Assembly (NCBI GenBank): GCA_964355955.1 | Contig: CAYHFQ010000003.1 | Span: 31,777-95,776 of the forward strand | Length of the DNA: 64,000 bases | DNA from: an uncultured Gammaproteobacteria bacterium | GTDB taxonomy: Bacteria; Patescibacteriota; Patescibacteriia; UBA9934 | Direction of reading: 5' to 3' | Shown: positions 1-64,000 of the stretch, piece after piece | How the letters are laid out: each line of letters opens with the position of its first letter | Position numbering within the stretch: the first letter of the stretch is position 1 | The notes under the pieces: generated by a model | Told to the model about the DNA's origin: nothing | Seen by the model: only the letters and a program-made list of their open reading frames with translations | Database searches by the model: none | Program-made: the position numbers and the translations under genes

Positions 1-671
1 CGACGGCGTCGTTGGTGTCGACGAGGCCAGCGTCATGACCGTCCAAGCGGTTGAGCTCCGTGGCGTCGAGGGTGACGGCGTTGAGAACGAGGGTGGAACT
101 GGAGTTGCCGGTGATGGTGGTGACGGTGCTGGCGGAACCGAGGGAAACGGTGCCCAAGGCGGCAAGAGCGCCATTAAATGTTTTGTCGCCGGCAAAGGCT
201 TGGGTACCGGTTGTGACCAAGCCGCGGTTGAGGGCCGAGGCGTCGGGAATGTTGAAGGTGTGGACGTCGCCGCTCGAGGAAATGTTGAAATCTGTGCCAG
301 TTGCGCCAATAGCGAAGGTTTGTGAAGGACCGGTTTGACCGTTCAAACTAGTAATCGAGGTGCCGCTGCCGACGGTCACCCAAGAGGTGCCGTCATAGCT
401 GTAAAAAATGCCGCCAGCGGTGTCGAGGTAGAGGGCACCAGTATTGGGACTAGCTAAAGCAGGTGCACCAACGCCGGTGTGAGCGTCGCCGATCGGCAAC
501 ACGCCACAGTCCAGAGAACCAGGAGCACAGTCTGGTTCGAGTGTGGCGCCTGGCAGATAGGTGGTGGCACGCGCAACTAAAGGCGACAACAAAAACGAAC
601 CAAGCAACAAACCAGCAACCGGAAGTATAAGAAAATTGAAGTTGTAAGATCTCGCAGAACGCCCCAACATA
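1..671 (-). CDS. Secreted hypothetical protein, partial; its C-terminus runs off the window start. The N-terminus is MLGRSARSYNFNFLILPVAGLLLGSFLLSPLVARA (signal peptide) followed by a Gly/Thr/Ser-rich beta-type region.
   Basis: I translated the minus strand by hand: ATG at 671..669 and an open frame to position 1. It is absent from the ORF track because it has no stop within the window. The plus-strand ORFs at 35..338 lie in this region and are probably spurious. Confidence 0.5.
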
Positions 672-718
672 GGCACACGATTCTTTAATCGGCCTGATGC
701 TCAATGGCATTCGCTAAA

Positions 719-1180
719 TTATGTAAAACAGTGAACCCTGAATACTATCAATTGTATCACACTCTCGGCGTTGGTTATAGGAGATATCAACAGCTGAGTT
801 TTGCAGCTAAGAGTCGTTTTGTAGACGTTGGTAGTGGACTCGCCAACATAAGCTAAATATTTCTGGAGGCGCTCAGCTACGATAGGATCCGCGCGATCGT
901 CGACATTAAAATTTGGTAAACATAGGATCTGCCAGATGTACTTACCACCGTTGCCATCGGGATTCTTGTCGACCCATTGGTTGGCAAAAATTATGCGACC
1001 GCAACTGTTAGTAACAACAACGTCGGTGAATGATGGCGCAGGAAAAGAATTACAAGATTTGCAGCGACCGCATTTGATCTCGTAGGCAGCGTCTTTGGCG
1101 CTTAATTTAAATAGTAGTTTAGCACATTGATTGCAGCGAGATTCTGTCGCTACGGCGGAGGGTACTAGAATGGAACACAT
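719..1180 (-). CDS. Hypothetical zinc-ribbon protein with CxxC-x18-CxxC.
   Basis: The ORF translation contains CNQCAKL...CGRCKSC. The region is low-GC. No family recognised. Confidence 0.4.
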   Translation of the reverse strand: MCSILVPSAVATESRCNQCAKLLFKLSAKDAAYEIKCGRCKSCNSFPAPSFTDVVVTNSCGRIIFANQWVDKNPDGNGGKYIWQILCLPNFNVDDRADPIVAERLQKYLAYVGESTTNVYKTTLSCKTQLLISPITNAESVIQLIVFRVHCFT

Positions 1181-1298
1181 ACTCCGCCAGCTTAGCTTGG
1201 TTATGTATAAAGCATAGAGAATTCAACTCTAATGTCAAGATGATCATAATTGACCCATTAAATAAGGCTTATATTATATCGAGCAATATGCTAAAATC

Positions 1299-2111
1299 TT
1301 GAAAAAGCAAAATATGAAAATAATATCTCTCAACATTTTTCGCGGACATGAATTCGACGCACTGCTAAAGTTTTGCACCGAGCAGGCGGCGTCGACGGAT
1401 GTGTTTTGTTTGCAAGAGGTGCTCAGTAATCCCAAGGAGGATATGTCTTCCCTGCCCTATGAAGGACGGGCGAATTTTTTGGAAGAGTTGCGGCGGGCGC
1501 TGCCTGAGTTTGCGGGTATTTTTGCACCTGGGCAAGAGGATTTTGATATGACGACGGACTATGAGGGACAGTTGTTGATGGGTAATGCGATTTTGTATAA
1601 GAAAGAATTAGAGGTGACTGGGCAAGGTAGCTTTTTTATTTATAATGAGTTTAATAGTTACGATGGCAAGGATTTTGAGACGCTCGGCCATAACGCGGTG
1701 TACATCGAGCAGGGCGGAGTGACGATCGTGACGCTGCATGGTAATTCGCAACCGGGGAGTAAGCGGGATACGCCGAAGAGGTTGGCGCAGTCGCAAAGAG
1801 TACTCGACTTTTTAGTGGTAAGAGCTGGCGAGAAGATAGTGCTGGGCGATTTTAATCTGATGCCTGAAACTGAATCGATTAAAATGTTTGAACGAGCTGG
1901 TTATCGTAATCTGGTGGTCGAGCATAAAATAACGACCACCCGCGGAACCAACCACCGAAAGATCTCGCCGGAGTACGCCAACACGCCAGAGGGGTACCAA
2001 GAGTTCGCTGATTATACGTTCACGACGCCGGGCGTAAAGGTGACGAGCTTCGAGGTGCCAGACCTCCCCCTGTCCGACCACTTGCCGATGATACTGGAAT
2101 TCAACGTGTAG
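1299..2111 (+). CDS. Endonuclease/exonuclease/phosphatase (EEP, DNase I-like) family protein.
   Basis: 270 aa with EEP-type motifs GDFNLMPE and LSDHLPM at the C-terminus. Confidence 0.7.
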   Translation: MKKQNMKIISLNIFRGHEFDALLKFCTEQAASTDVFCLQEVLSNPKEDMSSLPYEGRANFLEELRRALPEFAGIFAPGQEDFDMTTDYEGQLLMGNAILYKKELEVTGQGSFFIYNEFNSYDGKDFETLGHNAVYIEQGGVTIVTLHGNSQPGSKRDTPKRLAQSQRVLDFLVVRAGEKIVLGDFNLMPETESIKMFERAGYRNLVVEHKITTTRGTNHRKISPEYANTPEGYQEFADYTFTTPGVKVTSFEVPDLPLSDHLPMILEFNV

Positions 2112-2142
2112 CGATGCGGCGCTGGTTTTGCGTTCTTTTTCT

Positions 2143-2196
2143 GTGGATAAGTGGTCTACGTCAAAGGTATACGTTTGACGTAGACCACTTATCCAC
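2143..2196. repeat. Perfect 23-bp-arm palindrome GTGGATAAGTGGTCTACGTCAAA-ggtatacg-TTTGACGTAGACCACTTATCCAC. This is copy 1 of a dispersed hairpin family and carries two inverted DnaA-box 9-mers, TGTGGATAA and TTATCCACA.
   Basis: Read directly from the sequence. It shares the 5' flank TTTTCTGTGGATAAGTGGTCTAC with copy 2 at 4135 and resembles copy 3 at 60696. Confidence 0.7.
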
Positions 2197-2240
2197 ATGT
2201 CAATTGACAACAGGTGCGAACTGGCTCAGCATTAGGGTAT

Positions 2241-3326
2241 ATGAAAATATTCCTACTTGCCCTCGCGTTGTTTGCTGTGCCGAGTGTCACTTTTGCTGCC
2301 GTTAGCGCACCAAATAGCCTGACAATCTCCCCAGGCCAGTACACGAACGATACTACGCCGACTTTCAGCTGGAGTGCACCAAGCGGGGCGACTTGGTATG
2401 ACGTCGCGGTTGATGCTGGTGGGTACAGCGGGATTGGCAATGTGCTGAGTTATACGCTACCCACACAAGCAAATGGCTGGCATACCTTCTACGTACGAGC
2501 TCACGACAATAGCAATGCCGTCAGCGGGAGTAACGCGCTAACATTCGAGATCGATACCGTCGGCCCAACAGTCTCACGAGTTTCAATCTCAAAAGCGACC
2601 GCTAATGTGCCAACCACGGTGTCCGTCAGCACGTCTGGTGAATCTGCCGTAGCTTCCTGCCGTTTGATGATCGACCATATCAACCTGGCCGATATGACCA
2701 AAAATGGCGACACTTGGAGTGCTAATTACGCCTTTGCCGCCGTTGGCAACGCTGGCTCCGGCACAGTGCAGGCGGCTGTGAGCTGTACCGATGGCGATGG
2801 TAATTCCACGCTCGGAGCTAGCCGCACAGTGACAGTGACAGGCTACACGGTAGCTGAAGCCTACGCTGGCGATAGAATTAAGACGGCTTGTGGCAGTAAC
2901 GTCAGAAAGAGCGATGCCTGTCATGCCGTGTACTACTTGGGCGCCGATGGCAAACGTCACGCCTTCCCCACCGAAGCCGTCTATTACACTTGGTACAGCA
3001 ACTGGAGCGGCGTCAAAACTGTCAGCCAGGCGTTCATGTCGACGTTGTCGCTAGGCAAGAATGTGACTTTGCACCCAGGTACCGCGCTGGTGAAGTTTAC
3101 GAGTACGAACGAGGTTTACGCCGTCAGTCGTGGCGCTGTATTGCACCACTACTTAACCGAGGCGCTGGTAAAAGCCGACTACGGCAACAACTGGCAAGCA
3201 TCGCTTGTGTCCGTGTCTGCAGTGCTACGCGGCAATTACTCGATTGGTAGCGTGATTGACTCGACCAGCGATTACGATGCGGCTACGGCGAAGGCTGCGG
3301 TGACGAGTATTGATAGTAATTTTTAG
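2241..3326 (+). CDS. Secreted protein with a signal peptide and Ig-like/fibronectin-like repeats.
   Basis: The track ORF runs 2214..3326. Internal ATG 2241 gives MKIFLLALALFAVPSVTFA (signal peptide) with AGGG 5 nt upstream. The body is rich in TPTFSWSAP / Thr-Val-Ser beta-repeats. Confidence 0.55.
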   Translation: MKIFLLALALFAVPSVTFAAVSAPNSLTISPGQYTNDTTPTFSWSAPSGATWYDVAVDAGGYSGIGNVLSYTLPTQANGWHTFYVRAHDNSNAVSGSNALTFEIDTVGPTVSRVSISKATANVPTTVSVSTSGESAVASCRLMIDHINLADMTKNGDTWSANYAFAAVGNAGSGTVQAAVSCTDGDGNSTLGASRTVTVTGYTVAEAYAGDRIKTACGSNVRKSDACHAVYYLGADGKRHAFPTEAVYYTWYSNWSGVKTVSQAFMSTLSLGKNVTLHPGTALVKFTSTNEVYAVSRGAVLHHYLTEALVKADYGNNWQASLVSVSAVLRGNYSIGSVIDSTSDYDAATAKAAVTSIDSNF

Positions 3327-3394
3327 AGTGTTGACGGCTCTTGATTCTTGTTACTGACTATGATACATTAAAGGTAGAAGAAGTAAGACCTCCT

Positions 3395-3442
3395 GCGTTG
3401 GGTTACCGGATGGTAACCCGTTAAAGCAGGGGGCTTTTTTTT
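3395..3442 (+). terminator. Hairpin cluster plus T-run downstream of the secreted-protein gene.
   Basis: GGTTACC-ggat-GGTAACC hairpin, then AAAGC-aggggg-GCTTT followed by TTTTTTTT at 3433-3442. Confidence 0.4.
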
Positions 3443-4097
3443 ATTTAAAAAGCAATTTTTCGGCAATTATTTTACTCTCAATCAAATCATAAAAAGGCAT
3501 TGTGGCGAATTCATATTTCCTGAATATTGCCCAAGATATGAAATCCACAGCTTGGAGTGATTTGTTCTGATAAGAGGCATGAAGCCGCACCTTGAACTTC
3601 TCTGGACGTCGCTTTTGCATGGCAGCAGTGAGATGCTTCACAAATCTTTCTTCCAATGACTTTTTTGTATCTTTACGATCGATAACTAAATCAATGTCTT
3701 CACCAGACTCGATGATACCTTCGTCGTGCAAATGGCCGAGCAGAACATTGGCCGCGTAGGTGTATAAATAATGTTTTTGATTTTGCAGATCTACATAAAC
3801 TTTGTCCTTGTTGAGGACAATAGTCATGATTTTAATATCATCACATTCTTTGATTAACTGGAGCATTTTGTTACGAGTGACATCCTGCTCTTTTGAGGCA
3901 TGTAGTTCTCCTCCATGCTTGTATTTTTTATGAAGTGATTTCCACACCTTTTTAACTATTCTTTCAAGACAACGTTCGTCCTTAACGATAGCAATGGTAA
4001 TCAAAAACCACTTACTAGATCTTTCCGCAAACCCTAAATCGCCGCTCTCGTCGAGAAAGATATAAGCTATGTGGTCTATTCTATCATTGAGGTGATA
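3441..4097 (-). CDS. DUF3800-family protein. The reading frame extends upstream of the TTG given in the track, and that extension contains the hallmark YIFLDESGDLGF motif; no ATG/GTG/TTG start is present in the extension.
   Basis: I extended the frame by hand from the track ORF (3441..4004) to the in-frame stop at 4098-4100. The extension encodes YHLNDRIDHIAYIFLDESGDLGFAERSSKWFLITIAIV. This is an AT-rich islet of about 40% GC. Confidence 0.5.
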   Translation of the reverse strand, partial: YHLNDRIDHIAYIFLDESGDLGFAERSSKWFLITIAIVKDERCLERIVKKVWKSLHKKYKHGGELHASKEQDVTRNKMLQLIKECDDIKIMTIVLNKDKVYVDLQNQKHYLYTYAANVLLGHLHDEGIIESGEDIDLVIDRKDTKKSLEERFVKHLTAAMQKRRPEKFKVRLHASYQNKSLQAVDFISWAIFRKYEFATMPFYDLIESKIIAEKLLFK

Positions 4098-4140
4098 TCA
4101 GGAGCAATGTTGATTATGATGAGAGTTGATAATATTTTCT

Positions 4141-4185
4141 GTGGATAAGTGGTCTACATTCAATGTATACGTTGAATGTAGACCA
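4141..4185. repeat. Hairpin family copy 2: GTGGATAAG-TGGTCTACATTCAA-tgtatacg-TTGAATGTAGACCA followed by GAATTTTTT.
   Basis: The 5' 23 nt are identical to copy 1, including the DnaA-box-like TGTGGATAA. The inner stem differs from copy 1 with compensatory changes (ATTCAA/TTGAAT versus GTCAAA/TTTGAC). A T-run follows on the plus strand. The element overlaps the last codons of the 4160..4675 gene. Confidence 0.7.
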
Positions 4186-4675
4186 GAATTTTTTGAGCAA
4201 CATCAGCTGGCGAAAGTGAATTCGTGTCGAGGACGGTGGCGGAGGGACGGGTGGGGATGAGTTTGGAGATAAGTTCCCAGGAACGTTGGGCTTTGTCGAT
4301 GGAGAAAACGCCGGAGCTGTAACCGCGGGTGGCGCCGCGTTCCAGGAGAGTACGATTGTCGCACCAGAGAATGAATTCGTGGACGCTGGCGTCAAATTTT
4401 GCGGCAACGGTGATGAGCTGATCGATGACTTCCCCGTCGAAGAACATTTTGTCGATGATGACGTCACGACCGTCGGCGAAACAGGTTTCCATGATGCCGA
4501 GAGCGAGGGTCAGCGAGAAATAAAAACTTTTTTGACGGTCTAGCTCGTAGCCACTAATACAACGGCGCAACACGTCGAGTTCGAGGTGAAAAGAGCCGGG
4601 CAATTCGTGGTGTAAGAGAGCAGCGGTGGTCGACTTCCCTACTCCCCACGGACCGTTGATAATAACTAGTTTCAT
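4160..4675 (-). CDS. P-loop NTPase, small kinase-like (AAA_33/zeta-toxin-like fold).
   Basis: Walker A motif GPWGVGKST at residues 8-16; 171 aa. Confidence 0.55.
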   Translation of the reverse strand: MKLVIINGPWGVGKSTTAALLHHELPGSFHLELDVLRRCISGYELDRQKSFYFSLTLALGIMETCFADGRDVIIDKMFFDGEVIDQLITVAAKFDASVHEFILWCDNRTLLERGATRGYSSGVFSIDKAQRSWELISKLIPTRPSATVLDTNSLSPADVAQKILVYIQRIH

Positions 4676-4680
4676 AACAG

Positions 4681-4689
4681 TGGTATAAT
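4681..4689 (+). promoter_or_regulatory. Extended -10 element TGgTATAAT, 9 nt upstream of the ATG at 4699, implying a leaderless or near-leaderless transcript.
   Basis: TGGTATAAT at 4681-4689. Only 23 nt separate the divergent start codons at 4675 (minus) and 4699 (plus). Confidence 0.4.
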
Positions 4690-4698
4690 GACAGTAAT

Positions 4699-4938
4699 AT
4701 GAAGAAATCGCTCGCTAGTGAGGAACGCGAATTAGTGGAAGAGATCAGCAAGACCCGTAAAGTTTACGTCGATTCCATTAAAACAAGCAAGCGGTTAATG
4801 CATCGCCTGTTGGACGGGATCGTGTATGGTTTTGGCATCGCGATTGGTGGTACGGTAGTTTTCGGGATTGTGATTTTTATTGGGTCGAGAATTATTTTGC
4901 CGCTGTTGCCAGCTTGGTTGGCGAATTTGACACAATAA
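4699..4938 (+). CDS. Small membrane protein, DUF5665-like (79 aa).
   Basis: Charged N-terminus followed by hydrophobic GIVYGFGIAIGGTVVFGIVIFIG. Confidence 0.5.
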   Translation: MKKSLASEERELVEEISKTRKVYVDSIKTSKRLMHRLLDGIVYGFGIAIGGTVVFGIVIFIGSRIILPLLPAWLANLTQ

Positions 4939-4954
4939 TTAGTTGTACGGAATA

Positions 4955-4978
4955 CGTCCGATGTAGACCGAGTCTACA
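4955..4978. terminator. 9-bp hairpin GATGTAGAC-cgagt-CTACATC between convergent genes.
   Basis: Read from the sequence. It shares the GTAGAC core with the 2143/4141 hairpin family. No strong T-run. Confidence 0.3.
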
Positions 4979-5009
4979 TCTGACGAATTCCTCGTGCTGA
5001 GCCCGATGC

Positions 5010-6446
5010 TCAGACGTGAACGATTGAGAGTTTAGTTTCGGCGCCGTTACTGATGACGACAGCTATTTGTGAGCCGCGACGGACGAGTTTGTCGTGGTGG
5101 ATTTTTGTTTGGAGGCGAGAAATGAGAGTGCCAGGCGAGTCGGCCATAATGAGCGGGACGATGCCGGAGGAAACGATGGCGCGACGAGCTGCCGATTCGT
5201 TGGGACAGACCATGAAGACCGGAACGTCGGGGCGGAACATATTAATTTGTTGCGCGACCACGCCCTGGCCGGCGACGACAACGATGGCGGCAATGAGGCC
5301 GCTGGCAGCGAGAACGTGGACGGACTGCGCGAGGGCTTCGGCGACGTCGGGCACGCGGAGTGAGACGTGATGAATGTCGTCGTAACGCGACTTCTCGGCT
5401 TCGCGGATGACAGCGGTCATGGCGGCGACAGTGACGGCGGGATAGCGGCCAGTGGCGCTCTCGGCGGAGAGCATGACGGCGTCGGTATGGTCAAAAACGG
5501 CGTTGGCGACGTCGGAAATTTCAGCGCGAGTACCGCGTGGGTTGGTGACCATGGAATTTAACATTTGAGTGGCCACGACGACTGGCTTCCCCGCTTGGCG
5601 ACAGGCCTCGACAATATCCTTTTGAATTTCGGGAACTTCTTCAGGACGGACTTCCACGCCTAAATCACCACGGCCCAAGAGGATGCCGTCGGCGGCCGCG
5701 AGAATTTCCGGGAAGTTGTCGAGAGCAGTGCGACGCTCGACCTTAGCGAAGAACAGAGGGACGGGCACGCCAGCTGCTTTGGCAGCTGATCTGGCGACGG
5801 AGCGGGCGGTTAAGATGTCGTCGGCGCAGGAAACGAAGGATAAAGCGACCCAGTCCACGCCTTGGGCAACGCCGAAGAGGAGATCCTCACGATCTTTGGG
5901 TGTGAACGAGGCCTCGCCGACCATCGAGTCGGGAAGATTGAGACCTTTGTGAGAAGTGAGGACGCCAGGAACTTTGACCTTGGCGGTGATGTTATGACCG
6001 CGGACTTTCTCGACGACCACTTCGATGGTGCCGTCGTCGAAGAGGATGCGGTGACCGACTTTGACGTCGCGGTGCAGTGAGGCGTAAGTGACGGGAATAG
6101 CGCCGCCTGTTTTGTATGCGACGAGTGATGTTGTGAGAATTATTTTTTCGGCTTTGTGGAGAATGACGCCCTTGGCTGGCAATTCAGCGACGCGAATTTT
6201 GGGACCTTGCAAGTCCTGCAGAATAGCCACAGTTTGACCGGCTTTGCGTGCGGCGGCCCGGACAGTTTTGATGAGCCTGGCATGACTCGGGTGATCGCCG
6301 TGGGAAAAGTTAAGGCGAGCGACTCTCATCCCAGCGTTAATCATACGCACCAACATAGAGACCGAACTCGAAGCCGGGCCAATGGTGCAGATTATTTTAG
6401 TGCGCGTTTCCTCCATAATAAAATGATGATACGAGTATATCATCAT
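5010..6446 (-). CDS. pyk: Pyruvate kinase.
   Basis: KIICTIGPAS, NFSHG and MVARGDLG-type motifs. The start may instead be the internal ATG at 6416 (MEETRTKIICT). Confidence 0.9.
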   Translation of the reverse strand: MMIYSYHHFIMEETRTKIICTIGPASSSVSMLVRMINAGMRVARLNFSHGDHPSHARLIKTVRAAARKAGQTVAILQDLQGPKIRVAELPAKGVILHKAEKIILTTSLVAYKTGGAIPVTYASLHRDVKVGHRILFDDGTIEVVVEKVRGHNITAKVKVPGVLTSHKGLNLPDSMVGEASFTPKDREDLLFGVAQGVDWVALSFVSCADDILTARSVARSAAKAAGVPVPLFFAKVERRTALDNFPEILAAADGILLGRGDLGVEVRPEEVPEIQKDIVEACRQAGKPVVVATQMLNSMVTNPRGTRAEISDVANAVFDHTDAVMLSAESATGRYPAVTVAAMTAVIREAEKSRYDDIHHVSLRVPDVAEALAQSVHVLAASGLIAAIVVVAGQGVVAQQINMFRPDVPVFMVCPNESAARRAIVSSGIVPLIMADSPGTLISRLQTKIHHDKLVRRGSQIAVVISNGAETKLSIVHV

Positions 6447-6463
6447 TTTAAAAATATTTCTTT

Positions 6464-6937
6464 TTATTTCTTCTTCTTCCCCACTGCGCCAAGTTTTCGC
6501 AACTCTTCCGCGAAAGTAGCAACGTCTTCGAAGGAGTGATAGACGCTGGCGTAACGGATGTAAGCAACTTTGTCGAAGCTACGAAGTTGCTCCATGAGAA
6601 TGGCGCCGATTGAGCGGCTGGTGATTTCGCTACCTCTCCCCTTTTGAATTTCGCGTTCAATGGTGTGGACAAGAGTGCGGAATTGGACGTCGGTGTAGGG
6701 GCGCTTCTCTAAAGATTTTTTGAGGCCACTTTCGATTTTTTCGCGATTGTAGGATTCGCGTCGACCGTTACGCTTGACCACAGTGACGTCGAGGATTTCG
6801 ATTTCTTCCACGGTCGAAAAACGAAAAGCACATTTGGCCTTCTCGCATTCCCGGCGGCGGCGCACCGTCAAGCTGTCGGCCGAAAGTCGAGAATCGATCA
6901 CCCTCGTCGATTTTCCACTACAGACAGGACAGAACAT
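6464..6937 (-). CDS. nrdR: Transcriptional repressor NrdR.
   Basis: N-terminal zinc ribbon MFCPVCSGKSTRVIDSR plus an ATP-cone. 157 aa. Abuts ftsZ. Confidence 0.9.
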   Translation of the reverse strand: MFCPVCSGKSTRVIDSRLSADSLTVRRRRECEKAKCAFRFSTVEEIEILDVTVVKRNGRRESYNREKIESGLKKSLEKRPYTDVQFRTLVHTIEREIQKGRGSEITSRSIGAILMEQLRSFDKVAYIRYASVYHSFEDVATFAEELRKLGAVGKKKK

Positions 6938-6938
6938 A

Positions 6939-8273
6939 CTACATCATCTTGCGACGGATAAACGCTGGAATGCCAAGCTCGTCGTCGTCATCTTTTTTAG
7001 GTTGGGCTTGGACTTGGGCTGGTTGCTGCGGTGTTGGTGGCGTGTAGACGGGAATCTGCTGACGAGGGTCTTCTTCGTAAGGGTCGTGAGCTGGCTGTGG
7101 CCTTAGTTCTGGAGCGCGAGTTGGAGATGAAGAGATGGTTGGGGCGGCTGGCACACGGCGCTCGGCGAACGGTGATTCTTTCACAGCCATGACCGGCATG
7201 TAGCTATTGCGAGGTGGCACAGCAGGAGTGGAACGATAATCATCACGACGTGGGGCGTTCCAGCTGCTTTGTGGCGTGATTTCGACGTCGCCGGCGAGGG
7301 ACGGAGCGCGGCGGTGGTCACGGTTGTCAAAGCCGGTAGCCACGACGGTGATGCGAACTTCGTCTTGCAAAGTCTCGTCGATGTTGGCACCAAAGATAAC
7401 ACGGGCGTCTTCGTCGGCCGAACCGGTGATAATTTTGGCGGCTTCGGCGACTTCGTACATGGCGAGGTCCGCACTGCCGGTGACGGTGAAGAGAATGCCC
7501 TTGGCGCCGTCGATGGAAAGTTCGAGCAATGGCGAAGCGATGGCTTGCTTGGCAGCTTCAACGGCGCGGTTCTCGCCCGAGGCCCGGCCGATGCCCATGA
7601 GGGCGCTACCAGCGTTTTGCATGATTGCTTTGACGTCCGCGAAATCGACGTTGATGAGGCCTGGGATAGTGATGATTTCGGAAATCCCCTGCACGCCTTG
7701 GCGGAGCACGTCGTCGACAATTTTGAAGGCGTCGAGGAGCGAAGTTTTCTTGTCGATAATTTGCAACACGCGGTCGTTCGGAATGGTGATGACGGTGTCG
7801 ACCTGGGCGCAGAGTTCGGCGTAGGCTTCGTCGGCAATACGTTTGCGCTGCGCACCCTCAAAACCGAATGGTTTGGTGACAACAGCCACAGTAAGCGCAC
7901 CAACCTCGCGGGCGATTTTAGCAATCTCTGGAATGGCGCCACTACCGGTACCACCACCCAAACCACAAGTGAGGAAGACCATGTCGGCCCCGGCGATAGC
8001 TGTCCTAATGTCGTTGGCGTTTTCTTCCGCGGCGCGACGACCAACTTCCGGATTCATGCCAGCACCCAAACCACGAGTAGCGGTTTTGCCGATAGGGATT
8101 TTGGTCAGCGCTAAGTTGGCATGAAGCGCTTGAGCGTCTGTGTTGACGGCAATGAAGTCGACGCCGCGCAACTTCTCCAAGATCATGCGGTTGAGCGCTG
8201 AGCCACCACCGCCGCCAACGCCGATGACTTTGATTTTGGCAGCGGTTTCGATTTCCGGTTTAAATTCGGCCAT
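6939..8273 (-). CDS. ftsZ: Cell division protein FtsZ.
   Basis: GGGTGSG tubulin signature and full FtsZ core, followed by a Pro-rich C-terminal linker and the conserved C-terminal peptide DELGIPAFIRRK. Confidence 0.95.
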   Translation of the reverse strand: MAEFKPEIETAAKIKVIGVGGGGGSALNRMILEKLRGVDFIAVNTDAQALHANLALTKIPIGKTATRGLGAGMNPEVGRRAAEENANDIRTAIAGADMVFLTCGLGGGTGSGAIPEIAKIAREVGALTVAVVTKPFGFEGAQRKRIADEAYAELCAQVDTVITIPNDRVLQIIDKKTSLLDAFKIVDDVLRQGVQGISEIITIPGLINVDFADVKAIMQNAGSALMGIGRASGENRAVEAAKQAIASPLLELSIDGAKGILFTVTGSADLAMYEVAEAAKIITGSADEDARVIFGANIDETLQDEVRITVVATGFDNRDHRRAPSLAGDVEITPQSSWNAPRRDDYRSTPAVPPRNSYMPVMAVKESPFAERRVPAAPTISSSPTRAPELRPQPAHDPYEEDPRQQIPVYTPPTPQQPAQVQAQPKKDDDDELGIPAFIRRKMM

Positions 8274-8415
8274 AACAATTGATGTTCATCCCCTCCCCTG
8301 AACACTTTAAGTATTCAATTTGGCTAAGCGTAAATAAAATTCTTACTAGCAGCCTAACATAGGAGGAATAAAGTCTCCATTGTGCATGTGGATAACTCGA
8401 CAGAACACCAGAATC

Positions 8416-8568
8416 GTCGCTCGCAACCGCCGTATCTCCTGTTCCTAGCTCAAGGCCTCAGCCCAGAAACACTTACAGAATGACTCGCTTAACGAAAAGC
8501 AAATGCGCGAGTCAAGTGTTTCTCGGGTCGGCCATCGCGTCGTCACACGAGACACGACAGTCGCTCGC
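8416..8568. repeat. Structured intergenic repeat, copy A, upstream of ftsZ. It has the same outer flanks as copy B at 42728 (GTCGCTCGCAACCGCCGTATCTCCTGTTCCTAGC ... GTCGTCACA(C/G)GAGACACG(A/G)CAGTCGCTCGC) but a different inner nested hairpin.
   Basis: Direct alignment of 8416-8450 and 8540-8568 with 42728-42762 and 42835-42864. The inner part contains a 12-bp stem CCCAGAAACACTT/AAGTGTTTCTCGGG enclosing an 8-bp stem TGACTCGC/GCGAGTCA. Confidence 0.6.
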
Positions 8569-8595
8569 TTGTTAGTGAGGATGAGTGTTCAACTT

Positions 8596-8629
8596 GAAAA
8601 CAAAACCGGTCTGCCACGAGGGACAGACC
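8596..8629 (-). terminator. Rho-independent terminator downstream of paralog 1. On the minus strand it reads GGTCTGTCCCTCGTGGCAGACC followed by GGTTTTGTTTTC.
   Basis: 7-bp stem plus a U-run on the sense (minus) strand. Near-identical architecture at 9536..9569. Confidence 0.6.
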
Positions 8630-8663
8630 AGTTAGGGTGACGCTTTTGCCGTCGACGGCCGAG

Positions 8664-9374
8664 CTAGGAGGGCTCGGGTTCGGGGTGAGGGTTGGTGTCG
8701 GGCGGGATGATGGTGTGGCCGAGCGAGATGTGCTCGACGTCGATGGGCGGATGCCAGGCCAAGATGGCCATGAAGCGCGCGAGGTGATCGGCTACCTGCT
8801 CGACCGTGACGTAACCGTTCGCCTCCCAGTCCGTCTGCTGGTCGGCGCTGAGCCTCTGCAACTCGACGAGCAAAGTGCTGCGCCGGAGGTGATCGATGTC
8901 AGCCATGAGCTTCTTGATCACGTCGCAACGCGGTTCCCAGCTGATGGTCGAGAACTCGTGTCGCTCCCGACAGTGGCGACAGGGTTGACCGGCCAGGATG
9001 TTGATCACCCGTTCCTCAGAACACAGGAGTTCTTCGATCTCCTGAGCAGGGCTGGGTGGTGCCGGCGGAGCGCCGAGATCGATGATGAAGACTTCTCCAC
9101 CGAAAGCGGCCATGATCGCGACGAAGTCCAGGTAGCCGTCGTTGGCGTCTTCATCACCGTCTGCTTCTTCCTGGTCGTCGAACTTCGCCTGACCGAGCTG
9201 GCCTTTCGCGTCGACCTCGAAGGTACCGACTTGGACGTCATCCTCGTTGGTCAACGGGTAGATGCCAGGCGGCAACAGTTGGCCGAGAACATCCTCGCCG
9301 TAGCTGACCCAGCCCTCGGCGTCGACGGTGACGTCCCACCACCGATCGTTGAATTTGAAAGAAAATGAACGCAT
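8664..9374 (-). CDS. Tandem-paralog family member 1 (236 aa), hypothetical and acidic. Motifs PPGIYPLTNEDD...GTFEV, GQPCRHCRERH and ARFMAILAWHP.
   Basis: ORF translation aligned by eye to the other four full-length paralogs. GAGGAG lies 8 nt upstream of the ATG. Confidence 0.6.
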   Translation of the reverse strand: MRSFSFKFNDRWWDVTVDAEGWVSYGEDVLGQLLPPGIYPLTNEDDVQVGTFEVDAKGQLGQAKFDDQEEADGDEDANDGYLDFVAIMAAFGGEVFIIDLGAPPAPPSPAQEIEELLCSEERVINILAGQPCRHCRERHEFSTISWEPRCDVIKKLMADIDHLRRSTLLVELQRLSADQQTDWEANGYVTVEQVADHLARFMAILAWHPPIDVEHISLGHTIIPPDTNPHPEPEPS

Positions 9375-9535
9375 GACGCTCCTCTGCCCCGTAATGGGGA
9401 CTTGCTTGGGTGGTAGACGAGTTGGCTTTTGGCCGACTCATAGCGACTTCTTCCGGCGAAAAAGACGGTGGGAGGCGGCGAAAATGAGTTGTTATAGTGC
9501 CATGAAATTTAGAAAATGTCAATGATTGACGCCCT

Positions 9536-9569
9536 GAAAACAAAACCAGCCTGCCACGAGGGACAGACT
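9536..9569 (-). terminator. Rho-independent terminator downstream of paralog 2. On the minus strand it reads CAGTCTGTCCCTCGTGGCAGGCTG followed by GTTTTGTTTTC.
   Basis: Same loop CCCTCGTGG and the same U-run as the 8596 terminator. Confidence 0.6.
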
Positions 9570-9604
9570 GATTGAGGTGACGCGCGAACCGCGTCGACGA
9601 TGGG

Positions 9605-10264
9605 CTACGAGGGCTGAACTTCCTCTGCCGGGGTGTCGAAGAGCTTCTTGACGAGCAGCTCAGGCTCCTTGACCTTGGGCTGCTCCGACTGCCAGTGGTT
9701 CAGAGCCCGGAGGCGAAGCGCGGCGCCGTGGGCCTCGGCGTGGTTCGCGAAGTGGAAGTAGGCGAGCGACTCTGGCGGCGTGGTCACTCGTGCCAGATGG
9801 TCGAGGATGCCGAGCGACGAACGAGCGATCTCGAAGCGCAGCTGCCGCTGGAAGTCCACCCGCCACTCATACGCCGTGATATGTGGCATTTCGCCCAGGC
9901 CGTGGCGCTGACCGCAGAGGCGGCAGGGCTTGCCGTCGAGGCTGTCGGCGTGACACTCGAGGCTGTGCAGCAAGTCGAGAAAGGCGTAGGCACCGCCGGC
10001 CAACGGAGTGGTGTTGTCTGGCTCTGGCTCCGTGCGATGCGTGTTGGGAGTGGTTCCGATGACCAGGCCCGGCTTGTGTTCGACATTGACCGAGAAGCGA
10101 CCATGCTGGACCAACCGGCTGTCCAGTGCGTGCAGGTAGTAGGTGCCGGCCGGCAACTTGACGTCGCCGAGCACGATGACCGGCTGATCTTTCGTGATCA
10201 TGACCGTGAAGGTGCGGCCCGTAGCATCCGTGACGTGAAAAAACTGTGGCGCTAACGTTGACAT
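9605..10264 (-). CDS. Tandem-paralog family member 2 (219 aa). Motifs PAGTYYLHALD...GRFSV, DGKPCRLCGQRH and AALRLRALNHWQ.
   Basis: ORF translation and motif alignment. Confidence 0.6.
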   Translation of the reverse strand: MSTLAPQFFHVTDATGRTFTVMITKDQPVIVLGDVKLPAGTYYLHALDSRLVQHGRFSVNVEHKPGLVIGTTPNTHRTEPEPDNTTPLAGGAYAFLDLLHSLECHADSLDGKPCRLCGQRHGLGEMPHITAYEWRVDFQRQLRFEIARSSLGILDHLARVTTPPESLAYFHFANHAEAHGAALRLRALNHWQSEQPKVKEPELLVKKLFDTPAEEVQPS

Positions 10265-10324
10265 GTTGTGCTCCGGCCCGGGTGGGCAGGTGGTGGGGAG
10301 AGCCAGCCGGAATGACTGGTGGCC

Positions 10325-10354
10325 GGATAGTGCCTGAGATTGGCGGAAAAGGCA
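10325..10354 (-). promoter_or_regulatory. Conserved paralog promoter motif. Sense strand: TTGCCT-N17-CACTAT.
   Basis: Reverse complement of 10321-10357 is AAAACTTGCCTTTTCCGCCAATCTCAGGCACTATCCGGCC, which aligns to the motif upstream of the other paralogs. Confidence 0.4.
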
Positions 10355-10468
10355 AGTTTTGAGGGAAAAGAAAAGACTGACGCCTCCGGAGTACGGAGCG
10401 CGCCAGTCAGATGCCGATGAGTGTCGCCACCGGCCGCGTGGTCAACCTATGACCATGGGGATGACCGA

Positions 10469-10741
10469 CTACTTGCCGGGAGGAGGGTTGGTGGACGGGA
10501 GGGGCGGGAGACCGCTGGGACGGCGGGCGGGGCCAGTGGCTTGTCCGCGCTCAACCTCGAACTCGCGTCCGAGAGCGTCATTCTCGAGGATGTAGACGCC
10601 AGATCTCGGCATATCCGAGAAATTGCTAACCTCGCCGTCGGGAGCCACGGTGCACTTCAACCTGAAGGAACCGTGAGCCGCCACCATCCGAACGCCAGCT
10701 TTTGCCTTGTCCTGTGCCATCTGCTTCTTACCTTTGCCCAT
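10469..10741 (-). CDS. Truncated paralog carrying only the N-terminal domain (RSGVYILENDALGREFEV), with a low-complexity tail.
   Basis: Shares the P/S-G-x-Y-x-L motif with the full-length paralogs. Has its own copy of the promoter motif upstream. Confidence 0.4.
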   Translation of the reverse strand: MGKGKKQMAQDKAKAGVRMVAAHGSFRLKCTVAPDGEVSNFSDMPRSGVYILENDALGREFEVERGQATGPARRPSGLPPLPSTNPPPGK

Positions 10742-10806
10742 TGAAGGGACTTTGGAGGGTTGCTAGGAACCTGCTGACCGCCAGAGCGACGGCCGAACAG
10801 AGCCTG

Positions 10807-10835
10807 TTTATACCAGATTGGCCGTAATTGGGCAA
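10807..10835 (-). promoter_or_regulatory. Paralog promoter motif. Sense strand: TTGCCC-N17-TATAAA.
   Basis: Reverse complement of 10793-10838 is ACTTGCCCAATTACGGCCAATCTGGTATAAACAGGCTCTGTTCGGCC. Confidence 0.4.
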
Positions 10836-10838
10836 GTA

Positions 10839-11078
10839 TCAGCCGCCCCGCACCGCCACGCCGGCAGGGATCTGCAAGGCCGAATTGGCCAGGGCCTGCT
10901 GGAGTGGGGTAATAGCCTGCCCGATTTTGTCGCCGTCGACCATGAAGGTGCGGTGGTCGGCCAGCGTGTAGAGGCCGGACTTGAGCTTCACCCCGGGCCG
11001 AGGAGTGACGTTACCCTGAGGATCGAGGCTGACTTCGACGTGGTGGAGGCCGCTGTGCGCAAACATGGTGACGGTCAT
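10839..11078 (-). CDS. Truncated paralog with only the N-terminal domain. The likely start is the internal ATG (MTVTMFAHSGL...KSGLYTLADHRTFMVDGD).
   Basis: The track ORF is 10839..11153, but the conserved promoter motif lies at 11144-11172, i.e. inside that N-terminal extension, so the ATG at 11078 is preferred. Confidence 0.35.
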   Translation of the reverse strand: MTVTMFAHSGLHHVEVSLDPQGNVTPRPGVKLKSGLYTLADHRTFMVDGDKIGQAITPLQQALANSALQIPAGVAVRGG

Positions 11079-11143
11079 GACGATGTCCTTTTTTTTGACG
11101 GTGCTGGGGATTTGAGACTGCCAGAGTAGCAGGCCCGAAAACG

Positions 11144-11172
11144 ATAGTCTCATAGCTTAGCCAAAAAAGCAA
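11144..11172 (-). promoter_or_regulatory. Paralog promoter motif. Sense strand: TTGCTT-N17-GACTAT.
   Basis: Reverse complement of 11131-11185 aligns to the family motif (...TTTTTTGGCTAAGCTATGAGACTATCG...). Confidence 0.35.
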
Positions 11173-11245
11173 GATTAGACTCTATCAAAAAGCAAAACTA
11201 GCACCCCCGGAGAGAGGATGTTAGTCGAGGCGGGCCGCAGTAGAG

Positions 11246-11866
11246 CTACGGCGCAGGAGAAGAGGTTGAGGATTCGGTTGGCTGCCAGGCCAAGAGGGCG
11301 CGGAGGCGGGCGAGTTGGATCTCGGCCTCGGCCTGGGTGGTCAGGCCGGCGCGAGCAAGGAGCTCAGGAGTACCGTTGACCAAATTCTGGACACGCAGCT
11401 CAACCCCACGCTGTACATACCCGGCGATGTAAGTCTGGAAATTGGCCAACAGCTTCTCTGCGGTAATAGCGACGTCCTCAGGAAAATGTTGTTTGTGACA
11501 ATTCCTGCAGGGCTTACCGTCGAGTGCGTCGACCATCTCTTCTAAAGTGGTCAAAGTCTGATTGAATAGTTCAGACGGCGTCAGGAACTCGTCGGGCGTG
11601 GCGCCGGTACTGGTCCCGATGTTGAGGGCGACGATGACAGTGGCCCGAAGTCGGCGCCACTCGGTCACAGTGTGGATTTGGCGGTCAATCTGACCCTCGG
11701 TAATGGTGATGGTGCCGAACGGCCTACCACCAGCAGTTGTGAGGTTGTAGACACCATCCGGAAGTGTGAGGTTGGCTGGGGGGAAGAACTCCACCAGTTC
11801 GTTGATCCTGACAATAGTGGAGAAGGGGCCGCAGGTGATGACGAAGGCCAAAGTTTTAGGCTGCAT
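11246..11866 (-). CDS. Tandem-paralog family member 3 (206 aa). Motifs PDGVYNLTTAGGRPFGTITI, DGKPCRNCHKQH and LARLRALLAWQP.
   Basis: ORF translation and motif alignment. Confidence 0.6.
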   Translation of the reverse strand: MQPKTLAFVITCGPFSTIVRINELVEFFPPANLTLPDGVYNLTTAGGRPFGTITITEGQIDRQIHTVTEWRRLRATVIVALNIGTSTGATPDEFLTPSELFNQTLTTLEEMVDALDGKPCRNCHKQHFPEDVAITAEKLLANFQTYIAGYVQRGVELRVQNLVNGTPELLARAGLTTQAEAEIQLARLRALLAWQPTESSTSSPAP

Positions 11867-11913
11867 GTTCTTCCTCTTGGTATGACGACGACCGGAATGG
11901 CCGACTCGGGAGA

Positions 11914-11942
11914 ATGGTGCTTGAGATTAGCGAAAAAGTCAA
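11914..11942 (-). promoter_or_regulatory. Paralog promoter motif. Sense strand: TTGACT-N17-CACCAT, followed by CTCCCGAGTCGGCC.
   Basis: Reverse complement of 11900-11945 is GTTGACTTTTTCGCTAATCTCAAGCACCATTCTCCCGAGTCGGCC. Confidence 0.45.
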
Positions 11943-12064
11943 CCGAGCTCAGCTCGGCTGTTGGTTCGCGACCAAAGCTCAGCTTTGGAGAAAACCTAAT
12001 AAAAAGGAAAACTGGCACCCCCCCCGGGAATTCTATCGGGGAGCGCCAGTCGAGGCGAAGAAGG

Positions 12065-12685
12065 CTAGGTGGTGGCGGATTCGACGATGAGCTCGGCGGG
12101 CTGCCAGGCCAGGAGGGCGCGGAGGCGCAGAAGTTGAATGGCGAGCTTGGAAATGTTCGGCAGACCGAGAGCCTCGAGATCCGCTTGGGACATGTCGATC
12201 ATGGTCCTGAGCCGCAGTTCCCCGTCGAACTCGAGATCACGACCGAGCTCAGTGCGGAACTTGGCCAAGGCCCAGTCACGAGTCACCCCTCGCGAGACGA
12301 GACTAGAGTCGATGATGATCTTCCCATCGATGTAGTCGCGTAAGGCTTCCAGGGACATGAGGTGTTGGTCGTACTGATCTGACGAAGATTGAGCTGGTGC
12401 TGGACCGAAGATGTGATTCAACATGTCACTTAAGGTGTTGAAGTAGTCATCCAAGGCCGACGTGGGCTCGTCGTCAAAGAGCATAGCGTGGCTCGGGAGA
12501 CCGTTCAGGACCGTGAAGTGGCCGTGTTGGCCGTAGCCGCCTTCGGTCAGAGTGTAGAGACCGTCCTCAAGGACGATGTTCGAGGACACGGTGACTTCGC
12601 CTTCCTCGCTGACCATGACGACGCGTTTGTTGGCTGCTGGGCCGGTGGCGGTGTATTGGAAAGGGCCTGGGGGTTTGGTGAACAT
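12065..12685 (-). CDS. Tandem-paralog family member 4 (206 aa). Motifs EDGLYTLTEGGYGQHGHFTV and LLRLRALLAWQP. The Cys motif is replaced by DGKIIIDSS.
   Basis: ORF translation and motif alignment. Confidence 0.6.
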   Translation of the reverse strand: MFTKPPGPFQYTATGPAANKRVVMVSEEGEVTVSSNIVLEDGLYTLTEGGYGQHGHFTVLNGLPSHAMLFDDEPTSALDDYFNTLSDMLNHIFGPAPAQSSSDQYDQHLMSLEALRDYIDGKIIIDSSLVSRGVTRDWALAKFRTELGRDLEFDGELRLRTMIDMSQADLEALGLPNISKLAIQLLRLRALLAWQPAELIVESATT

Positions 12686-12748
12686 GAGGTGCCCGATGCT
12701 CTGTGGAGAGCTGTGGGAGGTGGCGCGGCGAGATGGCCGAACGCGACG

Positions 12749-12777
12749 ATTGTGTTAGAGATTGGCCGAGAAGTCAA
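12749..12777 (-). promoter_or_regulatory. Paralog promoter motif. Sense strand: TTGACT-N17-CACAAT.
   Basis: Reverse complement of 12735-12782 is GGCAGAAAGTTGACTTCTCGGCCAATCTCTAACACAATCGTCGCGTTCGGCC. Confidence 0.45.
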
Positions 12778-12867
12778 CTTTCTGCCTGTAAAAAGCAAGA
12801 TCGACACCGCCCGTGAGGGTGAGGTGCCGATCGAGGTCACACGGGAGCGCCGTGTGAGAGTGGCCTG

Positions 12868-13557
12868 CTAGGCCTGGGGGTTGACGCCTTCCCCCGTGTT
12901 GGTGGAGGCCGGCGGGGGCTGGTTGGTGTCGGTGGAGTTGTCCGTGGGCTTGGCGGTCTGCGGCGTGTTGGCGCTGCTCCAGGTGAGGAGGGCGTTGAAG
13001 CGGTCCATGGTCCTCGCGATCGCATCCCGGTTCTTGAAGCCGACGCCCTGGATGACCTCGTCGGGCTCATCGAGGAGCTCGAGCAGCTTGTCGACCAAGC
13101 CGTTTGTACGGTGGTATTCGATGCCCTCCTGGACCCATGCGGTGAGCTCGGCAGGCGTGTGTCCCTGCTCGGCAGGGTCATGCACCTGGCCGCAACGAGG
13201 ACAGGCCTGACCGCTGAGGATCGACTCGATGACGAACTCGAACAAGAAGAAATCACTCACGATGGACGCGGCCGCAGTCATCGGCTCGAGGTTGATGCGC
13301 ACCTCGATGATGCTGTGCCGCGGCTCGGGCTTGGCAGCCATGGCCTTGGACCAGTCGACGTGCGCGAGGCCGATGTGGCCACCGCGGGTTTCGAAGGAGC
13401 CGAACACCTGGTTGTCGTCACCGACCAGGGTGAAGACGGCGTTCCTCGGGAGCGTGATGCCTTCGGACGGCGTCACAGTGCCATCGCTGGCGATGGTGAC
13501 CGTCACCTGGGTGTTATTGTCCTTGCCGTAGAAGGCGCGGAAGGTACGTTTTTCCAA
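12868..13557 (-). CDS. Tandem-paralog family member 5 (229 aa; TTG start). Motifs RNAVFTLVGDDNQVFGSFE, GQACPRCGQVH and RFNALLTWS.
   Basis: ORF translation. AAGGA lies 8 nt upstream of the TTG start. Confidence 0.55.
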   Translation of the reverse strand: MEKRTFRAFYGKDNNTQVTVTIASDGTVTPSEGITLPRNAVFTLVGDDNQVFGSFETRGGHIGLAHVDWSKAMAAKPEPRHSIIEVRINLEPMTAAASIVSDFFLFEFVIESILSGQACPRCGQVHDPAEQGHTPAELTAWVQEGIEYHRTNGLVDKLLELLDEPDEVIQGVGFKNRDAIARTMDRFNALLTWSSANTPQTAKPTDNSTDTNQPPPASTNTGEGVNPQA

Positions 13558-13626
13558 CTTGATCCTTGAATCCCCTAATGGGGCGTATTGAATTTGAGAC
13601 TACCGGAAATGGTCGACTCGGGGAGG

Positions 13627-13655
13627 ATTGTGCCTGATGTTGGCGAAAAAGTCAA
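13627..13655 (-). promoter_or_regulatory. Paralog promoter motif. Sense strand: TTGACT-N17-CACAAT, followed by CCTCCCCGAGTCGACC.
   Basis: Reverse complement of 13610-13658 is GGCTTGACTTTTTCGCCAACATCAGGCACAATCCTCCCCGAGTCGACC. Confidence 0.45.
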
Positions 13656-13658
13656 GCC

Positions 13659-14096
13659 TTAGAGACCAATGTTGGCTTTGGCGCCCAGATATTGGCCGCG
13701 GTTAGGAAAGTTGGTTTTAACAAGATTTATAAAGGTTTCCGAGAAGCCTTTGGTGGCTAGTTGGCTGATTGGTACAAATTCTACGGAATTAATTTTTTCC
13801 GTGTCTAGACCAGCAATAGCGCCCAATTCCCCACCGACTTGGCTACAGAGAAAGGTGATGTGGAGGAGATGCTTGTCAGGCAAAATGTTGTCGCAAAGGT
13901 AGAGAAGGCTACCAATCGTGACAGTTAAGCCAGTTTCCTCCTGCACTTCGCGAAGCAACGCAGCCTCGAGTGTCTCCCCTTCTTCCACTTTGCCACCGGG
14001 TAACGACCACTTGCGGCTGGATTCTGTGTTTTGTTGAAGAAGAAGCAATGAATCGTTCTCGATGATGAGGGCGGTGACACGAATGTTGATGGACAT
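13659..14096 (-). CDS. NUDIX hydrolase.
   Basis: NUDIX box GGKVEEGETLEAALLREVQEETGL. Confidence 0.8.
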   Translation of the reverse strand: MSINIRVTALIIENDSLLLLQQNTESSRKWSLPGGKVEEGETLEAALLREVQEETGLTVTIGSLLYLCDNILPDKHLLHITFLCSQVGGELGAIAGLDTEKINSVEFVPISQLATKGFSETFINLVKTNFPNRGQYLGAKANIGL

Positions 14097-14103
14097 ACTT
14101 TTT

Positions 14104-14131
14104 ACTTAAAAGCGGGACATGACTGCCCCGC
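14104..14131 (-). terminator. Terminator downstream of ftsA. On the minus strand it reads GCGGGGCAGTCATGTCCCGC followed by TTTTAAG.
   Basis: 8-bp GC-rich stem plus a U-run on the minus strand. Confidence 0.5.
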
Positions 14132-14143
14132 CTGATGTTTAAG

Positions 14144-14177
14144 GCCCCCTCCTAACTCCCCCATAGCTGGGGGAGAG
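14144..14177. repeat. 35-nt GC-rich palindromic element (E1), plus-strand form CCCCCTCCTAACTCCCCCATAGCTGGGGGAG. It is intergenic, immediately 3' of the ftsA stop.
   Basis: Near-identical copies at 18850, 30285 and 60268 and a degenerate copy at 17095. It contains the 8-bp hairpin CTCCCCCA/TGGGGGAG. Confidence 0.65.
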
Positions 14178-14184
14178 TTTTCGT

Positions 14185-15441
14185 TTAAGGCACCATGGAT
14201 TTGAACCACTGGCCGATTTTGTTGGCCACTTGGTCCACGGATTTGAATTTGCTAAAGAATTTACCGAACTTGTTAGTGTGCATGCCTTTGATGGCATAAC
14301 CCCAAACGGCCAAGCCGATGGCCGTGGCAAAGGCCGGGTCGTGAACTTCGTCAATTACGCTGCTGATGGTGACGGGAATGCCCAAAGCACAAGGCAAACG
14401 GAGCACGCGGCGAGCGACGTCGACCATGCCGTCGAGCTTAGCTCCCCCACCGGTGAGGATAACGCCAACGGGCAACATGCCGGAACGGTCTACCTTGCGC
14501 AGTTCAGCGTCGACAGCTTCGAATAGTTCTTCGACGCGGCTCTCAATAATCTCCGCAATGAAACGACGCTTCACCACCTCGTCCACGTCGGCCCCCATGT
14601 CTTTGAGGCTGAAGGTGTGCTTGCGATCCACAGCGTCAGGAACTGCGTGACCAAACTCCATTTTTACTTTCTCCGCAATTTCTGGCGGAATGCGCAAAAT
14701 GGTACCGATGTCGGAAGTGATGCGGTCGCCACCAATTGGCAGGACGGCGGTGTGCATTAAGTCCCCTTCTTCGAAAATGGCGATGGAGGTGGAGCTGGCA
14801 CCGATGTTGACCACGCACACGCCGAGTTCTTTTTGACGTTGGGTGAGAACGGCTTCGGCGGTGGCGAGTGGCGCGTAAACCAAGTCGTCAATGTCGAGGC
14901 CGGTGCGATAAATGCTCTTGGTCAAGTTTTTAATATGTGAGGCGAGGGCCTGAATGATGACAGCGTCCACTTCTAAACGAATGCCGTTCATGCCGACGGG
15001 ATCCTTCACGCCGCGCTGACCGTCGACAGTAAAGCTCTTGGGGATAACGTGCAAAATTTCGTAGTTGGAAGGTGTGGTGACGCCTTTAGCTGCTTCCATG
15101 GCACGTTCGACGTCGTCGTCCTTAATTTCGCCGTCGGGACGAGTGACGCCAATGACGCCCCGAGTTTCTTGGACGAGAATATTTTGGCCAGCAATAGAAA
15201 CCCAAGCGGCGTTAAGGGGCAAACCGGTCATGCGTTCGGCGCGTTCCAGGGCTTTGCTGACGGCAGAAACGGCTTCTTCCATGCTGCTAACAGTGCCTTT
15301 ATGCACACCAGCCGACGGCAAAGCAACCGCACCAATAATGTGCAGGCGAGGCTTACCGTCTTCACCCGGGAGGGGCTGGGCGACAGCAATACGAATCATC
15401 GAAGAGCCGATGTCGAGACCAATGATACTTCCTTCAGCCAT
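14185..15441 (-). CDS. ftsA: Cell division protein FtsA.
   Basis: Actin-like ATPase fold motifs (IGLDIGSS, the VNIGASSTSIAIF region, ILTGGGA). 418 aa. Confidence 0.95.
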   Translation of the reverse strand: MAEGSIIGLDIGSSMIRIAVAQPLPGEDGKPRLHIIGAVALPSAGVHKGTVSSMEEAVSAVSKALERAERMTGLPLNAAWVSIAGQNILVQETRGVIGVTRPDGEIKDDDVERAMEAAKGVTTPSNYEILHVIPKSFTVDGQRGVKDPVGMNGIRLEVDAVIIQALASHIKNLTKSIYRTGLDIDDLVYAPLATAEAVLTQRQKELGVCVVNIGASSTSIAIFEEGDLMHTAVLPIGGDRITSDIGTILRIPPEIAEKVKMEFGHAVPDAVDRKHTFSLKDMGADVDEVVKRRFIAEIIESRVEELFEAVDAELRKVDRSGMLPVGVILTGGGAKLDGMVDVARRVLRLPCALGIPVTISSVIDEVHDPAFATAIGLAVWGYAIKGMHTNKFGKFFSKFKSVDQVANKIGQWFKSMVP

Positions 15442-15462
15442 ATTAAGTGAGAGTTTTGAGTA

Positions 15463-15861
15463 TTATAACACGGATACCAGCCAGTCCTTCAATCTGGCTA
15501 AGACTGGCCAAATATATGGGACGAAGATGATCAGGCCGACGACGAGTGCGGAAACGGAGGTGAGTAAAACAGTGCCGGCCATCATATCTTTCACCTCACG
15601 AACCATGGGGTTGAGGCGTGGCTGGACGGCGTCGATGAGGCGCTCGACAATGCTGTTCATGACTTCAAGCACGAGGACAGCGGCGACGAGCAGGAGGATG
15701 AGGACGCGCTGAAGAGTAGAAAGTGGCAGGACGAGGCTCATGATAATAGCGAGGCCACCGAGGAGTAGCTGCACGCGGAAGCTGTGTTCGGCGTGGGCAA
15801 CTTCGCGGAGACCACGGAGGGCATGGCGCAGGCTACGAAAAAAGCGACGAGGAGAAAGCAT
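15463..15861 (-). CDS. dgkA: Diacylglycerol/undecaprenol kinase (DgkA family).
   Basis: 132 aa, 3 transmembrane segments, the EVMNSIVERLID (E-x-x-NSAIE-like) motif and FR-A-GL at the N-terminus. Confidence 0.75.
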   Translation of the reverse strand: MLSPRRFFRSLRHALRGLREVAHAEHSFRVQLLLGGLAIIMSLVLPLSTLQRVLILLLVAAVLVLEVMNSIVERLIDAVQPRLNPMVREVKDMMAGTVLLTSVSALVVGLIIFVPYIWPVLARLKDWLVSVL

Positions 15862-15867
15862 AATTGA

Positions 15868-16299
15868 TTACAAAATTTTGGCGACAATGGCATCCTGCAG
15901 GGGGAACATCTCCTCAGCGTCGGCCGGTTCGATGTGGTCGTAACCCAAACAATGAAGAATGCCGTGGACCACAAGATCGGCACATTCGAGTTCGAGGTCG
16001 TTATCAGCGGCGTCGGCCTGACGAGTGGCTTGAGCGATGTCGATTAGGACGTCGCCGATTTCGCCAGATTGTTCCGGCATGCCAGAGGCGAAACTTAGGA
16101 CGTCGGTGATGGCGTCTTTGCTGCGATACATGCGGTTGAGGCGCTTGATTTCCTCGTCGGTGATGTAGTTGATGTTGACGACACCGTCCATCAGTCCGGG
16201 CAAGGCAGCGTTGACGGCGGCAGCAATAGCAAGGTAGCGCTCGGCACCAAGGCGAGCGTCCGCGGGGACCAGGTCGTCGTCGACTTCAAGAGTGATCAT
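15868..16299 (-). CDS. ybeY: rRNA maturation endoribonuclease YbeY.
   Basis: HGILHCLGYDH zinc-binding motif. Confidence 0.9.
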   Translation of the reverse strand: MITLEVDDDLVPADARLGAERYLAIAAAVNAALPGLMDGVVNINYITDEEIKRLNRMYRSKDAITDVLSFASGMPEQSGEIGDVLIDIAQATRQADAADNDLELECADLVVHGILHCLGYDHIEPADAEEMFPLQDAIVAKIL

Positions 16300-17357
16300 G
16301 GCTTAGCATTAAGGTGAAAACTGTTGACCATCATCTCAAAAGTCTGCAAATATTCGATTTGACTGCGAGTGCCAAGATCGTAGGTGAGGGTTATGACCGA
16401 CGTGGCGTTATCGAGGTAAGTAGTCCTGTCGTCCGCGGTAGTTAAACCGTAGAAGCCATCTTTGGTTAGGGATTCTTTAAGTTGCTTGGCATCGTTGCCA
16501 GGTTGTTGGGCGTTATACCAGTCGGCTAAAGATTGTGTGGCAACCTTGGCCGTAGTACCAACGCTGATACTAGCTTGACGGGAAGAACGGAAAGCAATGG
16601 AGGTGCTGTCGGCTGAAGGGACTGGCGTCCAAGTCGTCGGGTAAAAGATTGTGAAAGCGAAAGCGGCGTCCGAGAAGACCTTAACAGCGCCGGTGTCGAG
16701 CAAAGTTAAAGGAGCTAAGCCGAGAGGGTCATAGCCGTGGAAGACTTCGTTGCCATCTAAATAAGTGTCCTTGTCAGAATCTGGTTCGCGGAAGTTAGTG
16801 CCGTAAAGCAGTTCCTCGATGTCGGTGAGGCCATCACTGTCAGTATCTTTGGCAGGAACAGGAATAGCAGCTTGAGCAGCAGCGGCGGCGGCATCTTGAG
16901 CAGCCTTGGCGGCGGCTTCAGCGGCGCGCTGCACTTCCTGTTGTTTGAGTTGGTTGAGTTGAGACTCGGCTAACTGTTTTTGCTGTTTGGCGGAGTCGAT
17001 TAGGCGGTAAGCAGCGAAACCGCCAGCACCGAGCACGATGAGCATGACGAAGAAGGTGATGAGGGGGCCTTTCCAGCTGTGCTTACGCTTTCGAGCCTCC
17101 CCTAGCCCCTCCATAGCTGGAGAGGGACTTACGACAGTTGGTGGAGCGACCACGGGAGGAGGAGGAGGTGGTGGAATGGGTTCTGGGCGGGGGGCGGTGA
17201 CCCCGCCTATTACTTCGGGTGATAGGCTAGCTTCGACGCCGTAAAACTCCCGCGGCATGGTGTGAATCACCACGTCAGTTGGCCCAGTAGTAGCCTCGAC
17301 GGTAGACGGTGAGGCCGTCACTGTGGGGTTAGGAGTTTTAGGCTTGCTGCCGAACAT
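16296..17357 (-). CDS. Single-pass membrane protein with a Pro-rich N-terminus and a C-terminal thrombospondin-type-3-like calcium-binding repeat (DTDSDGLTDIEE...DSDKDTYLDGNE).
   Basis: ORF translation. Paralogous in architecture to the next two genes. Contains the degenerate 35-nt element at 17095. Confidence 0.5.
   Translation of the reverse strand: MFGSKPKTPNPTVTASPSTVEATTGPTDVVIHTMPREFYGVEASLSPEVIGGVTAPRPEPIPPPPPPPVVAPPTVVSPSPAMEGLGEARKRKHSWKGPLITFFVMLIVLGAGGFAAYRLIDSAKQQKQLAESQLNQLKQQEVQRAAEAAAKAAQDAAAAAAQAAIPVPAKDTDSDGLTDIEELLYGTNFREPDSDKDTYLDGNEVFHGYDPLGLAPLTLLDTGAVKVFSDAAFAFTIFYPTTWTPVPSADSTSIAFRSSRQASISVGTTAKVATQSLADWYNAQQPGNDAKQLKESLTKDGFYGLTTADDRTTYLDNATSVITLTYDLGTRSQIEYLQTFEMMVNSFHLNAKP
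17095..17130. repeat. Degenerate copy of the 35-nt GC-rich element (GCCTCCCCTAGCCCCTCCATAGCTGGAGAGGG) inside the 16296..17357 coding sequence, encoding SPSPAMEGLGEA.
   Basis: Alignment to E1-E4; the stem is partly eroded. Confidence 0.35.
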
Positions 17358-17372
17358 AGGCCTTAGTTAATC

Positions 17373-18017
17373 TTAGTTAGTGGGAATGGTGAAAAGTTTA
17401 CCTGGGCCGTTCGGGTTGTAACCACCGCTGACTTCCGCGCCGTCAGCATAGCCGTCGCCGTCGGTGTCTGCTTTGAGCGGGTCGGTGCCGTAAACTTTGA
17501 GTTCTTCCCTGTCGCCCAAACCGTCACCGTCAGTGTCTGGTTTGCTTGACGAGGTGCCGGCCGCGAGTTCTTCTGCGTTAGTGAGGCCGTCGCCGTCGCT
17601 GTCCAAGAAAGAGGCTTGGTTGGCTGGCGGGGTGGCAGGTTGGCTGGGTGGCGGGGTGGTAGCTGCTGGCTCGGTAACCGGTGGAGTGACAACAGAATCA
17701 CTTGGAACGCTCTGCACAACACCGCCAGTGTTGGCAGTTTGCGACATAATGCGCCAAGCAACGAAGGCGGCACCGCCGACTAAGACGATGACGACGACGA
17801 GGATGAGGACAGCTTTCAAGAGGTGACGGCTGCGTGGCGCAACGTAGGTTTCCATGACAGGCTCTGGCATCGGCCGGGCCGAAGGAGGTGACATGATCGG
17901 TGAGCCGTTACTAGGGCGAGATTGCGGAGTTGGCGAGGCGAGACCGTCAAACATATCCTCCACCGGCTTGGCAGGAGTTACTGGAGATTCAGGAGCTGCT
18001 GGCTGTTCGTCGAACAT
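17373..18017 (-). CDS. Single-pass membrane protein with C-terminal calcium-binding DxDxDG repeats (DSDGDGLTNAEE, DTDGDGLGDREE, DTDGDGYADGAE).
   Basis: ORF translation. Confidence 0.5.
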   Translation of the reverse strand: MFDEQPAAPESPVTPAKPVEDMFDGLASPTPQSRPSNGSPIMSPPSARPMPEPVMETYVAPRSRHLLKAVLILVVVIVLVGGAAFVAWRIMSQTANTGGVVQSVPSDSVVTPPVTEPAATTPPPSQPATPPANQASFLDSDGDGLTNAEELAAGTSSSKPDTDGDGLGDREELKVYGTDPLKADTDGDGYADGAEVSGGYNPNGPGKLFTIPTN

Positions 18018-18026
18018 AGGAAATAT

Positions 18027-18845
18027 TTATGGTTTGAGCGGATCGTGGCCGTTGGCGATCTCTACACTATCGTCGTAACCGTCGCCGTCCGTGTCCGCTT
18101 TTTGGTCGCTCGTGCCGTACTTGAATTCCTCAGCTAGGCTAAGGCCGTCATGGTCGGCGTCGATGGAAGTGAAGACGTCATGACAACTGGCGGCAAAGTC
18201 AGCGCTGAGAGTGTCGCAACCGGCTGGGTTACCGGCGGCAATGGCTGCTTCCAAGGCGGCCTGCTGGTCGCACTGATCTTCCGCGATGCCGTAAGTGCTA
18301 CAGGTACCAGCAGCTAGAATAGCCGGCAACATTTGAGCTTGGCAGCTGGCCTGACGTCTGGCTTCTTTGATGAGGTCACAAAGTTTGTAATCCTGAGCGT
18401 CGACCGCCAACAAGAAAGTGACCATGTCCTGACAGTTGCCTTTGACGTCGCCTGGCAAGGCGTCGCAAGTTTTAATCTCCTTGGTGTCGCGGGCGATGAG
18501 ATTGACGCAGTTGTTGTAGGCGGCGTCGGCTAGGCCTTCACAAGCGGTAGGGGCAGCGGCCTGACGAGCCAGATTGGACTGTGTTCGCTCGGCACAGGCG
18601 GCTGGATCCTTCTCCTGACTACAATCGGCGACTGCTTGATCAATGCGATCTTTAACGGACACGACCGAGCTTGGGACGGCGGAGTTAAGGGAATTGAGAA
18701 TGAAGATGACAATGAGAGCCACGACTGCCCCACCGACCACAATACCACCGCCGAGGAACAGCTGGTTACGGCGAACCTGGAACCACTTTTTAGGTGGTTC
18801 TGGCGGTAGGCCTGGGGTGAAGTATTGTGGCTCTAAAGTATTCAT
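18027..18845 (-). CDS. Single-pass membrane protein with a Cys-rich ectodomain and C-terminal DADHDGLSLAEE / DTDGDGYDDSVE repeats.
   Basis: ORF translation. GGAGG of element E2 lies 10 nt upstream of the ATG. Confidence 0.5.
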   Translation of the reverse strand: MNTLEPQYFTPGLPPEPPKKWFQVRRNQLFLGGGIVVGGAVVALIVIFILNSLNSAVPSSVVSVKDRIDQAVADCSQEKDPAACAERTQSNLARQAAAPTACEGLADAAYNNCVNLIARDTKEIKTCDALPGDVKGNCQDMVTFLLAVDAQDYKLCDLIKEARRQASCQAQMLPAILAAGTCSTYGIAEDQCDQQAALEAAIAAGNPAGCDTLSADFAASCHDVFTSIDADHDGLSLAEEFKYGTSDQKADTDGDGYDDSVEIANGHDPLKP

Positions 18846-18849
18846 AAAT

Positions 18850-18883
18850 GCCCCCTCCTAACTCCCCCATAACTGGGGGAGGG
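18850..18883. repeat. 35-nt GC-rich palindromic element (E2). It fills the 44-nt spacer between the giant-gene stop and the next start codon, and its AGGAGGGGG segment serves as the Shine-Dalgarno sequence.
   Basis: CCCCCTCCTAACTCCCCCATAACTGGGGGAGGG on the plus strand. The minus-strand sense is ...GGAGTTAGGAGGGGGCATTTATG. Confidence 0.65.
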
Positions 18884-18889
18884 TTTTAA

Positions 18890-21800
18890 TTACGGTGAAC
18901 AGTAGTTGAACTTGACGTTGCTGATGTTGACTTGGCCCTCGCCGGCGAAGGTGACGCGAAGTGGAAGAGTTTGTTCGGCGGACTGATCGCAGATGAAACC
19001 TTCTGGCCAAGGGATAGCCACACCGGTGCCCTCCATGACTGAACCCGAGGTAGTAGTGCCGCCGGAAGTGACGAGTGTAAAGGTAGGTTGAGTGATGGAG
19101 GCGACGATTGAGTTATAAGCGTCGGTGATGGCACTGGATGAGCTGCCGTGGTAGGCGTAGTCGATACTGGTGAGGTTGTTTGGCTGTGTTCTATCCACTG
19201 TGTAAATGGCGGGATCGTTACTCGACCAACCAGCAACCGTGCGGATGAAGCTGCTCGAGGTGGTCAAAGCGATGGTGTAGAGTTCGTAATCTGGAATATC
19301 ATCACCGTTCTCGTCGACGCCCTTAATAATATCGGCAGCGTCGGTCGTCGCGGCTGGATCATTGGCCTCGCCATCAGTCAAAAGGACAACTATTTTACGA
19401 GCATTAGTAACGGAACTTTGTGCATCAAGAAGGGTTTTAGCGGCATCAAGTCCTAGGTCCGTAGGCGTACCGCCATCGGCATCATAAAGATCGATATAGC
19501 CAGCGTATTCAGCCTCGGCAGTTGAGTCGGCGAAGGCTCTGGTAGTAACCTCTGTAACTTCCGTACAAGATGTATCTGTACTTAAGCAGCCACCTCGGTA
19601 TGTGACTAGCCCGACATGCATGTTATCTACGGAATAAAGTGCAGACAATGAGTTGGTCAGTCCCTCTTTAGCAGCATTCAACCGAGCAGATGAACCGTCT
19701 ACACGCCCATCGAAGCTCCAATTCATCGAGTTTGACAGATCCGTCACGAAAACGACGTAAACATCTGGTGCAGTCACGTTATCGAGCGAGACGTCCGCCG
19801 TGAGGGTAGCACCCAAGCGACAAGCTGGGAAGGTGATGGTAGCCGCGTTCGGAAGGTCGGAAGTGGTGCTGTCGGTGTAAGAGTAGAGGTCGACGCTGCT
19901 CGATGAGGCAGCACCTGGTTGGTTGTCGGTCATCAGCATGGCGTCGGAGAGATATGTTTCTGGGCAGGTGCTGTTACAGCTGCTGGCACAGACTGGGAAC
20001 TGACAGTCGTTGCTTGAACAGTCAGCATCCGAGAGACAAGCGACACCGAGGCCACGAGCGGTGTCTGTGCTGTCGCCGCCATTACATTGGCCGACGGTTT
20101 GGCAGACCTCGTTTTCGTTAGCAGTGCCATCGGAATTAAGATCAACCGAGAAACGCTGGCCGTTATAAGTACAAGAATTGGAACCGACTAGAGTATAGCT
20201 AGTACCGGTGCTCGTGGCGTCGTCCCATACTTGAATAGGGGAAGAATCAGAGACCAGGCGAATAGCTGGAACGTAGGAGTTTGGCAGATCGTAAGCGTCG
20301 CAGTACTCGTCGCCGTTCGCCACGCCGTCGCCGCAGAATTCACCAGAGAGGCTGGTGTACTTACAGCTGACGGAACAGGCGGTACAGGTGGATTCGTAAG
20401 CACTGGTACAGCCGGCGCCGTTGTTTACGCCCTCGTCACACTGCTCGGTTTCGAGTTCCAAGTAACCGTCGCCGCAGACGTTGGTTTTACACTGGTTGGT
20501 GCAGGTGTCGCCGGAGTCCGTGTTGCCGTCGTCACATTCTTCACCGGTATCGACCACGCCGTCGCCGCAGTTATTGAGAGCTTTGCAAGTAATGCCCTGG
20601 TAACCAGTAGCTGCATCCGTCCAGTTACAGGTGCCGCCGCTAGCCCCGTCGTCATCACAAACGCGAGTGCGGTAGGTTTGATAAGTGTTGTTTGAACAGG
20701 TGCCGCCAGCGCCACAGTCGTCATTAGTAGTACAGGCTTGGCCGACGAGGGTGGCGTCGTCGCTGAATTGGCAGACGGTGGAGACAGCACAGGCTCCAAA
20801 CGCCGGAGACTCCTCACCACCAGCGGTCAATCCACACTTTGGTCGCAAGCTCGTGCGGGATGATGAAGAGGTACCTGCCTCACATTGGCTGTCGGTCTCA
20901 CAAGCCTGGCCAGCCATGGTTCCTGATCTGTCGTTACAGATAGTGCCTTCATAAGAATCGAGGTCGCCATCACAGACTTCCCCGCTGTCGATAACGCCGT
21001 CGCCGCAGTAAGAAGCTGGACCTTGGCAGTCCCAGGCACAGGTGTTGTTCGGGTCAAATTCGTAATCACCATTAACGTAGCTGGCGCTCGTGGTACCGCC
21101 GCAGACATAGTCGACACCGCCAGTAGGACGAGCATATGTGGTGGTAGTCGAGCCACAGTCGCAAACTTCCCCACCGGCCAGGCTGCCGTCGCCGCAGTAG
21201 AAGGCGTCAACCGTAAGTGAGCAACTGGAGCCGCAGTAACCGTAACGTCCGTTCAATGAGCCGTCGTCGCAAGTTTCGCCGAGTGAGGTGTCGGTGACAC
21301 CGTCGCCGCAAGAGGAGACGACGCAGGTGGCCGAGGAGTCCGCGATGAAGGCGGAACAGGTGCTGTCGCAAACTTGAGATTGGATACCATTAGCATCGTC
21401 ATCGACCACGCCGTTAAGATCTGAATCGACCGTCAAGTCGGTATCGCAAGTGGCAGTGTCGCCACCGCGCTGACCGATTTCGCAGGCTTCCCCACCATTA
21501 ACAACGCCGTCGCCGCAGTTGCCGGTGCTGCCGTAAACGGTGGCGCCGTCGCAGAAGACTGCAGTAGTGAAGCCTTCAGCAGTACTGAGCGGGCTCGAGA
21601 CTTGGTACGTTACGGCGTCGTCGGTTGCTGTGTCGTAGTCGTAGTACCAACCAGCGGCTGCGTATTCGAGGTCAGCGTAAAGAGTGTAACTAGCGCTGCC
21701 GCCAGCTTTGTAGTGATAAACATGGCTGCCAGCTGGACAGATGTACTGGCCGTTGGCTTGGTTGACGCAAGTTGCAGAGTCGTAACTAGCTAGAGGATCT

Positions 21801-24800
21801 GCACCACAGCCGAGGAAGGCGTTGAGCGGATCCGCCAGCAATGAAGAATCACCAAGAGCGCCACCGAGCAAGTCCGTCCAAGAACCCCAGACGCTGGCAC
21901 CGAGGCCACGAACGAAGGTGCCAGAAGCGAGAGTCGGTACGTCGGAAGTGGCGTAAGTAGAGCTATAAGTGCTGACTTCGCTGCTGATAGTACGGAGATC
22001 GGACAAGCGCTTGACGTCGCGGGTAAGTTTGATTTTGTTGTTGGCACAAGTTTCGCCAGTGGCACAGTCGGCGTCTGAGGTACAAGATTTAGCCGTGTAG
22101 GCGGAACCGTCGGAACAGAGGGCGACATCGCTGACGTTGACGGCAAAGGAGAGGTTAGCGAGGAGCTGATCGTAAATAGCTTTGGTACTTTCGCTGGCAC
22201 CATCGTTGTAGGAGATGACGTAAATGTTGGGGTAGAGGGTGCTGCCACTCTCGTTAACGGCAGCGATGTAGGTGGTGCGGCCGTCTTGCACAGCCTGGAA
22301 ACCGTCCACGGTAGTAACAGATGGGCTACCCGAGAAACCCTGAGCTGTGAACCAAGCAGCTGGACTCAGGTAGTCGGAGTTGGTGACGACGCGGTAACCA
22401 ATGGCGTCGCCGCTGCCGTCGTCCACCTTGAACAAGTATTCTTTGAGAATGTTATCCGTGATGGAGTAGTCGGCGGCATTTTGGACGGTGAGGGCTGCGT
22501 AGTCGTCGGAGGTATCTTGAGCCACACCAGCGTCGCGGCAGTAGAAGTCTGAGAAGTTCATCCAGCCAGCCGAACCAAGCACGGCACCTTCTGCCAGGCT
22601 GGCGTCATCACTCCACGGGAAGGTGGCAGTCTTGATGTCTGGCCAAGTGTTTTCGCAGAGGAAGGCGATGACTTGATTGGTACCAGCCACGGCGGTGCCC
22701 TCAGAAGTACCAAATTGATCGTAATCGATGGTAGCGGTGGCAAGTACGTTAGCGTCACCGTTCTCACCAACGGCGGCGACCACTGCGGTGTCGGCGGTAT
22801 CAGCAGTTGAACCACCTGCAGTAGTGACGATGGTAGCATTCATGTCTTCTGCCCAAGCCCAGTTCCAGGAATAGACGCCGGAAAGAGATTCGATCGGCTC
22901 GCTCGTGGTGCCGTTATGGGTGTAAGCGGTGGCAGTGAAGTCGTGGCTTTCAGTAGCTTGTGAGAAGTAGCTTGGGCTCTCGGTATCACCGTCGGTTACT
23001 GACACACTATCCAAAGTACAAATTTCGGTACCAGTCGTGAAGTCCTGCCAAGCAAAACCGGCTGGGTTGAACATGGCGACGTCGTTGCTTGAGTGGACGC
23101 CTGGACGGGAGGAGTCGGTGACGTCGGCGTCGGTGATTACTTCCAATGTATAGCGAGCGTTGGCGAGCAACGGAATGTCATAGTGCATGACAACTTTGTA
23201 GTTGGTGACGCCCAAAACGTCGACAGCCTCCTGTGAGAACGAAGTGACCGGGACCACACAGTCGTTAGCGGCAGCTTCGGCGGAACGACCGGTGAATATT
23301 TGACGTACAGAAAGCCAGCCACGGGAATACCAGGCCAAGTGCGAGGTAGCGGCGATAGCTAAACGGGTATGGTCGGCCGGACAGATGTGATCTGGAACTG
23401 AACCTAAGTTGAGTTTAGCAAACATGAGAGGTTGAGCAGTGCCGCCTTCTGGTGTCGACAAGAAAGAGGCTAAGTCCATCTCTGTAGTAAAGAGGCCAGA
23501 AATTTCGGCATTGCGACAAACGTTGCGACCAGTTGGGTGCAAGGTGACGGTTGGGCGGGCCATGCAGCAGTTATTGACGCCAATGCCGACCACTTCCGGG
23601 AGTTCACAGTCGCTGTCTTGCAAAGCAGAACAGACGAGGGTGTAGGTGGAAGGGGTGAGTTCGGTTGAAATACCAGACTGAGGTTCGGTAACGTACATGC
23701 TAGCCACGGCTAAGTTGGTGTCGGGGTCGACTTCTTGAGCAGCCTGGAGGCCGATGGCTGCCAATTGCATGTCGTCGACGTTACTGTCGCCAGAGGAGGC
23801 TTCACAACCAGGGTACTCGCCCTGACCGGTGACGCCGTCGCCGCAGAAGGAAGGAATAGTGTAATCGGTAGAAGAACCAAGGTATGACGTGGCAGCTTCG
23901 GTCAAACAAGTAGCCGAACAGCCGTCACCATCCACACTGTTACCGTCGTCGCAAGTTTCGTAGAAAGGAGTAATAGTAAGGTCGCCGCAACTGGCACCGC
24001 CAATATCCGCTGAGCTAACAGAACCTTCACTCAGACATAATGAAGAACAGCCGTCGCCGTTGGCTACGTTGCCGTCGTCGCAGTCCTCGCCACCGATGGT
24101 GGTCTCGAAAGCGCGGTCATGGTTGCCGCAAGTCGCGTTAACTGAGCGCGAACCCTCGTTCAAACAAGTAGCGGAACAACCGTCGCCACTGCGCGTGTTG
24201 CCGTCGTCGCAGTCTTCGCCAGAATGATCGCCTGCTTGGTCTTGGCGACCATTGCCGCAAAGTGGAGCCCAAGTTGGACCACCGTCGCCACCCTCGCGCA
24301 AACAAGAAGCGGAACAACCGTCGCCGTCGTTAGTGTTGCCGTCTTCACATTCTTCACCGTAGCTGTTGCCAGCCCCGTCACCGATTCTACCGTCGCCACA
24401 AATGGCCGCGTACGGTTGGCTGCCGCCTGGGATACAAAGTGAAGTACAGCCAGCGGTAATACCGCTCTTGTCGGTGTCGACCTGAGCATTTGGCAACCAA
24501 CTAGCAACTTCGATCGAGCTGTTACTGCCGTCGTCGGTCCAGTCGGCAAAGCTCCAGTCGAAACCAGTGGTGGCGAGAAGCTGGCCCGAGGTGGAACAAG
24601 CGTCCATTTCACCGTAAGCGGAAACAGTGAAGTTTTGACGCTCACCAACGGTGTTGGCAGTGGCGGCTTCTGGAGAAACAGCTAAGCGATTAACAGCACA
24701 GACGTCAGTCCCCTCCTTAACGCCAAAGGTCCAGGAATAGTCACCGGTGTAATTGGTGCGGGTGAGAGCGACGCCGCTCGGAGTCGTGACGTCACCGGAG

Positions 24801-27800
24801 ATAACGACGCGATAGAATTTGCCTGGGACGAGATAGGTAGTGGCTGGCAAAACGAGATCGACCTGCTGACAATGAGTAGGAGCATCACTGGCGCAATTAG
24901 CGGCCGTGACTGTGTAGTCTGAGAATTCATCGCCGACGCCGACACTGCATAGTTCGTTAGGACAGGTATAGAGTTTAACTGCACCAGGCGCAACTAAGCT
25001 GACGGCGTCCATATCCGTGTTGAAGCTGGCACCGATTAGACCGTTACGGCAAGCCTCATTACAGCTCGGCCAAAAATCTGCGACGTAAGGATCAGTAAAG
25101 TTAATGGTAAGGACAGCGTTACCCTCAACGGCGCTGGCTCGCTCCTCTGCGGTCACGTCCGTGGTACCTTCAGCGTTGGCTTGAACGAGAGTGCAGCTAG
25201 AATTACCACCAGCGCAAACAGGGTCAGTGCTCGAGGTGAGGCCAGCGATACTATCGTCCACCGTCCAGTCGTAAACGTATTGAGTAGCGTCGAGAACTAC
25301 GCAAGCGTCGCTTGGTAAAGCGTTAAAGATATCGGTATCACCCTCCGCGTCGATGGTAGAAGTAGCTGGCGAAACTGAGACGTTGTTGACGGCACAGGCA
25401 GCACCAGTGCTCGAGACAGTGAAATGCCAAGAGGCGTTGGCAGCCATAGCAATGCCGCCAGGTGAGGAGATGGCAGCCGTGCTGACGGTGACTTTGTAGC
25501 TAGTGGCCGTGAGGAAAGGAGTGTTTGGAATCCAGGTGAAGGTAGTTGGTGAGGAGTCAGAAACCGTGAGGACACCGTCGGCCGTGATATCGGTGCCGCC
25601 AGTACAGGCGTCGCTATTACACTTTTCAATCTTCACAGCATCGTCGATCGTGCCGCGGTTCATGAGTTCTGTGAATTCGGCGTAAACTACGGCCTGTGGA
25701 CAGACTTCTGTAGTGAACGTGGAGTTTGGTACGGCACTGATGCGACCGCCGGCGGCTAAGTCACACTCGGTGACGATGGCTGGCGTGGTTGGAATGGTAC
25801 CAGTTGAGAAATACCACTGGTAAGCGGCTGGGCCAGGAGGATTGGTGGTATCAGTAGTTGAGTCACCGTAAGTGAAGTTGAGCGTGTTACTGGCGACACC
25901 TGAGGCCGAAAGAACCTGAACCGGACCAGAAGTGGCGCCACCTGGGGCCGTGACAGTTATCGTGGTGCTGTTCCAGGTACTCGTCAAGGTAGCTGGAATG
26001 CCGCTGAAGAAATTGACTGTACCGGTGGTAGAGCCGAGACTGCCAGTAATGGTGATAGTGTCCCCCGCCGCGCCAGTGTCTGGCGAGATGGAACAGATGC
26101 CAGGGCTAGGTGCGTTTGAGGTGATAGTAAAATCCGTGAGCGCTGAGGTGGCAGAATTTTGAGCGACGAGATAGATAGCGAAGTTGCTACCAGCGACGAC
26201 TGGGTCGCCGTTTTGGTAGTTAGCTGGCACGATGACCGTGACTTGAGTGTCTGACCAGTAATCAGAACAAGCGGCTGGGAAGCTGACGTCGGCCAAGGCC
26301 TTGTAACCGGAGTCTTTATTTTCGAAGAAAACCTGACCAATGTCGGCACCGAAGTTACTGCCTGTGAGCGTAATGTAGTCGCCGATAGCGGCTGAGGATG
26401 GGCTGATGCTGGCGATTGTCGGGACGGTGGTGACGGCGGTGGCCAGGCTGTAGAGAATAGTATTAGAGGCAACACCGTCGACCGTTACGCCAACCGCATA
26501 ACTGCCGTCACGAGCAGCAGGAGCGGTGACGTTGAGCGAAGTGTCGCTCCAACCGCTGTATGAACTAGCGGCGTTAGTACCGAAAGAGACAGTTGAGGTG
26601 CCCTGCGTGTCACCGAAATCGAGACCAGACAGCACGACCGCGTCGGTTGGTGCACCAGAAGTCGGTAAAAGTGAGCAAAGTTTAGGGTGGATGACATCGT
26701 TAACTACGAAGTCGTCGAAAATCTGACCGTAATCGTCGTTGCTTGAATCACTGAGTGGAGTTGTGCCGCCAGTGGTAATGGTAATTGGACCAGTCACAGC
26801 ACCGTCTGGGACCATGACGACTACGCCGGTCGACGACCAGGTAGCACAAGATGGGATAAGCGCAACGACCGTGCCGCCATCCGCCGCAGTGAAAGTTACA
26901 GTTGGCTGAACTGAGCCGAAGCCGATGCCGGCGATAGTAACAAAAGTACCAACCGCACCAGAGAGCGGTGAAATATCCGTAATTTCTGGTAATTCTGTAC
27001 AGATACCGTCGAGGCAGCTAGAGCTTGGGCCGCAGTCGGCGTCCGTGGTACAGGTGCTGCCAGTGCAAGCACCGCAATAATCTAGGCTGGTGCTATCACC
27101 GCCACAGTTGAGACCGGTTTCGCCGTGACTGGTATCAATTTCCGTATTAAAGCACCAAGGTCCACGCGCTGTAACGTGGATAGTGTCGTCGCTCGTGTTG
27201 CCGGCGATATCGGTGACGGTGGTGGCTAGTTTGTAGCTGGTTGAGTTGACCAAAGCTGTGGTATCCCAGTTGGTGGCAATAGTAGTATCGGCAAGATTGT
27301 CACCGCTCGCGCCAACTGAGTCGAACTGAACGTCTTCCGCGCTAAAACTAGCGTCGGCGACCTGGCTGTCGTCCGTGGCGTGGACCTGAACGAGAGCGGA
27401 AGAACCAGATTCAACGCTGCCGCTCGGGATAGTGATAACGGCGGTTGGGTTAGCAACGTCGACTAAGCTGCCAGTGGTAAAGGAAGATGTACAACTAGTG
27501 GTAGTACAAACAAGAGCATTACCGGTGGTACTCTTAATGGCGGTCGTAGTGGTGACGTTGTAAGTGGTGCCGTCTGGAGCGTCGTAGTCAAAGCAGTAAC
27601 GTGTTTCGTTAGGTGTTGGACAAGCAGCGTTAGGACGGAAGCTGGCGGCGTTGCCGCTAACAGTAATGGTACCGTCGACAATAGCGCCACTCGCGGCGTT
27701 GGTGACTACGAGGTTGCCGTTGAGGGTGGCGGCATCGAGATTTTTGGAGAAAGTAACGCGGAGTAAGATATTGCGGATGGCGACTGGGCCGTCAGGCGAG

Positions 27801-28273
27801 AAATCAGTGACTGTAAATGAAGAGGTGCTGCTGCTACCGCCGAATCCCCCACCACCGCTGCCATTGTCGCCAGTATTACCGCCGCCAGCACCCGTGGCGC
27901 TAATAAGAGCGGAGAGGATGAAGCTGGCAATGGCGAATGAAAGTAAGATGATGGCGAGACCGATGACACCGCGGATCAGAATTTTCTTGGCGCGTTCTAA
28001 CTTTTCTTCGTTGCCAGCGGCGGTCATCCAGGTGAAGCCACCGTAAAGAACAATGAGAACCGAGAGGATGCCGAGAACGCCAATGACGACGCGGATAATG
28101 CGAGCGATGATGATTTTTGGATCCTCCGCCGTGAGGCCAGAGGCAGCGCCGACGTTGGCCAAGCTGTCAGTTACCTGTGCTAGCAGGTGTGGGGTGTGCA
28201 AAAATACGCCAGCCGCAATGAGGCCAAGGACAGAAGGGAGAACGTATTTAAGGCGGAACCAACGCATAGCCAA
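18890..28273 (-). CDS. Giant (3127 aa) cell-surface protein. It has an N-terminal signal/two-helix membrane anchor, beta-rich Ig-like regions, many Myxococcus-type cysteine-rich repeats (CGDGxxxxGExCDDGNxxxGDGCSxxC) and a C-terminal von Willebrand factor A domain (DLSNSM MIDAS motif).
   Basis: Single uninterrupted 9.4 kb ORF. Repeats include ICGDGRIGDGAGNSYGEECEDGNTNDGDGCSASC and NCGDGVVDTGEECDDGNTDSGDTC. The C-terminus has VYVVFVTDLSNSMNW...VVLLTDGEAND. Confidence 0.8.
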   Translation of the reverse strand: MAMRWFRLKYVLPSVLGLIAAGVFLHTPHLLAQVTDSLANVGAASGLTAEDPKIIIARIIRVVIGVLGILSVLIVLYGGFTWMTAAGNEEKLERAKKILIRGVIGLAIILLSFAIASFILSALISATGAGGGNTGDNGSGGGGFGGSSSTSSFTVTDFSPDGPVAIRNILLRVTFSKNLDAATLNGNLVVTNAASGAIVDGTITVSGNAASFRPNAACPTPNETRYCFDYDAPDGTTYNVTTTTAIKSTTGNALVCTTTSCTSSFTTGSLVDVANPTAVITIPSGSVESGSSALVQVHATDDSQVADASFSAEDVQFDSVGASGDNLADTTIATNWDTTALVNSTSYKLATTVTDIAGNTSDDTIHVTARGPWCFNTEIDTSHGETGLNCGGDSTSLDYCGACTGSTCTTDADCGPSSSCLDGICTELPEITDISPLSGAVGTFVTIAGIGFGSVQPTVTFTAADGGTVVALIPSCATWSSTGVVVMVPDGAVTGPITITTGGTTPLSDSSNDDYGQIFDDFVVNDVIHPKLCSLLPTSGAPTDAVVLSGLDFGDTQGTSTVSFGTNAASSYSGWSDTSLNVTAPAARDGSYAVGVTVDGVASNTILYSLATAVTTVPTIASISPSSAAIGDYITLTGSNFGADIGQVFFENKDSGYKALADVSFPAACSDYWSDTQVTVIVPANYQNGDPVVAGSNFAIYLVAQNSATSALTDFTITSNAPSPGICSISPDTGAAGDTITITGSLGSTTGTVNFFSGIPATLTSTWNSTTITVTAPGGATSGPVQVLSASGVASNTLNFTYGDSTTDTTNPPGPAAYQWYFSTGTIPTTPAIVTECDLAAGGRISAVPNSTFTTEVCPQAVVYAEFTELMNRGTIDDAVKIEKCNSDACTGGTDITADGVLTVSDSSPTTFTWIPNTPFLTATSYKVTVSTAAISSPGGIAMAANASWHFTVSSTGAACAVNNVSVSPATSTIDAEGDTDIFNALPSDACVVLDATQYVYDWTVDDSIAGLTSSTDPVCAGGNSSCTLVQANAEGTTDVTAEERASAVEGNAVLTINFTDPYVADFWPSCNEACRNGLIGASFNTDMDAVSLVAPGAVKLYTCPNELCSVGVGDEFSDYTVTAANCASDAPTHCQQVDLVLPATTYLVPGKFYRVVISGDVTTPSGVALTRTNYTGDYSWTFGVKEGTDVCAVNRLAVSPEAATANTVGERQNFTVSAYGEMDACSTSGQLLATTGFDWSFADWTDDGSNSSIEVASWLPNAQVDTDKSGITAGCTSLCIPGGSQPYAAICGDGRIGDGAGNSYGEECEDGNTNDGDGCSASCLREGGDGGPTWAPLCGNGRQDQAGDHSGEDCDDGNTRSGDGCSATCLNEGSRSVNATCGNHDRAFETTIGGEDCDDGNVANGDGCSSLCLSEGSVSSADIGGASCGDLTITPFYETCDDGNSVDGDGCSATCLTEAATSYLGSSTDYTIPSFCGDGVTGQGEYPGCEASSGDSNVDDMQLAAIGLQAAQEVDPDTNLAVASMYVTEPQSGISTELTPSTYTLVCSALQDSDCELPEVVGIGVNNCCMARPTVTLHPTGRNVCRNAEISGLFTTEMDLASFLSTPEGGTAQPLMFAKLNLGSVPDHICPADHTRLAIAATSHLAWYSRGWLSVRQIFTGRSAEAAANDCVVPVTSFSQEAVDVLGVTNYKVVMHYDIPLLANARYTLEVITDADVTDSSRPGVHSSNDVAMFNPAGFAWQDFTTGTEICTLDSVSVTDGDTESPSYFSQATESHDFTATAYTHNGTTSEPIESLSGVYSWNWAWAEDMNATIVTTAGGSTADTADTAVVAAVGENGDANVLATATIDYDQFGTSEGTAVAGTNQVIAFLCENTWPDIKTATFPWSDDASLAEGAVLGSAGWMNFSDFYCRDAGVAQDTSDDYAALTVQNAADYSITDNILKEYLFKVDDGSGDAIGYRVVTNSDYLSPAAWFTAQGFSGSPSVTTVDGFQAVQDGRTTYIAAVNESGSTLYPNIYVISYNDGASESTKAIYDQLLANLSFAVNVSDVALCSDGSAYTAKSCTSDADCATGETCANNKIKLTRDVKRLSDLRTISSEVSTYSSTYATSDVPTLASGTFVRGLGASVWGSWTDLLGGALGDSSLLADPLNAFLGCGADPLASYDSATCVNQANGQYICPAGSHVYHYKAGGSASYTLYADLEYAAAGWYYDYDTATDDAVTYQVSSPLSTAEGFTTAVFCDGATVYGSTGNCGDGVVNGGEACEIGQRGGDTATCDTDLTVDSDLNGVVDDDANGIQSQVCDSTCSAFIADSSATCVVSSCGDGVTDTSLGETCDDGSLNGRYGYCGSSCSLTVDAFYCGDGSLAGGEVCDCGSTTTTYARPTGGVDYVCGGTTSASYVNGDYEFDPNNTCAWDCQGPASYCGDGVIDSGEVCDGDLDSYEGTICNDRSGTMAGQACETDSQCEAGTSSSSRTSLRPKCGLTAGGEESPAFGACAVSTVCQFSDDATLVGQACTTNDDCGAGGTCSNNTYQTYRTRVCDDDGASGGTCNWTDAATGYQGITCKALNNCGDGVVDTGEECDDGNTDSGDTCTNQCKTNVCGDGYLELETEQCDEGVNNGAGCTSAYESTCTACSVSCKYTSLSGEFCGDGVANGDEYCDAYDLPNSYVPAIRLVSDSSPIQVWDDATSTGTSYTLVGSNSCTYNGQRFSVDLNSDGTANENEVCQTVGQCNGGDSTDTARGLGVACLSDADCSSNDCQFPVCASSCNSTCPETYLSDAMLMTDNQPGAASSSSVDLYSYTDSTTSDLPNAATITFPACRLGATLTADVSLDNVTAPDVYVVFVTDLSNSMNWSFDGRVDGSSARLNAAKEGLTNSLSALYSVDNMHVGLVTYRGGCLSTDTSCTEVTEVTTRAFADSTAEAEYAGYIDLYDADGGTPTDLGLDAAKTLLDAQSSVTNARKIVVLLTDGEANDPAATTDAADIIKGVDENGDDIPDYELYTIALTTSSSFIRTVAGWSSNDPAIYTVDRTQPNNLTSIDYAYHGSSSSAITDAYNSIVASITQPTFTLVTSGGTTTSGSVMEGTGVAIPWPEGFICDQSAEQTLPLRVTFAGEGQVNISNVKFNYCSP

Positions 28274-28276
28274 AAA

Positions 28277-30190
28277 CTAAGGTGAAAGAGGCAAGAGGTC
28301 GCAAGTCTCGGACCGAGCTTCGCCGTTACAACAAGATGGATTGTCGACGCTAACCTGACAGCAGGCAGAAGTTGGGTCGTTGGGATTACAGGTACCGCTC
28401 GTGGCGTCTGGCCCGTTAGCAGGGACGTAACAGTTCTGGTACTGATTTTCGATACCCTGGCTAGCCAAGACGCCGTAGAGATAGGTCTTGCCCTCGGTCG
28501 AGGCGAGGAAGGTGCCGTGGCCGATGGAAGTTTGGGTGTGGAGCGTGGCTTGGTTAACTGGATCTGTGACTTCGGCGCCGCTTAAGTCGATGCCCACACT
28601 GCGCGGTAAGAACCACATTTCGTGGCTACCGCCGGTCGAAGTTTCTTTGTTGCTCATGCTGACGTTAGCACTGGTTAGTGACAGGGTGCGCATGATATCC
28701 CAGAAAGTGATGGTAACAGTTTGATCGAGCGCCTGGTCCTCGCCGAGAATGCTAGGCGAAATGTTCATGATGGTTGGGCCGACTAGGTTAATGTCGCCCG
28801 AGGTTGAGAAGGTCCAGTCTGGGAAGTCGTCGCCAGCCGTGCCGTCCTGGTTACCGTCTAAGCTGTTCGAGGCAGCGTCGACGATACCATCGTAGTTTGG
28901 TGGAAGGTTGTCAGCTTGTGGTGGGCTGGCCGTAGTGGTAGCGGCGGCAATGCGGAGCGTAATGTCGTCGTTAGCCGGCAAACAGTAAATAGTGGAGCCG
29001 CAAGAGTTGGTGCCGCAATCGTCAGTCGAAGTGAAGGTAATAGTTTTGTAGCCGTTGCTGATTTGGTAGGTACCGGCTTGAGCCGTGCTAGTAGCCCCGC
29101 TCACAGTTTGGATGTTAGAGAAGCCGCTAGTGGCGGTGCGGGTACCGGTGGAAGAGGTTGGGTCGATAGCCTCGTTGAAGGTGACTTCCACGGAAATGTT
29201 GCGGTCGAAGGTTTGATTTTGCGCTGGGACCACGGCCACGACGTGCGGTGGAGTTAAGTCGATAGTGGTGCCAACGGTGAAGGACCATTCGTAACCGCCT
29301 GAATAAACACCGGTGAAGGCGTCCTGGCTATCTGCTGTTTTGATGGCAGTGTTGAGCGAGATCGTATAGAGCGTGTCAGCAGCGGCCGAACCGAGGTAGC
29401 CTTGTGGGACGAAGGTAAAGGTAGTGAGGTCGTCGGTGAAGTAAACGTCGACATCGGTGCGAACTACCTCGAGACCGGTATCAGGGTCGACGGAGGAAAT
29501 GGCGACCATGGTGCTATTAATGAGAGTGCCGCTGGCAACATCGTCGCTGAGATCGGTGCCAGTACCGCTCGTGTTGTAGTCCGCAATAAAGGAAGGGATG
29601 TCCATTGGCTCGGCGAAAGTGACCATGACGTGCGTGTTGCGAGCGATGTCGACAGCGTTGCGTTCTGGGTAATGGTCGCGGAGAATGCCGGCACCGAGAG
29701 AACCGGACAAGACTTCCACGGACACGACACCGTTACTCGAGGTGTTACTGCCAGATCCAGAGCCTGCGCCGAGGGCGTTTAAAATGAAGGTAGCGATACC
29801 GTAAGCGCCGAGAACGATGATGATACCGATAGTGCCATTGATGAGTGTACTTTTGGCGCGTTTGATTTTATCCTCACTGCCGCCGGCGGTCATCCAGAGG
29901 ACGCCAGCGTAGATGATGAGAATAAGGAACACGACGCCAAGCACACCGAGCACGACCGAAATAATAGTGCCGATGATGGTCAAGAGATCCGTGTTCGCAA
30001 AGCCGGCTGTGGCGCCGACACTGGTCAACGCTGCCGTTGAATCTTGAGCTAAGGCGAAGTGCGGATGAGCAACCGCAAAGGCTGCCAGTGCGGCAGCGAA
30101 GGTGGTGAATGATGCGACTCGTTTCAAGATAGAAGAATAGACCACAGGAAAGATGCAAACTGCAGAACCAATGCTCACAGTATACAACAT
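28277..30190 (-). CDS. Large (637 aa) surface protein whose N-terminal anchor is shared with the giant protein downstream (LWMTAGGSEDKIKRAKSTLINGTIGIIIVLG versus FTWMTAAGNEEKLERAKKILIRGVIGLAIILL).
   Basis: ORF translation. The stop is 3 nt from the giant-gene start, indicating an operon. Confidence 0.7.
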   Translation of the reverse strand: MLYTVSIGSAVCIFPVVYSSILKRVASFTTFAAALAAFAVAHPHFALAQDSTAALTSVGATAGFANTDLLTIIGTIISVVLGVLGVVFLILIIYAGVLWMTAGGSEDKIKRAKSTLINGTIGIIIVLGAYGIATFILNALGAGSGSGSNTSSNGVVSVEVLSGSLGAGILRDHYPERNAVDIARNTHVMVTFAEPMDIPSFIADYNTSGTGTDLSDDVASGTLINSTMVAISSVDPDTGLEVVRTDVDVYFTDDLTTFTFVPQGYLGSAAADTLYTISLNTAIKTADSQDAFTGVYSGGYEWSFTVGTTIDLTPPHVVAVVPAQNQTFDRNISVEVTFNEAIDPTSSTGTRTATSGFSNIQTVSGATSTAQAGTYQISNGYKTITFTSTDDCGTNSCGSTIYCLPANDDITLRIAAATTTASPPQADNLPPNYDGIVDAASNSLDGNQDGTAGDDFPDWTFSTSGDINLVGPTIMNISPSILGEDQALDQTVTITFWDIMRTLSLTSANVSMSNKETSTGGSHEMWFLPRSVGIDLSGAEVTDPVNQATLHTQTSIGHGTFLASTEGKTYLYGVLASQGIENQYQNCYVPANGPDATSGTCNPNDPTSACCQVSVDNPSCCNGEARSETCDLLPLSP

Positions 30191-30208
30191 TTTTTCCTGG
30201 TGTACGAC

Positions 30209-31333
30209 CTAGGTTGTGGAGAACATTTTAGCGATGGCGGTTTTTAGTTCTATCAGGCCTGTTTTGGCGTGTGCGGAAACTACAACGCCCCCTCTAACTC
30301 CCCCATAGCTGGGGGAGGACGTACTCAAAAGTTTTTTGATGGTGGCCGGCTTCTTGATGGCGTCGATTTTATTGTAAACGATGAGACGTGGATGGTCCGC
30401 GATATTCAACTGCTGCAGCACATCATCGACCACCGCCATCTTAGCAACGTACTTGGGATCAGCCACGTCGACGACCTGCAAAAGTAAATCGGCGTTAGCG
30501 GCTTCGGAGAGCGTGCTGTGAAAAGCGCGGATGAGCTGGGGTGGGAGGCCGGCGATGAAGCCGATGGTGTCCGAGAGTAAAATAGTCTCGTTAAGTTCAG
30601 GAATATAAACGTCGGCCACGCGCGTGTCGAGGGTGGCGAAGAGCTTATCCGCGGCGTATTCCTGGCGTTTACCGAGCGCATTTAAGAGCGACGTCTTGCC
30701 GGCGTTGGTATAGCCGACCAAGGCGACGGTTTTCTTTTCTTGGCGTCGACGATGCTGTTGGTGCTGGTCGCGCACGCTTTGGCACTTCTCGAGCTTCTGC
30801 AAAATCTGCTTTTCCTGCTCGCGTAAGTGGCGCTTCATCGCTTCCGTGTTGCCTTCCCCACTACCGCCGACTGTACCACGACCACCGCGTTGACGGCCGA
30901 GTTCCGCACCCATGTTGAAAATACGGGGGCCCATGTGACGCAAACGGGCTAGTTCGATTTCCAGCTTGGCCTCGCTCGTTTTAGCATGTTTGTCGAAAAT
31001 GTTGAGAATGAGGTCGATGCGATCCCAGACCTGTATTTTGGCACCACGAAGCAGCTCTTCGAGATTGAAAATTTGTTGCGGCTTTAAGACTTCGTTAATG
31101 ATGAGCAAATCGGCACCGAGCAACTTGCCTTCTGCCACAATCTCCTCCACCTTGCCGCTGCCGATGTAGGTGCGATTGTCGGGCTTAGCGCGACGCTGGA
31201 CGGTTCGGACGACGGCTACTCCCCCGTACGTCTTCGTCAATTCCTCGAGCTCAGCGAGACGCTCTAAAGCCTCGGCCTTCGGCACGGTGTAATGAACGAG
31301 GTCGGCGAGAATGGCGCGGCGAAGTGTGGGCAT
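30209..31333 (-). CDS. hflX: GTPase HflX.
   Basis: HflX N-domain plus G-domain (VALVGYTNAGKTSLLNAL, DTIGF, NKID). The C-terminal region carries the in-frame 35-nt element (SSPSYGGVRGG). Confidence 0.9.
   Translation of the reverse strand: MPTLRRAILADLVHYTVPKAEALERLAELEELTKTYGGVAVVRTVQRRAKPDNRTYIGSGKVEEIVAEGKLLGADLLIINEVLKPQQIFNLEELLRGAKIQVWDRIDLILNIFDKHAKTSEAKLEIELARLRHMGPRIFNMGAELGRQRGGRGTVGGSGEGNTEAMKRHLREQEKQILQKLEKCQSVRDQHQQHRRRQEKKTVALVGYTNAGKTSLLNALGKRQEYAADKLFATLDTRVADVYIPELNETILLSDTIGFIAGLPPQLIRAFHSTLSEAANADLLLQVVDVADPKYVAKMAVVDDVLQQLNIADHPRLIVYNKIDAIKKPATIKKLLSTSSPSYGGVRGGVVVSAHAKTGLIELKTAIAKMFSTT
30285..30318. repeat. 35-nt GC-rich palindromic element (E3) inserted in-frame in hflX, encoding SSPSYGGVRGGV.
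   Basis: The minus-sense sequence TCCTCCCCCAGCTATGGGGGAGTTAGAGGGGGCGTT translates to S S P S Y G G V R G G V. Nucleotide sequence is near-identical to E1, E2 and E4. Confidence 0.6.
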
Positions 31334-31335
31334 AG

Positions 31336-31881
31336 TTATTTAGTAGATTTTATCTTTTTGATTTCTCGCGCTACAGAAAATACAAACTCCAAATCTTTTA
31401 TCGAGTATTCTGAGTCTATAGCGGCCAGGGTTCCTATATGTAGACGATTTCGCAGAATTCGCACTTTATCAACATCTTTATAAATCTGCTCGTTGATAAC
31501 TGAGTGATCCCGACAGAGAGTGTTAATATCACCTAAATTTATTTTACCTAGCTTTACAGGTTCAATGTTCACTACATGAGAGCCTAGAACTATACGATCC
31601 TGATTATTAATTTTATAAAGTTCTCTGGAAATCTTAAAGCTTTTTGTTTCTCTAGTTAAATTTTCTTCAGAGACCATGCTCTTCAAAAACCAAACCAGTA
31701 GTGCTTCGATAATTGAAGCGGTATAAACAATAGCAGTTTTCCTAAAGCTACTTCTGAGCGAAGAGGTGTATGTTGGTAAGTCTGATAGATATACTAATTC
31801 CATCAAATGCTCAAATGCAGTGTAGATGTTTCCCCTTAGAATGTCGTCTTCAACAAAAGAAAAATTGGACATTCTAGACAT
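31336..31881 (-). CDS. Hypothetical protein in a low-GC islet; possibly HEPN-like (R-x6-H in RILRNRLHIG).
   Basis: 181 aa, about 38% GC. Family assignment is tentative and rests only on that motif. Confidence 0.3.
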   Translation of the reverse strand: MSRMSNFSFVEDDILRGNIYTAFEHLMELVYLSDLPTYTSSLRSSFRKTAIVYTASIIEALLVWFLKSMVSEENLTRETKSFKISRELYKINNQDRIVLGSHVVNIEPVKLGKINLGDINTLCRDHSVINEQIYKDVDKVRILRNRLHIGTLAAIDSEYSIKDLEFVFSVAREIKKIKSTK

Positions 31882-31895
31882 AAATAAAATTACAG

Positions 31896-32069
31896 CCTAG
31901 GCATCCTGTAGCATGCCGGCCAATGAAGGATAGCCTTTCTCAATAAAAAACTCGCCGAGTTTTTTCTCTGAATGAGCACCAAAATCAGTTCCAAGTTTTT
32001 TAGCGATGACACTAATTTTAGTATCGAACTTATATATTTCTTCTCGAGTCTTAATTGCCTTCTTTTTCA
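31896..32069 (-). CDS. Small ORF (58 aa, MKKKAIKTREEIYKFDTKISVIAKKLGTDFGAHSEKKLGEFFIEKGYPSLAGMLQDA) located 14 nt upstream of the HEPN-like gene. It may be a partner or antitoxin-like gene.
   Basis: Translated by hand; it is not in the track because it is under 60 aa. Same strand and a tight spacing to the next gene. Confidence 0.3.
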
Positions 32070-32228
32070 TATAACTAAACTATACCAAGATGACTCTAAG
32101 TGGACAAATGGCTGACAATTTCAGTATGTCGGAAATTCCAGCATACTGAAAACATCAATGATTTGAGATTATTCGGAATTCCGAATTCAGTCAGTTACCG
32201 AGGATTCCTCGGTAACTGCCGATGCTGA

Positions 32229-32627
32229 CTAATTCACCTTCTCCCATGAATCACGGTATGCCAGCAGCTCAGACAATTTAACCGTTTTGTCCGTCGATAA
32301 AATGATATCGATATTCTCGTCACCGTCATTTGCCTGACGCATGAATTCGCGGCAGTGACCGCAGGGAGAGATGACGAAGACGTCGCCGTGCTCGTCCTTC
32401 CAGGTAGCAACGACGGTTTTTATCTTGTGCTCGCCGGCTGTGACCATGGCAGCAATGGCGCTTTGCTCGGCACAGAAACCGATACCGGAAGTATCGATGC
32501 AAGTACCAAGATAAACATGACCCTGTTCCGAGACTACGGCCGCGCCAACGTCGCCTATTAATCGATCGCCGAGCTTATGAGTGGCGATGACCGAGGCTGC
32601 TTGTTTAATGAGTTCGGTGTTGTCCAT
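32229..32627 (-). CDS. cdd: Cytidine deaminase.
   Basis: Zinc-binding CAEQSAI ... PCGHCRE motifs. 132 aa. Confidence 0.85.
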   Translation of the reverse strand: MDNTELIKQAASVIATHKLGDRLIGDVGAAVVSEQGHVYLGTCIDTSGIGFCAEQSAIAAMVTAGEHKIKTVVATWKDEHGDVFVISPCGHCREFMRQANDGDENIDIILSTDKTVKLSELLAYRDSWEKVN

Positions 32628-32633
32628 AATCGA

Positions 32634-33092
32634 TTACGCTTTGAGCACCTTATCCACCATCTGCTTAATGCGGGAACCGTCGGCCATGTCTTTCAGCTTG
32701 CCCATGAGAGTGCCCATGGCTTTGCCGAGATCCGCGGCGGAGGTAATGCCGAGTGAGGCGAGTTCGGCGCGCACTTTTTCCTCGAGTTCACCGTCGGTGA
32801 TTTGGGCTGGGAGATATTTTTCGAGGATGGCGATTTCGCGCCGGGCGGCGTCGGCCAAGTCTTCACGAGCAGCGACGACGAATGATTCGAGACCGTCCTT
32901 TAACTTCTTCACATCACTTTTAATGACACCCATGACGTCGGCGTCGGCGATTTCTTGACTGGCGACGGTGCCGGCTTCGATCATCTTGTTCTTGATGGAT
33001 GAGATAAGCATGCGGATGGTGTCGAGTGTGGCGCTGTCGTGGGCTTTCATGGCGGACTTCATGTCTTCGCGGATTTGTTCGTACAATGTCAT
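32634..33092 (-). CDS. GatB/YqeY domain protein.
   Basis: 152 aa helical protein with YqeY-type sequence (MTLYEQIREDMKSAMKA...). Confidence 0.75.
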   Translation of the reverse strand: MTLYEQIREDMKSAMKAHDSATLDTIRMLISSIKNKMIEAGTVASQEIADADVMGVIKSDVKKLKDGLESFVVAAREDLADAARREIAILEKYLPAQITDGELEEKVRAELASLGITSAADLGKAMGTLMGKLKDMADGSRIKQMVDKVLKA

Positions 33093-33170
33093 AATCGATA
33101 ATTATTTGAGTTTGTTCGATTCTACCATATAACACAAAACAGGAGTAAAACCCCTGTTTTATGGTTTGTT

Positions 33171-33425
33171 TTATTGACGACGGCGGGACTGTTGCATGTC
33201 TTCTTCCTTAACCTTGCCTGTTTTAAGCAAGTATTCGCGTTTAGCACCCATTTCTAAGCGGCGGATAGCGCTGCCATGTTTACGGGTTTTGCTTGGGGCT
33301 TTGGCGTGATAGCGGGAGGCGCGCACGGTCAAAACCTTACCACTTTGCTGAATGCGACGTGAAAAGCGACGGAAAACCGCTTCAAAACTCTCGCCTTTTT
33401 TGCGTTTTACTTCAATTGTAGCCAT
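33171..33425 (-). CDS. rpsU: 30S ribosomal protein S21.
   Basis: MATIEVKRKKGESFEAVFRRFSRRIQQSGKVLTVRASRYHAKAPSKTRKH. GGAAGG lies 8 nt upstream of ATG 33425. The longer track ORF 33171..33488 lacks an RBS. Confidence 0.85.
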   Translation of the reverse strand: MATIEVKRKKGESFEAVFRRFSRRIQQSGKVLTVRASRYHAKAPSKTRKHGSAIRRLEMGAKREYLLKTGKVKEEDMQQSRRRQ

Positions 33426-33458
33426 GAATATACCTTCCTTTCTATTGTTGGATGGGTG

Positions 33459-33488
33459 GATAGTACCGTAAAGGGTGGGATAAGTCAA
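33459..33488 (-). promoter_or_regulatory. Putative rpsU promoter. Sense strand: TTGACT-N18-TACTAT.
   Basis: Reverse complement of 33459-33488 is TTGACTTAATCCCACCCTTTACGGTACTAT. It lies between the upstream terminator and the rpsU RBS. Confidence 0.4.
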
Positions 33489-33532
33489 AAAAACAGAACG
33501 CCCGACAAACAGCCATCGGGCGTCTGTCGGGC
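33486..33532 (-). terminator. Rho-independent terminator. On the minus strand it reads GCCCGACAGACGCCCGATGGCTGTTTGTCGGGC followed by GTTCTGTTTTTTTGAC.
   Basis: 8-bp stem GCCCGACA/TGTCGGGC plus a 7-U run. An alternative inner pairing GCCCGA/TCGGGC is also possible. Confidence 0.55.
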
Positions 33533-33553
33533 TAGGAGTTGTGGTCCAGTACC

Positions 33554-34171
33554 CTACTCGCGAGGGACCGCATGGCTGGGCGCCTGTGCGTTTGCCTCAA
33601 GAACAGCGAAGGCGAAGGGGCAGTCAGGGTTTCCCTCGACGCCGTCGGCGTAGATGTAGGAAACGTACACCTGGCCGCCACTCCAGCCGAGCTGCAGGAA
33701 CCTACGCTTGTCTTCCTCATCGAGAATTCTCTCGGCGAAGACCAGCTTGCCGCCAGTCTTCAACTCGGCTGGAAAGAGGTGAGCATGCTCAGGCTTCCGC
33801 AGCTCGTAAGCAACTTGCAAACCTGCGAACTGACGGTCTTTCAGCTCGTCCTGGATGTCGTCGAATTTGTTCCAGTGCTTCCGCTGGCTCGGGAAAACAG
33901 CCTTGATCTGGCGCAGATTGAGCACGCCCTTGTACAGGTTGGGTGGCTGTACCGTACTCCGGTCGTAGGTCCAGTCCGAGAAGAACGTCGGCGGGTCGCC
34001 GCTGCAGTCCACCAACATGGGATGGACGGGGTTGACCTCAGCGATGAGGTGGCGGCTGAGTGCCGGCCGTTTGGCGATGGCCGCCAAGTCTTTCGAGGTG
34101 CCACCCTCAGCGGCGAAAGCAGCGAGGAAGGCGGTGACGTCGGCGGGATCGAAGTTGTCGATGTCGGCCAT
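33554..34171 (-). CDS. GC-rich hypothetical protein (206 aa, MADIDNFDPADVTAFLAAF...).
   Basis: The track ORF 33554..34486 overlaps the hisS 3' end in another frame. The internal ATG 34171 has GGAG 7 nt upstream and TATAAAAT about 45 nt upstream. Confidence 0.5.
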   Translation of the reverse strand: MADIDNFDPADVTAFLAAFAAEGGTSKDLAAIAKRPALSRHLIAEVNPVHPMLVDCSGDPPTFFSDWTYDRSTVQPPNLYKGVLNLRQIKAVFPSQRKHWNKFDDIQDELKDRQFAGLQVAYELRKPEHAHLFPAELKTGGKLVFAERILDEEDKRRFLQLGWSGGQVYVSYIYADGVEGNPDCPFAFAVLEANAQAPSHAVPRE

Positions 34172-34271
34172 GAGAGCTCCGGCGGTGTGGGTTGATCTAA
34201 AAAACGGTCGAGGACAGAATGTCCAAGACCGTATTTTATAACCTGAAATAAGTTTTTTGTCCAGTGTCAGC

Positions 34272-35756
34272 CTAGTGCCTACCAAAGAGCTTACGCTTCT
34301 TTTGGATTGGTTCTGGGGCCTTTGGCGCTGGGGCTTTTTTGACTTCTTCGATGACTGGGGCGATGCCGTTTTCTTCGTTCTCAGCGGCGAGGGCTGTCTT
34401 TTCGACGAGGGACAGCTTGTTCTTGGCGACAACGCGGCGAGCCAGGAGGCCGACCACTTTCTCCACGTCGACGATTTCCTGAGCACCGGAGTCCATGTCG
34501 CGGACGATGATAGTACCGTCGAGAACCTCCTTTTGACCGAGGATGAGAGCCATCTTGGCCTTGAGCTTGTCCGCCACTTCGAGCTGAGCCTTCAATGAAC
34601 CTTTACCGAAGGCTTCGGCACAGCTCATGCCGCCCACGCGGATCTTTTCGAAGACAGCCAAACCCTTACGACGAGCCGCTTCGCCCAACTGACAGAAGAA
34701 GATGTCGACGCGACGCTCCTCCGCCAACTGGAAAACGCCAGATTGCTTCATGGCAAGAATGGTGCGATCGACGCCCAAACCAGCACCCATAGCGCCAGTA
34801 TTCTCACGACCGCCGAGCATTGGTACCAAGCCGTCGTAACGACCACCGCCACCGAGGGCTAGGCCCTTCATCTCCTCGTTCTTTGGGTTAGCCATGTAGA
34901 CCTCGAAGATGCTGTGGGTGTAGTAGTCGAGACCACGGACCAAGTGTGGGTCGAGTACGTATGGCACCTCAGCTTCGTCGAGATATTCCAAAGCCTTCAT
35001 GAAGTGAGCCTTACTCTCAGCGTCGAGATAATCGATGATTTGGGGGGCGCCGGCCTTGAGTTCGTTCATGCCAGGCTCCTTAGAGTCGAGCAAACGGAGA
35101 GGGTTCTTGAGCATACGCTTTTTGTCCAGTTCCGACAGCTTGTTCTTGTGTTGCTTGAAGTAAGCGAGCAGCTCGCTGATATAGTCCTTGCGGGAAGCTG
35201 GGGTGCCGAGTGAATTGACATGGAGAATGACTTCGACGCCGAGCTCGCGGTAAAAACGGTGGGCCATGAGCATGACCTGAGCGTCAATGATAGGGTCAAT
35301 AGAACCCAAAGCCTCAATACCGAACTGCTGCAACTGACGATAACGGCCGAACTGTGGACGGTCATGACGGAAGAATTGTTCGAAGTACCAGAGCTTCACT
35401 GGCTGTGGTTGGTTGACCATGCCATGTTCAATGTAAGCACGGGCCACCTGAGCGGTGCCTTCTGGGCGCATGGCAACCTTGTCACCACCCGGGTCTTCAA
35501 AAACATACATTTCCTTGGTCACGACGTCGCTTTCTTTGCCGGCGGTGCGCTCAAACAGGGCAGCGTTTTCGAGGACTGGCAAACGAATGCGGTTGAAGCT
35601 GTAGGACTTGGTGAGGCTAGCGGCAACGGACTCGACGCGGTCCCAGAACCATTGTTCGTCCGGCAAAACGTCGCGGAAACCACGCACGAGTTCTGGGGTC
35701 TTGCTCTTCTTCTTGGATTCAACTGGGGCGGCGGCAGGAGCGGTAGGCTTTGGCAT
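34272..35756 (-). CDS. hisS: Histidine--tRNA ligase with Lys/Pro/Ala-rich N- and C-terminal extensions.
   Basis: Class II motifs (GFRDVLP, RYRQLQQFG, GGGRYDGL). Extensions: MPKPTAPAAAPVESKKKSK at the N-terminus and ...EEVKKAPAPKAPEPIQKKRKLFGRH at the C-terminus. Confidence 0.9.
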   Translation of the reverse strand: MPKPTAPAAAPVESKKKSKTPELVRGFRDVLPDEQWFWDRVESVAASLTKSYSFNRIRLPVLENAALFERTAGKESDVVTKEMYVFEDPGGDKVAMRPEGTAQVARAYIEHGMVNQPQPVKLWYFEQFFRHDRPQFGRYRQLQQFGIEALGSIDPIIDAQVMLMAHRFYRELGVEVILHVNSLGTPASRKDYISELLAYFKQHKNKLSELDKKRMLKNPLRLLDSKEPGMNELKAGAPQIIDYLDAESKAHFMKALEYLDEAEVPYVLDPHLVRGLDYYTHSIFEVYMANPKNEEMKGLALGGGGRYDGLVPMLGGRENTGAMGAGLGVDRTILAMKQSGVFQLAEERRVDIFFCQLGEAARRKGLAVFEKIRVGGMSCAEAFGKGSLKAQLEVADKLKAKMALILGQKEVLDGTIIVRDMDSGAQEIVDVEKVVGLLARRVVAKNKLSLVEKTALAAENEENGIAPVIEEVKKAPAPKAPEPIQKKRKLFGRH

Positions 35757-35781
35757 AGTAGATTATCAACTAGAAATTATC

Positions 35782-36429
35782 CTAAAAATTATATTGGGGA
35801 GCGGCGAAGGTGCCGAGTCGACTAAGTGGGAAACCGCGAATCCAGACGCGGCCAATGAAGTTTTCAAACGGGATAGTGCCGATGATGCGAGAATCGAGGC
35901 TGGCGCCGCGGTTGTCACCCATGACGAAGTACTGACCAGCGGGGATAACTACTTTCTGCGGATTGCCGGTTGTTTGCGTTTCGTAAGTTTCATCGAGAAT
36001 AATTCCGTTGGGATACTCGGTGTTATAAATGGTGACGTTGCCTTCTTTGACTTCCACTGTTTCGCCGGGTAAGCCGATGATGCGCTTAATATAGTATTGG
36101 CTACTCTCTTCTACGGCCCCGGTCGCTGTATGCTCTGGTGGATGGAAGACGACGACCTCACCGCGCACTGGAGCGCGCAGACGGAAGGACATTTCGTCGA
36201 CGATGAGATACTCCTTATCATGGAAGGTTGGGTCCATGCTGGCACCTTTGACGACGAATGGCTGAATGAGGAAGTAACGAACGATGAAAATGATGACGAT
36301 GGCGACAATGATGATTTTACTGATTTCGATCAAGAAAGCGACGACGGGATTCTTGAAGAAGCCCTTTGGTTGCAACTCGACCCCGCCCTCGGATACTGGA
36401 GAAAGCTCATTCATAAGGCAAATATGCAA
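35782..36429 (-). CDS. lepB: Signal peptidase I.
   Basis: Catalytic Ser box VKGASMDPTF and the GDNRGASLDSR box. Confidence 0.85.
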   Translation of the reverse strand: MHICLMNELSPVSEGGVELQPKGFFKNPVVAFLIEISKIIIVAIVIIFIVRYFLIQPFVVKGASMDPTFHDKEYLIVDEMSFRLRAPVRGEVVVFHPPEHTATGAVEESSQYYIKRIIGLPGETVEVKEGNVTIYNTEYPNGIILDETYETQTTGNPQKVVIPAGQYFVMGDNRGASLDSRIIGTIPFENFIGRVWIRGFPLSRLGTFAAPQYNF

Positions 36430-36463
36430 AATTACTCACAGTATAGCACAAAATAGGAAAAAA

Positions 36464-36967
36464 TCAAGTGCCCGCTGACACCTTGATTGCTGCCGCTAGA
36501 CGACTCAACTCTGTAGGATCAGCCAAAGGGCCGCTACCTGAAGAAATCCAGCCTTCATAATTCTCAAACCAGAACTCTTGACCACTTGGTACTTGTCGCC
36601 AAAGACCTTTCTTTAAATTCTCTGTACCATGAAAAGGAACCAACTTAATATGAGCGTGGTCGATTCCCGTCCCTTCCATTATCAAACCCACCCGACCTAC
36701 GTCGACAAAGTAATGTTCGAGGATGTGGGCAACTTTTTTGGCGGCTAGGATAAATTCTTGTAGGGCTTCGTCAGGCATCCGGAGGACATCACTAGCAAAA
36801 TGTTGTTTAGGAATAACACAAGTAAAGCCTGTTGTATTTGGATCGATTGCTAACCAGGCCATGAAATGACTATCTTCCCAGAACAAGCCTGGTGTAACGA
36901 TATTGCCAGCAACAATTTCGCAAAAAATACATTTGCCGTCTGCTGTAGTTGGGGAATATTTTGTCAT
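36464..36967 (-). CDS. HIT-family (histidine triad-like) hydrolase.
   Basis: N-terminal CIFCEI and an H-x-H-x-x motif (IDHAHIKLVP). Confidence 0.65.
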   Translation of the reverse strand: MTKYSPTTADGKCIFCEIVAGNIVTPGLFWEDSHFMAWLAIDPNTTGFTCVIPKQHFASDVLRMPDEALQEFILAAKKVAHILEHYFVDVGRVGLIMEGTGIDHAHIKLVPFHGTENLKKGLWRQVPSGQEFWFENYEGWISSGSGPLADPTELSRLAAAIKVSAGT

Positions 36968-37041
36968 ATATATTAAAAAGATACACGAAACCTGATTAAA
37001 TAATCACTTCATCGCCAGCTGTATATTAATGCAATTCTAAT

Positions 37042-37410
37042 TTAGTAATTATACTGAGCGACCTCCCAGGTATTCCCCCACAAATCAATAAATTCAAAGT
37101 ATTTATATTCTGCTGGCTGTAGAATAGTAGAAATCGTCGAAATACTTTTTGGATGCAAATTCGCAATACGCGAATGCTCTTTTTCAATGTCTTCCGTCTT
37201 TAAAGCAGGCATGACATTATTCCCTATCAACATCTCTTCGTGAGCAATCGAAACATTCAGAATGCCAAAATATACCCCTGTACCATCGTCAAAATCAGCC
37301 CACCGGTCGCCCTCTCGATGCGTGATCCTCTTACCAAATATGCCTTCGTAGAAAGAGATGGCATCATCTAGTGACGTAACCTTCAAGTAAATATGATCGA
37401 AGTTTGCCAT
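37042..37410 (-). CDS. VOC/glyoxalase-like domain protein.
   Basis: 122 aa with a beta-alpha-beta-beta-beta type sequence (HIYLKVTSLDDAISFYEGIFG). Low GC. Confidence 0.5.
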   Translation of the reverse strand: MANFDHIYLKVTSLDDAISFYEGIFGKRITHREGDRWADFDDGTGVYFGILNVSIAHEEMLIGNNVMPALKTEDIEKEHSRIANLHPKSISTISTILQPAEYKYFEFIDLWGNTWEVAQYNY

Positions 37411-37581
37411 AGCTAAATTTGGGTATTAACACCAGGTACTTCTTCCGCCCAACCGAGGTACCAATCAGCTAATTTTTGGATAACAGTAGTGTATTGCATA
37501 TATATTTAGAAGATACCATAGAACCAAGCCAAGGAAAATGTGTTTGATTATTTAGTCTGACAGGGCTATTCTTCTATCACT

Positions 37582-38034
37582 ATGGAAATGAATGCAAATG
37601 GTGAGAAACCGAGACCAAGAGTCGGCGTTGGCGTCATGATACAAAATGCACAGGGGCAAATTCTATTAGGACTAAGGAAGGGATCGCACGGAGCTGGCGA
37701 GTGGAGTTTTCCTGGCGGACATTTAGAGTTCGGCGAAACAATCTTTGAGACTGTGAGTCGTGAGGTGAAAGAAGAGACCGATCTCGATGTGGGAGAATTG
37801 TCTGTCATTTCGTTAGCTGATGAAATGAGGTATATCGAAACCGATAACAAACATCACCTGGCAATAACGGTGCGAGCGCAATATTTAGGTGGTGAACCGA
37901 AAATCATGGAGCCGAATAAATGTTTAGAGTGGCGCTGGTTCGATCTGAATAATCAACCTGATAACTTATTGGAGGCTAATCAACTGACACTGGCGAATCT
38001 AAAAGCGGGTGTCATTTACAAGCCAGCGAGGTAA
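37582..38034 (+). CDS. NUDIX hydrolase (MutT-like).
   Basis: NUDIX box GGHLEFGETIFETVSREVKEETDL. Confidence 0.8.
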   Translation: MEMNANGEKPRPRVGVGVMIQNAQGQILLGLRKGSHGAGEWSFPGGHLEFGETIFETVSREVKEETDLDVGELSVISLADEMRYIETDNKHHLAITVRAQYLGGEPKIMEPNKCLEWRWFDLNNQPDNLLEANQLTLANLKAGVIYKPAR

Positions 38035-38137
38035 ACAGCGAAAAAAAATCAAGTAACGAAGTCGCCGCCCACCAGAGCAGCCGGTAGGGGCGACTCGTGG
38101 TGGACGGCGAACGGTGAGGTCGACCTGTGGCTCGGGT

Positions 38138-38623
38138 CTACCGGGGAGGTTGGGGCAGCTGGTCCTTGATGGAGCTGAGGTTCATGTTGAGCTGAAGATT
38201 GAGCTCGGTGAGCAGCTCCTTGATCTGGCTGAGTGATTTGCGGCCGAAGTCCTTGGTCTTGAGGAGCTCGGCCTCATTCTTCTCCGCGACCTGCCAGACG
38301 TAGATCCACCGCTGGGCCTCGAAGCAGTTCGCTGTCCGCACTGAGATAGTGAGGTCGTAGAACTTCCTCGAGAGCTGCGTCACCTGCTCGGGGGTGAAGT
38401 CACCCTGCGGGATGTTCGTGCCCTTCATCTGTTCGGGCTGGCTGTAGAGCAAGCGGCCGAGGGCGGAGGCAGCCTCGTCGGTCGCAGGGATCTCGATGGT
38501 GATGATGGACTGCGAGTTGGTCGACAGCTTCATGAGTACTTGGACGTCCGGGTGGCTGTCCGGAAGGTTGGCGAGGTCGACCAGTCGCTTGCCGATATTG
38601 ACGCTGAGTTTCTTGATGTTCAT
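38138..38623 (-). CDS. Stand-alone RNA polymerase alpha-subunit C-terminal-domain-like protein (161 aa).
   Basis: LTISVRTANCFEAQRWIYVWQVAEKNEAELLKTKDFGRKSLSQIKELLTELNL aligns with the E. coli alphaCTD sequence [48 protein letters not shown]. There is no alpha N-terminal domain. GC-rich islet. Confidence 0.6.
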   Translation of the reverse strand: MNIKKLSVNIGKRLVDLANLPDSHPDVQVLMKLSTNSQSIITIEIPATDEAASALGRLLYSQPEQMKGTNIPQGDFTPEQVTQLSRKFYDLTISVRTANCFEAQRWIYVWQVAEKNEAELLKTKDFGRKSLSQIKELLTELNLQLNMNLSSIKDQLPQPPR

Positions 38624-38726
38624 TCGGGACTCCTGAGGGTGAGGTGGACGTCGATACTAGGAAATGATCGACGAATAATTATAGTTTAATTTACGATAAA
38701 AGTCAAACATTAACCCGTTTATAACG

Positions 38727-38757
38727 CAAAAAAATCACGACCGGAGTCGTGATTTTT
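38727..38757 (-). terminator. Hairpin ATCACGAC-cgga-GTCGTGAT flanked by an A-run and a T-run, immediately 3' of tRNA-Val. It could act bidirectionally.
   Basis: 8-bp stem. Minus strand: ...CCA-AAAAAATCACGACTCCGGTCGTGATTTTTTTGCG. Confidence 0.5.
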
Positions 38758-38834
38758 TGGTGGACATTGGTGGGCTCGAACCACCGACCTCTGTCGTGTG
38801 AGGACAGCGCTCTAACCAACTGAGCTAAATATCC
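38758..38834 (-). tRNA. tRNA-Val (anticodon CAC) with encoded CCA.
   Basis: Cloverleaf folded by hand: acceptor GGATATT/AATGTCC, anticodon stem CTGTC/GACAG, loop CTCACAC, T-loop TTCGAGC. Confidence 0.9.
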
Positions 38835-38900
38835 TAGATAGAACTGCCGAATTGGCCTCAATTCAGAACGGGGCAATAATAGTGTTTTAAGCGAGAATAA

Positions 38901-39518
38901 TCAAGCCCTACGTCTTTTAGTGAGACCGGCGTGGATGATGCTCGACATGAACGTGTAGTCCTGGTTCATGCCAGCGATGCAGGCTTGGATGTAAGCCTTG
39001 TGTGGGCGCTTATTCCAGAGAATGGGGTTATAACCAGCACGAATAGCGAAGAGATCGAGGAAAAGACGAATGGTGCGGCCGTTGCCTTCGCGGAAGGGGT
39101 GAATAGCGTTGAGCTCGCAATGAATGAGGGCGAGCTTGGCTGCGACCTGTTTCTTATCGTCGGTAGAAGTTGGTGTATTTTGTTTGAGGGTGAGTTCGAA
39201 ATCTGCCAGAGCCGAGCTGATAAAATTAGCCGAGCAAAACATCGTTTCGCCTTTACTGATATTGACCGTGCGTAATTGACCAGCCCAAGTATAGAGTGGC
39301 CCAAAAAAATATTTATGAATTGAAAGCAGTAGTACAGTATCAAAAGTAAACGAACTGATCGGTTCAGTGACTATAAAAGAACGAAAGGCTCGATCGAAAT
39401 AATATGCTTCAGCGTCCATGAGCTCTACCTGGCTAGAAAGTCCGGGCTTATTTTTCAGCACTTCCCCGTCCATTCCAGCTTCCTTAGCGGAACTCTGATA
39501 ACGAGAATGTTCAGGCAT
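38901..39518 (-). CDS. Fic-family protein (AMPylation/Doc fold).
   Basis: Fic motif HPFREGNGRTIR. Confidence 0.85.
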   Translation of the reverse strand: MPEHSRYQSSAKEAGMDGEVLKNKPGLSSQVELMDAEAYYFDRAFRSFIVTEPISSFTFDTVLLLSIHKYFFGPLYTWAGQLRTVNISKGETMFCSANFISSALADFELTLKQNTPTSTDDKKQVAAKLALIHCELNAIHPFREGNGRTIRLFLDLFAIRAGYNPILWNKRPHKAYIQACIAGMNQDYTFMSSIIHAGLTKRRRA

Positions 39519-39678
39519 ATTGTTTAAGCTTCTTAATTAATGCCGTGTTCTTTAGGGCGCGGCGCAGACTAATTCCCTCCATTTTAAGAGATTGCGAGAT
39601 AGCGTTCTTGATGGTGCGCTCGCTGAATTTAGGCTTAGCCTTCTTACTAATAGCCCTGCGTTGAATCGCCTTCTTCAT
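39511..39678 (-). CDS. Small FicA-like antitoxin (56 aa, MKKAIQRRAISKKAKPKFSERTIKNAISQSLKMEGISLRRALKNTALIKKLKQYA). Its stop overlaps the fic start (ATGCCTGA).
   Basis: Translated by hand; not in the track. It contains the (S/T)xxxE(G/N) inhibitory motif as SLKMEG. The 8-nt overlap with fic indicates translational coupling. Confidence 0.55.
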   Translation of the reverse strand: MKKAIQRRAISKKAKPKFSERTIKNAISQSLKMEGISLRRALKNTALIKKLKQYA

Positions 39679-39720
39679 AACATCACTTTTATTAGCTCAA
39701 TTATACCAGAAATTGAGGTG

Positions 39721-41280
39721 ATGAGCAACCGGGCGGCGTTGTTTAATTTTGATGATTCAGCTATACTCCCAGTAGTTATGTCTGACCAGAATTCAGTCGA
39801 TTTTTTGCAGCAAAAGTATGAAGTGCCGGTGGAGCGTGTAGTGCGCGCCAAAGTTTCGCGTACTGGCCGATATATTGCTGGAGTGCTGGTAGTTGGAGCG
39901 ATTGTGGGAACTTTTTTTTCCTATAAAATTGCCAAGATCACGCACGGCGATGAAACTGATATTGGCAGCTTGTCCATTTTCTCCACAATTACCTCCGGTC
40001 TCTCACATTTGGTTGGTAGCCCCGACCGCCCGCTAGTCGGCGAGGAAACTGACCGCATTAACTTTTTATTAATGGGCATTGGTGGAGCCGGTCACGACGG
40101 TGGACAGTTGGCGGACACAATCATGTTCGGCAGTTTCAAGCCGAGCACAGCGGAGCTTGGTATGCTCTCAATCCCCCGCGATTTATACGTAGCAATTCCT
40201 GGCTACAGCAGCGGCAAAATTAACCACGCCAATGCTTACGGCGAAATGTCTGGGGCTGGGCAGGGGCTCAAATTGGGGTCCGACGTGGTCAGCAGCGTCG
40301 TCGGTCAACCGATTGATTATACGATTCGCGTCGACTTTGACGGCTTTTCTAAACTGATTGACCAGTTGGGTGGTATTAACGTTTATATTGATAAGAGCTT
40401 TGACGACTACCAGTTCCCTGAATATGAGGGCTCGCCAACTTACAAGACTCTGCACTTCACCCAAGGCTACACCCACATGAGTGGTGCTGAAGCTTTGGAC
40501 TATGCTCGCTCTCGTCATGGTAACAACGGCGAAGGGACGGATTATGCCCGAGCGGCTCGTCAGCAGAAAATCTTAATGGCAGCCAAGGAGCAGGCTTTGT
40601 CGCTTGGTGTTTTATTAAATCCGGTTAAGTTGACCAAGCTTTTTAGTACGCTCAGCAGTCACATCACCACCAACCTTTCGGTTTGGGAGATGATTAAGAT
40701 GGCCAAGTATGTACCGAGCATTGACCCTAAAGCAGTGGCCATGCAGGTACTCGACACCAGCCCAGGCAGTCCGCTTTACAGCACCACCACGGCTACTGCT
40801 GGCTTCATTATTTTGCCAAAGAGTGATAATTGGAGCGATATTCAGAAGATTGCGGCTAATATGTTCGTGTCTGCTGGAGCTAAAGCTAGCGCAAGTGCGC
40901 CAGTCGCCGCTGCCACGACACAGTCGGTTAAGGTGGAAATTCAAAATGGCACACAGATTTCTGGCCTAGCTTACCAAACAGCCGCCCGCCTGACTGGTTC
41001 GAGCTATGAAGTGGTCAGCGTGGGCAATGCCAGCGACCGAGCAGTTCTCAAAACAACTATTTACGACCTAACTAATGGCCGAAAAGCTGCGGAATTAGCA
41101 ACATTAAAGCAGTTTTTAGGGGCAGACGTGGTTTTGACCGACGAGGGCTGGATCTACGCAGACAACGTCGTACCAACTAGCCTGCAAACAGTTTCTAGCA
41201 GTGATGAGGCTAAAACAAGCGAAAAAGTTGACTTTTTGATAATAGTAGGACAAGATGCGACTTCTCTCGTATTGAAATAG
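39721..41280 (+). CDS. LCP (LytR-CpsA-Psr) family cell-envelope phosphotransferase with a C-terminal LytR_C-like domain.
   Basis: LCP core (LLMGIGGAGHDGGQLADTIMFGS...LSIPRDLYV...INHA). ATG 39721 is preceded by GAGGTG. The track's longer start at 39592 overlaps ficA on the opposite strand. Confidence 0.8.
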   Translation: MSNRAALFNFDDSAILPVVMSDQNSVDFLQQKYEVPVERVVRAKVSRTGRYIAGVLVVGAIVGTFFSYKIAKITHGDETDIGSLSIFSTITSGLSHLVGSPDRPLVGEETDRINFLLMGIGGAGHDGGQLADTIMFGSFKPSTAELGMLSIPRDLYVAIPGYSSGKINHANAYGEMSGAGQGLKLGSDVVSSVVGQPIDYTIRVDFDGFSKLIDQLGGINVYIDKSFDDYQFPEYEGSPTYKTLHFTQGYTHMSGAEALDYARSRHGNNGEGTDYARAARQQKILMAAKEQALSLGVLLNPVKLTKLFSTLSSHITTNLSVWEMIKMAKYVPSIDPKAVAMQVLDTSPGSPLYSTTTATAGFIILPKSDNWSDIQKIAANMFVSAGAKASASAPVAAATTQSVKVEIQNGTQISGLAYQTAARLTGSSYEVVSVGNASDRAVLKTTIYDLTNGRKAAELATLKQFLGADVVLTDEGWIYADNVVPTSLQTVSSSDEAKTSEKVDFLIIVGQDATSLVLK

Positions 41281-41284
41281 CTCT

Positions 41285-42727
41285 ATGTCGTCTACTACAA
41301 CTCCCGAAACGGTTAGAATCCCAAAGGTTGCTTTAATTGGACGTACAAACGTCGGTAAGTCGACGCTTTTTAATAAATTGATTGAGGAGCAACGCTCGCT
41401 CGTGTCGGACGTCGCCGGTACCACTCGAGACCGTTTTGAAGCGGACTGTATTTGGCGCGGTCTGGTGATTCGCTTGATCGACACTGGCGGCTTGGACGTC
41501 GACCCGAAATTAGAAATTGAACGCGGCGTCATTGAGCAGACCGAATACGCTATTAAGGAAGCGGACTTGGTTTGTTTCTTGGTAGACTTGACCGTCGGCC
41601 CAACAGTTGACGACTACGTGATTGCTAAGAAATTATTCGCTGCTGGTAAGCCAGTGATTGTCGTTGGCAACAAGGGCGATACTCCAGCCCTCCGCGCCAG
41701 TGTGGAAAGCGAGACTTGGAAGTCTTGGCCACTTAACCGTCCATTAGCCGTTTCCGCGGCGCGCGGTATTGCGGCTGGTGACTTGCTCGACGAAGTCTAC
41801 GTTGGCTTGAACAAAGCTGGCGCCCCACCGATCGAAGTGACATCAGTAATTCCCATGCAGGTAGCAGTACTTGGTGAGCCAAACGTTGGTAAGTCCACTT
41901 TGCTAAATGCGATTTTGGGTGAGAAGCGCTTCATCGCGTCGTCCTTGGCCCACACCACTCGTCAGCCAAACGAAGTGAGCGTCAAAATTGGCAAGCAGAA
42001 CTACGTTTTTGTGGACACGGCTGGTATCCGCCGCCAATCACGACGTTTGCAGGCTGGTAGCTTCCTTGAAAAGCACGGCGTTAAGCAGACTGTGGAATTA
42101 TTAAAGAAGGTAAACGTCGTCCTGTTCGTGCTAGACATGAGCCAGAAGATTGACGTGCAGAATAAGCGTTTGGCTGGTTTGATTGCGGAACACGGCACCA
42201 GCGTCGTCATTATTGCTAACAAGTGGGATTTGATTCCAGACAAGGACACGACGACTATTCTTAAATACGAGGAATATATTCGCGCGCATTTGCCGCAGAT
42301 TAACTACGCGCCGATTCTCTTCATTTCCGCTTTGACTGGTCAACGCGTGGGCGACATCATGAAGAAGATTTCGACCGTCTTCAGCAGCCGCTTTACGCAG
42401 CTCATGGATACCGAGTGTAAGGAGTTTATTTCGAAGTGTATCGCTAAGCACAAGCCGAGCAAGAACAAGGGTACTTGGCACCCAAACATTACGGAGTTTG
42501 TGCAGACCACGATCAATCCACCACGCTTCCGTTTGACTATCAACGCCCCACGCGAAGATGCGTTGGCCGACAGCTACGTACGGTTCTTGGAACGTTTGAT
42601 GCGTGATGAATTTAACTTTGTAGGTACGCCAGTTTCTATCCGCGTGTTAGCAGTGCAACGTAAGCATGGTGAAGCACGTACGCCGATGAAGAGGGTGAAG
42701 ACGAAGATGGGTGGGAGACATAATTAG
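41285..42727 (+). CDS. der: Ribosome-associated GTPase Der (EngA).
   Basis: Two G-domains (GRTNVGKSTLFN; GEPNVGKSTLLN) plus a KH-like C-terminus. Confidence 0.95.
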   Translation: MSSTTTPETVRIPKVALIGRTNVGKSTLFNKLIEEQRSLVSDVAGTTRDRFEADCIWRGLVIRLIDTGGLDVDPKLEIERGVIEQTEYAIKEADLVCFLVDLTVGPTVDDYVIAKKLFAAGKPVIVVGNKGDTPALRASVESETWKSWPLNRPLAVSAARGIAAGDLLDEVYVGLNKAGAPPIEVTSVIPMQVAVLGEPNVGKSTLLNAILGEKRFIASSLAHTTRQPNEVSVKIGKQNYVFVDTAGIRRQSRRLQAGSFLEKHGVKQTVELLKKVNVVLFVLDMSQKIDVQNKRLAGLIAEHGTSVVIIANKWDLIPDKDTTTILKYEEYIRAHLPQINYAPILFISALTGQRVGDIMKKISTVFSSRFTQLMDTECKEFISKCIAKHKPSKNKGTWHPNITEFVQTTINPPRFRLTINAPREDALADSYVRFLERLMRDEFNFVGTPVSIRVLAVQRKHGEARTPMKRVKTKMGGRHN

Positions 42728-42864
42728 GTCGCTCGCAACCGCCGTATCTCCTGTTCCTAGCTGCGCCTCGTCAACCGCACGAGCTCACTGACCTCGTCTG
42801 ACTCGGGAGCTCGACGCAGGGCCGAGGCTAGTGTCGTCACAGGAGACACGGCAGTCGCTCGCTC
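42728..42864. repeat. Structured intergenic repeat, copy B, beginning 1 nt after the der stop. Outer flanks are as in copy A. The inner ~75-nt Y motif is GCCTCG-TCAACCGCAC-GAGCTC-...ACCTCGTCTGACTCGG...-GAGCTCG-CGCAGGGC-CGAGGC.
   Basis: Aligned to copies C and D. It has nested stems: outer CTCCTGT/ACAGGAG, middle GCCTCG/CGAGGC, inner CGAGCTC/GAGCTCG. Confidence 0.65.
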
Positions 42865-42936
42865 TTAAAGGCCTTCGTCTTGCTAAAAAGTTTAAACTAC
42901 CGACTACCAACTACTATCTACCAACTTTCATACTCT

Positions 42937-43500
42937 ATGGCAATCATGATCGTGGGACTCGGTAATCCAGGTGTAGCGTATAAGAAGACCCGCCACAATG
43001 CGGGTTTTTTGGCGCTTGATAAGTTAGCTGATGAGTGGGGCGGGAGCTGGCGCGTGAATAACACAGCAAAAGCCGAGGTAGCGGAGGTGATTGTCGGCGA
43101 GATGAAGATAGTACTAGTGAAGCCACAAACTTTCATGAATAATTCTGGCCTCGCAGTGGCGTCGCTCATGCATCGCTATAAGATTACGATTGAACGAGTG
43201 TGGGTGGTTTACGACGACGCGGCGATTGCGAATGACCAGGTGCGAGTACGCCGTGGTGGCAGTGCTGGCGGACATAATGGGCTGAAGTCGATCATCGCGC
43301 ACAACGGCGATCCGTTCGCTCGTTTCCGTATCGGACTCGGCAATCCACCAGAACGAGTACCACTCGAAGAGTTTGTATTGCAGAATTTTAAGGCGGAGGA
43401 AATGACGCTGCTCGAGCATAAATTAGACGTGGTGATTGAACTCATCAACGAAGCCAGAGTGACTGGCGTCCAAGAAAAAACCGTAACTATCGCCACATGA
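42937..43500 (+). CDS. pth: Peptidyl-tRNA hydrolase.
   Basis: MAIMIVGLGNPG...HNAGF...GHNGL. The track ORF starts earlier (42880); ATG 42937 matches the canonical Pth N-terminus. Confidence 0.9.
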   Translation: MAIMIVGLGNPGVAYKKTRHNAGFLALDKLADEWGGSWRVNNTAKAEVAEVIVGEMKIVLVKPQTFMNNSGLAVASLMHRYKITIERVWVVYDDAAIANDQVRVRRGGSAGGHNGLKSIIAHNGDPFARFRIGLGNPPERVPLEEFVLQNFKAEEMTLLEHKLDVVIELINEARVTGVQEKTVTIAT

Positions 43501-44585
43501 TCTCCCCCTACCGCTTAGCTCTCACGCATTTTGACGACCTCACCATCGGCCCAGTCCGTCATGCGAGCTTGCTTGAAGTTTTGGGGACGGATGAGAATAT
43601 TTGGCGGGCTAATATCGATGAGTTGCAGAGTGGCGGCCTGACGCACGGCATGGCGAAAAAGTTTATTGACTGGCGCGCCACGCAAAACCCGCAAGCCTTG
43701 CTCGATGACACATTGAAACGCGGAATAAGCCTGGTAACGCTCGACGACCCAGAGTACCCGCAACTGCTCCGCGCCATTCACGACGCACCGTACGTCCTCT
43801 ACTACCGCGGTACGTTGCCACCGGCCGATGCGCTGTTGGTCGGCGTGGTGGGGTCGCGTCAGGCTACACCGTACGGCTTGAAAGTGGCTGCTGAGTTGTC
43901 CGAGAAGCTGGCGCGCCATCACTTGGTAATCGTCAGTGGTTTAGCCTGGGGTATTGATGAGGCGGCGCACAGAGCAACGGTTAACGTAAATGGTAAGACG
44001 ATTGCGGTGCTTGGCTGTGGGCTTGATGCTAATGATTCTTATAGGAAAATAGAATTAGCAGAGGAGATAGTAAGCAAGGGTGGAGCAATAATCAGCGAGT
44101 ATCCGCCGGAGATGCCTTCGTACACTCATCATTTCCCTATCCGTAACCGCATAATTTCTGGCATGAGCAAGGGAACACTCGTGGTTGAAGCGGCAGAAAA
44201 ATCCGGCTCGTTAATAACAGCCCGAGCGGCCTTAGGAGAAAATCGTGAAGTATTTGCCGTGCCTGGTTCGATTCACTCCCCTACTTCCGTTGGTACTAAT
44301 CGTTTATGTCGCGATGGTGCCCACGTAGTGACTTCTGCCGAAGACATTCTTAATGTGCTCGGTGTAACGCCAAGAGAAACTGCCACCGAAGCTCCAGTAA
44401 CCATGATACCGCCAGCTACGCCAGAAGCTAGAGCGATTCTCGAGCTCTTAAACCACGAACCAAAACATATTGATGATCTTGCTATAGCAGTCGCGCTGCC
44501 AAGCCACATCGTCGGCGGAACGTTGACGATTATGGAGATTGAGGGTTACGCTCGGCATGTTGGTGGTGGAAATTATACGAGATAA
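43497..44585 (+). CDS. dprA: DNA processing protein DprA (Smf).
   Basis: Rossmann-like DprA core (VGVVGSRQATPYGL...VIVSGLAWGIDEAAHRA). Its start overlaps the pth stop (ATGA). Confidence 0.85.
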   Translation: MISPYRLALTHFDDLTIGPVRHASLLEVLGTDENIWRANIDELQSGGLTHGMAKKFIDWRATQNPQALLDDTLKRGISLVTLDDPEYPQLLRAIHDAPYVLYYRGTLPPADALLVGVVGSRQATPYGLKVAAELSEKLARHHLVIVSGLAWGIDEAAHRATVNVNGKTIAVLGCGLDANDSYRKIELAEEIVSKGGAIISEYPPEMPSYTHHFPIRNRIISGMSKGTLVVEAAEKSGSLITARAALGENREVFAVPGSIHSPTSVGTNRLCRDGAHVVTSAEDILNVLGVTPRETATEAPVTMIPPATPEARAILELLNHEPKHIDDLAIAVALPSHIVGGTLTIMEIEGYARHVGGGNYTR

Positions 44586-44589
44586 CTGC

Positions 44590-44855
44590 AAGTGAGTAAT
44601 GCCTGACGATGAGACGAGCTGAAGTCGGCCCTGCACCAGCGCCCGAGTCAGACGAGGTGAGACGGATGGTGCGGTTGACGACTTCGGTGAGGCGAAGCGT
44701 TAGACATTACTCACTTGTCGATTCAGATGATACGGACAGCACTTCGTCTCACTCATGCCGTCAACCGCAGAATCCCCGACCATACCTCGTCTGACTCGGA
44801 GGGATTCCGCAGGGCCGGCATTCGTTCGCCTCATTGCTATCTGTATCATCTGAAT
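44590..44855. repeat. Structured repeat, copy C. It holds two Y-motif units in opposite orientation (inverted 44610-44698, direct 44748-44830). Each is enclosed by its own 13-16-bp outer inverted repeat: CAAGTGAGTAATG/CATTACTCACTTG and GATTCAGATGATAC(G)GACAG/CTGTATCATCTGAATC. The element ends 8 nt before the folC ATG.
   Basis: Reverse complement of 44610-44698 aligns base-for-base with copy D's Y motif. Stems co-vary: GAAGTCG/CGACTTC and ATGCCG/CGGCAT replace GCCTCG/CGAGGC; GAATCCC/GGGATTC replaces CGAGCTC/GAGCTCG. Confidence 0.65.
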
Positions 44856-44863
44856 CTGTGAAT

Positions 44864-46120
44864 ATGAAAAATTACAAAGAAGCCGTACAGCGCCTGATAG
44901 GTCTCAGTAATTTGGAGACGTCGTGGCGCGGGAGTCAGGAGAGTTTGCAGGAGTCGCTCAAACGGACCAAGCAGTTACTGGCCAAGCTCGAGTACCCCGA
45001 GCGTAGATTAAAATTTGTGCATGTGACGGGCACGAGCGGTAAAGGTAGTGTGACCAACTTGATTCACGAGATGCTCTTGGCGGATGGTCGGGCTGTGGCG
45101 AGTTATACGTCGCCGCACACGACGACGCTGCTCGAAAGATTTAGAGTGAATGAGAAGTTGATTGAACCGAAGCTACTCATACAAGCCATCGAGCTCGTTA
45201 TCGCGGCGTATTCGATTCATCTAGAAGAAAGCAAGCAGACGCTCAGCTACTTCGAACTCGCAACCGTCGTCGCACTGGTGGCCTTCGTGTTGGCCAAGGT
45301 TGAGTGGTGTGTGCTCGAGGTGGGACTCGGTGGACGCTGGGATTCGACAAATGTCATTCCGAAGAAAGAGGTGGCGGTGATTACCAACGTCGACCTGGAT
45401 CATACGGATATTTTAGGGAATAGTGTAGAGGAGATTGCGCAGGAAAAAGTAGGAATTATTACGGGGCGCTGTGCGGTTATTGCCGGCGTCGTCCAAGCGA
45501 ATTTGCGGGAGTTGATAAGTGATGTGGCGAGCGATAAGAAGGCCAGCGTGAGATTTATTGAGGCTCCGAATGGTGATCATCGCTTACATAACGCGTTGAT
45601 TGCGACAGCAGCGGCGCAAGCGGTGGGCGTGAAAATCGAAGTGATTGAGAAGGCGCTAGCGAAGAGTAAGGGACTGCCCTGCCGGTTTGAGGTGATGAGT
45701 CAGAAGCCGCTCGTAATTGTCGACGGGGCGCACAATGAGGCCAAGATGAACGGAACGGTGCAGCTACTGAAGTCGATGAAACGAGGAAAAGTGCATGTCA
45801 TCTTTGGTTGTAAGCACAGTAAAGATGCGGGGGCGATGCTCAAGGCTTTAGCACCGCTGGCTGACGTCATCCATACCACGCGCTACCAACATGGCTATGG
45901 CGCACCAGAGAATCCAGCAGTGCTCGCTAAGCTGATTACGAAGGGTAAGCGAGGAAAGACGTGGCTCTTTGCCGACGAGGCGCTGCAGCAGGTACTCGAC
46001 GAAATGAAACCAGAAGATACACTTTTAATTACAGGATCGCTCTATTTGGCTGGAGAATTAAGGACACATTGGGTGAGTGAAGAATCGATTGTTAGAAGGC
46101 AATCTAGCCAAGTTAAATAA
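44864..46120 (+). CDS. folC: Folylpolyglutamate synthase/dihydrofolate synthase (Mur ligase family).
   Basis: ATP-binding VTGTSGKGS, DHTDILG and the Mur ligase C-domain. The track start is TTG 44834; ATG 44864 is preferred. Confidence 0.8.
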   Translation: MKNYKEAVQRLIGLSNLETSWRGSQESLQESLKRTKQLLAKLEYPERRLKFVHVTGTSGKGSVTNLIHEMLLADGRAVASYTSPHTTTLLERFRVNEKLIEPKLLIQAIELVIAAYSIHLEESKQTLSYFELATVVALVAFVLAKVEWCVLEVGLGGRWDSTNVIPKKEVAVITNVDLDHTDILGNSVEEIAQEKVGIITGRCAVIAGVVQANLRELISDVASDKKASVRFIEAPNGDHRLHNALIATAAAQAVGVKIEVIEKALAKSKGLPCRFEVMSQKPLVIVDGAHNEAKMNGTVQLLKSMKRGKVHVIFGCKHSKDAGAMLKALAPLADVIHTTRYQHGYGAPENPAVLAKLITKGKRGKTWLFADEALQQVLDEMKPEDTLLITGSLYLAGELRTHWVSEESIVRRQSSQVK

Positions 46121-46250
46121 CTCGCAACCGCCAATCCCCTATTCCTAGCGGCGCCTCGTCAACCGCACCAGCCGTCTCACCTCGTATGACTCGGGCGCTG
46201 GCGCAGGGCCGAGGCTGGCGTCGTCATAGGAGATATGGCAATTGCTCGCT
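46121..46250. repeat. Structured repeat, copy D, immediately after the folC stop. Flanks are diverged (CTCGCAACCGCCAATCCCCTATTCCTAGC ... GTCGTCATAGGAGATATGGCAATTGCTCGCT) and the Y motif is conserved.
   Basis: Outer stem CCCCTAT/ATAGGAG versus CTCCTGT/ACAGGAG in copy B, i.e. a G-C to A-T compensatory change. Inner stem CCAGC/GCTGG. Confidence 0.65.
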
Positions 46251-46278
46251 ACTTGGCCTTACAAGCTGCGTAAGAAAA

Positions 46279-46307
46279 TTGACATAACAAGCTCTGGAGG
46301 CTATCGT
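46279..46307 (+). promoter_or_regulatory. Putative topA promoter TTGACA-N17-TATCGT, with the ATG 12 nt downstream (short or leaderless 5' UTR).
   Basis: TTGACA at 46279-46284 and TATCGT at 46302-46307. No Shine-Dalgarno sequence before ATG 46319. Confidence 0.4.
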
Positions 46308-46318
46308 TCGCAGCAAAT

Positions 46319-48604
46319 ATGTCTAAACTTGTCATTGTCGAGTCCCCTACTAAAGCTAAAACCATTACCAAATTTTTAGGGAAAGAATTCACAATTCTTT
46401 CTTCTTTTGGTCATATTCGTGACTTGCCGAAGAAGTCCACAGCGGTCGACGTCGAGCATGGCTTTACGCCAACTTACGAAGTGCCGGTAGATAAAAAGGC
46501 CAAGGTGACGGCACTCAAACAAGCGGCTAAGGGTGTGGATGAAGTCTACCTCGCAACCGACGAAGACCGTGAAGGAGAAGCTATTGCCTGGCATATTGCC
46601 GAGGTACTTAAGCTCGATGTGGCGACCGCTAAGCGTATTACTTTCCACGAAATTACCAAGGCCGCGATTGTGAACGCGGTGGAGCATCCGAGGACCATCG
46701 ACATGAACATGGTCAACGCCCAGCAGACACGTCGAATTCTTGACCGCTTGGTGGGTTACGAGTTGTCACCTTTATTGTGGAAGAAAGTACAACGCGGACT
46801 CTCGGCTGGACGTGTGCAGAGCGTGGCCGTGCGTTTAGTTGTTGAACGTGAGCTAGAACGTAATGCTTTTAAGAGCGGCGAATACTGGACGATTGAAGCG
46901 ACGTTTGAGAAAGACGGCGCCGTGCTGGAAGCCAAGTTGAATAGCATCGACGGTAAGAAGCTGGAGAAGCTCGATATCAAAAATGAGGCCGACGCGAAGA
47001 GAATTGTCGACGATGTTACCGGTGCCAGCTTTGTTGTCGATAAGATTGAGTTGAAAGATGCGTCGCGTAAACCGCCGATCCCTCTCACGACGTCGAGCTT
47101 GCAGCAGGATGCTTACAACCGCTTAGGCATGAGCGCTAAGCAGACCATGACCTTGGCGCAGAAGTTGTACGAAACGGGTAAGATCACTTACATGCGTACT
47201 GACTCCCAGAATTTGGCGGAGCAGTTTACCGGTGCCACGCAAGAATATTTGAAGACGACGTTCGGCGCTGAATACGCTAAGGGTGCAGTTAAATATGCCA
47301 CCAAGAGCAAGGGTGCCCAGGAAGCACACGAAGCCATTCGTCCGACTGATGTGACGGCCACGCCAGAGAGCTTGCAAGCGAGTCTCGAAAGCGGTGAATG
47401 GAAACTGTACGATTTGATTTGGCGTCGCACGGTGGCGAGCCAGATGCCAAGCGCTAAGATGCGTCGAACGGCTGTCGACCTATTGGGCAACAAACATATT
47501 TTCCGCGTGAACGGCAGCACAGTGGTCTTCCCTGGCTTCATGAAAGTGTGGCAAGCGAGCGAGGACAAGTTGTTGCCGGTAATGGCACAAGGTGACGTGA
47601 TTGGTGAAGCCAAGGAGATCAAGCCGGAACAACACTTCACCGAACCAGCCGCCCGTTACAGTGATGCGACTTTAATTAAGGCCTTGGAAGAATACGGCAT
47701 TGGCCGCCCTTCCACTTACGCCCCAACTTTGACGACGATTATTGACCGTGGCTATGTGCTGCGCGACGACAATAAAAAGCTCTTCCCGTCCGACATTGCC
47801 ATCATCGTAACGGATTTGCTGAAGACGCATTTCCCCAATATCGTCGGCTATGATTTTACGGCAGACATGGAAGGTAAACTCGACGAGGTCGCCGAGGGCA
47901 AACAAGACTGGCAGAAGATTTTGGGCGACTTTTATGGTCCGTTCCATGCCCAGATCGTGGAAAAGACTGGCGACTTGAGCCGAGCTGACGTGATGAAGGA
48001 GAAGAGCTTGGGCTTCGACCCGGCTGATGGGCTCGAAATTATCGTGCGAACTGGACGTTTTGGACCTTATGTACAGCGCGGTATTGTGAGTGATGAGAAC
48101 CCGAAACCGCCACGAGCGTCTTTAACGAAAGATCAGCTGATGGATACTATTACCCTCGACCAGGCTTTGAAGTTGCTCTTGCTTCCCCGCTTGGTTGGTA
48201 AGCACACGAATGGCGAAGACATCATTGCCAACCTCGGTCGCTTTGGCCCGTACTTAAAGTGTGGCAGCGTCAACATTACTTTGCCGCCGGAAGATCACCC
48301 AGCCGAAGTCAGCCTCGAACGCGCCATTCAGATTTGTACGGAAGGCATCGCTAAAAAGGCGGCGGCGATGAAACCGCTGGCAGAACTTGGAACCGATCCG
48401 ACGAGTAAAGGTGAGATTGTTATTCGCAGCGGACGCTTTGGTGATTATATTACCGACGGCAAGACCAACGTGACGGTGCCAAAGAAAATTACCTGGCAAG
48501 ACGTGACGCCCGAGATGGCGATTGAGATGCTCACGAAGAAGCGAGCGTCGCCAAAGAAGGCTTGGGGGAAGAGAAAAAAGAAGAGTGACGATAGTGAGGA
48601 ATAA
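46319..48604 (+). CDS. topA: DNA topoisomerase I.
   Basis: TOPRIM motif (VIVESPTKAK) and the active-site Tyr region, plus a C-terminal Lys-rich tail. Confidence 0.95.
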   Translation: MSKLVIVESPTKAKTITKFLGKEFTILSSFGHIRDLPKKSTAVDVEHGFTPTYEVPVDKKAKVTALKQAAKGVDEVYLATDEDREGEAIAWHIAEVLKLDVATAKRITFHEITKAAIVNAVEHPRTIDMNMVNAQQTRRILDRLVGYELSPLLWKKVQRGLSAGRVQSVAVRLVVERELERNAFKSGEYWTIEATFEKDGAVLEAKLNSIDGKKLEKLDIKNEADAKRIVDDVTGASFVVDKIELKDASRKPPIPLTTSSLQQDAYNRLGMSAKQTMTLAQKLYETGKITYMRTDSQNLAEQFTGATQEYLKTTFGAEYAKGAVKYATKSKGAQEAHEAIRPTDVTATPESLQASLESGEWKLYDLIWRRTVASQMPSAKMRRTAVDLLGNKHIFRVNGSTVVFPGFMKVWQASEDKLLPVMAQGDVIGEAKEIKPEQHFTEPAARYSDATLIKALEEYGIGRPSTYAPTLTTIIDRGYVLRDDNKKLFPSDIAIIVTDLLKTHFPNIVGYDFTADMEGKLDEVAEGKQDWQKILGDFYGPFHAQIVEKTGDLSRADVMKEKSLGFDPADGLEIIVRTGRFGPYVQRGIVSDENPKPPRASLTKDQLMDTITLDQALKLLLLPRLVGKHTNGEDIIANLGRFGPYLKCGSVNITLPPEDHPAEVSLERAIQICTEGIAKKAAAMKPLAELGTDPTSKGEIVIRSGRFGDYITDGKTNVTVPKKITWQDVTPEMAIEMLTKKRASPKKAWGKRKKKSDDSEE

Positions 48605-48610
48605 GAAGTA

Positions 48611-48645
48611 GGCGGGGCGCAGTGTCCTCGCCTATTGTTATAAAA
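48611..48645 (+). terminator. Hairpin GGCGGGG-cgcagtgt-CCTCGCC followed by TATTGTTAT, after topA.
   Basis: 7-bp stem with one G-U pair. The T-rich tract is weak. Confidence 0.35.
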
Positions 48646-48672
48646 CGGTTTTTGGCCTATTCTGAGAAGAGT

Positions 48673-50142
48673 ATGCAGATGCCTTCGTTTGATGATTTAA
48701 AGGTGGTACTCGACGCGAGATACAGCGAGTTTGATTTGATTTTGCTGCAAACGGCGTATGAATATGCCAAGCTAGCACATGAGGGGCAAACAAGGAGTAC
48801 GGGTGAGCCGTATTTTAATCACGTTTTTCAGACGGCCGTTAAGCTGGCTAAGTTGCGTTTGCCGAGTGAAGTAATTGCAGCTGGGTTGTTGCATGATGTA
48901 CCGGAGGATACGGAGAGAACGCTCGAGGATGTAGAAAAAGAATTCGGGGCAGATATTGCCGGCATGGTGGCGAGTTGTACCAAGCTCGGTAAAGTTAAGT
49001 ACCGCGGTGAGGAGCGTTACATTGAAAACCTGCGCAAGATGTTCGTGGCGATGGCGGAGGACGTGCGCGTCATCTTCATTAAGTTTGCGGACCGCATGCA
49101 CAACATGGAGACGCTGTATGCCCGGCCGGAGCATAAGCGTTTGCGGATTGCCAAGGAGGTAATGGAGATTTACGCCCCGATCGCTAATAGGCTAGGCATG
49201 GCGGAATATCGTGGTCAATTTGAGGACCATGCTTTTAAGTACCTCTTCCCTCGCGACTACACTTGGACCCAGCATTTACTCGAGGAGCGTGTGCGTAAAT
49301 TTGGGCCGGCCATGAACCGCGCCATTCCGACGGTGGAAAAAGAGTTGAAGGATCATAACGTCAACTATGTCGACATCCACGGCCGGATGAAACATTGTTA
49401 TAGCCTATATAAGAAGCTCAAAAAATACGGTAATGACATCGACAAAGTGTACGACATTGTGGCCTTGCGGATAATTGTGCCCAGTGTGGCCGACTGTTAT
49501 GCCGCGCTTGGCATTCTACATAGCCTGTACACGCCGCTCCCCGGTCGTATTAAGGATTATATCGCGCAACCTAAACCAAACGGTTATAGCTCACTCCACA
49601 CCACCGTGTTTGACGACCAAGGGGCAATTGTCGAGTTTCAAATACGCACGCAGCAGATGCACGAGGAGGACGAGTACGGTATTGCCGCGCACTGGCGGTA
49701 TAAAGAAGGGTCGGCCAAGAACAAGCACGTCACCTGGATGGAAGAGTTCGCTAAAATTCAAAAAGAAATTAGCGGCGATACTTTCATGGACCATTTGGAC
49801 AACATGAAGCTCGACATGTTCCGCGACCGCATCTTCGTGTTCACGCCCCGGGGCGACGTGATTGACTTACCGGAGGATTCGACGCCTGTTGATTTTGCTT
49901 ACGCTGTCCACACCGACATCGGTAATAAAACGACGATGGCGCAAGTGAACCGGGTCGTCGCGCCGCTCGACACTCCGCTCAAAAGTGGCGATGTAGTGGA
50001 AATTGTGACTGACAAAAATCGTAAGCTGCCGAACGAGGATTGGCTGCGTTTTGTGAAGACGCACCAGGCGCGGGAGAAAATAAAAGACGCGCTCCGAGCC
50101 ACGAAGCGGTCGTTTATTTCGAAGATGTTGGGGCGGAGTTAA
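48673..50142 (+). CDS. rel: Bifunctional (p)ppGpp synthetase/hydrolase of the short RelA/SpoT type (HD + synthetase + TGS domains; no ACT domain).
   Basis: HD motif LHDVPEDT, the synthetase-domain sequence ...RIKDYIAQPKPNGYSSLHTTV, and TGS (FVFTPRGDVIDLP). The track start is GTG 48622, which lies inside the topA terminator hairpin; ATG 48673 is preferred. Confidence 0.85.
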   Translation: MQMPSFDDLKVVLDARYSEFDLILLQTAYEYAKLAHEGQTRSTGEPYFNHVFQTAVKLAKLRLPSEVIAAGLLHDVPEDTERTLEDVEKEFGADIAGMVASCTKLGKVKYRGEERYIENLRKMFVAMAEDVRVIFIKFADRMHNMETLYARPEHKRLRIAKEVMEIYAPIANRLGMAEYRGQFEDHAFKYLFPRDYTWTQHLLEERVRKFGPAMNRAIPTVEKELKDHNVNYVDIHGRMKHCYSLYKKLKKYGNDIDKVYDIVALRIIVPSVADCYAALGILHSLYTPLPGRIKDYIAQPKPNGYSSLHTTVFDDQGAIVEFQIRTQQMHEEDEYGIAAHWRYKEGSAKNKHVTWMEEFAKIQKEISGDTFMDHLDNMKLDMFRDRIFVFTPRGDVIDLPEDSTPVDFAYAVHTDIGNKTTMAQVNRVVAPLDTPLKSGDVVEIVTDKNRKLPNEDWLRFVKTHQAREKIKDALRATKRSFISKMLGRS

Positions 50143-50159
50143 AAACAGAAACGCACCCA

Positions 50160-50220
50160 GGGGCGATGCGCTCTGCCGGAGTGAATCCGGAGGCGTCATC
50201 GCACACTGGGTGCGAGAGGT
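50160..50220 (-). terminator. Long imperfect palindrome (CACCCAGGGGCGATG...CATCGCACACTGGGTG). On the minus strand it is followed by GTTTCTGTTTTT.
   Basis: Lies between the convergent rel gene and the GC-rich minus-strand gene. Confidence 0.35.
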
Positions 50221-50703
50221 TCAGTCGACGTTGATGTCGCGCTCGTCCACGTCACCAGTCCAACGATGCAACTCGGTTCGCCAGTCATGATCCTGGTCGA
50301 ATTGACGGTTGCAAGCGGAGCAGCGACAGTGCCGGATCAACCAGTCGCGGTCGTGAACGTGGGCCGCGAAGTCGGTGGGCAACTGCTCGAGTTCCTCGAG
50401 CAAGGTGGTGTAGGCGCTGTCGAACAGACAACGAGCCTCGGAGGTAAGCGCGGTCAGAATGCTCATGCTGATCCGCATGAGCCTGCCCTCGTCGGTCTTC
50501 AACTTGAGGCACGACTTGTAGGTGAGGAGCGCGACACGGTAGCAGTTGCTCCAGTAGACGTCGAGCCCGGCGTCGAAGGCGGCGTCGTAGCTCTCCAACC
50601 GTCCGGCTGGAGCCTCAGCGAGCGTCTTCAGCACGTCCTTGGCGTACGGCGTCTGAGGACAGCAGCCGAACCGGGAGTAGATGAGATGAGCGGGAACAGT
50701 CAT
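50221..50703 (-). CDS. GC-rich Cys/His-rich hypothetical protein. The likely start is the internal ATG (MTVPAHLIYSRFGCCPQ...HCRCSACNRQFDQDHDW).
   Basis: The track ORF is 50221..50769; an internal Met follows a Pro-rich spurious-looking N-terminus. No family recognised. Confidence 0.4.
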   Translation of the reverse strand: MTVPAHLIYSRFGCCPQTPYAKDVLKTLAEAPAGRLESYDAAFDAGLDVYWSNCYRVALLTYKSCLKLKTDEGRLMRISMSILTALTSEARCLFDSAYTTLLEELEQLPTDFAAHVHDRDWLIRHCRCSACNRQFDQDHDWRTELHRWTGDVDERDINVD

Positions 50704-50819
50704 GGTGGACTCCTGTAGAGAGGTGGGAGGTGGCGCTGGCGGGTTGCCAACGACCTGAAATGATAACAAAAAAGAGGCCTTTTGTCAAGGTCTCTTGCCT
50801 GTTTTGTGGCTAACCCTAG

Positions 50820-51746
50820 CTAAGTTAAATGTTCGATGAGGGCCTTCAAGTCGTCCTTGGAGTAGAAGTGAATGATCACCTGGCCGCTGGCTTGGGTGGT
50901 CATTTTGATTTCTACTTTGGTGCCGATTTTCTCGCGGAGTTCGCGCTCGATGGCTTCTAGGTTAGGGTCACGGAAAAGGTGGGGCTGACGGACGTGGGCC
51001 CTAACGGTGCGTTCGGCTTCACGGATGCTGACGCCGCCTTTCAGCATGCGTTCAAAGAGGTCGCGTTGACGGGCGACGTTGCCTTCTTGCAACAAGGTGC
51101 GGCCGGCGGATTTGCTGATTTTACCTTCTTTGATGGCGGTTAGAATATCATCCGGCAAATCGAGCAAGCGGAGAGCATTCGTAATAAAGGGACGACTCTT
51201 GCCGACGCGTTCCGCCATCTCCTCTTGACTCAAACCAAAGTCCTCCATGAGGGCTTTGTAGGCCAAGGCTTCTTCGACCGGATTCAAGTCCGAGCGCTGC
51301 ACGTTCTCGATGATGGCGAGTTCGAGCTTTTCGCGATCAGTAGCTTCGCGGACGACGACTGGCACGGTTGCCAGGCCGGCAATAGCGGAGGCACGCAAAC
51401 GGCGTTCACCAGCGATGAGTTCGTACTGGCCGTTACCCTTGTCCGTCACTGTGAGAGGCTGCAAAATGCCGTGCTCACGAATGCTGTTAGCCAAGTCGCT
51501 CAGTTCTTCGGGCGTGAATTCGCGGCGAGGCTGACGTGGGTTCGGGACGATTTGTGAAGGAGAAACGTGAATGAGGCGCAGGCCCTCGTCGACCACGCTT
51601 TCTAAAACATTTGGTTGTTCAACACGGGACTCGATAATTGGAGTTTCAGTGGCGACGGTTGGTGACTGAGTTGGCGCGTGAGCTGGGGTCATTTGAGGAA
51701 TCAACGAGCCGAGTCCCCTGCCTAGTCCACCGAATTGTTTGGCCAT
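50820..51746 (-). CDS. parB: Chromosome partitioning protein ParB/Spo0J.
   Basis: ParB box GERRLRAS and the HTH region. Confidence 0.9.
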   Translation of the reverse strand: MAKQFGGLGRGLGSLIPQMTPAHAPTQSPTVATETPIIESRVEQPNVLESVVDEGLRLIHVSPSQIVPNPRQPRREFTPEELSDLANSIREHGILQPLTVTDKGNGQYELIAGERRLRASAIAGLATVPVVVREATDREKLELAIIENVQRSDLNPVEEALAYKALMEDFGLSQEEMAERVGKSRPFITNALRLLDLPDDILTAIKEGKISKSAGRTLLQEGNVARQRDLFERMLKGGVSIREAERTVRAHVRQPHLFRDPNLEAIERELREKIGTKVEIKMTTQASGQVIIHFYSKDDLKALIEHLT

Positions 51747-51755
51747 AAATCTACT

Positions 51756-52535
51756 TTATTGTTGAACAGGTGCGACGTCCTCACGGGTAACGAATTCTCG
51801 AGCGAGTCTCTCGTAAGCCTTGGCGGCCTTGCTTTCGGGGTCGTAGTGCAGAATTGATTTGCCGAAGCTCGGGGCTTCAGCCAGGCGAATGCTGCGCGGA
51901 ATGACAGAGCGGAAGATCTTGCCTGGGAAGTGTTTGTAGAGTTCTTGGAGAACTTGATTCGAGAGATTGGTGCGGGTGTCGAACATGGTGATGACCGCGC
52001 CCATGACCTCCAGTTCCGGTTTTAAGTTGGTGCGGATGAGGTTGACGGTGTGCATGAGTTGGCCGATGCCTTCGAGCGCGTAGTACTCGGCTTGCACAGG
52101 AATGAGGACGCTATCGCTGGCGACTAGGCCGTTGATGGTGAGGAGGCCGAGGGATGGCGGGTTGTCGATAATGATGTAGTCGTAGTCGTTCCGCACCTCC
52201 AGCAAGGCTTTGGCGAGTTTGTGCTCGCGGTTGAATTCGTTGACCAGTTCCACAGAACTGCCGGCCAAGTTGGCGCTGCCAGGCAGAATAGAGAGGCCGT
52301 CGTGGGCGGTGGCAATGATGACGTCCTTGGCTTTTTGGGAACCTGAGATGACTTCGTAAGTACCCATGAGGTCGCTGACGTCGTGGCCGAAGCCGCTCGT
52401 GGCGTTGCCCTGTGGGTCAAGGTCTACTAACAAAACACGTTTGCCAAAACTGGCAAGATAAGCAGATAAATTGATGGATGTGGTGGTTTTGCCCACCCCA
52501 CCCTTTTGGTTCACGACGGAGACGATATAGGCCAT
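51756..52535 (-). CDS. parA: Chromosome partitioning ATPase ParA/Soj.
   Basis: Deviant Walker A motif KGGVGKTT. Confidence 0.9.
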   Translation of the reverse strand: MAYIVSVVNQKGGVGKTTTSINLSAYLASFGKRVLLVDLDPQGNATSGFGHDVSDLMGTYEVISGSQKAKDVIIATAHDGLSILPGSANLAGSSVELVNEFNREHKLAKALLEVRNDYDYIIIDNPPSLGLLTINGLVASDSVLIPVQAEYYALEGIGQLMHTVNLIRTNLKPELEVMGAVITMFDTRTNLSNQVLQELYKHFPGKIFRSVIPRSIRLAEAPSFGKSILHYDPESKAAKAYERLAREFVTREDVAPVQQ

Positions 52536-52586
52536 AAGGATAGGAGGAGTATAGCAAATAAAATACCGCGACGACAGGGCTCGGAA

Positions 52587-52874
52587 CTAAGCCAAAAAAT
52601 TGCTCTTATTTCTATAGCGAAAAGCAAGTAGGGCGTAAATTGCCACAAGAATTGTGTAGACGAGGCCGCCGGCGATTAGCGGGAGATCTGCTACGGCGAT
52701 GTATTTGAGCTGAAAGAGAATGGCGGCGGCGAGTCTGACAGTGACGCCTTGCGCAGATACGTCACGAGATGACCGTGTTTTGAGAAGACGACGGATTTGG
52801 AAGATGAGGTCGACGTAAAAGAAGCCGTAGCCTAGGGCGAGTGCGAGATTTTCGAAGTGCATATTAAGTATCAT
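52587..52874 (-). CDS. Small 3-transmembrane-segment membrane protein (95 aa).
   Basis: Hydrophobicity pattern. Overlaps the next gene by 4 nt. Confidence 0.4.
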   Translation of the reverse strand: MILNMHFENLALALGYGFFYVDLIFQIRRLLKTRSSRDVSAQGVTVRLAAAILFQLKYIAVADLPLIAGGLVYTILVAIYALLAFRYRNKSNFLA

Positions 52875-53494
52875 ATTCCCCCTAAATCTCTAGAGATGGC
52901 GACATGAGCTAAATATCCGTCCATAATTTCCAAAGCGGCGGTGCGGAGAGATTGACGTTGGTCGACGCTGGCTACTAAGTCGCTCGGAACGATGACCTGG
53001 TAGCCTTCGGTAAAGGCTCGTTCGACGGCACCAAAAACGCAAACTTCCGTGTAAAGGCCGGTCACGATGATGGTTTCGATGTTATGTTGTTTGAGTAATG
53101 GCAATAGCTCGGCATTGCTGAAGATATCGTAATACTTTTTCTCGAGGACGACGTCGTCAGCTTGCGGTTGGATCTGGTAAAAGTCGTAGCCCTGACTGCC
53201 ACGCGCTAAACCAAACGGCCAGGTGGCGGCCCCACTTTCAGCACCGCTAGACAGCTTTTCTTGGAGATTACTAGGAGACTCTTCTTTGGAATTAACCATC
53301 TGACTGAATACGATCAATAAACCACGGCTCCGCATTTGATCAACGAAATCAATAAGCTGCGGCACCATCAGTCTAATCTGCTCAGTCCCCCACCCTAAGT
53401 TCTTAGCAAAAGCCCCGTCGTCGGCACAAAAGTCATTTTGGATGTCGAGTACGATGACAGCGGTTTTAGTGGGTTCGAAGTTGATCATAATCAA
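52871..53494 (-). CDS. Isochorismatase-family cysteine hydrolase.
   Basis: VIVLDIQNDF...TGLYTEVCVFGAVERA. The catalytic Asp/Lys/Cys arrangement is typical of the family. Confidence 0.75.
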   Translation of the reverse strand: MIMINFEPTKTAVIVLDIQNDFCADDGAFAKNLGWGTEQIRLMVPQLIDFVDQMRSRGLLIVFSQMVNSKEESPSNLQEKLSSGAESGAATWPFGLARGSQGYDFYQIQPQADDVVLEKKYYDIFSNAELLPLLKQHNIETIIVTGLYTEVCVFGAVERAFTEGYQVIVPSDLVASVDQRQSLRTAALEIMDGYLAHVAISRDLGGI

Positions 53495-53569
53495 TTACTT
53501 CAATAATACAACGATCCTCATGGCGAACTTTTGGACGTCGTGCTTGGCCATGTTCCAAACAGCCGCGCG

Positions 53570-54520
53570 TTAACGGCGGCTTGGCCCTGATGGACGAAAC
53601 TCGCTTTCGATTTCACGCCGCTTCCCTTCTGTTATTTCAGCCCTGAGCTCCTTGAGTTTCTCGTCCCATATTTCGCGTCCATACTCATAAATACCAGACT
53701 CGCCGAGTGCGTTTCCGTATTCTTCCCCTGTAATACCGATGTCACTATATAAATTCGTCCCACCTGACTTAAACTCTTGCGCTACTCGAGCATTAATCCA
53801 GCCTTCTTTATCCTGCGCCAGCGGTTCCGCGAGTGCCGATTCCTGCATATATGTCTTTTGCTCATCAAGCGCATCGCTGCGTAAGGTTTCTAGCGCACCA
53901 TCCATTCTACTGATCGCGATCTCTATTTTAGACATCTCATCATCGGCGAAGGTGAAATATGCTGACATGAGATACGAGAAATCGCGTTCTTCAGCGTATG
54001 TATCGAAAGCTGCTTTATTATTCTCTTGCGTATATTCCGGTCCGCGAACAAAGGCACGAACTTTTCCGTCATGTGCACCAAATGGGTGTGCGCCTTCATG
54101 CATTATTACTTCCATTGGCCAACCACCGTCTGCGCGGATGGCAATATAAGAGGGTTGAAAAATGGCTGGATGAAAGATTCCTCCGAGTTTCGACCCGTCG
54201 GTTCCTGCGAATTTCCAGCCATCATCAGGATCAAGCGCAAAAACATTTCCCTCACTCTTTTTTTGTAAGACTAAATCAAAGGTTGCTTGCACGTCAGCGA
54301 CAAAATGATCCGCTCCTTTCTTGTTGCCGCCAAAGGCGAATTTTTCATCTGCTGATTTTCCAAGACTCTCCACAAAAGGAAGTGACGCCTCGATTTGGCT
54401 TAGGCGATCATCAAACACGATCTCTTCTGCCTCCGTAAGGTCGCGAATTGGGATGCCTTGGCAGGCGGCGGAACAAAGAGCCATGCCTAGTGCTAATGCC
54501 TGATGGGAATGTGTAGTCAT
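53570..54520 (-). CDS. Putative secreted/lipoprotein zinc metallopeptidase (HExxH).
   Basis: N-terminal signal-like ALALGMALCSAAC and IMHEGAHPF. Confidence 0.45.
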   Translation of the reverse strand: MTTHSHQALALGMALCSAACQGIPIRDLTEAEEIVFDDRLSQIEASLPFVESLGKSADEKFAFGGNKKGADHFVADVQATFDLVLQKKSEGNVFALDPDDGWKFAGTDGSKLGGIFHPAIFQPSYIAIRADGGWPMEVIMHEGAHPFGAHDGKVRAFVRGPEYTQENNKAAFDTYAEERDFSYLMSAYFTFADDEMSKIEIAISRMDGALETLRSDALDEQKTYMQESALAEPLAQDKEGWINARVAQEFKSGGTNLYSDIGITGEEYGNALGESGIYEYGREIWDEKLKELRAEITEGKRREIESEFRPSGPSRR

Positions 54521-54604
54521 AGTATACGCAAGTGTAGCAGACCTTAGGTGGCATTAGTAGGGTTTTATAACTACACTAAAAAAACAGCCCGGAGGCTGTT
54601 CTTT

Positions 54605-54681
54605 TGGTAGCTGGGGCGGGAATCGAACCCGCGACCTAAGGCTTATGAGTCCTTCGCTCTAACCGACTGAGCTACCCAGCT
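54605..54681 (-). tRNA. tRNA-Met (anticodon CAU), elongator type (A1-U72 paired); it could alternatively be the lysidine-modified Ile isoacceptor.
   Basis: Cloverleaf folded by hand: acceptor AGCTGGG/CCCAGCT, anticodon loop CTCATAA, T-loop TTCGATT, encoded CCA. Confidence 0.85.
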
Positions 54682-54927
54682 ATGCTAGAACTTCCTGAAT
54701 TGGCCTATTTTGGGCTTGTCACTACGCCGACTTCCTCAACTCACGGCTCTAGTGAGTCTCGAAAGCTCGGCTTGTTCCGCACCCAAACTAGTCTCAATTC
54801 AGAAAGTTCTACTACAATTACGTGACTGTTTGCGGCGGTACTATAGCAAGTGTTAGGCTTTTTGACAAGCCGAGGGGTTGCCTAAATCGCCCCAGTTTGT
54901 TACTATTTTCCCGCGTTGAACTATCTG

Positions 54928-55013
54928 GCCGCGGTGGCGGAATGGTATACGCGACGGACTCAAAATCCGTTTCCCGCAAGGGATTGAGGGTTCGAGTCCC
55001 TCCCGCGGCACCA
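54928..55013 (+). tRNA. tRNA-Leu (anticodon CAA), type II with a long variable arm.
   Basis: Acceptor GCCGCGG/CCGCGGC, anticodon stem ACGGA/TCCGT, loop CTCAAAA, variable-arm stem CCC/GGG, CCA encoded. Confidence 0.9.
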
Positions 55014-55077
55014 ATAATCTCTAGCTTTGCTAGGGATTTTTGTTTGACCAATTTCTCTAAATACGCTATTATCCCGT

Positions 55078-55154
55078 CGCAGGGTAGAGCAGCCCGGCAG
55101 CTCGTCGGGCTCATAACCCGAAGGTCGTCGGTTCAAATCCGACCCCTGCAACCA
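55078..55154 (+). tRNA. Initiator tRNA-fMet (anticodon CAU).
   Basis: C1:A72 mismatch, three consecutive G-C pairs at the base of the anticodon stem (TCGGG/CCCGA), loop CTCATAA, CCA encoded. Confidence 0.85.
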
Positions 55155-55158
55155 AAAG

Positions 55159-55187
55159 TCCCCCGCCTTGGCGGAGGATTTTTGTTT
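55159..55187 (+). terminator. Terminator after the tRNA-fMet gene: TCCCCCGCC-ttg-GCGGAGGA followed by TTTTTGTTTG.
   Basis: Hairpin plus T-run. A similar GGATTTTTGTTTG motif follows tRNA-Leu at 55034-55046. Confidence 0.5.
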
Positions 55188-55198
55188 GTGATGAGTGG

Positions 55199-57892
55199 CT
55201 AGAGAAACTTGGCGAATTGGTGTCGGTAGAAGAATTTACGGATTTCTTCGACTACGATGATGGAAGCGGCGACGAGCAAGACGAGAGCCCAGTCGGCTAG
55301 CGAGAGTGGCGTAGTATGTAAGATATTTTGTAGGAATGGCAGGTAGAGAGCGGCCAATTGGAGCAGGATGACAATCACCGTGGCGCCGACCAAGAACTTA
55401 TTGGAGAAGGGATTAAGCTGAAAAATTGACTTACTGGCGGAGCGACAATTCCAGGCATTAAACCATTGGAAGGCGGCGAGTGTAGTGAGGGAGATAGTCC
55501 AGGCTCTAGTCATGTCAAACGCAATTGCGTCATGGTAAAGATAGAGCGTGCCGATGGTCATGGTGAGGGCCATAAGGAACATGCGCTGAGCCATAAGGCC
55601 GTCCACAATCCATTTTTTTGGCTTAGTGAACTTCCCTTTCATGAGCCCCTTTTCTTTGGGCTCCATGGCGAGGGCGACGTCGAGGAAGCAGTCCGTGACA
55701 AAGTTGAGCCAAATAATTTGGACAGCAATCAAGGGTAAAGGAAAGCCCAAGAGCAGCGCGCCAATGATGACCATGACTTCCCCGGTGTTGGTTGAGAACA
55801 GGTAGAGAATAACCTTTTTGATGGTTTGGTAAATCCCCCGGCCTTCTTCCACGGCGGACACGATACTGGCGAAATTGTCGTCGAGGAGCACGATGTCTGA
55901 TGCTTCTTTGGCTACTTCAGTGCCAATCTTGCCCATGGCAACCCCAATGTCCGCGGCTACCAGTGAAGGTGCGTCATTGACCCCGTCACCGGTCATGGCA
56001 ATAACCTCGCCGCGTGCCCGGTAGGCCTCGACAATCCGTAGCTTGTGAGCTGGCGTGACGCGGGCAAAAACAGTGGCGTGGGCGATTTGTTCAGCGAAAT
56101 CAGCGTCTGTTAGGCGATCAATCTCTTCCCCGGTAATAGTTAAGTCACCCGGCCGCCAAATGTCAGCTTGGGCAGCAATGGCTTGGGCGGTGAGACGATG
56201 GTCGCCAGTAATCATGACTACGCGCATGTTGGCGGCTCGGACGTGCTCTACAGCGGCTTTGACTTCTGGGCGGAGGGCGTCGTTCATGCCAAAAAAACCA
56301 ACAAACGTGAGGGGCGGCAGAGCGTCGACGTTGATGGTCTGACCAGCAGCCGAATTCATAGCGAAAGCAATCACCCGGAAGCCCTGGGCCGCGAGCTGCT
56401 TGATTTCTTCCTCCAGAGCCTGACGCTTGGCCTTGGTGAGTGTCGTCTCCCCGTCTTGTTGCCAAACATTAGCGCAGAGCTCGAGCACGTTTTCTGGTGC
56501 GCCGGCCACAGTCAAATAGTTCTGCTGATCCACATACCTAATAATGGCATGGTATTTGCGCTGTGAGTCAAAGGGTAGATCGAAGATTTTTGGGGCCGTC
56601 TGTTCTAGTGTGTCTTGCGGTAAACCCAGCTTTTCAGCCAAGACAAGCATGGCGGCCTCGGTTGGGTCGCCAGAAATTTGCCAGGATTTGGTGGCTGGGA
56701 CGAAGAAAAGTCGGGCATTGGCGCAGAGTAAGGCGATTTTGCCGCTCAGCATTAATCCAGGATGATGCAACGGGCTGACCGCCTGGCCGTTCAAACTAAC
56801 CTGGCCTTGAGGCTCGTAGCCGTTCCCCGCCGGCGAGAAACTCTGGCCGTCGACATAAACACGCTGGAGGAGCATTTCATTTCTGGTGAGCGTGCCGGTT
56901 TTGTCGACAGCGATGATTTCTGTTTGCCCTAGGGCCTCGACAGCTGGTAAACGTTTGACCAAAACATGACGCTTGGACATGCGCAAAACGCCAGTTGCTA
57001 AAACTAAAGTTAGCACAACGGGTAAGCCTTCCGGAATAATTGAGACCGACAGGGAAACAACCGCGATGAGTAATTCCTTGAGAGGCTCACCGGAGAGCAA
57101 ACCAATGATGACAAGCAATAAACTGACGACGGCAACAATAACGATGATGACTTTTGAAAGGTAACGAATGTTGGTTTTTAAGGGAATTTCCGTATTGACG
57201 GCAGCGATAGCTTGAGCAATTTTGCCAATTTCTGTAGCTAAACCAGTCGCAACAACAACGGCGGTGCCGGTGCCACTTAATACGTAGGTGCCCTTGAAGA
57301 CCATGTTTGATTGGTCAGCGACCGGTAGATTGAGGCCTGTCAGTTCGGTGTCGACCTTCAGCACTGATTCTGACTCACCAGTTAAACTGGCCTCGTCAAG
57401 ACGGAGGGTGTTGGCGAAGATCAGGCGAGCATCGGCTGGGACTTTCGAGCCCTCCTGCAAAATAATAATGTCGCCAGGGACAACGTCGACATCTAAAATT
57501 ATTAGCTCTTGGCCAGCCCGCAAAACCACGGCCGAAGTTTCCGTGAGCTTCTTGATGGCGAGCAGGGAGTTTTGCGCTTTGCCCTCCTGAATGGTGCCAA
57601 TGATGGCGTTGAATAAGAGAACGGCGAAGATAATGGAAGCGTCGACAACTTCACCAATAGCTAAAATAACAGCGGCGGCGGCTAAAAGTAAATAAATTAG
57701 AGGGCTTTGAAATTGCCTGAGGAAAATCAACCATAAACTATCCACCTTCCCGGCTGGCAAATAGTTTGGCCCGTATTTCTTGATCCGTTTAGCGACTTCA
57801 TTTTGAGTTAAGCCGTGTTCGTTGGTAGTGAAGGCAGTCAGAACAGCAGGAACAGTTTTAGTGGACCAGGAAATGTTCTGTTTGGTTGTCAT
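55199..57892 (-). CDS. P-type cation-transporting ATPase (P2-type, Ca2+/Mg2+-like).
   Basis: DKTGTLT phosphorylation motif, TGES, MTGDGVNDAPSL and 10 predicted transmembrane segments. 897 aa. Confidence 0.9.
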   Translation of the reverse strand: MTTKQNISWSTKTVPAVLTAFTTNEHGLTQNEVAKRIKKYGPNYLPAGKVDSLWLIFLRQFQSPLIYLLLAAAAVILAIGEVVDASIIFAVLLFNAIIGTIQEGKAQNSLLAIKKLTETSAVVLRAGQELIILDVDVVPGDIIILQEGSKVPADARLIFANTLRLDEASLTGESESVLKVDTELTGLNLPVADQSNMVFKGTYVLSGTGTAVVVATGLATEIGKIAQAIAAVNTEIPLKTNIRYLSKVIIVIVAVVSLLLVIIGLLSGEPLKELLIAVVSLSVSIIPEGLPVVLTLVLATGVLRMSKRHVLVKRLPAVEALGQTEIIAVDKTGTLTRNEMLLQRVYVDGQSFSPAGNGYEPQGQVSLNGQAVSPLHHPGLMLSGKIALLCANARLFFVPATKSWQISGDPTEAAMLVLAEKLGLPQDTLEQTAPKIFDLPFDSQRKYHAIIRYVDQQNYLTVAGAPENVLELCANVWQQDGETTLTKAKRQALEEEIKQLAAQGFRVIAFAMNSAAGQTINVDALPPLTFVGFFGMNDALRPEVKAAVEHVRAANMRVVMITGDHRLTAQAIAAQADIWRPGDLTITGEEIDRLTDADFAEQIAHATVFARVTPAHKLRIVEAYRARGEVIAMTGDGVNDAPSLVAADIGVAMGKIGTEVAKEASDIVLLDDNFASIVSAVEEGRGIYQTIKKVILYLFSTNTGEVMVIIGALLLGFPLPLIAVQIIWLNFVTDCFLDVALAMEPKEKGLMKGKFTKPKKWIVDGLMAQRMFLMALTMTIGTLYLYHDAIAFDMTRAWTISLTTLAAFQWFNAWNCRSASKSIFQLNPFSNKFLVGATVIVILLQLAALYLPFLQNILHTTPLSLADWALVLLVAASIIVVEEIRKFFYRHQFAKFL

Positions 57893-57895
57893 AGA

Positions 57896-58387
57896 TTAGA
57901 ACCAAGCGTTGGCACCAGCTGTGATGAGGGTGACGAGGCCGCCGGCGACCAAGGTGCCGAGGCCGATGGCGACGAAGGCGGTGCGGAATGGGATTTTGAG
58001 GGCGACGGCGACGAGGGCGGAAGACCAGAGGCCGGCCAGTGGGAGAGGAATGCTGGCGAGCAGGAAGAGGGCGATGGCGCCGTAGCGTTCGTATTGTTTT
58101 TTGAGTTTATGTTCGCCGTGGACGAGAAGTTTGTCGATGGGGGCGACGAGCCTGGGGAGATGCTTAGAGCAGAAGTCGCGTAACGCTTTGAGGCCGAAGA
58201 AAATGGGGAAAAATGGAATCATGGTACCTAAGACGGCCAGGCCATAGGCGTCCATAGGACTGATGTTCCAGGAATGGATGGCGAGCGGAATGGTTAAGCG
58301 GAGCTCGGTCAGCGGGAGGCCGGAGAGCAACATGGTAGCTAGCCAATGTGGCCAGGACTCGAAGAAGTTGATGATGAGCTCAACCAT
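57896..58387 (-). CDS. Small multi-pass membrane protein (163 aa).
   Basis: Hydrophobic profile. 3 nt from the ATPase start, so probably co-transcribed. Confidence 0.45.
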   Translation of the reverse strand: MVELIINFFESWPHWLATMLLSGLPLTELRLTIPLAIHSWNISPMDAYGLAVLGTMIPFFPIFFGLKALRDFCSKHLPRLVAPIDKLLVHGEHKLKKQYERYGAIALFLLASIPLPLAGLWSSALVAVALKIPFRTAFVAIGLGTLVAGGLVTLITAGANAWF

Positions 58388-58395
58388 AGATTATT

Positions 58396-59313
58396 TTATT
58401 CCCAACTAAAGGTTTTGAAGGCCCAGGCGGCGAGGCCTTTGGCGTCTTTGAAACGGGCGGATTTGGACTCGGCGCCAAGGACGACGACGCGGAGAGCATG
58501 ACCATCGTGCTTGATAAGGGTGGCAAAACAGTAGCCGGCCTCCGGAATAAAGCCGGTCTTCCCTGCTACCACCTGATAGTCACCCGTGTTCATGTAGCTC
58601 GTGAGCAGTTCGTCCGTAGCGTCGATGTCGACGGAGTAACCGCTGGCCTGAGTCACGGTGACTTGGCTCTTGGGCATTATAGCAGCCATGGTTGGATTAG
58701 CGGCGGCGGCGGAGAGGATTTTGGTGAGGTCGCGAGCGGTTGAGACGTTGCCTGAGTCGACCCCGCTGACATCGACGTAGTGAGTACTCGTCATGCCGAG
58801 ATCCGTGGCTTTTTTGTTCATGGCAGTAATAAAATCTTCGGGTGAAAGGCCGGAAAAACGGGAGAGGGCTTTGGTGGCTGTGTTGTCGCTGCCGACCAAG
58901 CTGGCGCGCAGAACATCGCGCATAGTAACGGCGTCGTCAAAGCGGAGGTAGACGCGTCCCCCGCCAACGTAGTCGTCGCCGATGACGGTAATACGCGAGT
59001 CTAGCTTGGGATTGCTATCCATGAAAACGAGGATGGTCATGAGTTTGGTGATGCTGCCAATGGCACGGACGTCGTCGGGCTGTTCGGAGTAGAGAATGGC
59101 GCCGCTCGCGTCGTCGATAACAATGGCGCTAGCAGCTGAGGTGACGATGCCGTAGGAGTCGAGATCCGTCTTGGTTGGTGGCGTGATGCGATCGGCAGCT
59201 AACGGCAAAGTGGCGAACCAAGAGGTCGCCGAGTTGAGGGTGGTGCCGGAGCTAGGAAAAAGGTTGACCAGGCTGACGGCAAGCAGGAGTTGAGCGATGA
59301 CGTTGGGGATCAT
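58396..59313 (-). CDS. D-alanyl-D-alanine carboxypeptidase (peptidase S11, PBP5-like).
   Basis: SITKLMT (SxxK), SDN and KTG motifs. Confidence 0.8.
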   Translation of the reverse strand: MIPNVIAQLLLAVSLVNLFPSSGTTLNSATSWFATLPLAADRITPPTKTDLDSYGIVTSAASAIVIDDASGAILYSEQPDDVRAIGSITKLMTILVFMDSNPKLDSRITVIGDDYVGGGRVYLRFDDAVTMRDVLRASLVGSDNTATKALSRFSGLSPEDFITAMNKKATDLGMTSTHYVDVSGVDSGNVSTARDLTKILSAAAANPTMAAIMPKSQVTVTQASGYSVDIDATDELLTSYMNTGDYQVVAGKTGFIPEAGYCFATLIKHDGHALRVVVLGAESKSARFKDAKGLAAWAFKTFSWE

Positions 59314-59388
59314 AGGTATTTCAGAAAGTAGATTGTAGTTGGTAGATAGTAGACCACTCCCAGTATTAATTATTCTACCGTCTACATT

Positions 59389-59949
59389 CTACAGTCTACT
59401 ATCCGTCAGGTTACTCAACAACGCATCAATCTTCGCATTGACGTGGAGAGTGCTGTAGTCGGGCAGTTCCGAGACTTCGTGGACGCCGAAGAAGCGGAGA
59501 GCGTCCGTGGATAGGCGATAAGTGGGCTGCATTTTGACGACGTCGTCACGCTCGTCGACCAGGCCACGGAGCTGGAGGTTACGAAGAATTAACGAGCAAT
59601 TGACGCCGCGGATGGCTTCGATTTCTGGCTTGGTGAGGGGGCCACGGTAAGCGATGATAGTGAGAGTTTCCAGTGATGGACGAGTGAGTTCCGTGTCGAG
59701 CTCCACGTTGGTAGCTTTGGCGACCAACTCGGCGTGCTCGGGGTTGGTAACGAGCTGCACGAGATCATCGTCGAGGAGAAGATGGATGCCAGAAGATAAC
59801 GAGTTACGGGCGGCGGCCAGAGCAGTAATAGCAGAGTTGACTTCGGCCTCGGCCACGCCTACGAGTTTAGCAAGTTGCTTGCGCGAAATTGGCTTCGTGA
59901 GGACGAAGAGGAGGGATTCAAGTTGGCTGCGGAGTAATTCGTTGTCCAT
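59389..59949 (-). CDS. scpB: Segregation and condensation protein B.
   Basis: Winged-helix ScpB sequence (LESLLFVLTKPISRKQLAKL). Confidence 0.85.
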   Translation of the reverse strand: MDNELLRSQLESLLFVLTKPISRKQLAKLVGVAEAEVNSAITALAAARNSLSSGIHLLLDDDLVQLVTNPEHAELVAKATNVELDTELTRPSLETLTIIAYRGPLTKPEIEAIRGVNCSLILRNLQLRGLVDERDDVVKMQPTYRLSTDALRFFGVHEVSELPDYSTLHVNAKIDALLSNLTDSRL

Positions 59950-59950
59950 A

Positions 59951-60667
59951 TTAATCGATGCGGTGAATCATGATGTCGCCCCAGGTACTATTCTGAGTTG
60001 TACGGATGATGTTGCGGCGGAGGAGTTCGAGGAGAGCCAGAAAGCTCATGACGACGTCGATCTTCTTTTGGGCGCCGGCTGTAACTTGATTGAAGCTGAG
60101 GCTGGCGTTTAAGGAAATGGCTTCGCGAAGTTCGTCGATCCGTTCCTCAACTGACTTTACTCGCTCCAACGAGACTGCCGTGAGGGCGAAGAAGGGCTCG
60201 AGGCGTTTTTGGATGTCGCGGTAGGCGTCGGCGAGAGCGGAAGCTGTCGGTGGCCTCCCGCCGAAGTTCAAGCCCCCTCTAGCTCCCCCATAACTGGGGG
60301 AGGACTTTACATACGGCCGGGGGAAGAGGAGGTGCTGACCGTAACGTTCCTCGAGGCGTTCGGCAGCGTCCACGAATTCGCGGTAAATGCGGAGTTGCTC
60401 GGCCAGGACGTCTGAGGCGAGGTCTTCGTCGACCAGGCGCAGGAACGGGAGTAGTTCGCGGCTTTTGAGGTAAATGAGGCGGGAGGCGACGAGGAGGAAG
60501 TCGGCCAGGCCGTCGGCGGGGACGTGAGTTTCTTGTAAGTACAGCAAAAAATCGTCAGCAACTTTGGCTAACGAAATTTTGGCTATCTCGAGGTCCTTCT
60601 TTTCTATGAGCTCGAGGAGGAGCTCCAGAGGACCCGAGAATTCCTCGTTTTTGACGGCGAAATCCAT
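59951..60667 (-). CDS. scpA: Segregation and condensation protein A. It carries an in-frame copy of the 35-nt element.
   Basis: ScpA N-terminal motif FSGPLELLLELI. Internal KSSPSYGGARGGLN is encoded by the element at 60268-60302. Confidence 0.85.
   Translation of the reverse strand: MDFAVKNEEFSGPLELLLELIEKKDLEIAKISLAKVADDFLLYLQETHVPADGLADFLLVASRLIYLKSRELLPFLRLVDEDLASDVLAEQLRIYREFVDAAERLEERYGQHLLFPRPYVKSSPSYGGARGGLNFGGRPPTASALADAYRDIQKRLEPFFALTAVSLERVKSVEERIDELREAISLNASLSFNQVTAGAQKKIDVVMSFLALLELLRRNIIRTTQNSTWGDIMIHRID
60268..60302. repeat. 35-nt GC-rich palindromic element (E4) inserted in-frame in scpA, encoding SSPSYGGARGG.
   Basis: Minus sense TCCTCCCCCAGTTATGGGGGAGCTAGAGGGGGCTTG, in the same frame as the hflX copy. 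Confidence 0.6.
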
Positions 60668-60696
60668 GACCTGATTGTAACACGAACTGCTAAAAC

Positions 60697-60742
60697 TGGG
60701 GATAAGTGGTCTACCTCAAAGATATACCTTTGAGGTAGACCA
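60697..60742. repeat. Hairpin family copy 3: GGGGATAAG-TGGTCTACCTCAAAG-atatacc-TTTGAGGTAGACCA followed by AATTTTTA.
   Basis: Shares GATAAGTGGTCTAC...GTAGACCA with copies 1 and 2. The inner stem is again different but complementary (CTCAAA/TTTGAG). The loop contains TATAC. Confidence 0.65.
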
Positions 60743-60747
60743 AATTT

Positions 60748-62058
60748 TTACGGTCTCAGTCGCTGTACATCTCGAGGAAAAACTGTTGCTTCCTTGACGT
60801 TCGCGAGGCTCAAGATGTTTTGGGTGAGGCGCTGCAAACCAATAGCGAAGCCGCCTTCTGGTGGGATGCCGAATTTGTGCATGGTCAAGTAGTCCTCGAA
60901 ATCGGCCGGGTTCAAGCCCTTCTCGACAATGCGGGCCAGCTGTTCGTCGTAGCGGTTAATACGCATGCCGCCGGAGGTAATTTCACTCCCCCAACCGATG
61001 ACGTCGAAAGTGAGGGTGTTGTTCGGGTCGGTCGGATCCACCTTGGCGTAGAACGGGCGTTTGCCTGGCGTCCAGTCGGTGACGAAGACAAAGCCGCAGT
61101 TGTGGTGCTTAGGGGCCCATTCTTTGGAGAGCCACTTCTCGGCCGCTGGTGAGAGGTCTGGCTCCCCTGTTTCGTCGACGCCGGCTTCGTCGCGGTAGGC
61201 AGCCAAAGCGTCGGCTAGTTTGATGCGAGGGAAACGTTCGCCGAGTGGTGGGAGGACGGTTTCGAGAAGTGTAAGTTCCACAGCGCAATCACGCTCCACG
61301 GTGGCAACCATCTGGCGAATGGCAGCTTCTTCGATGTCCATGAGTTCCTCGATATTGTCGATAAACCCAGCTTCAAACTCGAGCTGGTTGAACTCGGTCA
61401 AGTGACGTGAGGTGGCGAATTTTTCGGCGCGGAAGGAGTAGCTGAGGCCATAAACACCTTCGTAAACGCCCATCGTGATTTGCTTATACAACTGGGCGGA
61501 TTGAGTGAGTGTGGCTTCGCGGCCGTAATAGTCCACCTTGAAGAACTCGGCACCGCCTTCGGAGGCAGCACCGGCCAGGACAGGAAAGAAAATTTCCGTG
61601 TAGCCTTGTGCTTCCATGAAGGCGCGATAGCCGTGGACCAAGGCGGCCTGGACGCGGAAGATGGCGCGCTGCTTAGGGTGACGGAGGGTGACCACGCGGT
61701 TATCGAGCAAGGTGTCCAGGTTCACGTCGAGCACGGGCTTGCCGATTTCTACCGGCACGACGTCGACAACAGGTGAGAGTATTTCTAAAGTCTCGACCTG
61801 CATTTCGACTTCTTTAATCAACGGATCCTTCGATTTCTTTTCGACGATGAGACCGGTGACGGATAAGACAGTCTCGACCTGGAGGCCGTGGAGTTGGGTG
61901 AGTTGCTCGGCATTGAGAACGGTTTGGGCGAGGCCGGAACGGTCGCGAATGATGACGAAACCGAACTTGCTCATGTCACGGAGGGTGTTGAGCCAGCCTT
62001 TGATGGTGACGACTTCACCGAGCTTTGAGGGGAGGTCTTTGACGAGGGTGCGAGACAT
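60748..62058 (-). CDS. aspS: Aspartate--tRNA ligase, archaeal/short type.
   Basis: Class IIb motifs FRAEKFATSRHLTEF, GGFAIGLQRL and the C-terminus ...ATVFPRDVQRLRP. The track ORF extends to 62193 with a low-complexity N-terminus; ATG 62058 (MSRTLVKDL) is preferred. Confidence 0.8.
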   Translation of the reverse strand: MSRTLVKDLPSKLGEVVTIKGWLNTLRDMSKFGFVIIRDRSGLAQTVLNAEQLTQLHGLQVETVLSVTGLIVEKKSKDPLIKEVEMQVETLEILSPVVDVVPVEIGKPVLDVNLDTLLDNRVVTLRHPKQRAIFRVQAALVHGYRAFMEAQGYTEIFFPVLAGAASEGGAEFFKVDYYGREATLTQSAQLYKQITMGVYEGVYGLSYSFRAEKFATSRHLTEFNQLEFEAGFIDNIEELMDIEEAAIRQMVATVERDCAVELTLLETVLPPLGERFPRIKLADALAAYRDEAGVDETGEPDLSPAAEKWLSKEWAPKHHNCGFVFVTDWTPGKRPFYAKVDPTDPNNTLTFDVIGWGSEITSGGMRINRYDEQLARIVEKGLNPADFEDYLTMHKFGIPPEGGFAIGLQRLTQNILSLANVKEATVFPRDVQRLRP

Positions 62059-62098
62059 AGACGAGAAGTTAGTAGATTGTAGATGGTAGAGAGTAGAT

Positions 62099-63406
62099 TT
62101 ATGGGGTGGAACGGTTAAGCATGCGGGGGAAGGCGATGGTTTCGCGGATGTGGTGGTTGCCAGTGATCCAACGGACGGTGCGCTCGAGGCCAATGCCGAA
62201 GCCGCTGTGCGGAACGGTGCCGTATTTGCGGGTGTTTAAGTACCAATCGTATTCGGCCAGGGGGTAGCCGCGGTCAACAATTTCCTTTTTGAGCGCGTCG
62301 TAGCTTTCTTCACGCTGACTGCCACCGATAATTTCGCGGCCCTCTTCTGGCGCGATGAGATCCGCATTCCTAGCGCGAAGCACGCCAGCTTCGTCGACGT
62401 AACGCTTCATGTAGAAAGCTTTGACGGCGGCTGGATAATCCTCGATGAAAATTGGTAGTTGATATTTATTGCCGAGGTAGATTTCTTCTTCGGTGCCCAT
62501 GTCGTCTAACGGATCCACGTCCGCAATACCGTCCGCGATGAGAATAGCCTTAGCTTCGGCGTGCTTGAGGTGGACGAATGGTTCGTCGACCAGTTTTTGC
62601 AGGAGGGTGGTGTCGCGCTCGAGGATCTTCAACTCGGGGGCGCAATATTTGAGGACGTCGCCGACGATGCGCTTGACCATGCGTTCCTGAATGGCCATGT
62701 TGTCGGCTTGGTCGTGGAAGGCCATTTCGGCGTCCATCATCCAGAGCTCCGAGAGGTGGTGGCGCGTCTTGCTCTTTTCCGCGCGGAAGACTGGGCCGAA
62801 GTCGTAAACTTTGCCGAAGCTCATAATGCCCGCTTCGCTATAAAGCTGGCCGGATTGTGAGAGATACATGGGGTTACCGTAGTAGTCGACGCTGAAAAGC
62901 TGAGTGGTGTCTTCACAGCTAGTTGGCTGCAAGATTGGGGTGTCAAAGCGGATGAAACCGGCTTCGTGGAAGAATTGCTCGATGCTGTAGAAGACCTGGT
63001 CACGAATTCTTAAAGTCGCCCAAGGCGTGGCGCTGCGGAGGTAGAGATCGCGGTTGTCAAAAAGGAAGTCTGGGCCGTGTTCCTTGTTGGCGATTGGATA
63101 ATCTTCTGGGGCGAGAGCGATGACGTTGAATGCTGTGCCTTGGATTTCAAAGCCGCTTGGCGCACGAGGCTCGGCTTTGACGATACCGGTGATGGTGACG
63201 GAAGACTCGAGGGTCAGTGATTTGAGCGCCTCCCACTGCTCGGCTGGCAAATCCCCTGCCGAGTAGACCACCTGCACGCGGCCGCTGCCGTCACGGAATT
63301 GTAAGAAGAAGATTTTGCCGCTGCTGCGGAAATTGTAGGCCCAGCCTTGGAGAGTAATTGTTTCGCCGACGAGGGATGAGAGTTGGGAGATATTGCTAGA
63401 TGTCAT
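62099..63406 (-). CDS. asnS: Asparagine--tRNA ligase.
   Basis: FRAEKSKTRHHLSELWMMDAEMAF and the C-terminus HSGFGIGLERTVRWITGNHHIRETIAFPRMLNRS, an AsnRS-type ending. Confidence 0.8.
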   Translation of the reverse strand: MTSSNISQLSSLVGETITLQGWAYNFRSSGKIFFLQFRDGSGRVQVVYSAGDLPAEQWEALKSLTLESSVTITGIVKAEPRAPSGFEIQGTAFNVIALAPEDYPIANKEHGPDFLFDNRDLYLRSATPWATLRIRDQVFYSIEQFFHEAGFIRFDTPILQPTSCEDTTQLFSVDYYGNPMYLSQSGQLYSEAGIMSFGKVYDFGPVFRAEKSKTRHHLSELWMMDAEMAFHDQADNMAIQERMVKRIVGDVLKYCAPELKILERDTTLLQKLVDEPFVHLKHAEAKAILIADGIADVDPLDDMGTEEEIYLGNKYQLPIFIEDYPAAVKAFYMKRYVDEAGVLRARNADLIAPEEGREIIGGSQREESYDALKKEIVDRGYPLAEYDWYLNTRKYGTVPHSGFGIGLERTVRWITGNHHIRETIAFPRMLNRSTP

Positions 63407-63407
63407 A

Positions 63408-64000
63408 TTATTTTAGTTTCTTTATCGTTTTCTTTTTAGGTAGAAAGTTTTCGCCGGTGATGACACTTTTGCCTGTCTTATTCTCCAGTTCTTTGCGTGC
63501 GTTCTTAGCGACTTGGCCACCTTTTTTGGCCGGTATTTTATTCTCTGTTAAACCTTTAGCCTCCATGCTTTCGGCGATTTGTCGCGTCGACATTTCGGCG
63601 AGGGCGGTGAGAATGAGCTCAGCTTCATTCATGTGATCACGAAGATTGTTGGCTGGCCCGAGACTCTTCAACTTCTTATGATCTTTGATGTTCAAGTCGG
63701 CCCACTGCTGATGAATAATATTGGTGAGAATGGCGTACTCGTCGCCTTTTTTGACGCCGTTCTCCTGCCAATAATCAGTCAGTTTATTGCGCGTCTCCTG
63801 CCCCATCATGCGTTGCTGAATCCATTTTTCGCTGCGACCGTACTTCTTCCATAACTCGCGAGCTCGATCGATGCCTTGCGATGGATCCTGGATCTCGGCG
63901 ATGCGCTCGGTGCCGACTTTGGCGAGCCAGAGTTTTAGAGGTTCGGCTTTTGGTGAGGGGATGGATTGGATGAGACGCAATAAATCTTGTATTCCAGCTA
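63408..64000 (-). CDS. DinD / phage antirepressor-like protein (C-terminal region); the N-terminus lies beyond the window end.
   Basis: ILTALAEMSTRQIAESMEAKGLTENKIPAKKGGQVAKNARKELENKTGKSVITGENFL resembles the DinD C-terminal region. The frame is open to the window edge. Confidence 0.45.
   Translation of the reverse strand, partial: AGIQDLLRLIQSIPSPKAEPLKLWLAKVGTERIAEIQDPSQGIDRARELWKKYGRSEKWIQQRMMGQETRNKLTDYWQENGVKKGDEYAILTNIIHQQWADLNIKDHKKLKSLGPANNLRDHMNEAELILTALAEMSTRQIAESMEAKGLTENKIPAKKGGQVAKNARKELENKTGKSVITGENFLPKKKTIKKLK

Follow-up and report, generated by a model that had tools for sequence, protein, structure and literature searches.

Within the window, the whole 64,000-nt stretch of DNA that was analysed, hflX and scpA carry a near-identical short repeat. 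hflX (30209–31333, minus strand, 374 aa) is an open reading frame with 7999 homologues bearing HflX Pfam domains and with matches to HflX structures in the PDB; scpA (59951–60667, minus strand, 238 aa) is an open reading frame whose homologues carry PF02616. The pattern TCCTCCCCCAGYTATGGGGGAGYTAGAGGGGGC gives exact 33-nt matches at two places in the window, 30287–30319 in hflX and 60272–60304 in the central linker of scpA, both on the minus strand, against an expectation of 0 (100 shuffles). The two copies score 54.4 and 59.9 bits, respectively, with a covariance model, and encode SSPSYGGVRGG and SSPSYGGARGG. On the minus strand of hflX the C-arm CTCCCCC (30311–30317) is followed by the loop, the G-arm GGGGGAG (30298–30304) and a further G-rich block, the mirror box GAGGGGG (30288–30294); the corresponding parts in scpA lie at 60296–60302, 60283–60289 and 60273–60279 of the same strand. 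An initial annotation of this DNA had described a palindromic element lying in the same frame of both genes. For this pair the description stands: the pattern is matched twice, both genes are real, and the proposed 8-bp hairpin (CTCCCCCA/TGGGGGAG) is present with a 4-nt loop. The coordinates given were 1–4 nt out, and the element, while it does form a hairpin, is not a simple palindrome, as the third, mirror-repeat G-box makes plain.

In the window, a covariance-model scan with filters off detects exactly five copies, and every one of them is on the minus strand. Two intergenic copies had been missed. One (14141–14181, 55.8 bits) lies 4 nt past the ftsA stop, with its hairpin at 14156–14175, a TTA spacer and the box at 14145–14151. 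The other (18847–18887) was also found with the covariance model and lies between the stop of a gene for 3127 aa (18890) and an ATG at 18845, with the hairpin at 18862–18881 and the box at 18851–18857. Both belong, like the hflX and scpA copies, to subfamily A. The fifth (17091–17131, 48.4 bits, E=8e-12) is located in a 353-aa membrane-protein gene (16296–17357, minus strand), an open reading frame with syntenic orthologues in the L121 and L122 loci and in FtsA loci, and encodes SPSPAMEGLGEA. Its C-arm CCTCTCC (17119–17125), G-arm GGAGGGG (17106–17112) and mirror box GGGGAGG (17096–17102) place it in a second subfamily, B; what had been taken for a degenerate copy is a true family member whose hairpin is kept by compensating changes. 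Three further copies lie just outside the window in the same genome, bringing the total to eight, all on one strand, at a density of about 1 copy per 10 kb. The repeat is spread through the small genome of this groundwater Uhrbacterium.

Alignment of 59 copies shows a common layout of pyrimidine arm, loop, purine arm, spacer and mirror box (CTCCCCC-AGYTAT-GGGGGAG-spacer-GAGGGGG), in which the purine arm pairs with the pyrimidine arm and is followed by a spacer of 2–3 nt. The whole unit is 31–43 nt long. Taking all 59 copies together, 99.4% of the hairpin cells are paired; the two subfamilies differ by two compensatory pair swaps, and the centroid structure of the hairpin has an energy of about -16 kcal/mol. 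The exact mirror box, 3–4 nt downstream, accompanies 47 of 49 A copies and all 7 B copies, and the mirror proper to the other subfamily is seen in 1/49 A and 0/7 B copies. With the box as a third strand, a single strand is predicted to be able to fold as a hairpin plus a reverse-Hoogsteen strand. Class II intrastrand-triplex motifs are ordered 5'-pyrimidine stem, loop, purine stem, loop, reverse-Hoogsteen purine stem-3', the third stem being a mirror repeat of the purine stem that forms antiparallel G*G-C and A*A-T triplets (PMC4666352). By its order of blocks and its mirror relation, the repeat is, as judged from sequence, a class II motif of the BoxC/PIT/TM type.

The likeness to the BoxC/PIT/TM(ECO) repeats (Bachellier; Hoyne & Maher 2000; Holder et al. 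2015, PMC4666352) extends beyond the three-block class II layout. Both have a C-rich stem, a loop (3–6 nt in BoxC/PIT/TM), a G-rich stem, a short spacer (about 3 nt and often TTA in BoxC/PIT/TM) and a mirror G-rich stem. BoxC/PIT/TM units of about 35 nt likewise occur in tens of copies per genome, are patchy between close strains and are linked to local rearrangement, not to transposons (PMC4666352). However, the TMECO pattern CCCTCNCCC N3-6 GGGNGAGGG N3 GGGNGAGGG is not matched by the repeat: TMECO has 9-nt stems (CCCTCNCCC), whereas the stems here are 7–8 nt (CTCCCCC or CCCCTCC) around an AGYTAT loop, a different sequence family. TMECO is described as always intergenic, as showing no strand bias and as having no link to mobile elements, with no report from CPR bacteria (PMC4666352); here about 60% of copies lie in genes, in frame, and the repeat is strongly strand-polar and flanks a DUF559 gene.

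The short hairpin, with its 8-bp stem and 4-nt loop, also invites comparison with REP sequences, which are defined by a GT[AG]G tag 0–2 nt 5' of a paired 7–20 bp stem with a loop of 2–5 nt (PMC6006769, PMC3733652). The repeat could then be a REP/REPIN- or MITE-type element of the usual sort, dependent for its movement on a RAYT/IS200-family or DDE transposase whose gene lies elsewhere in the genome, and its third G-box would be incidental. The stem and loop fit the REP definition, a conserved, tag-like GWAAAC precedes the hairpin and intragenic REPs are known (PMC3733652), but a GT[AG]G tag within 0–2 nt of the hairpin is absent; the flank is instead GWAAACY, ending 0–1 nt from the stem, and GTAA is found in fewer than half of the copies. 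REPs are also mainly extragenic, whereas about 30 of 51 copies here are in genes. In 54/56 copies the mirror box changes together with the arms, so it is not incidental. A tblastn search with IS200 and RAYT sequences gave no match in 0.97 Mb of partial genomes, a weak test, and a Pfam search of the repeated genes in the window for a transposase yielded only housekeeping and unknown proteins. Overall, an element of this kind is an improbable explanation, even allowing for the inverted doublets and the replication-strand orientation described below.

Stem loops next to genes may also act in the transcript, as a cis-acting hairpin that sequesters a Shine–Dalgarno sequence or serves as a terminator. 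In the 18847–18887 copy a GGAGG stands 8 nt before the ATG of the gene at 18027–18845 and is thus likely to be its Shine–Dalgarno site, and the two intergenic copies of the window score as terminator-like on the plus strand. However, of about 15 intergenic copies only 1 is positioned where it could serve a start codon, most copies lie inside genes in both orientations, and orientation tracks GC skew, not transcription. No Rfam family is matched, and triplexes of the purine motif are not formed by RNA (PMC4666352). An RNA role of this sort is very unlikely. A riboswitch-like switch was rejected as well, given a loop and tail that show no covariation by eye, the empty Rfam result and the single copy (18865, i.e. 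18847–18887) that precedes a start codon. A G-to-A change destroying the Shine–Dalgarno site, considered as a mark of coding copies, is present in the two window copies but is not a general feature.

Comparison with relatives separates insertion from inheritance at several sites. The HflX segment proved to be an insertion relative to orthologues: nine residues are absent from 30 orthologues, one of them 88% identical, and at the DNA level the L001 and L002 loci show a 27-nt gap. The AlphaFold model of HflX puts the insertion between helix 329–339 and the last strand with pLDDT <50, i.e. in a low-confidence loop. By these alignments, the copy in hflX is an insertion of 27 nt that is specific to the lineage and situated in a loop. 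ScpA orthologues are split: three of the five closest relatives carry the segment, and it is missing from the equally close P0123 and P0124. The scpA copy is shared with L003 (UBA11707), while L004 has a subfamily B version there; the 66% relative L120 is too distant to set base-level boundaries at this empty site. That the peptide is a native HflX/ScpA motif, or the product of an assembly chimera, is scarcely credible. The shared peptide itself is all that speaks for it, whereas nearly all orthologues lack the segment, orthologous copies have diverged, and the identical sequence recurs in independent assemblies (ENA NODE_13, 100% over 11.9 kb; Logan contigs; UBA and JGI MAGs).

Turnover is evident at the other window sites. 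In L122 the sites 14159, 17110 and 18865 are all empty. In L121, a relative with 96% FtsA identity, the 17110 site is likewise empty (net change +18 nt), a different repeat occupies the 14141–14181 site, and half of a subfamily B copy, split by another repeat, lies at the 18847–18887 site. Elsewhere, the copies L123:6403 and L123:7110 are absent from L003 and L004, genome J has subfamily B where the window has subfamily A at two orthologous sites, and sets of copies differ between species 82% identical. Copies have thus been gained and lost between close relatives, both between genes and within genes. The gaps in HflX and ScpA orthologues, together with about 50 copies at unrelated sites, argue for a dispersed repeat that tolerates coding positions, in agreement with the original suggestion of an insertion-tolerant element resembling Rickettsia palindromic elements (RPEs); the polymorphism in presence and absence suggests that the repeat is mobile.

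The insertions are not clean events of constant size. Net length changes at filled sites are +27, +18, +12, 0 and -23 nt, with no fixed insert length, and the zero is an exact same-length replacement in TatD. Direct repeats in the flanks are clear in few copies only (CTGTAAGT, CTTAAAC and GTAAAC, of 8, 7 and 6 nt), CTTAAAC being that of the 14141–14181 copy; others are short or none. Among the sites compared, no clean pair of empty and filled sites reveals an element of constant length or a duplicated target, and flank repeats and net lengths were too inconsistent to confirm a target-duplication model. Additionally, pristine copies occupy the same loop of two NDH-2 proteins only 43% identical. 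These same-loop copies and the subfamily switches call for re-insertion, gene conversion or selection, as a simple one-off transposition would not account for them.

Across the genome collection the repeat was found at 49 loci, mostly in Uhrbacteria/CPR MAGs, with copy number varying widely between MAGs. About 30 of the 51 copies (~60%) fall in open frames 900 nt or longer, and all 20 host frames that were checked carry Pfam domains, SecA, CopA, RadA, FtsK, UvrC, HolA, TatD and NDH-2 among them. The shared frame and orientation seen in hflX and scpA does not hold as a general rule: the coding copies use three reading frames, and gene-sense and gene-antisense copies are both common. Two matches on viral contigs have the hairpin with no box and are probably unrelated. 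DNA-uptake sequences, DGR target sites, CRISPR repeats and integron attC sites were dropped by reasoning on copy number, context and architecture.

In-frame presence in unrelated genes (hflX, scpA, secA, radA, copA, ftsK, uvrC and others) is shared with the RPEs, which PMC10969869 (citing Ogata et al. 2000) describes as in-frame palindromic repeats in housekeeping genes of a reduced genome, with a conserved and tolerated peptide, as here. According to the same source, RPEs are about 100–150 bp and confined to Rickettsia, whereas the repeat here, at 31–43 nt, falls short of that length, is read in three frames, has a triplex third block and belongs to Patescibacteria.

Very short G/C-rich palindromes that are apparently mobile, are nested and can be coding are found among the small dispersed repeats of cyanobacteria and the GC clusters of yeast mitochondria. 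Their sequences differ from the repeat described here, and we know of no nuclease partner for either.

The sense strand of the element is the C-rich strand in 36/44 loci (p=2.5e-5). All copies are co-oriented within every UBA11707 contig, as they are (8/8) in the genome of the window. The polarity holds whatever the direction of the gene and speaks for a mechanism that works at the replication fork on single-stranded DNA, with the identity of the C-rich strand as a given replication strand being assumed. Orientation tied to the replication strand is characteristic of IS200/IS605 elements, a feature that the repeat shares. Strong polarity with GC skew would also be expected of a strand-polar DNA signal selected by the host (KOPS- or Chi-like, or acting in replication or priming), in which case coding copies would be tolerated by-products. 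The density of about one copy in 10 kb and the same-site conservation in the 43%-identical NDH-2 proteins fit such a signal. However, KOPS and Chi are conserved in presence and density, whereas 485 kb from 66 related FtsA loci hold 0 copies, the sets differ between sister species (82% identical) and MAG copy number is highly variable; the FtsA metagenome relatives at <=81% identity are too diverged downstream of ftsA to provide empty sites. Old shared copies moreover decay at about the neutral rate (L123:3881 vs L003:616). A host signal is, in our judgement, decidedly improbable.

A candidate parent for the solo copies is found in two CPR loci, in each of which a DUF559 (Vsr-like) gene lies between inverted copies. 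In L028 the order is A copy, DUF559 gene, B copy, the whole being in frame inside a TrmH gene; in L011 it is B copy, DUF559 gene, A copy. Back-to-back inverted doublets in two MAGs have the spacer RGACTCCACG+TGTCW, which equals the first 10 plus the last 5 nt of the interior of the L028 DUF559 cassette. Relative to the doublet spacer, the cassette occupies exactly the central CACG^TG position, and its two junctions read CCACG/CCATG. The doublets in the two MAGs have the shared ends of MITEs and an interior that internal deletion would explain, a result that concerns the doublets and does not extend to the window singlets. No DUF559 gene was found in 83 kb of this genome or in the UBA11707 loci examined; the link to the nuclease rests on the two CPR units and on flanking hairpins elsewhere.

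These units again recall REP/REPIN sequences, stem-loops of 20–40 bp that occur as singlets and inverted doublets, some of them intragenic in known proteins, with a gene between inverted copies in the REPtron, and whose biology is linked to single strands and replication, as proposed here. However, REP/RAYT units flank a Y1 transposase and bear GT[AG]G/CGTC tags, whereas the repeat flanks a PD-(D/E)XK DUF559 nuclease, has GWAAAC 3 nt from the stem and has a conserved mirror box. That the enclosed gene is DUF559, not a Y1 transposase, speaks further against an ordinary REP-type element. Vsr, DUF559 and DUF2726 form one nuclease group with a group I intron homing endonuclease, and Vsr-like (EDxHD) homing endonucleases such as I-Bth0305I belong to the same superfamily group (PMC3424549). 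A DUF559 domain joined to a SPOUT/TrmH-type gene has been described (PMC1829167), as in L028. The known homing enzymes of the group reside in introns or inteins, whereas here the gene is bracketed by repeats, in frame, and no intron or intein features were seen.

In 8 other bacteria, pyrimidine-arm/purine-arm hairpins stand beside the DUF559 genes, a suggestive count of hairpins only, with the triplex motif unscored and no background control; several of these hairpins are followed by TTA/CTA and a G-box. In Neisseria the hairpins are only downstream, at 180–460 nt. In E. coli, the stop of ycjD and a canonical TM motif are about 167 nt apart, for which the chance is ~0.002 by our own estimate from 23 copies per genome (PMC4666352). 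In all, DUF559 genes adjoin such motifs in 11/11 loci examined from five phyla, including solitary genes with single motifs. The repeats beside DUF559 genes in Picosynechococcus and Pseudanabaena may be small dispersed repeats.

The nuclease could nevertheless be a passenger. The repeat may spread by recombination, gene conversion or polymerase-stalling errors, with DUF559 merely homing to the doublet centre, much as IS elements target REPs, a possible though rather unlikely alternative. A cassette at the exact CACG^TG doublet centre fits insertion as well as it fits deletion; the variable net lengths (including the TatD swap) and the subfamily switches at orthologous sites look like patch replacement; and both the grouping of DUF559 with a homing endonuclease (PMC3424549) and the association of TM motifs with local rearrangement (PMC4666352) are in keeping with it. 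However, the presence of such motifs at all 11 DUF559 loci, singles too, goes beyond what a single homing site would lead one to expect, and identical 31–43 nt copies at dozens of unrelated sites would still require a copying mechanism.

The explanation that best accommodates these observations, and which we hold to be moderately probable, is a triplex-type repeat whose solo copies are the ends of a mobile DUF559 unit of about 0.5 kb and are tolerated in proteins. In the complete unit two inverted copies would flank the gene for the Vsr-like PD-(D/E)XK endonuclease; solo copies would be single ends, and back-to-back doublets internally deleted forms. One strand, as single-stranded DNA, would fold into the hairpin plus reverse-Hoogsteen third strand, and the DUF559 nuclease may nick these folded ends and so drive copying into new sites. 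Within genes only frame-keeping events would survive, the C-runs and G-runs being translated in open frames to peptides rich in Pro, Gly, Ser and Ala that would sit in loops, linkers and tails. A wider proposal, that DUF559 endonucleases are the dedicated enzyme of BoxC/PIT/TM-type repeats across bacteria, is put forward only tentatively. On this proposal a DUF559 gene flanked by two inverted triplex motifs would be a minimal mobile element coupled to replication, whose solo ends and doublets would populate genomes from E. coli to CPR and, in CPR, would remodel essential proteins through in-frame loops.

Knowledge of the BoxC/PIT/TM repeats goes back to the 1990s, yet, to our knowledge, no origin, enzyme or function has been established for them. 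The repeat described here extends this kind to the ultra-small genomes of Patescibacteria (CPR), where it lies inside genes and is strand-polar. Such repeats can live within essential genes as translated loops, and their replication-strand polarity argues for a mechanism on single-stranded DNA. DUF559/YcjD, present in E. coli, would supply a testable candidate enzyme, one that may have a part in moving the repeat. In CPR genomes, usually called streamlined, the repeat gives rise to protein insertions specific to a lineage and to turnover between genes.

Exact matches of TCCTCCCCCAGYTATGGGGGAGYTAGAGGGGGC are located at 30287–30319 and 60272–60304 of the window, both on the minus strand; each is part of a long ORF, and the two are translated in the same frame. 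The pattern had no matches in 100 shuffles. The first is inside a 374-aa ORF (30209–31333), HflX by Pfam and PDB matches, and encodes SSPSYGGVRGG; the second is inside the 238-aa ScpA ORF (59951–60667) and encodes SSPSYGGARGG. The near-identical in-frame element described in hflX and scpA by the initial annotation is therefore present. Looser searches and a repeat finder added three copies, also on the minus strand: 14141–14181, four bases 3′ of the ftsA stop; 18847–18887, located between the stop of a 3127-aa gene and the ATG at 18845; and 17091–17131, a subfamily B copy within a 353-aa membrane-protein gene. A covariance model built on 59 copies, run on the window with filters off, returned exactly these five (48–60 bits each), with no other score above 12 bits. 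The copy at 18847–18887 provides the sole Shine-Dalgarno-like sequence, 8 nt 5′ of the ATG of gene 18027–18845. On the plus strand, 14156–14175 and 18862–18881 score as intrinsic terminators (8-bp GC stem, then GTTTT); as the local genes lie on the minus strand, these would affect antisense transcripts only.

The consensus reads G-W-A-A-A-C-Y, CTCCCCC-AGYTAT-GGGGGAG, a 2–3 nt spacer, GGAGGGGG-C and then Y-K-T-A-A, with hairpin pairing in 99.4 % of cells across the 59 copies. Subfamily B, whose members include window copy 17091–17131 and the scpA copy of a JGI genome, has arms CCCCTCC/GGAGGGG and box GGGGAGG. Lying 3–4 nt downstream, the 3′ box exactly mirrors the copy's own purine arm in 47 of 49 copies of subfamily A and 7 of 7 of subfamily B, and the opposite subfamily's mirror box is essentially absent; the copies form a repeat family with three covarying blocks. 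Pyrimidine stem, purine stem and mirror purine stem, in that order, define the predicted layout of a class II purine-motif intrastrand triplex. The same block layout is found in the TMECO (BoxC/PIT) repeats of E. coli, CCCTCNCCC-N3-6-GGGNGAGGG-N3-GGGNGAGGG (Holder et al. 2015, PMC4666352). Purine-motif triplexes do not occur in RNA (PMC4666352), thus the conserved structure would be a DNA structure. Rfam held no matching family for the element. In Candidatus Uhrbacteria UBA11707, one protein (locus L049, 7059–7901) contains two copies, one antisense and normal (APSNSPIAGGEL), the other with about 30 nt interrupting its loop (APSNSQLARGNGTDAIAGGEL; covariance-model match 7443–7519), which suggests that something nested into the loop.

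The shared peptide segment had been proposed to be an insertion relative to orthologues, and alignments bear this out. Among 31 aligned HflX proteins, nine extra residues are found in the window protein only; an 88 %-identical orthologue is without them, and in DNA the insert is a single 27 nt gap against two independent contigs. An AlphaFold model places it between helix 329–339 and the last strand of the GTPase domain, with predicted pLDDT below 50 at residues 342–346. The ScpA segment falls in the variable central linker and is carried by the window, UBA11707 (93 % identical) and the JGI genome (89 %); the equally close ScpA proteins P0123 and P0124 are without it (net +4 residues). Close relatives were fetched through FtsA (L121, 96 % identical; L122, 85 %). 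Copy 17091–17131 is absent from both (net +18 nt). Site 18865 is empty in L122 and in L121 holds half a copy of a different subfamily, interrupted by another repeat; the site after ftsA lacks a copy in L122, and L121 has another repeat there.

Rightward extension of the same genome (ENA contig NODE_13, 100 % identical over 11.9 kb) revealed three more copies on the same strand beyond the window edge. Two of these occur in neither UBA11707 nor the JGI genome, one of them standing in place of the C-terminus of a DUF7282 gene, its stop codon and a 62 nt spacer (net −23 nt). The copy upstream of an ABC ATPase gene is also present in UBA11707, and its decay is about equal to that of the flanking sequence. 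Presence is thus lineage-specific, at coding and non-coding sites; given this restriction and the one flank-decayed shared copy, copies were gained in single lineages and some are old. In this extension (L123, 6416–6670), the gene caller's 84-aa ORF begins at an ATG within an element (AGCT-ATG-GGG); the resulting N-terminal extension is probably spurious, since the start in orthologues is a conserved ATGCGC 45 nt downstream.

Net length change at filled sites varies (+27, +18, +12, 0 and −23). The element makes a same-length replacement in TatD, two sites that carry subfamily A in the window carry subfamily B in the JGI genome, and pristine copies occupy one and the same loop in NDH-2 proteins that share only 43 % identity. 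Together with net inserts shorter than the element, these suggest site re-use or patch-like conversion.

An exact scan for the 20 nt hairpin across 185,579 species genomes gave 49 loci: about 16 copies in UBA11707, about 10 in MAG DeMMO3_42, a few in other Uhrbacteria/Patescibacteria MAGs and about 20 in two MAGs labelled Gammaproteobacteria, which are probably relatives because their genes are 69–70 % DNA-identical to window genes. Six singletons in unrelated taxa, without the 3′ box, were taken as chance matches. The 66 FtsA loci (485 kb) from relatives at ≤81 % identity gave no copies; C-arm/G-arm hairpins of other kinds that have a G-box do occur there.

Open frames of 900 nt or more contain about 30 of 51 copies, and all 20 host frames tested with Pfam are real genes: SecA, CopA, RadA, FtsK, UvrC, HolA, TatD, two CCA-adding enzymes, two NDH-2-like proteins, ApbE, RseP, a GT4 transferase and others. 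The element persists in frame within them, and its usual positions are linkers, tails or junctions between domains. It is translated in three frames, two sense (VNPPPAMGExEGA and SPSYGGxGGG) and one antisense (APSxSPIAGGE). Therefore, the common orientation and frame emphasized in the initial annotation holds for the hflX and scpA copies but is no rule. In the open frames the C-runs and G-runs translate to Pro, Gly, Ser and Ala, which may be why proteins tolerate the insert.

The copies have a strand polarity. In this genome 8 of 8 lie on one strand over about 83 kb, and on UBA11707 contigs with several copies all are co-oriented (4/4, 3/3, 2/2, 2/2 and 2/2). With the element masked, the C-rich strand is the one that holds the element's sense sequence at 36 of 44 loci (binomial p=2.5e-5); by our tally, 28 of 31 loci of Uhrbacteria type and 20 of 23 contigs follow this pattern. 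GC skew of the window plus strand is +0.04 to +0.16 throughout, regardless of gene direction, and within genes copies are frequent in sense as well as in antisense. Mutational skew fails to explain the orientation, as the element is G-rich on the strand placed in the C-rich chromosome strand. The polarity points to a process acting on single-stranded DNA at the replication fork, of which IS200/IS605 elements are a known case (PMC6006769).

Two units, candidate parents of the repeats, have a nuclease gene together with inverted copies. In locus L028, a TrmH-family methyltransferase gene (PDB 1zjr aligns to residues 28–60 and 281–326) has an in-frame cassette of an antisense A copy, a complete DUF559 domain (PF04480, E=1.5e-37; PDB 3hrl aligns to residues 170–264) and a sense B copy. 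The DUF559 gene of L011, from an Uhrbacteria MAG, is free-standing and has 49 % identity to that of L028; B and A copies bracket it in the same manner. The Vsr group of PD-(D/E)XK nucleases includes DUF559 as well as a homing endonuclease of a group I intron (PMC3424549). Nearly all copies in the two mislabelled MAGs form back-to-back doublets of the same relative orientation, and the 15 nt doublet spacer equals the first 10 plus the last 5 nt of the cassette interior. On these sequences, doublet and cassette would have the usual relation of a MITE to its parent; the same spacer would equally fit insertion of a DUF559 gene into a doublet, at its CACG^TG centre.

Plasmid records were searched with the L011 protein and eight loci fetched (Synechocystis, Picosynechococcus, Pseudanabaena, Sphingobium, Sphingomonas, Deinococcus, Azospirillum and Neisseria gonorrhoeae). 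Pyrimidine-arm/purine-arm hairpins adjoin the DUF559 gene in all eight, a count with no formal background control, and often have TTA or CTA plus a G-box after them. The Sphingobium arms (CTCCCCC/GGGGGAG) are identical to the window's; the Neisseria hairpins are downstream only, 180–460 nt from the gene. The end of the E. coli K-12 DUF559 gene ycjD falls within a degenerate motif, and a canonical TMECO lies about 167 nt past its stop; with 23 TMECO copies per genome (PMC4666352), we estimate the chance of such proximity at about 0.002. In the library of papers searched, none ties DUF559 or ycjD to BoxC or triplex repeats, and the 2015 TMECO study reported no association with mobile elements (PMC4666352). 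A DUF559–hairpin link general beyond CPR is a lead. The region 3′ of ycjD (1351217–1351420) carries, in this order, a duplicate of part of ycjD's own 3′ end, GGGTTAGGGGC and the canonical TMECO/BoxC, and looks like a remnant of a second DUF559 unit. On a Synechocystis sp. B12 plasmid (CP101712.1, 34727–37251), the DUF559 gene has a short DUF1156 ORF on one side and a hypothetical ORF of 434 aa on the other, and may split a DUF1156 methylase-type gene; in L130, for comparison, an intact 2.8-kb DUF1156 gene is beside DUF559.

Other repeats are also apparent. A 51 nt repeat (2137–2187, 4135–4185 and 60692–60742; 82–100 % identical), one copy immediately upstream of scpA, contains a perfect DnaA-box-like TGTGGATAA and a 32 nt palindrome (TGGTCTACGTCAAAGGTATACGTTTGACGTAGACCA). 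An intergenic repeat of ~118 nt (42746–42863 and 46134–46250, 85–86 % identical; partial copies at 44784–44817 and 8521–8569) is set in a plus-strand gene block near pth, dprA and a Mur ligase gene. Each member of a paralogous cluster at 8600–13660 (206–236 aa, no Pfam match) is preceded by a conserved 35 nt sequence (10321, 11908, 12743 and 13621) with a promoter score (TTGACT-17-CACAAT); further common segments are at 8595/9535 and 11274/12093. In L121, other small repeats occupy the same intergenic sites (6400–6470 and 11258–11340), including a shared ~45 nt element (GTAAAAAGGGGTCAGGTCTGGAATCGAGCATTTTRCGAWTTCRTTGG), once with a nested palindrome CCCCTCCTCTCGCGAGAGGAGGGG; the JGI genome has a tandem CCCTAAGGG palindrome (L004, 4276–4326). 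Gene ends seem to be hot spots re-used by different tiny repeats. The 3127-aa protein (18890–28273; many Cys-rich DUF4215-type repeats and a VWA domain) adjoins a 637-aa T4SS-pilin-like protein (28277–30190); this pair evolves much faster than its neighbours, being syntenic in relatives yet only about 75 % DNA-identical.

The most fitting classification is as a variant of the BoxC/PIT/TM intrastrand-triplex repeats, with membership of REP-RAYT and RPE set aside. The element differs from the BoxC/PIT/TM repeats in its frequent in-frame residence in genes, its replication-strand polarity and its putative DUF559 partner, all unreported there. The likeness to RPEs drawn in the initial annotation stands as an analogy, that of a repeat invading coding sequence. 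Copying would proceed via a single-stranded, folded intermediate that DUF559 may nick, and singlets would be solo ends.

Follow-up and report, generated by a model that had tools for sequence, protein, structure and literature searches.

Do the nested hairpins that follow der, dprA, and folC in this 64,000-nucleotide stretch of DNA (the window) act as RNA, or are they mobile DNA elements? A sequence-only reading had described a family of such repeats and offered both interpretations. The structured repeats in the window are confirmed as a real family: there are four units with a common 57-nt core (B, C1, C2, and D) as well as a copy A, with the coordinates and sequences originally described. 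The central 15-mer CCTCGTNTGACTCGG occurs exactly four times in the 64 kb, and a search of the window with the family covariance model matches only the four units, plus a weak, shell-only match at copy A. Throughout, "top strand" is the strand as written in the sequence-only reading, and "bottom strand" is its complement.

One unit is a single long hairpin of ~130 nt. From the outside inward it consists of a copy-specific outer stem of 13–22 bp, an asymmetric internal loop that is conserved, a 6-bp stem that varies, and the conserved 57-nt core. Within the core are a helix in which two wobble positions are fixed, a further variable stem, and an apical loop of 20 nt that is likewise conserved. 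Unit ends read TCGCAAC...GT(C/T)GCTC, with the conserved flank (G)TCGCTCGC at either side; the flanks are often GCTCGC direct repeats, and CTCGC is present at both junctions in units with an S1 shell. With a 3' tail module of 25–60 nt, which it often carries, the inserted unit exceeds the 110–150 nt first proposed. The outer stems are copy-specific: there are 15 types of outer arm, with a mean complementarity score of 11.7 between a copy's own two arms versus 5.2 between arms of different types. The core is found within at least nine unrelated shells, and the modules (shell, cargo, tail, and palindrome) combine differently among copies.

Unit B (42728..42864, plus strand; covariance model 94 bits) has an S1 shell and begins immediately 3' of the der TAG stop. 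Its GTCGCTCGC direct repeat (42728-42736) is followed by the 5' arm of the outer stem (42737-42754), the conserved internal loop TCCTAGCTGC, stem 1 (GCCTCG, 42765-42770), the core (42768-42824, plus strand), stem 1', a second internal loop TAGTGTCGTC, the 3' arm of the outer stem (42839-42855), and the CGCTCGCTC direct repeat. The tail module CTTAAAGGCCTTCGTCTTGCTAAAAAG and then an (A)ACTACC-repeat module (42864..42935, plus strand) reach to the pth start; this composite also occurs 3' of S1 units elsewhere (L004, L010, L016, L017, L012, L001, and L022). Unit B has orthologues in L004 and L026, while L022 carries the same shell with a different interior. Unit C1 (44589..44717, minus strand; 87 bits; core 44625-44681, minus strand) starts 3 nt past the dprA stop and has an outer stem, CAAGTGAGTAATG.../...CATTACTCACTTG, found only at this locus. 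Unit C2 (44720..44856, plus strand; 76 bits) has an outer stem of 17–20 bp, GATTCAGATGATAC.../...GTATCATCTGAATC, and a variant core (about 44757-44820, plus strand) with stem 2 GAATCCC/GGGATTC. It adjoins folC as claimed, although the distance to the folC ATG (44864) is 7 nt and not 8 nt. Unit D with its tail ACTTGGCCTTACAAGCTGCGTAAG spans 46121..46274 (plus strand; 112 bits), of which the S1 shell plus core occupy 46121-46250 (plus strand) and the core 46156-46212 (plus strand); the topA -35 box TTGACA begins at 46279, 3' of this block. Copy A (8416..8568, plus strand; 17 bits, shell only) does combine the S1 shell of B with a different interior, an A-type cargo, TCAAGGCCTCAGCCCAGAAAC...GTTTCTCGGGTCGGCC. 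On either side of it are ftsZ and an ORF, both on the minus strand. Copy A is upstream of ftsZ, 143 nt away from its start, and the closest stop is at a distance of ~95 nt, so the proposed placement of every copy beside a stop codon holds for B, C1, and D (0–3 nt after the stop) but not for copy A.

Beyond the window, ~25 copies are spread over three related Candidatus Uhrbacteria genomes. Uhrbacteria LJ_bin-3226 has ~25 copies on 17 contigs, roughly one per 40 kb for a genome that we take to be ~1 Mb; additional copies are found in UBA11707-like genomes, L026, and L028, and sister genomes contain few or zero. All of the ~30 family copies are intergenic, and many are recent relatives of each other, so copy counts are not counts of independent events. 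No copies were found in the JGI metagenome and viral collections. At the gathering score, Rfam matched four tRNAs and nothing else in the whole window, and with E values up to 10 no match between 42600 and 46400 overlapped the elements; no match to an Rfam family (riboswitch, ribozyme, sRNA, or leader) was obtained for them. Nor did we find a repeat family of this type in the literature on Patescibacteria/CPR. The best reading is that these repeats form a superfamily of modular nested-palindrome intergenic repeats restricted to a narrow clade of Candidatus Uhrbacteria (Patescibacteria).

The nested stems covary, as the sequence-only reading had it. Across 26 copies from four genomes, 99.0% of the cells in stem 1 and stem 2 are paired, as compared to 32–52% in slid controls; two-sided changes are seen at 9 of 21 pairs, and none of 500 shuffles reached the observed covariation score. 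Orthologues also covary, CCGC/GC-A-GG becoming CCGT/AC-A-GG in L004. The window holds three independent core variants, not four: the cores of C1 and D are 95% identical, and one position is broken in stem 2 of C1. Compensatory changes also occur in the DNA hairpins of REPINs (PMC3116915), so the inference that compensatory change means RNA is unsafe, and textbook covariation in three nested stems does not on its own indicate a functional RNA.

The folds are more stable than those of shuffled sequence (z from -2.1 to -6.5), and the better folder is not the strand as written but the bottom strand, by 10–29 kcal/mol in 23 of 25 copies; the genome background trends in the opposite direction. This advantage arises via G·U/G·T positions. 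With DNA parameters, the bottom strand has z of -2.4 to -6.5, versus -0.5 to -0.9 for the top strand in S1 copies. Isolated mismatches in the arms follow the same strand, with 64 that are wobble pairs on the bottom strand, 12 that are wobble pairs on the top strand, and nine transversions (41, 11, and nine, respectively, outside the core). Two G·U pairs in the core helix are invariant on the bottom strand.

Element direction follows the replication strand, as read from GC skew, and does not follow gene direction. In every one of the 19 records, namely 17 contigs of LJ_bin, the window, and L026, the top strand lies on the G-rich strand; these records hold 23 single core copies (two-sided p ~4e-6). 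The element's own top strand is C-rich (mean skew -0.135). GC3 skew is 0.3–0.6 for genes of either strand, with no gene-strand bias, and between co-directional genes 10 copies have the same orientation as the genes and seven the opposite. Tails lie 12:1 on the G-rich strand. Opposite polarity is seen in one shell copy (L019 7770-7985) and in one unit of each C pair, which always holds one unit in each orientation. The G-rich strand is usually the leading strand; by this rule, the bottom strand would lie on the leading-strand template.

Comparison of orthologous spacers, filled and empty, at dprA-folC and folC-topA shows that the units come and go. The genes around the units (der, pth, dprA, folC, and topA) keep their synteny in seven genomes, and the spacers that receive units are otherwise 0–40 nt long. 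Between folC and topA, L026, L027, and L028 have no element: the whole unit D block is missing and the site reads ...GTAA|AAAATTGACA. In the window, L004, and L022 this spacer is occupied by three different elements. Between dprA and folC, it is L027 and L030 that have no unit. At the empty folC-topA sites CTCGC is missing, and the sequence there instead suggests an A-rich duplication of 8–9 nt; among the copies examined, flanks did not show a consistent target-site duplication, nor was an empty "tail" site found, so these sites define no insertion chemistry.

Interiors are exchanged as well. Between der and pth, orthologous sites have one and the same S1 shell, filled with the core in one genome and with the A-type cargo in another (L022); the A cargo recurs in L019 within a different shell, and L019 also has a third cargo type. 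Palindromes have been acquired within the core (24 nt; L006, L010, and L015) and within the apical loop (15 nt; L018), and L017 is chimeric, with mismatched arms. C1 and C2 have each been inverted in place between their arms, C1 relative to its orthologues in L004, L008/L022, and L028, and C2 relative to orthologues whose interior is inverted. Of the two interpretations first offered, filled and empty sites, swapped interiors, the many shells, and palindromes in loops favour a non-autonomous element that lands in hairpin loops, while the RNA reading in its cis-acting form is weakened by gene-independent orientation and by the absence of a promoter, a U-tract terminator, and an Rfam match. Orthologous copies are also conserved: identity is 0.94–0.96 for C2, 0.86 for B, and 0.79–0.82 for C1, whereas four-fold degenerate sites in the flanking genes dprA and folC reach 0.60. 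Since silent sites evolve far faster than orthologous copies do, some copies, at least, appear to have been co-opted for a host function.

In sum, units have been inserted, flipped, given new interiors, interrupted by palindromes, and oriented in line with GC skew, and the bottom strand forms a near-perfect hairpin. With somewhat better than even confidence, we interpret them as a partly domesticated palindromic mosaic, REP/BIME-like, whose action or spread, or both, would take place as single-stranded DNA coupled to replication. Its mode would be comparable to those of IS200/IS605 elements, REP-RAYT systems, and integron attC sites; as a precedent, Y1 HUH enzymes work on the lagging-strand template (PMC6006769). 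Alternatively, copies may survive only if they are oriented such that the strongly folding strand does not end up on the lagging-strand template. Modules could be shuffled through recombination or gene conversion between shells or by a putative transposase, and for the inner modules transposition and gene conversion between shell copies are candidate routes. Several observations count against this interpretation. No mobilising enzyme was found in the available sequence: a Pfam search of ten window ORFs gave no transposase, and phmmer with an IS608 TnpA query found no match in six-frame ORFs of ~270 kb, which is a weak test. The lack of a consistent target-site duplication and of an empty tail site also weighs against it, as does strong purifying selection over whole orthologous units, which is unexpected for selfish repeats. 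The two invariant core G·U positions are of a kind commoner in RNA than in DNA, and, contrary to the IS608 rule, the strand that folds better is placed on the inferred leading-strand template. A more specific version, which we consider improbable, is a so far undescribed CPR system of replication-coupled single-stranded DNA, with either mobilisation into hairpin loops by an unrecognised enzyme, which would build "Russian-doll" palindromes, or a domesticated fork-polar signal (for example, a hairpin-presented priming or loading site), whose orientation would be under genome-wide selection.

The strand-specific wobble positions, including the two invariant core pairs, would also be expected of small structured RNAs, acting in trans, transcribed from the bottom strand, whose function would lie in the RNA fold, with DNA mobility secondary. 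The bottom strand folds far better with RNA parameters, the loops are conserved, a Shine-Dalgarno-like sequence, ACGAGGUGAGA, is exposed in the apical loop, and slow evolution and covariation between orthologues (as in L004) also fit. However, no sigma-70-like promoter upstream or terminator downstream was found on the bottom strand, no Rfam family matched, and every single copy would be transcribed head-on to replication, with no obvious rationale. Replacement of interiors by unrelated sequences at orthologous sites, flipping of C1/C2 without loss, and the same covariation in REPIN hairpins (PMC3116915) also argue against these RNAs, and we regard them as rather unlikely. A cis-acting role in mRNA is unlikely too; as a stabiliser, terminator, or translation brake near stops in 3' UTRs or intercistronic spacers, as for REP sequences, we give it very little probability. 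Such an element would account for the position of B, C1, and D just after stops and of C2 just before the folC ATG, where C2 is 94–96% conserved, and because each C pair holds one unit per orientation, the mRNA always has one well-folding copy. Spacers in these genomes are so short, though, that insertions necessarily abut a stop or start codon; orientation is random relative to genes and fixed relative to skew; copy A, like several LJ_bin copies, is located 5' of a gene or between divergent genes; hairpins have no U tract 3' of them; and close relatives have the same sites without elements. An intrinsic (Rho-independent) terminator is not supported: no unit has a terminator-like site on either strand, and the flanks are GCTCGCT/CTTAAAGG and not T runs.

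The host may instead read the elements as a chromosomal signal, on DNA that is single-stranded at the replication fork. Such a signal could be a loading or priming site presented by a hairpin on the lagging-strand template, or a protein-binding site with fork polarity, and mobility would serve only for dispersal. Strict replication polarity, purifying selection on orthologous copies, the spacing in LJ_bin-3226, and conserved C-rich loops, with GACTC and CTA motifs recurring on the inferred lagging-strand template, are consistent with a signal of this kind. That template, however, is the strand that folds poorly as DNA, sister genomes have few or no copies, and polarity is reversed in one shell copy of L019 and in one unit per C pair; moreover, we know of no protein that binds these elements. 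Altogether we judge such a signal to be improbable.

Of known systems, REP/BIME, REPIN, and ERIC elements are similar in kind. Like REP, BIME, and REPIN sequences, the elements are multi-copy extragenic imperfect palindromes near gene ends with a mosaic, modular build, compensatory changes in hairpin arms (PMC3116915), presumed processing as replication-tied single-stranded DNA (PMC6006769), and partial takeover for host functions. Unlike them, they are not units of 20–40 nt with a 5' GT[AG]G but ~130-nt units with three nested stems and a conserved 57-nt core, in which GTAG/GTGG is absent, the conserved flank is GTCGCTCGC, and the outer arms differ wholly between copies. REP/RAYT systems are described in Proteobacteria, while the host here is a CPR bacterium, and no RAYT was found with the TnpA query in ~270 kb. 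IS200/IS605 elements and PATEs share the reliance on hairpins and appear to share the lack of a clear target-site duplication and strict orientation relative to replication (here GC skew). CTCGC at both junctions would be expected for insertion 3' of a specific target, but the empty folC-topA sites lack it. Those elements have separate left-end and right-end hairpins in place of one long hairpin, IS608 has the opposite strand preference, and the available sequence yielded no Y1 transposase. Integron attC sites are likewise imperfect palindromes (60–140 nt) that start right after a stop codon and fold strand-specifically, and in sedentary chromosomal integrons the folding (bottom) strand is on the leading-strand template (PMC5371416), as here. 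They are set apart by the unit ends, by orientation that is random relative to genes and independent of the upstream ORF, and by neighbours that are syntenic housekeeping genes and not cassettes; there is no integrase, RYYYAAC/GTTRRRY boxes are absent, and the conserved centre and variable arms are the reverse of attC. A MITE derived from a DDE transposon is at odds with the 15 unrelated arm types and the lack of a consistent flank duplication. The ERIC/IRU elements of enterobacteria are intergenic imperfect palindromes of ~127 bp, with longer variants formed by insertions at fixed internal sites and with presence or absence at orthologous sites. The elements described here resemble them in these respects, but only in architecture: the hosts belong to different phyla, we know of no sequence relationship, and to our knowledge replication-linked orientation has not been reported for ERIC.

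Insertions of ~130–230 nt under constraint are unexpected in genomes of, presumably, ~1 Mb with almost no intergenic space. The combination of strict replication polarity, strand-specific wobble, and nested module exchange makes a clean natural system for studying the fate of single-stranded hairpins at replication forks: their tolerance, copying, and shuffling. On a practical level, the replication strand of a metagenome contig can be read from the elements. Assembly breaks may be another of their effects; L026 and L027 both start inside an element.

The repeat family is real and well supported, and it is best filed with the REP/BIME/REPIN kind of element, here in a lineage of the CPR, although it has neither the small size nor the 5' GT[AG]G that define REPs. 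Its unusual properties are a Russian-doll modularity and a polarity that strictly follows replication, combined with wobble pairing specific to one strand.

When the window is re-examined, the sequence of the repeats matches the account given in the sequence-only reading. A core of 57 nt, TCGTCAACCGCA...ACCTCGTMTGACTCGG...GCAGGGCCGA, is common to four units: B in the der-pth spacer (42728–42864, plus strand), C1 (44589–44717, core on the minus strand) and C2 (44720–44856, plus strand) as a pair in the dprA-folC spacer, and D in the folC-topA spacer (46121–46250, plus strand). Copy A (8416–8568) has the outer sequences of B around a different interior. The window has four exact occurrences of the central 15-mer of the core and no more, and every unit there folds well. 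All four units proposed from the sequence are thus present, but the cores of C1 and D are 95% identical, so the window provides three independent core variants rather than four.

Among species-representative genomes, the core was found in about 20 places in Candidatus Uhrbacteria LJ_bin-3226, spread over 17 contigs, and once in Uhrbacteria UBA11707; one additional hit, L007, is a chance match and was rejected as a family member. A covariance-model search, the check that the sequence-only reading had proposed, used the strand that folds better and recovered 28 copies in the window and the loci from the genome scan, and more in loci retrieved afterwards. Two scans of JGI metagenome collections gave no true match, only two chance matches (L020 and L021) that the covariance model threw out, and one scan of JGI viral collections yielded nothing; the family is therefore narrow. 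Rfam finds only four tRNAs at gathering score in the whole window, and the elements match none of its families at gathering score or up to E = 10. Two metagenome contigs, L026 and L027, start (position 1) within an element of this family at the der-pth site, which suggests that the repeats break short-read assemblies.

The nested, compensating stems described from the sequence are correct and now have statistical support. Across 26 copies, stems 1 and 2 are 99% paired and 9 of their 21 pairs change on both sides; none of 500 shuffles reached the observed covariation, and slid controls drop to 32–52% paired. The outer stems comprise 15 mutually unrelated arm types, and an arm complements its own partner (mean 11.7) far better than arms from other types (5.2). 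DNA hairpins of such a kind are expected to show compensatory change (PMC3116915). We also considered whether the outer arms are inverted duplications of the local target, but the empty sites have no similarity to the arms. An arm overlaps the end of a coding region in L006 only.

The comparison of orthologous spacers draws on neighbourhoods from five further genomes, found through FolC homologues, and shows both filled and empty sites at folC-topA and dprA-folC. The folC-topA spacer lacks the element in L026, L027, and L028, where GTAA is directly followed by AAAATTGACA, and in the window it holds a 154-nt block (46121–46274) consisting of the hairpin plus its 3' module, or tail. At the same point, LJ_bin-3226 and a UBA11707-like genome carry two other structured elements, which are unrelated. 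The dprA-folC spacer is empty in L027 and L030 and contains the C pair in L028. In L026, which lacks the pair, this spacer is 22 nt long and consists mostly of the apical-loop motif of the core, ACCTCGTCTGACTC (14 nt, 1754–1767), which may be what a deletion left behind or may be a free-standing site. A similar sequence, ACTTCGTCTCACTC, forms the 5' internal loop of C2.

Module exchange is seen at the der-pth site, where the S1 shell (the outer stem and flanks shared by B, D, and A) surrounds the core in the window, L004, and L026 and an A-type interior in L022. Three copies (L006 1129, L010 2135, and L015 6223) carry the 24-nt perfect palindrome CCACGTCGGTCGCGACCGACGTGG as an insertion at a single core position, and it also occurs alone (L009 1323, L012 4495, L017 632, and L027 3). 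Its variants change symmetrically (..GTCAGTCGCGACTGAC.. and ..GTCGTTCGCGAACGAC..), and in two contexts it lies between 4-nt direct repeats, CAGG or CAAG. In L018, the apical loop of one copy holds another small palindrome, and a copy in L017 is chimeric, its left and right arms being unpaired and of different types. Relative to three other genomes, the interiors of both C1 and C2 are inverted in the window between unchanged arms; this is not an inversion of the whole pair, as the order of the units is the same and each interior is flipped between its own arms. Gain, loss, flipping, and module exchange characterise a mosaic DNA element that undergoes recombination. Insertion polymorphism, cargo exchange, nested palindromes, and inversions support in substance the second of the two original readings, a small mobile element that lands in hairpin loops. 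The modules would either have transposed or been swapped between shells by gene conversion.

Ahead of pth and other genes, the stretch that separates the element tail from the start codon contains runs of (A)ACTACC or CTACCCC repeats (window 42891–42935; also in L001, L004, L010, L012, L016, L017, L022, L027, and L028). At the der-pth site of L028, such a run and its own inverted copy form a long hairpin.

Orientation was scored against local GC skew for 23 single core copies, which come from 19 independent records. The strand on which the element was first written, here the top strand, coincides with the G-rich strand in each of the 17 LJ_bin-3226 contigs and also in the window and L026. Copies between two co-directional genes are found both in gene orientation (10) and opposite to it (7). 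In the window and every locus, genes of both strands have a very strong GC3 skew (0.3–0.6), and the G-rich and C-rich strands hold even shares of the coding sequence (121 kb vs 120 kb), so the skew is not a by-product of gene orientation. Other modules have the same polarity (shell 17:2, tail 12:1), the clear exception being one shell copy in L019 that holds a third cargo type. Within this skew, the element forms an "anti-skew island": its own top strand is C-rich (mean skew -0.135). We infer that orientation follows replication, not genes, with the G-rich strand assigned as lagging-strand template from the general rule.

A short hairpin repeat, CTCCCCCATAGCTGGGGGAG, adjoins a C-rich stretch (window 14141, 17091, 18847, 30283, and 60268; L002 2758) and reads on the other strand as a hairpin and AGGAGG immediately ahead of a gene start. 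The genes that follow the six copies are all on the C-rich strand; the orientation of this family tracks the downstream gene and is hence uninformative as a polarity control.

The complement of the top strand folds 10–29 kcal/mol better in 23 of 25 copies, against a background of 150-nt window tiles in which the G-rich strand has the folding advantage, by a mean of 4.9 kcal/mol. With DNA parameters, folding of the complement is significant (z -2.4 to -6.5) and that of the top strand in S1-type copies is not (z -0.5 to -0.9). In a two-arm alignment that weights both kinds of transition equally, isolated arm mismatches, counted as copies and not as independent events, read A·C on the top strand and G·U/G·T on the complement in 64 cases, form wobbles on the top strand instead in 12, and are transversions in 9; with the core excluded, these classes number 41, 11, and 9. 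The core helix has two invariant wobble positions. Mutation bias does not account for this asymmetry: transitions toward a G-rich top strand would put the wobbles on the top strand, the opposite of what is observed, and the background tiles likewise favour the G-rich strand. As mutation pressure predicts the opposite pattern, the asymmetry points to selection or strand-specific repair acting on the single-stranded form.

When the window is compared with L004 or L022, dprA and folC show an identity of 0.60 at four-fold degenerate sites, and that of the orthologous elements is 0.94–0.96 (C2), 0.86 (B), and 0.79–0.82 (C1). Other copies are unlikely to have conserved C2 by homogenisation, since its subfamily is without a paralogue in the data, and hairpin-templated correction would keep pairing, not sequence. 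Judged by these identities, at least some units appear to be under purifying selection, which is unusual in a purely selfish repeat and suggests that at least some have been domesticated.

Several known kinds of element were rejected. Intrinsic terminators are ruled out; attC sites do not fit, given that R boxes are absent, orientation is random with respect to ORFs, and the neighbours are syntenic housekeeping genes; and a classical MITE is at odds with arms that are not conserved among copies and with the lack of a consistent duplication. Low-power searches for a mobilizing enzyme found no Y1 transposase in the ORFs of ~270 kb, using an IS608 TnpA sequence as query, and no transposase by Pfam in ten unannotated ORFs of the window. 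The element would be handled as single-stranded DNA, in a manner linked to replication. Its polarity might be set at insertion, as in IS200/IS605, where polarity is written at that step (PMC6006769), or might be kept because the element would be stable only with its strongly folding strand off the lagging-strand template; the same stability logic has been proposed for attC bottom strands of chromosomal integrons (PMC5371416). Alternatively, the complementary strand may give rise to a trans-acting RNA; scanning and inspection by eye of the conserved tail found no acceptable -35/-10 pair from which a bottom-strand RNA could start. The family may also be a fork-polar host signal, and C2 specifically may have a local influence on folC expression.

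The window has a second repeat family, a near-perfect palindrome of ~56 nt with a consensus DnaA box at both ends (TGTGGATAA...TTATCCACA) and variable inner arms that keep their complementarity (window 2142–2197, 4140–4196, and 60692–60742; L005 4137–4183, L006 6022–6071, L012 5427–5484, and L014 245–293). A block of ~680 nt (50141–50821), missing from the otherwise collinear UBA11707 contig L008, carries a 182-aa minus-strand ORF (50221–50769) with no Pfam match. The G+C-rich region at 8600–13600 contains several paralogous ORFs of unknown function, five of which have no Pfam match, and two repeat families (8749, 11280, and 12099; 10321, 11908, 12743, and 13621). A 3127-aa ORF on the minus strand (18890–28273) has numerous internal repeats in which the motif GCCGTCGCCGCAG is abundant, with repeat families at 20293–24384.

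Follow-up and report, generated by a model that had tools for sequence, protein, structure and literature searches.

Candidate-phyla-radiation genomes are small and tightly packed, and the window analyzed here, a 64,000-nt stretch of one such genome, carries a pair of large inverted units in the gap between dprA and folC. We asked what these units are: a device that controls folC, or members of a dispersed repeat family. The gap lies between dprA (43497-44585, + strand; stop codon at 44585) and folC (44864-46120, + strand), which encodes a protein with Mur ligase M/C and FOL3_C domains (Pfam). Unit C occupies 44589-44717 (129 nt) and has its sense strand on the + strand in the window genome, and unit D occupies 44720-44856 (137 nt) with its sense strand on the - strand. 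Each is closed by a perfect outer clamp. In unit C the 5' arm CAAGTGAGTAATG (44589-44601) pairs over 13 bp with the 3' arm CATTACTCACTTG (44705-44717); in unit D the left arm GATTCAGATGATAC (44720-44733) pairs over 14 bp with the right arm GTATCATCTGAATC (44843-44856), which ends 8 nt short of the folC ATG. The two clamps are unrelated in sequence, and that of unit C is specific to this unit and covaries among lineages. Inside the clamps, both units consist of a shell (W) around a core (Y), the latter at 44617-44688 on the + strand in unit C and at 44751-44826 on the - strand in unit D. The loop motif CCGAGUCAGACGAGGU of unit C (44643-44658, + strand) matches the reverse complement of unit D at 16 of 16 positions (44784-44799, - strand), flanked by inverted matches of 79% (44664-44697 with 44742-44775) and 77% (44609-44634 with 44809-44834). 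The initial annotation had described an inverted two-unit arrangement of ~260 nt just 5' of folC, in which the units match each other, each has its own perfect outer inverted repeat and the second clamp stops 8 nt before the ATG, and our analysis confirmed it in each of these respects.

The folC start at ATG 44864 is backed by the N-terminus MKNYKEAVQR, which is conserved in five relatives. Gene callers run folC into unit D, both in the window, where the ORF from a TTG at 44834 is an over-extension, and in the relative L016 (4001-5392; a public 463-aa call), and annotated FolC lengths are therefore inflated in genomes that carry the pair. Three independent assemblies of other samples (ERZ4201063, ERZ4201065 and SRR4754859) contain a C/D sequence identical to that of the window; because they agree exactly, the region is not an assembly artefact.

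Both units are predicted to fold stably, with sense-strand energies well below those of shuffled sequences (z ~ -7.5; 0 of 200 shuffles as good). The predicted energies for unit C are -63.1 kcal/mol on the sense strand versus -52.8 kcal/mol on the antisense strand, and those for unit D are -68.9 versus -55.1 kcal/mol. Folded as one RNA of 281 nt, the region has its energy minimum in one long hairpin of C with D, at -130.7 kcal/mol (z = -7.6) as against ~ -118 kcal/mol for two hairpins. The previous description of a double hairpin is therefore correct in that each unit folds, but the double hairpin is one of two possible predicted folds and the long hairpin is the more stable of them.

The Y core is 72 nt long and consists of a helix (P1), an asymmetric junction (GCC/UUGA), a second helix (P2) and an apical loop beginning CCGAGUCAKACGAGGU. 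Its 16-mer core has five matches in the window against 0.57 expected; outside units C and D it is found at 42791-42806 and 46179-46194. From a scan of 185,579 species-representative genomes, we recovered the Y core solely in Candidatus Uhrbacteria, at 13 loci with 16 exact matches, 15 of them in the MAG LJ_bin-3226 and one in UBA11707. A covariance model (R1), built from the scanned copies and run on the fetched loci, scored the Y core of unit C at 86.6 bits (E = 9e-23) and that of unit D at 77.5 bits (E = 4.5e-20). Across the sequence searched, the model detected 23 copies in all, of which four lie in the window; to the exact pattern matches it added two copies within the fetched loci, and LJ_bin-3226 has at least 16 Y cores. 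All 23 model-found copies are intergenic. The neighbors of Y copies are housekeeping genes (der, pth, dprA, folC, topA, dnaK, dnaJ, polA and ftsZ), relative to which the Y sense strand is oriented ~50:50. Two pattern scans of JGI metagenome contigs gave zero matches and one chance match in coding DNA, a scan of viral contigs for the core gave none, and blastn against phages and plasmids gave none. No copy matched an Rfam family at gathering thresholds, and with permissive E-values included the best hit in the region was SNORD49 at E = 4.6, which is noise. Judging from these genome scans, the family appears so far only in one clade of Candidatus Uhrbacteria.

Y cores occur in more than one shell. 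The X shell, which has conserved internal loops GACGACGCCA / GCAGCUAGGAA and ends GAGCGAGCGAC ... GCGAGCGAC, is found family-wide, in copies B and E of the window and in most LJ_bin-3226 copies, and can hold other cargos such as Z. Copy B (X shell with Y core; 42729-42864, - strand) lies between der and pth, and copy E (X shell with Y core; 46124-46254, - strand) lies between folC and topA within a full insertion of ~46118-46274. Copy A (8417-8570, - strand), upstream of ftsZ, combines the X shell with cargo Z. The W shell of units C and D has a symmetric purine-rich internal loop, UGAGRCGARG on both sides, and among the Uhrbacteria sequence examined was seen only at the dprA-folC locus. Five X-Y copies from unrelated loci of LJ_bin-3226 are 92-97% identical, indicating recent amplification. 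At the orthologous der-pth site, the window and L003 carry X-Y and the UBA11707 lineage carries X-Z, indicating a cargo exchange within a single shell. Every 4-kb bin of the window has a positive GC skew whatever the gene strand, which makes + the leading strand over its full length; four of the five X/W-type elements in the window have their sense strand on the - strand, a sample too small for a test of orientation bias.

Element ends are not shared across the family. Units C and D, L006, L013 and the X-type copies have clamps of unrelated sequence, and no terminal inverted repeats are common to all. X-type copies have GCGAGCGAC at both ends, the same in every copy, which identifies it as part of the element rather than a target-site duplication. 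One comparison of a filled and an empty folC-topA site fits either a TAA duplication or insertion 3' of TTAC, and TTAC/TTAG as a candidate target motif was met this once. This site is empty (36 nt) in L014, L015 and L016 and holds different insertions in L003 and L005, and both the folC-topA and the ftsZ-nrdR gaps contain different insertions in different lineages. In the window genome, the end of insertion E provides the folC stop codon (46118-46120); in relatives that lack it, the folC stop and the -35 box of the topA promoter (window 46279-46307) overlap.

Several other small elements accompany these sites. A further element of ~170-200 nt, with the sense start ...TAAGGCCAAGTAGCGAGGGGCAG, is present at L003 4420-4561 and L030 3853-4050, the two being mutually related; one lineage has it between folC and topA and another between ftsZ and nrdR, and both sites are empty of it in the window. 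Tandem heptamers (AACTACC/GACTACC, or GGTAG on the other strand) lie at window 42896-42935 (+ strand), just 5' of the pth ATG, and similar arrays lie beside X-type copies in L001, L003, L007, L010, L011 and L017. The array is on the sense-5' side, outside the hairpin, in 7 of 16 X-type units, and two arrays form a hairpin at L016 2100-2190; the heptamer array could be another mosaic module or a 5'-UTR element. Upstream of ftsZ in L029, a 22-nt perfect palindrome, CACGTCGGTCGCGACCGACGTG, is nested in a Y core and flanked by a 5-nt CCTGC duplication. It occurs at L029 ~2240-2270 and ~2070-2095 and at L015 1-30, in part standing alone outside any Y core, and resembles a very small mobile element that has duplicated its target site.

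A perfect hairpin, TGGTCTAC-N6-GTATAC-N6-GTAGACCA, abuts the perfect DnaA-box sequence TTATCCACA at window 2137-2197, 4135-4185 and 60692-60742 and at L031 ~2340-2390. Perfect DnaA boxes at 2142, 2189, 4140 and 8387 number four against 0.32 expected, one of them in a conserved region 5' of ftsZ where X-type elements or the DnaA-box hairpin insert depending on the lineage; no dnaA or dnaN gene was found near these repeats. Adjoining copy A, window 8600-13600 contains tandem paralogous ORFs (~206-243 aa) with no Pfam match and several local repeat families. A 3127-aa ORF at 18890-28273 (- strand), with internal repeats at 129-138-nt spacing, probably encodes a large repeat-domain surface protein.

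We examined the structure of the units in eight orthologous C and D units from four lineages. Compensatory changes affect 27 of the 47 predicted pairs, and 94% of cells are paired, against 29-41% when the partners are slid. None of 500 shuffled controls reached any of five structure measures, and the X-Y copies gave the same structural picture. In 23 of 24 units, the strand with CCGAGUCAGACGAGGU folds better, by 4-30 kcal/mol. Cells with G.U are more frequent than those with A.C, at 37:6 and 51:7 in two sets (88 versus 13 in total), and the asymmetry persists under DNA energy parameters. Every aligned copy has the same U.G pair in P2, and most copies, including 14 of 14 X-Y copies, keep a G.U pair beside it. 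The structure is under selection on one strand only, and the strand asymmetry indicates that the active form is a folded single strand, with data that fit RNA or DNA alike. A loop-junction pseudoknot (GUCA:UGAC) was considered and dropped, as unit D of L016, changed at 5 of 16 loop positions, has GUAC in the loop and the junction stays as before.

The pth-dprA-folC-topA locus was fetched from six further lineages to follow the pair through the clade. A neighbor-joining tree of DprA+FolC+TopA gave the topology (L023,(L016,(L015,(L014,L003,(L005,window))))), and the lineages that carry the C+D pair are L003, L005, L016 and that of the window. L014, whose FolC is 88% identical, lacks the pair and has a 21-nt dprA-folC spacer that contains ACCTCGTCTGACTC, 14 nt of the Y loop and thus a deletion remnant. 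L015 (FolC 87% identical) also lacks the pair, and its dprA and folC overlap; in the more distant L023, L024 and L025, the dprA-folC gap is 6 nt and holds no pair. Because L014 and L015 fall inside the pair-carrying clade, presence and absence on the tree point to an old insertion in a tightly coupled operon. The ancestor of the clade acquired the pair at the dprA-folC junction of its packed pth-dprA-folC-topA operon; four lineages have retained it and two have lost it.

Where the pair was kept, it is conserved beyond the surrounding sequence. When the window is compared with L005, overall identity is 84% for the three genes and 56% at their four-fold synonymous sites, whereas unit D is 95.6% and unit C 83% identical, and the D core is unchanged at 76 of 76 nt. 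A recent recombination tract was rejected as the source of unit D conservation, since the 150-nt coding windows flanking the pair are only 73-91% identical. Conversion from other copies is ruled out because the W-Y type is unique to dprA-folC in the sequence examined. Between the window and L016, four-fold sites are 47%, unit C 82% and unit D 73% identical. From these comparisons, the C/D units are under purifying selection, or protected by some other process. Conservation above the neutral level makes a purely selfish, decaying insertion unlikely and points to a function at the level of the host.

The units have also changed orientation. The window flanks are colinear with L003, L005 and L016, but unit C is 82-85% identical to its orthologs when these are reverse-complemented, and unit D 73-96%, as against 53-70% in the forward orientation. 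Unit D reaches 94-96% identity to L003 and L005 solely when reverse-complemented. In all carriers compared, the shell nearer dprA is of the C type and that nearer folC of the D type, indicating two separate in-place flips rather than one block inversion. A single inversion of the whole C-D block, which would swap the shell order, was rejected, and so was recombination between the two Y loops, since the arms brought together in that way would not be complementary. Each orientation was found in three independent assemblies per lineage and is therefore a fixed difference between lineages.

Template switching at inverted repeats homogenizes the arms and inverts the spacer (PMC8604942, PMC8794818), and replication template switching across the inverted arms would be the simplest reading of the in-place inversions together with the unit-specific perfect clamps. 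Such switching would explain why the clamps are perfect and locus-specific. As in the hairpin inversions described in those studies (PMC8604942, PMC8794818), a segment is inverted in place with unchanged flanks and perfect, locus-specific arms, and many stem positions change together while pairing is kept. That work concerns a mutational process and not an element family; it accounts for the flips and clamps but not for the conserved core or its spread. Both flips fall on one short branch and none elsewhere on the tree, which hints that the mutually inverted arrangement may itself matter.

C/D could instead be a cis-regulatory folC leader, in which the D clamp occludes the ribosome or attenuates read-through from dprA. 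The D clamp is within the region covered by an initiating ribosome, the element stands in place of the coupling or overlap found in relatives, and D, the unit that adjoins folC, is the better conserved of the two. However, L014 and L015, at 87-88% FolC identity, and all more distant relatives do without the pair; in the folC leader comparison it was absent from L014, L015, L023 and L024 and inverted in the window relative to L003, L005 and L016. Inversion alters the mRNA-strand sequence and weakens the fold by 10-14 kcal/mol, and the same core adjoins unrelated genes in either orientation. Around the folC ATG, the unpaired probability was computed as 0.54-0.63, not below the 0.06-0.52 of relatives without the element. 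The initial annotation correctly noted that no Shine-Dalgarno sequence precedes folC, but this is the norm for the genome, in which only ~9 of 53 window genes have an SD-like motif. These findings do not support its suggestion of a regulatory clamp that blocks the folC start.

Transcription signals gave a similar result. A scan of 42.5-46.5 kb found no promoter-like or terminator-like site with C or D and no U-tract terminator; its sole find was the topA promoter (TTGACA-17-TATCGT), which is conserved and whose -10 hexamer ends 11 nt before the topA ATG, leaving a short leader. An sRNA gene with its own promoter and an intrinsic terminator were set aside as explanations on this basis. Elsewhere in the window, the hairpin CTCCCCCAYAGCTGGGGGAG, with flanking A and T runs, occurs at 14141-14181, 18847-18887, 30283-30323 and 60268-60308, with a weaker example at 17091-17131; these hairpins are probably bidirectional intrinsic terminators and show the form that terminators really take in this genome. 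Absence in close relatives, the flips, a start no less accessible than in relatives without the element and the lack of a promoter-like or terminator-like site together argue against a dedicated folC regulator, and we consider the leader explanation improbable. At most, the pair uncouples folC from dprA and puts a stable stem in the ribosome landing zone, and a side effect on dprA-folC coupling is possible.

The initial annotation also compared the pair with the head-to-head arrangement of REP/BIME-like elements. REPINs are REP doublets that form hairpins and are mobilized by RAYT proteins, which are HUH tyrosine transposases (PMC3337134, PMC3116915). This comparison is correct as to kind: the family is multi-copy, intergenic, hairpin-forming and present or absent among close relatives. 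REP/BIME elements also have many extragenic copies and inverted clusters, comparable to the 23 intergenic copies and the inverted C/D pair. Both REP/REPIN and the present elements are short, non-coding, single-strand hairpins that occur as singlets, as inverted doublets in either configuration and as mosaics, and both show vertical inheritance, long persistence and near-identical subfamilies within a genome (PMC3337134). As in a REPIN, two inverted units make one long hairpin, here over the full length of the C/D pair (-130.7 kcal/mol). The near-identical population typical of REPINs is seen in the X-Y subfamily (92-97% over five loci) but not in the W-Y type.

These elements are nevertheless not REP proper. 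REP/BIME units are imperfect palindromes of ~20-40 nt, whereas the units here measure ~130 nt (129-139 nt) and have four helices. The REP GTAG foot is absent; the feet of C and D are CAAGTGAG... and GATTCAGA..., and neither unit contains GTAG. REPs conserve their stems, whereas this family conserves the loops and junction while the stems vary, and the two share no sequence similarity. The host also differs from REP hosts, being a candidate-phyla-radiation bacterium with a genome of ~1 Mb. A six-frame phmmer search with E. coli RayT over 228 kb of Uhrbacteria sequence, covering ~10-20% of any one genome, gave no homolog (best E 0.63), and a RAYT was likewise lacking from the full 234 kb of sequence available. 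A RAYT gene is typically single-copy and flanked by repeats, and the neighbors of 10 copies here are housekeeping genes. A Pfam search of 30 neighboring ORFs found no transposase or recombinase, and a literature search returned no report of REP-like repeat systems in candidate-phyla-radiation genomes.

Other repeat families resemble this one in part. Rickettsia palindromic elements, Neisseria Correia elements and enterobacterial ERIC are MITE-like palindromic repeats of 100-150 bp, some of them in reduced genomes, and have conserved terminal inverted repeats, with a TA target duplication in Correia. The present family is like them in size (100-150 bp), in its long stable hairpin, in its location between housekeeping genes, in its presence or absence among close relatives and in its nested or variant internal segments. 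Shared terminal inverted repeats of the MITE kind are absent here, given the unrelated clamps described above; C and D each have an outer clamp of their own, and what is conserved lies inside the unit and is strand-specific. Integron attC sites, IS200/IS605 subterminal hairpins and ORF-less PATE elements share with it an emphasis on structure over stem sequence, a single active strand, conserved mismatches and extrahelical features, and a length of ~60-140 nt. However, the attC R''/R' boxes (RYYYAAC / GTTRRRY) are absent at the unit feet, the junction GTTGAC does not fit GTTRRRY, no cassette array, integrase or TnpA is nearby, and the copies are dispersed singly.

Taken together, we consider it probable that C and D are two copies of a new REP/REPIN-like family of mosaic hairpin repeats rather than a dedicated folC regulator. 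The active form would be one specific strand folded on itself, whether RNA or DNA made single-stranded during replication or transposition. The conserved loops of this form may be read by a putative trans-acting protein, much as HUH (Y1) tyrosine transposases read REP/REPIN hairpins, and such a factor would account for spread within genomes. Against this explanation, no transposase or recombinase was found near the copies, all of whose neighbors are housekeeping genes, the family has no shared terminal inverted repeats and no clear target-site duplication, and two inversions on one short branch are odd for a random mutational process. The units are also far better conserved than neutral sites (D 95.6% and C 83% versus 56%). 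A different explanation is that the Y core and its shell are a structured nucleic acid with a function for the host, kept by purifying selection, for which multi-copy spread is secondary. Such an element could be a non-coding RNA or RNA motif (protein-binding, a processing site or a ribozyme) or a strand-specific single-stranded DNA site for priming or recombination. The D core, unchanged at 76 of 76 nt between the window and L005 although their four-fold sites are 56% identical, fits this explanation, as do wobble pairs, loop and junction sequences that are invariant over ~30 copies, the strong strand asymmetry and the purine-rich internal loop on both sides of the W shell. The pair is also still mutually inverted after the double flip, so that any transcript of the locus always has one sense copy. 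We nevertheless regard this host-functional explanation as rather unlikely. The units come with no promoter-like or terminator-like signals, their orientation relative to flanking genes is random, very close relatives lack them and show no substitute, other sites turn over rapidly, no Rfam family matches, and the D unit of L016 is altered at 5 of 16 loop positions.

The flips themselves could suggest that each unit is an inverton, flipped at its clamps by a site-specific recombinase and giving phase-variable expression; inverted repeats of 13-14 bp do surround a segment of ~100 bp whose orientation differs among lineages. However, three independent assemblies per lineage agree on one fixed orientation, and the clamps differ among C, D and other copies, so there is no common recombinase site. 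With no σ70-type promoter-like site inside the units and no invertase or other recombinase among their neighbors, this explanation is very improbable. A further proposal is that the Y core is more than selfish DNA: it would be a functional, structured and strand-specific module of candidate-phyla-radiation bacteria, either a new class of protein-recognized single-stranded DNA site or a structured RNA, which purifying selection maintains at host loci such as dprA-folC, and the inverted pair would itself be selected. We offer this only tentatively, as rather unlikely. If it were true, either flip would leave one sense copy on each strand.

The Uhrbacteria clade thus harbors an assortment of mosaic hairpin elements, which combine shells X and W with cargos Y, Z and others and include a 22-nt palindrome nested in a Y core. 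These elements turn over fast at some operon junctions, yet at dprA-folC they outlast the flanking coding sequence in conservation. The locus also provides a clean natural case of in-place hairpin inversion and clamp formation. The covariance model and the short list of genomes that carry the family are a basis for seeking a trans-acting partner, and if the Y core is indeed a functional module, its partner protein would reveal a new mobile-element or nucleic-acid-processing system in ultra-small genomes.
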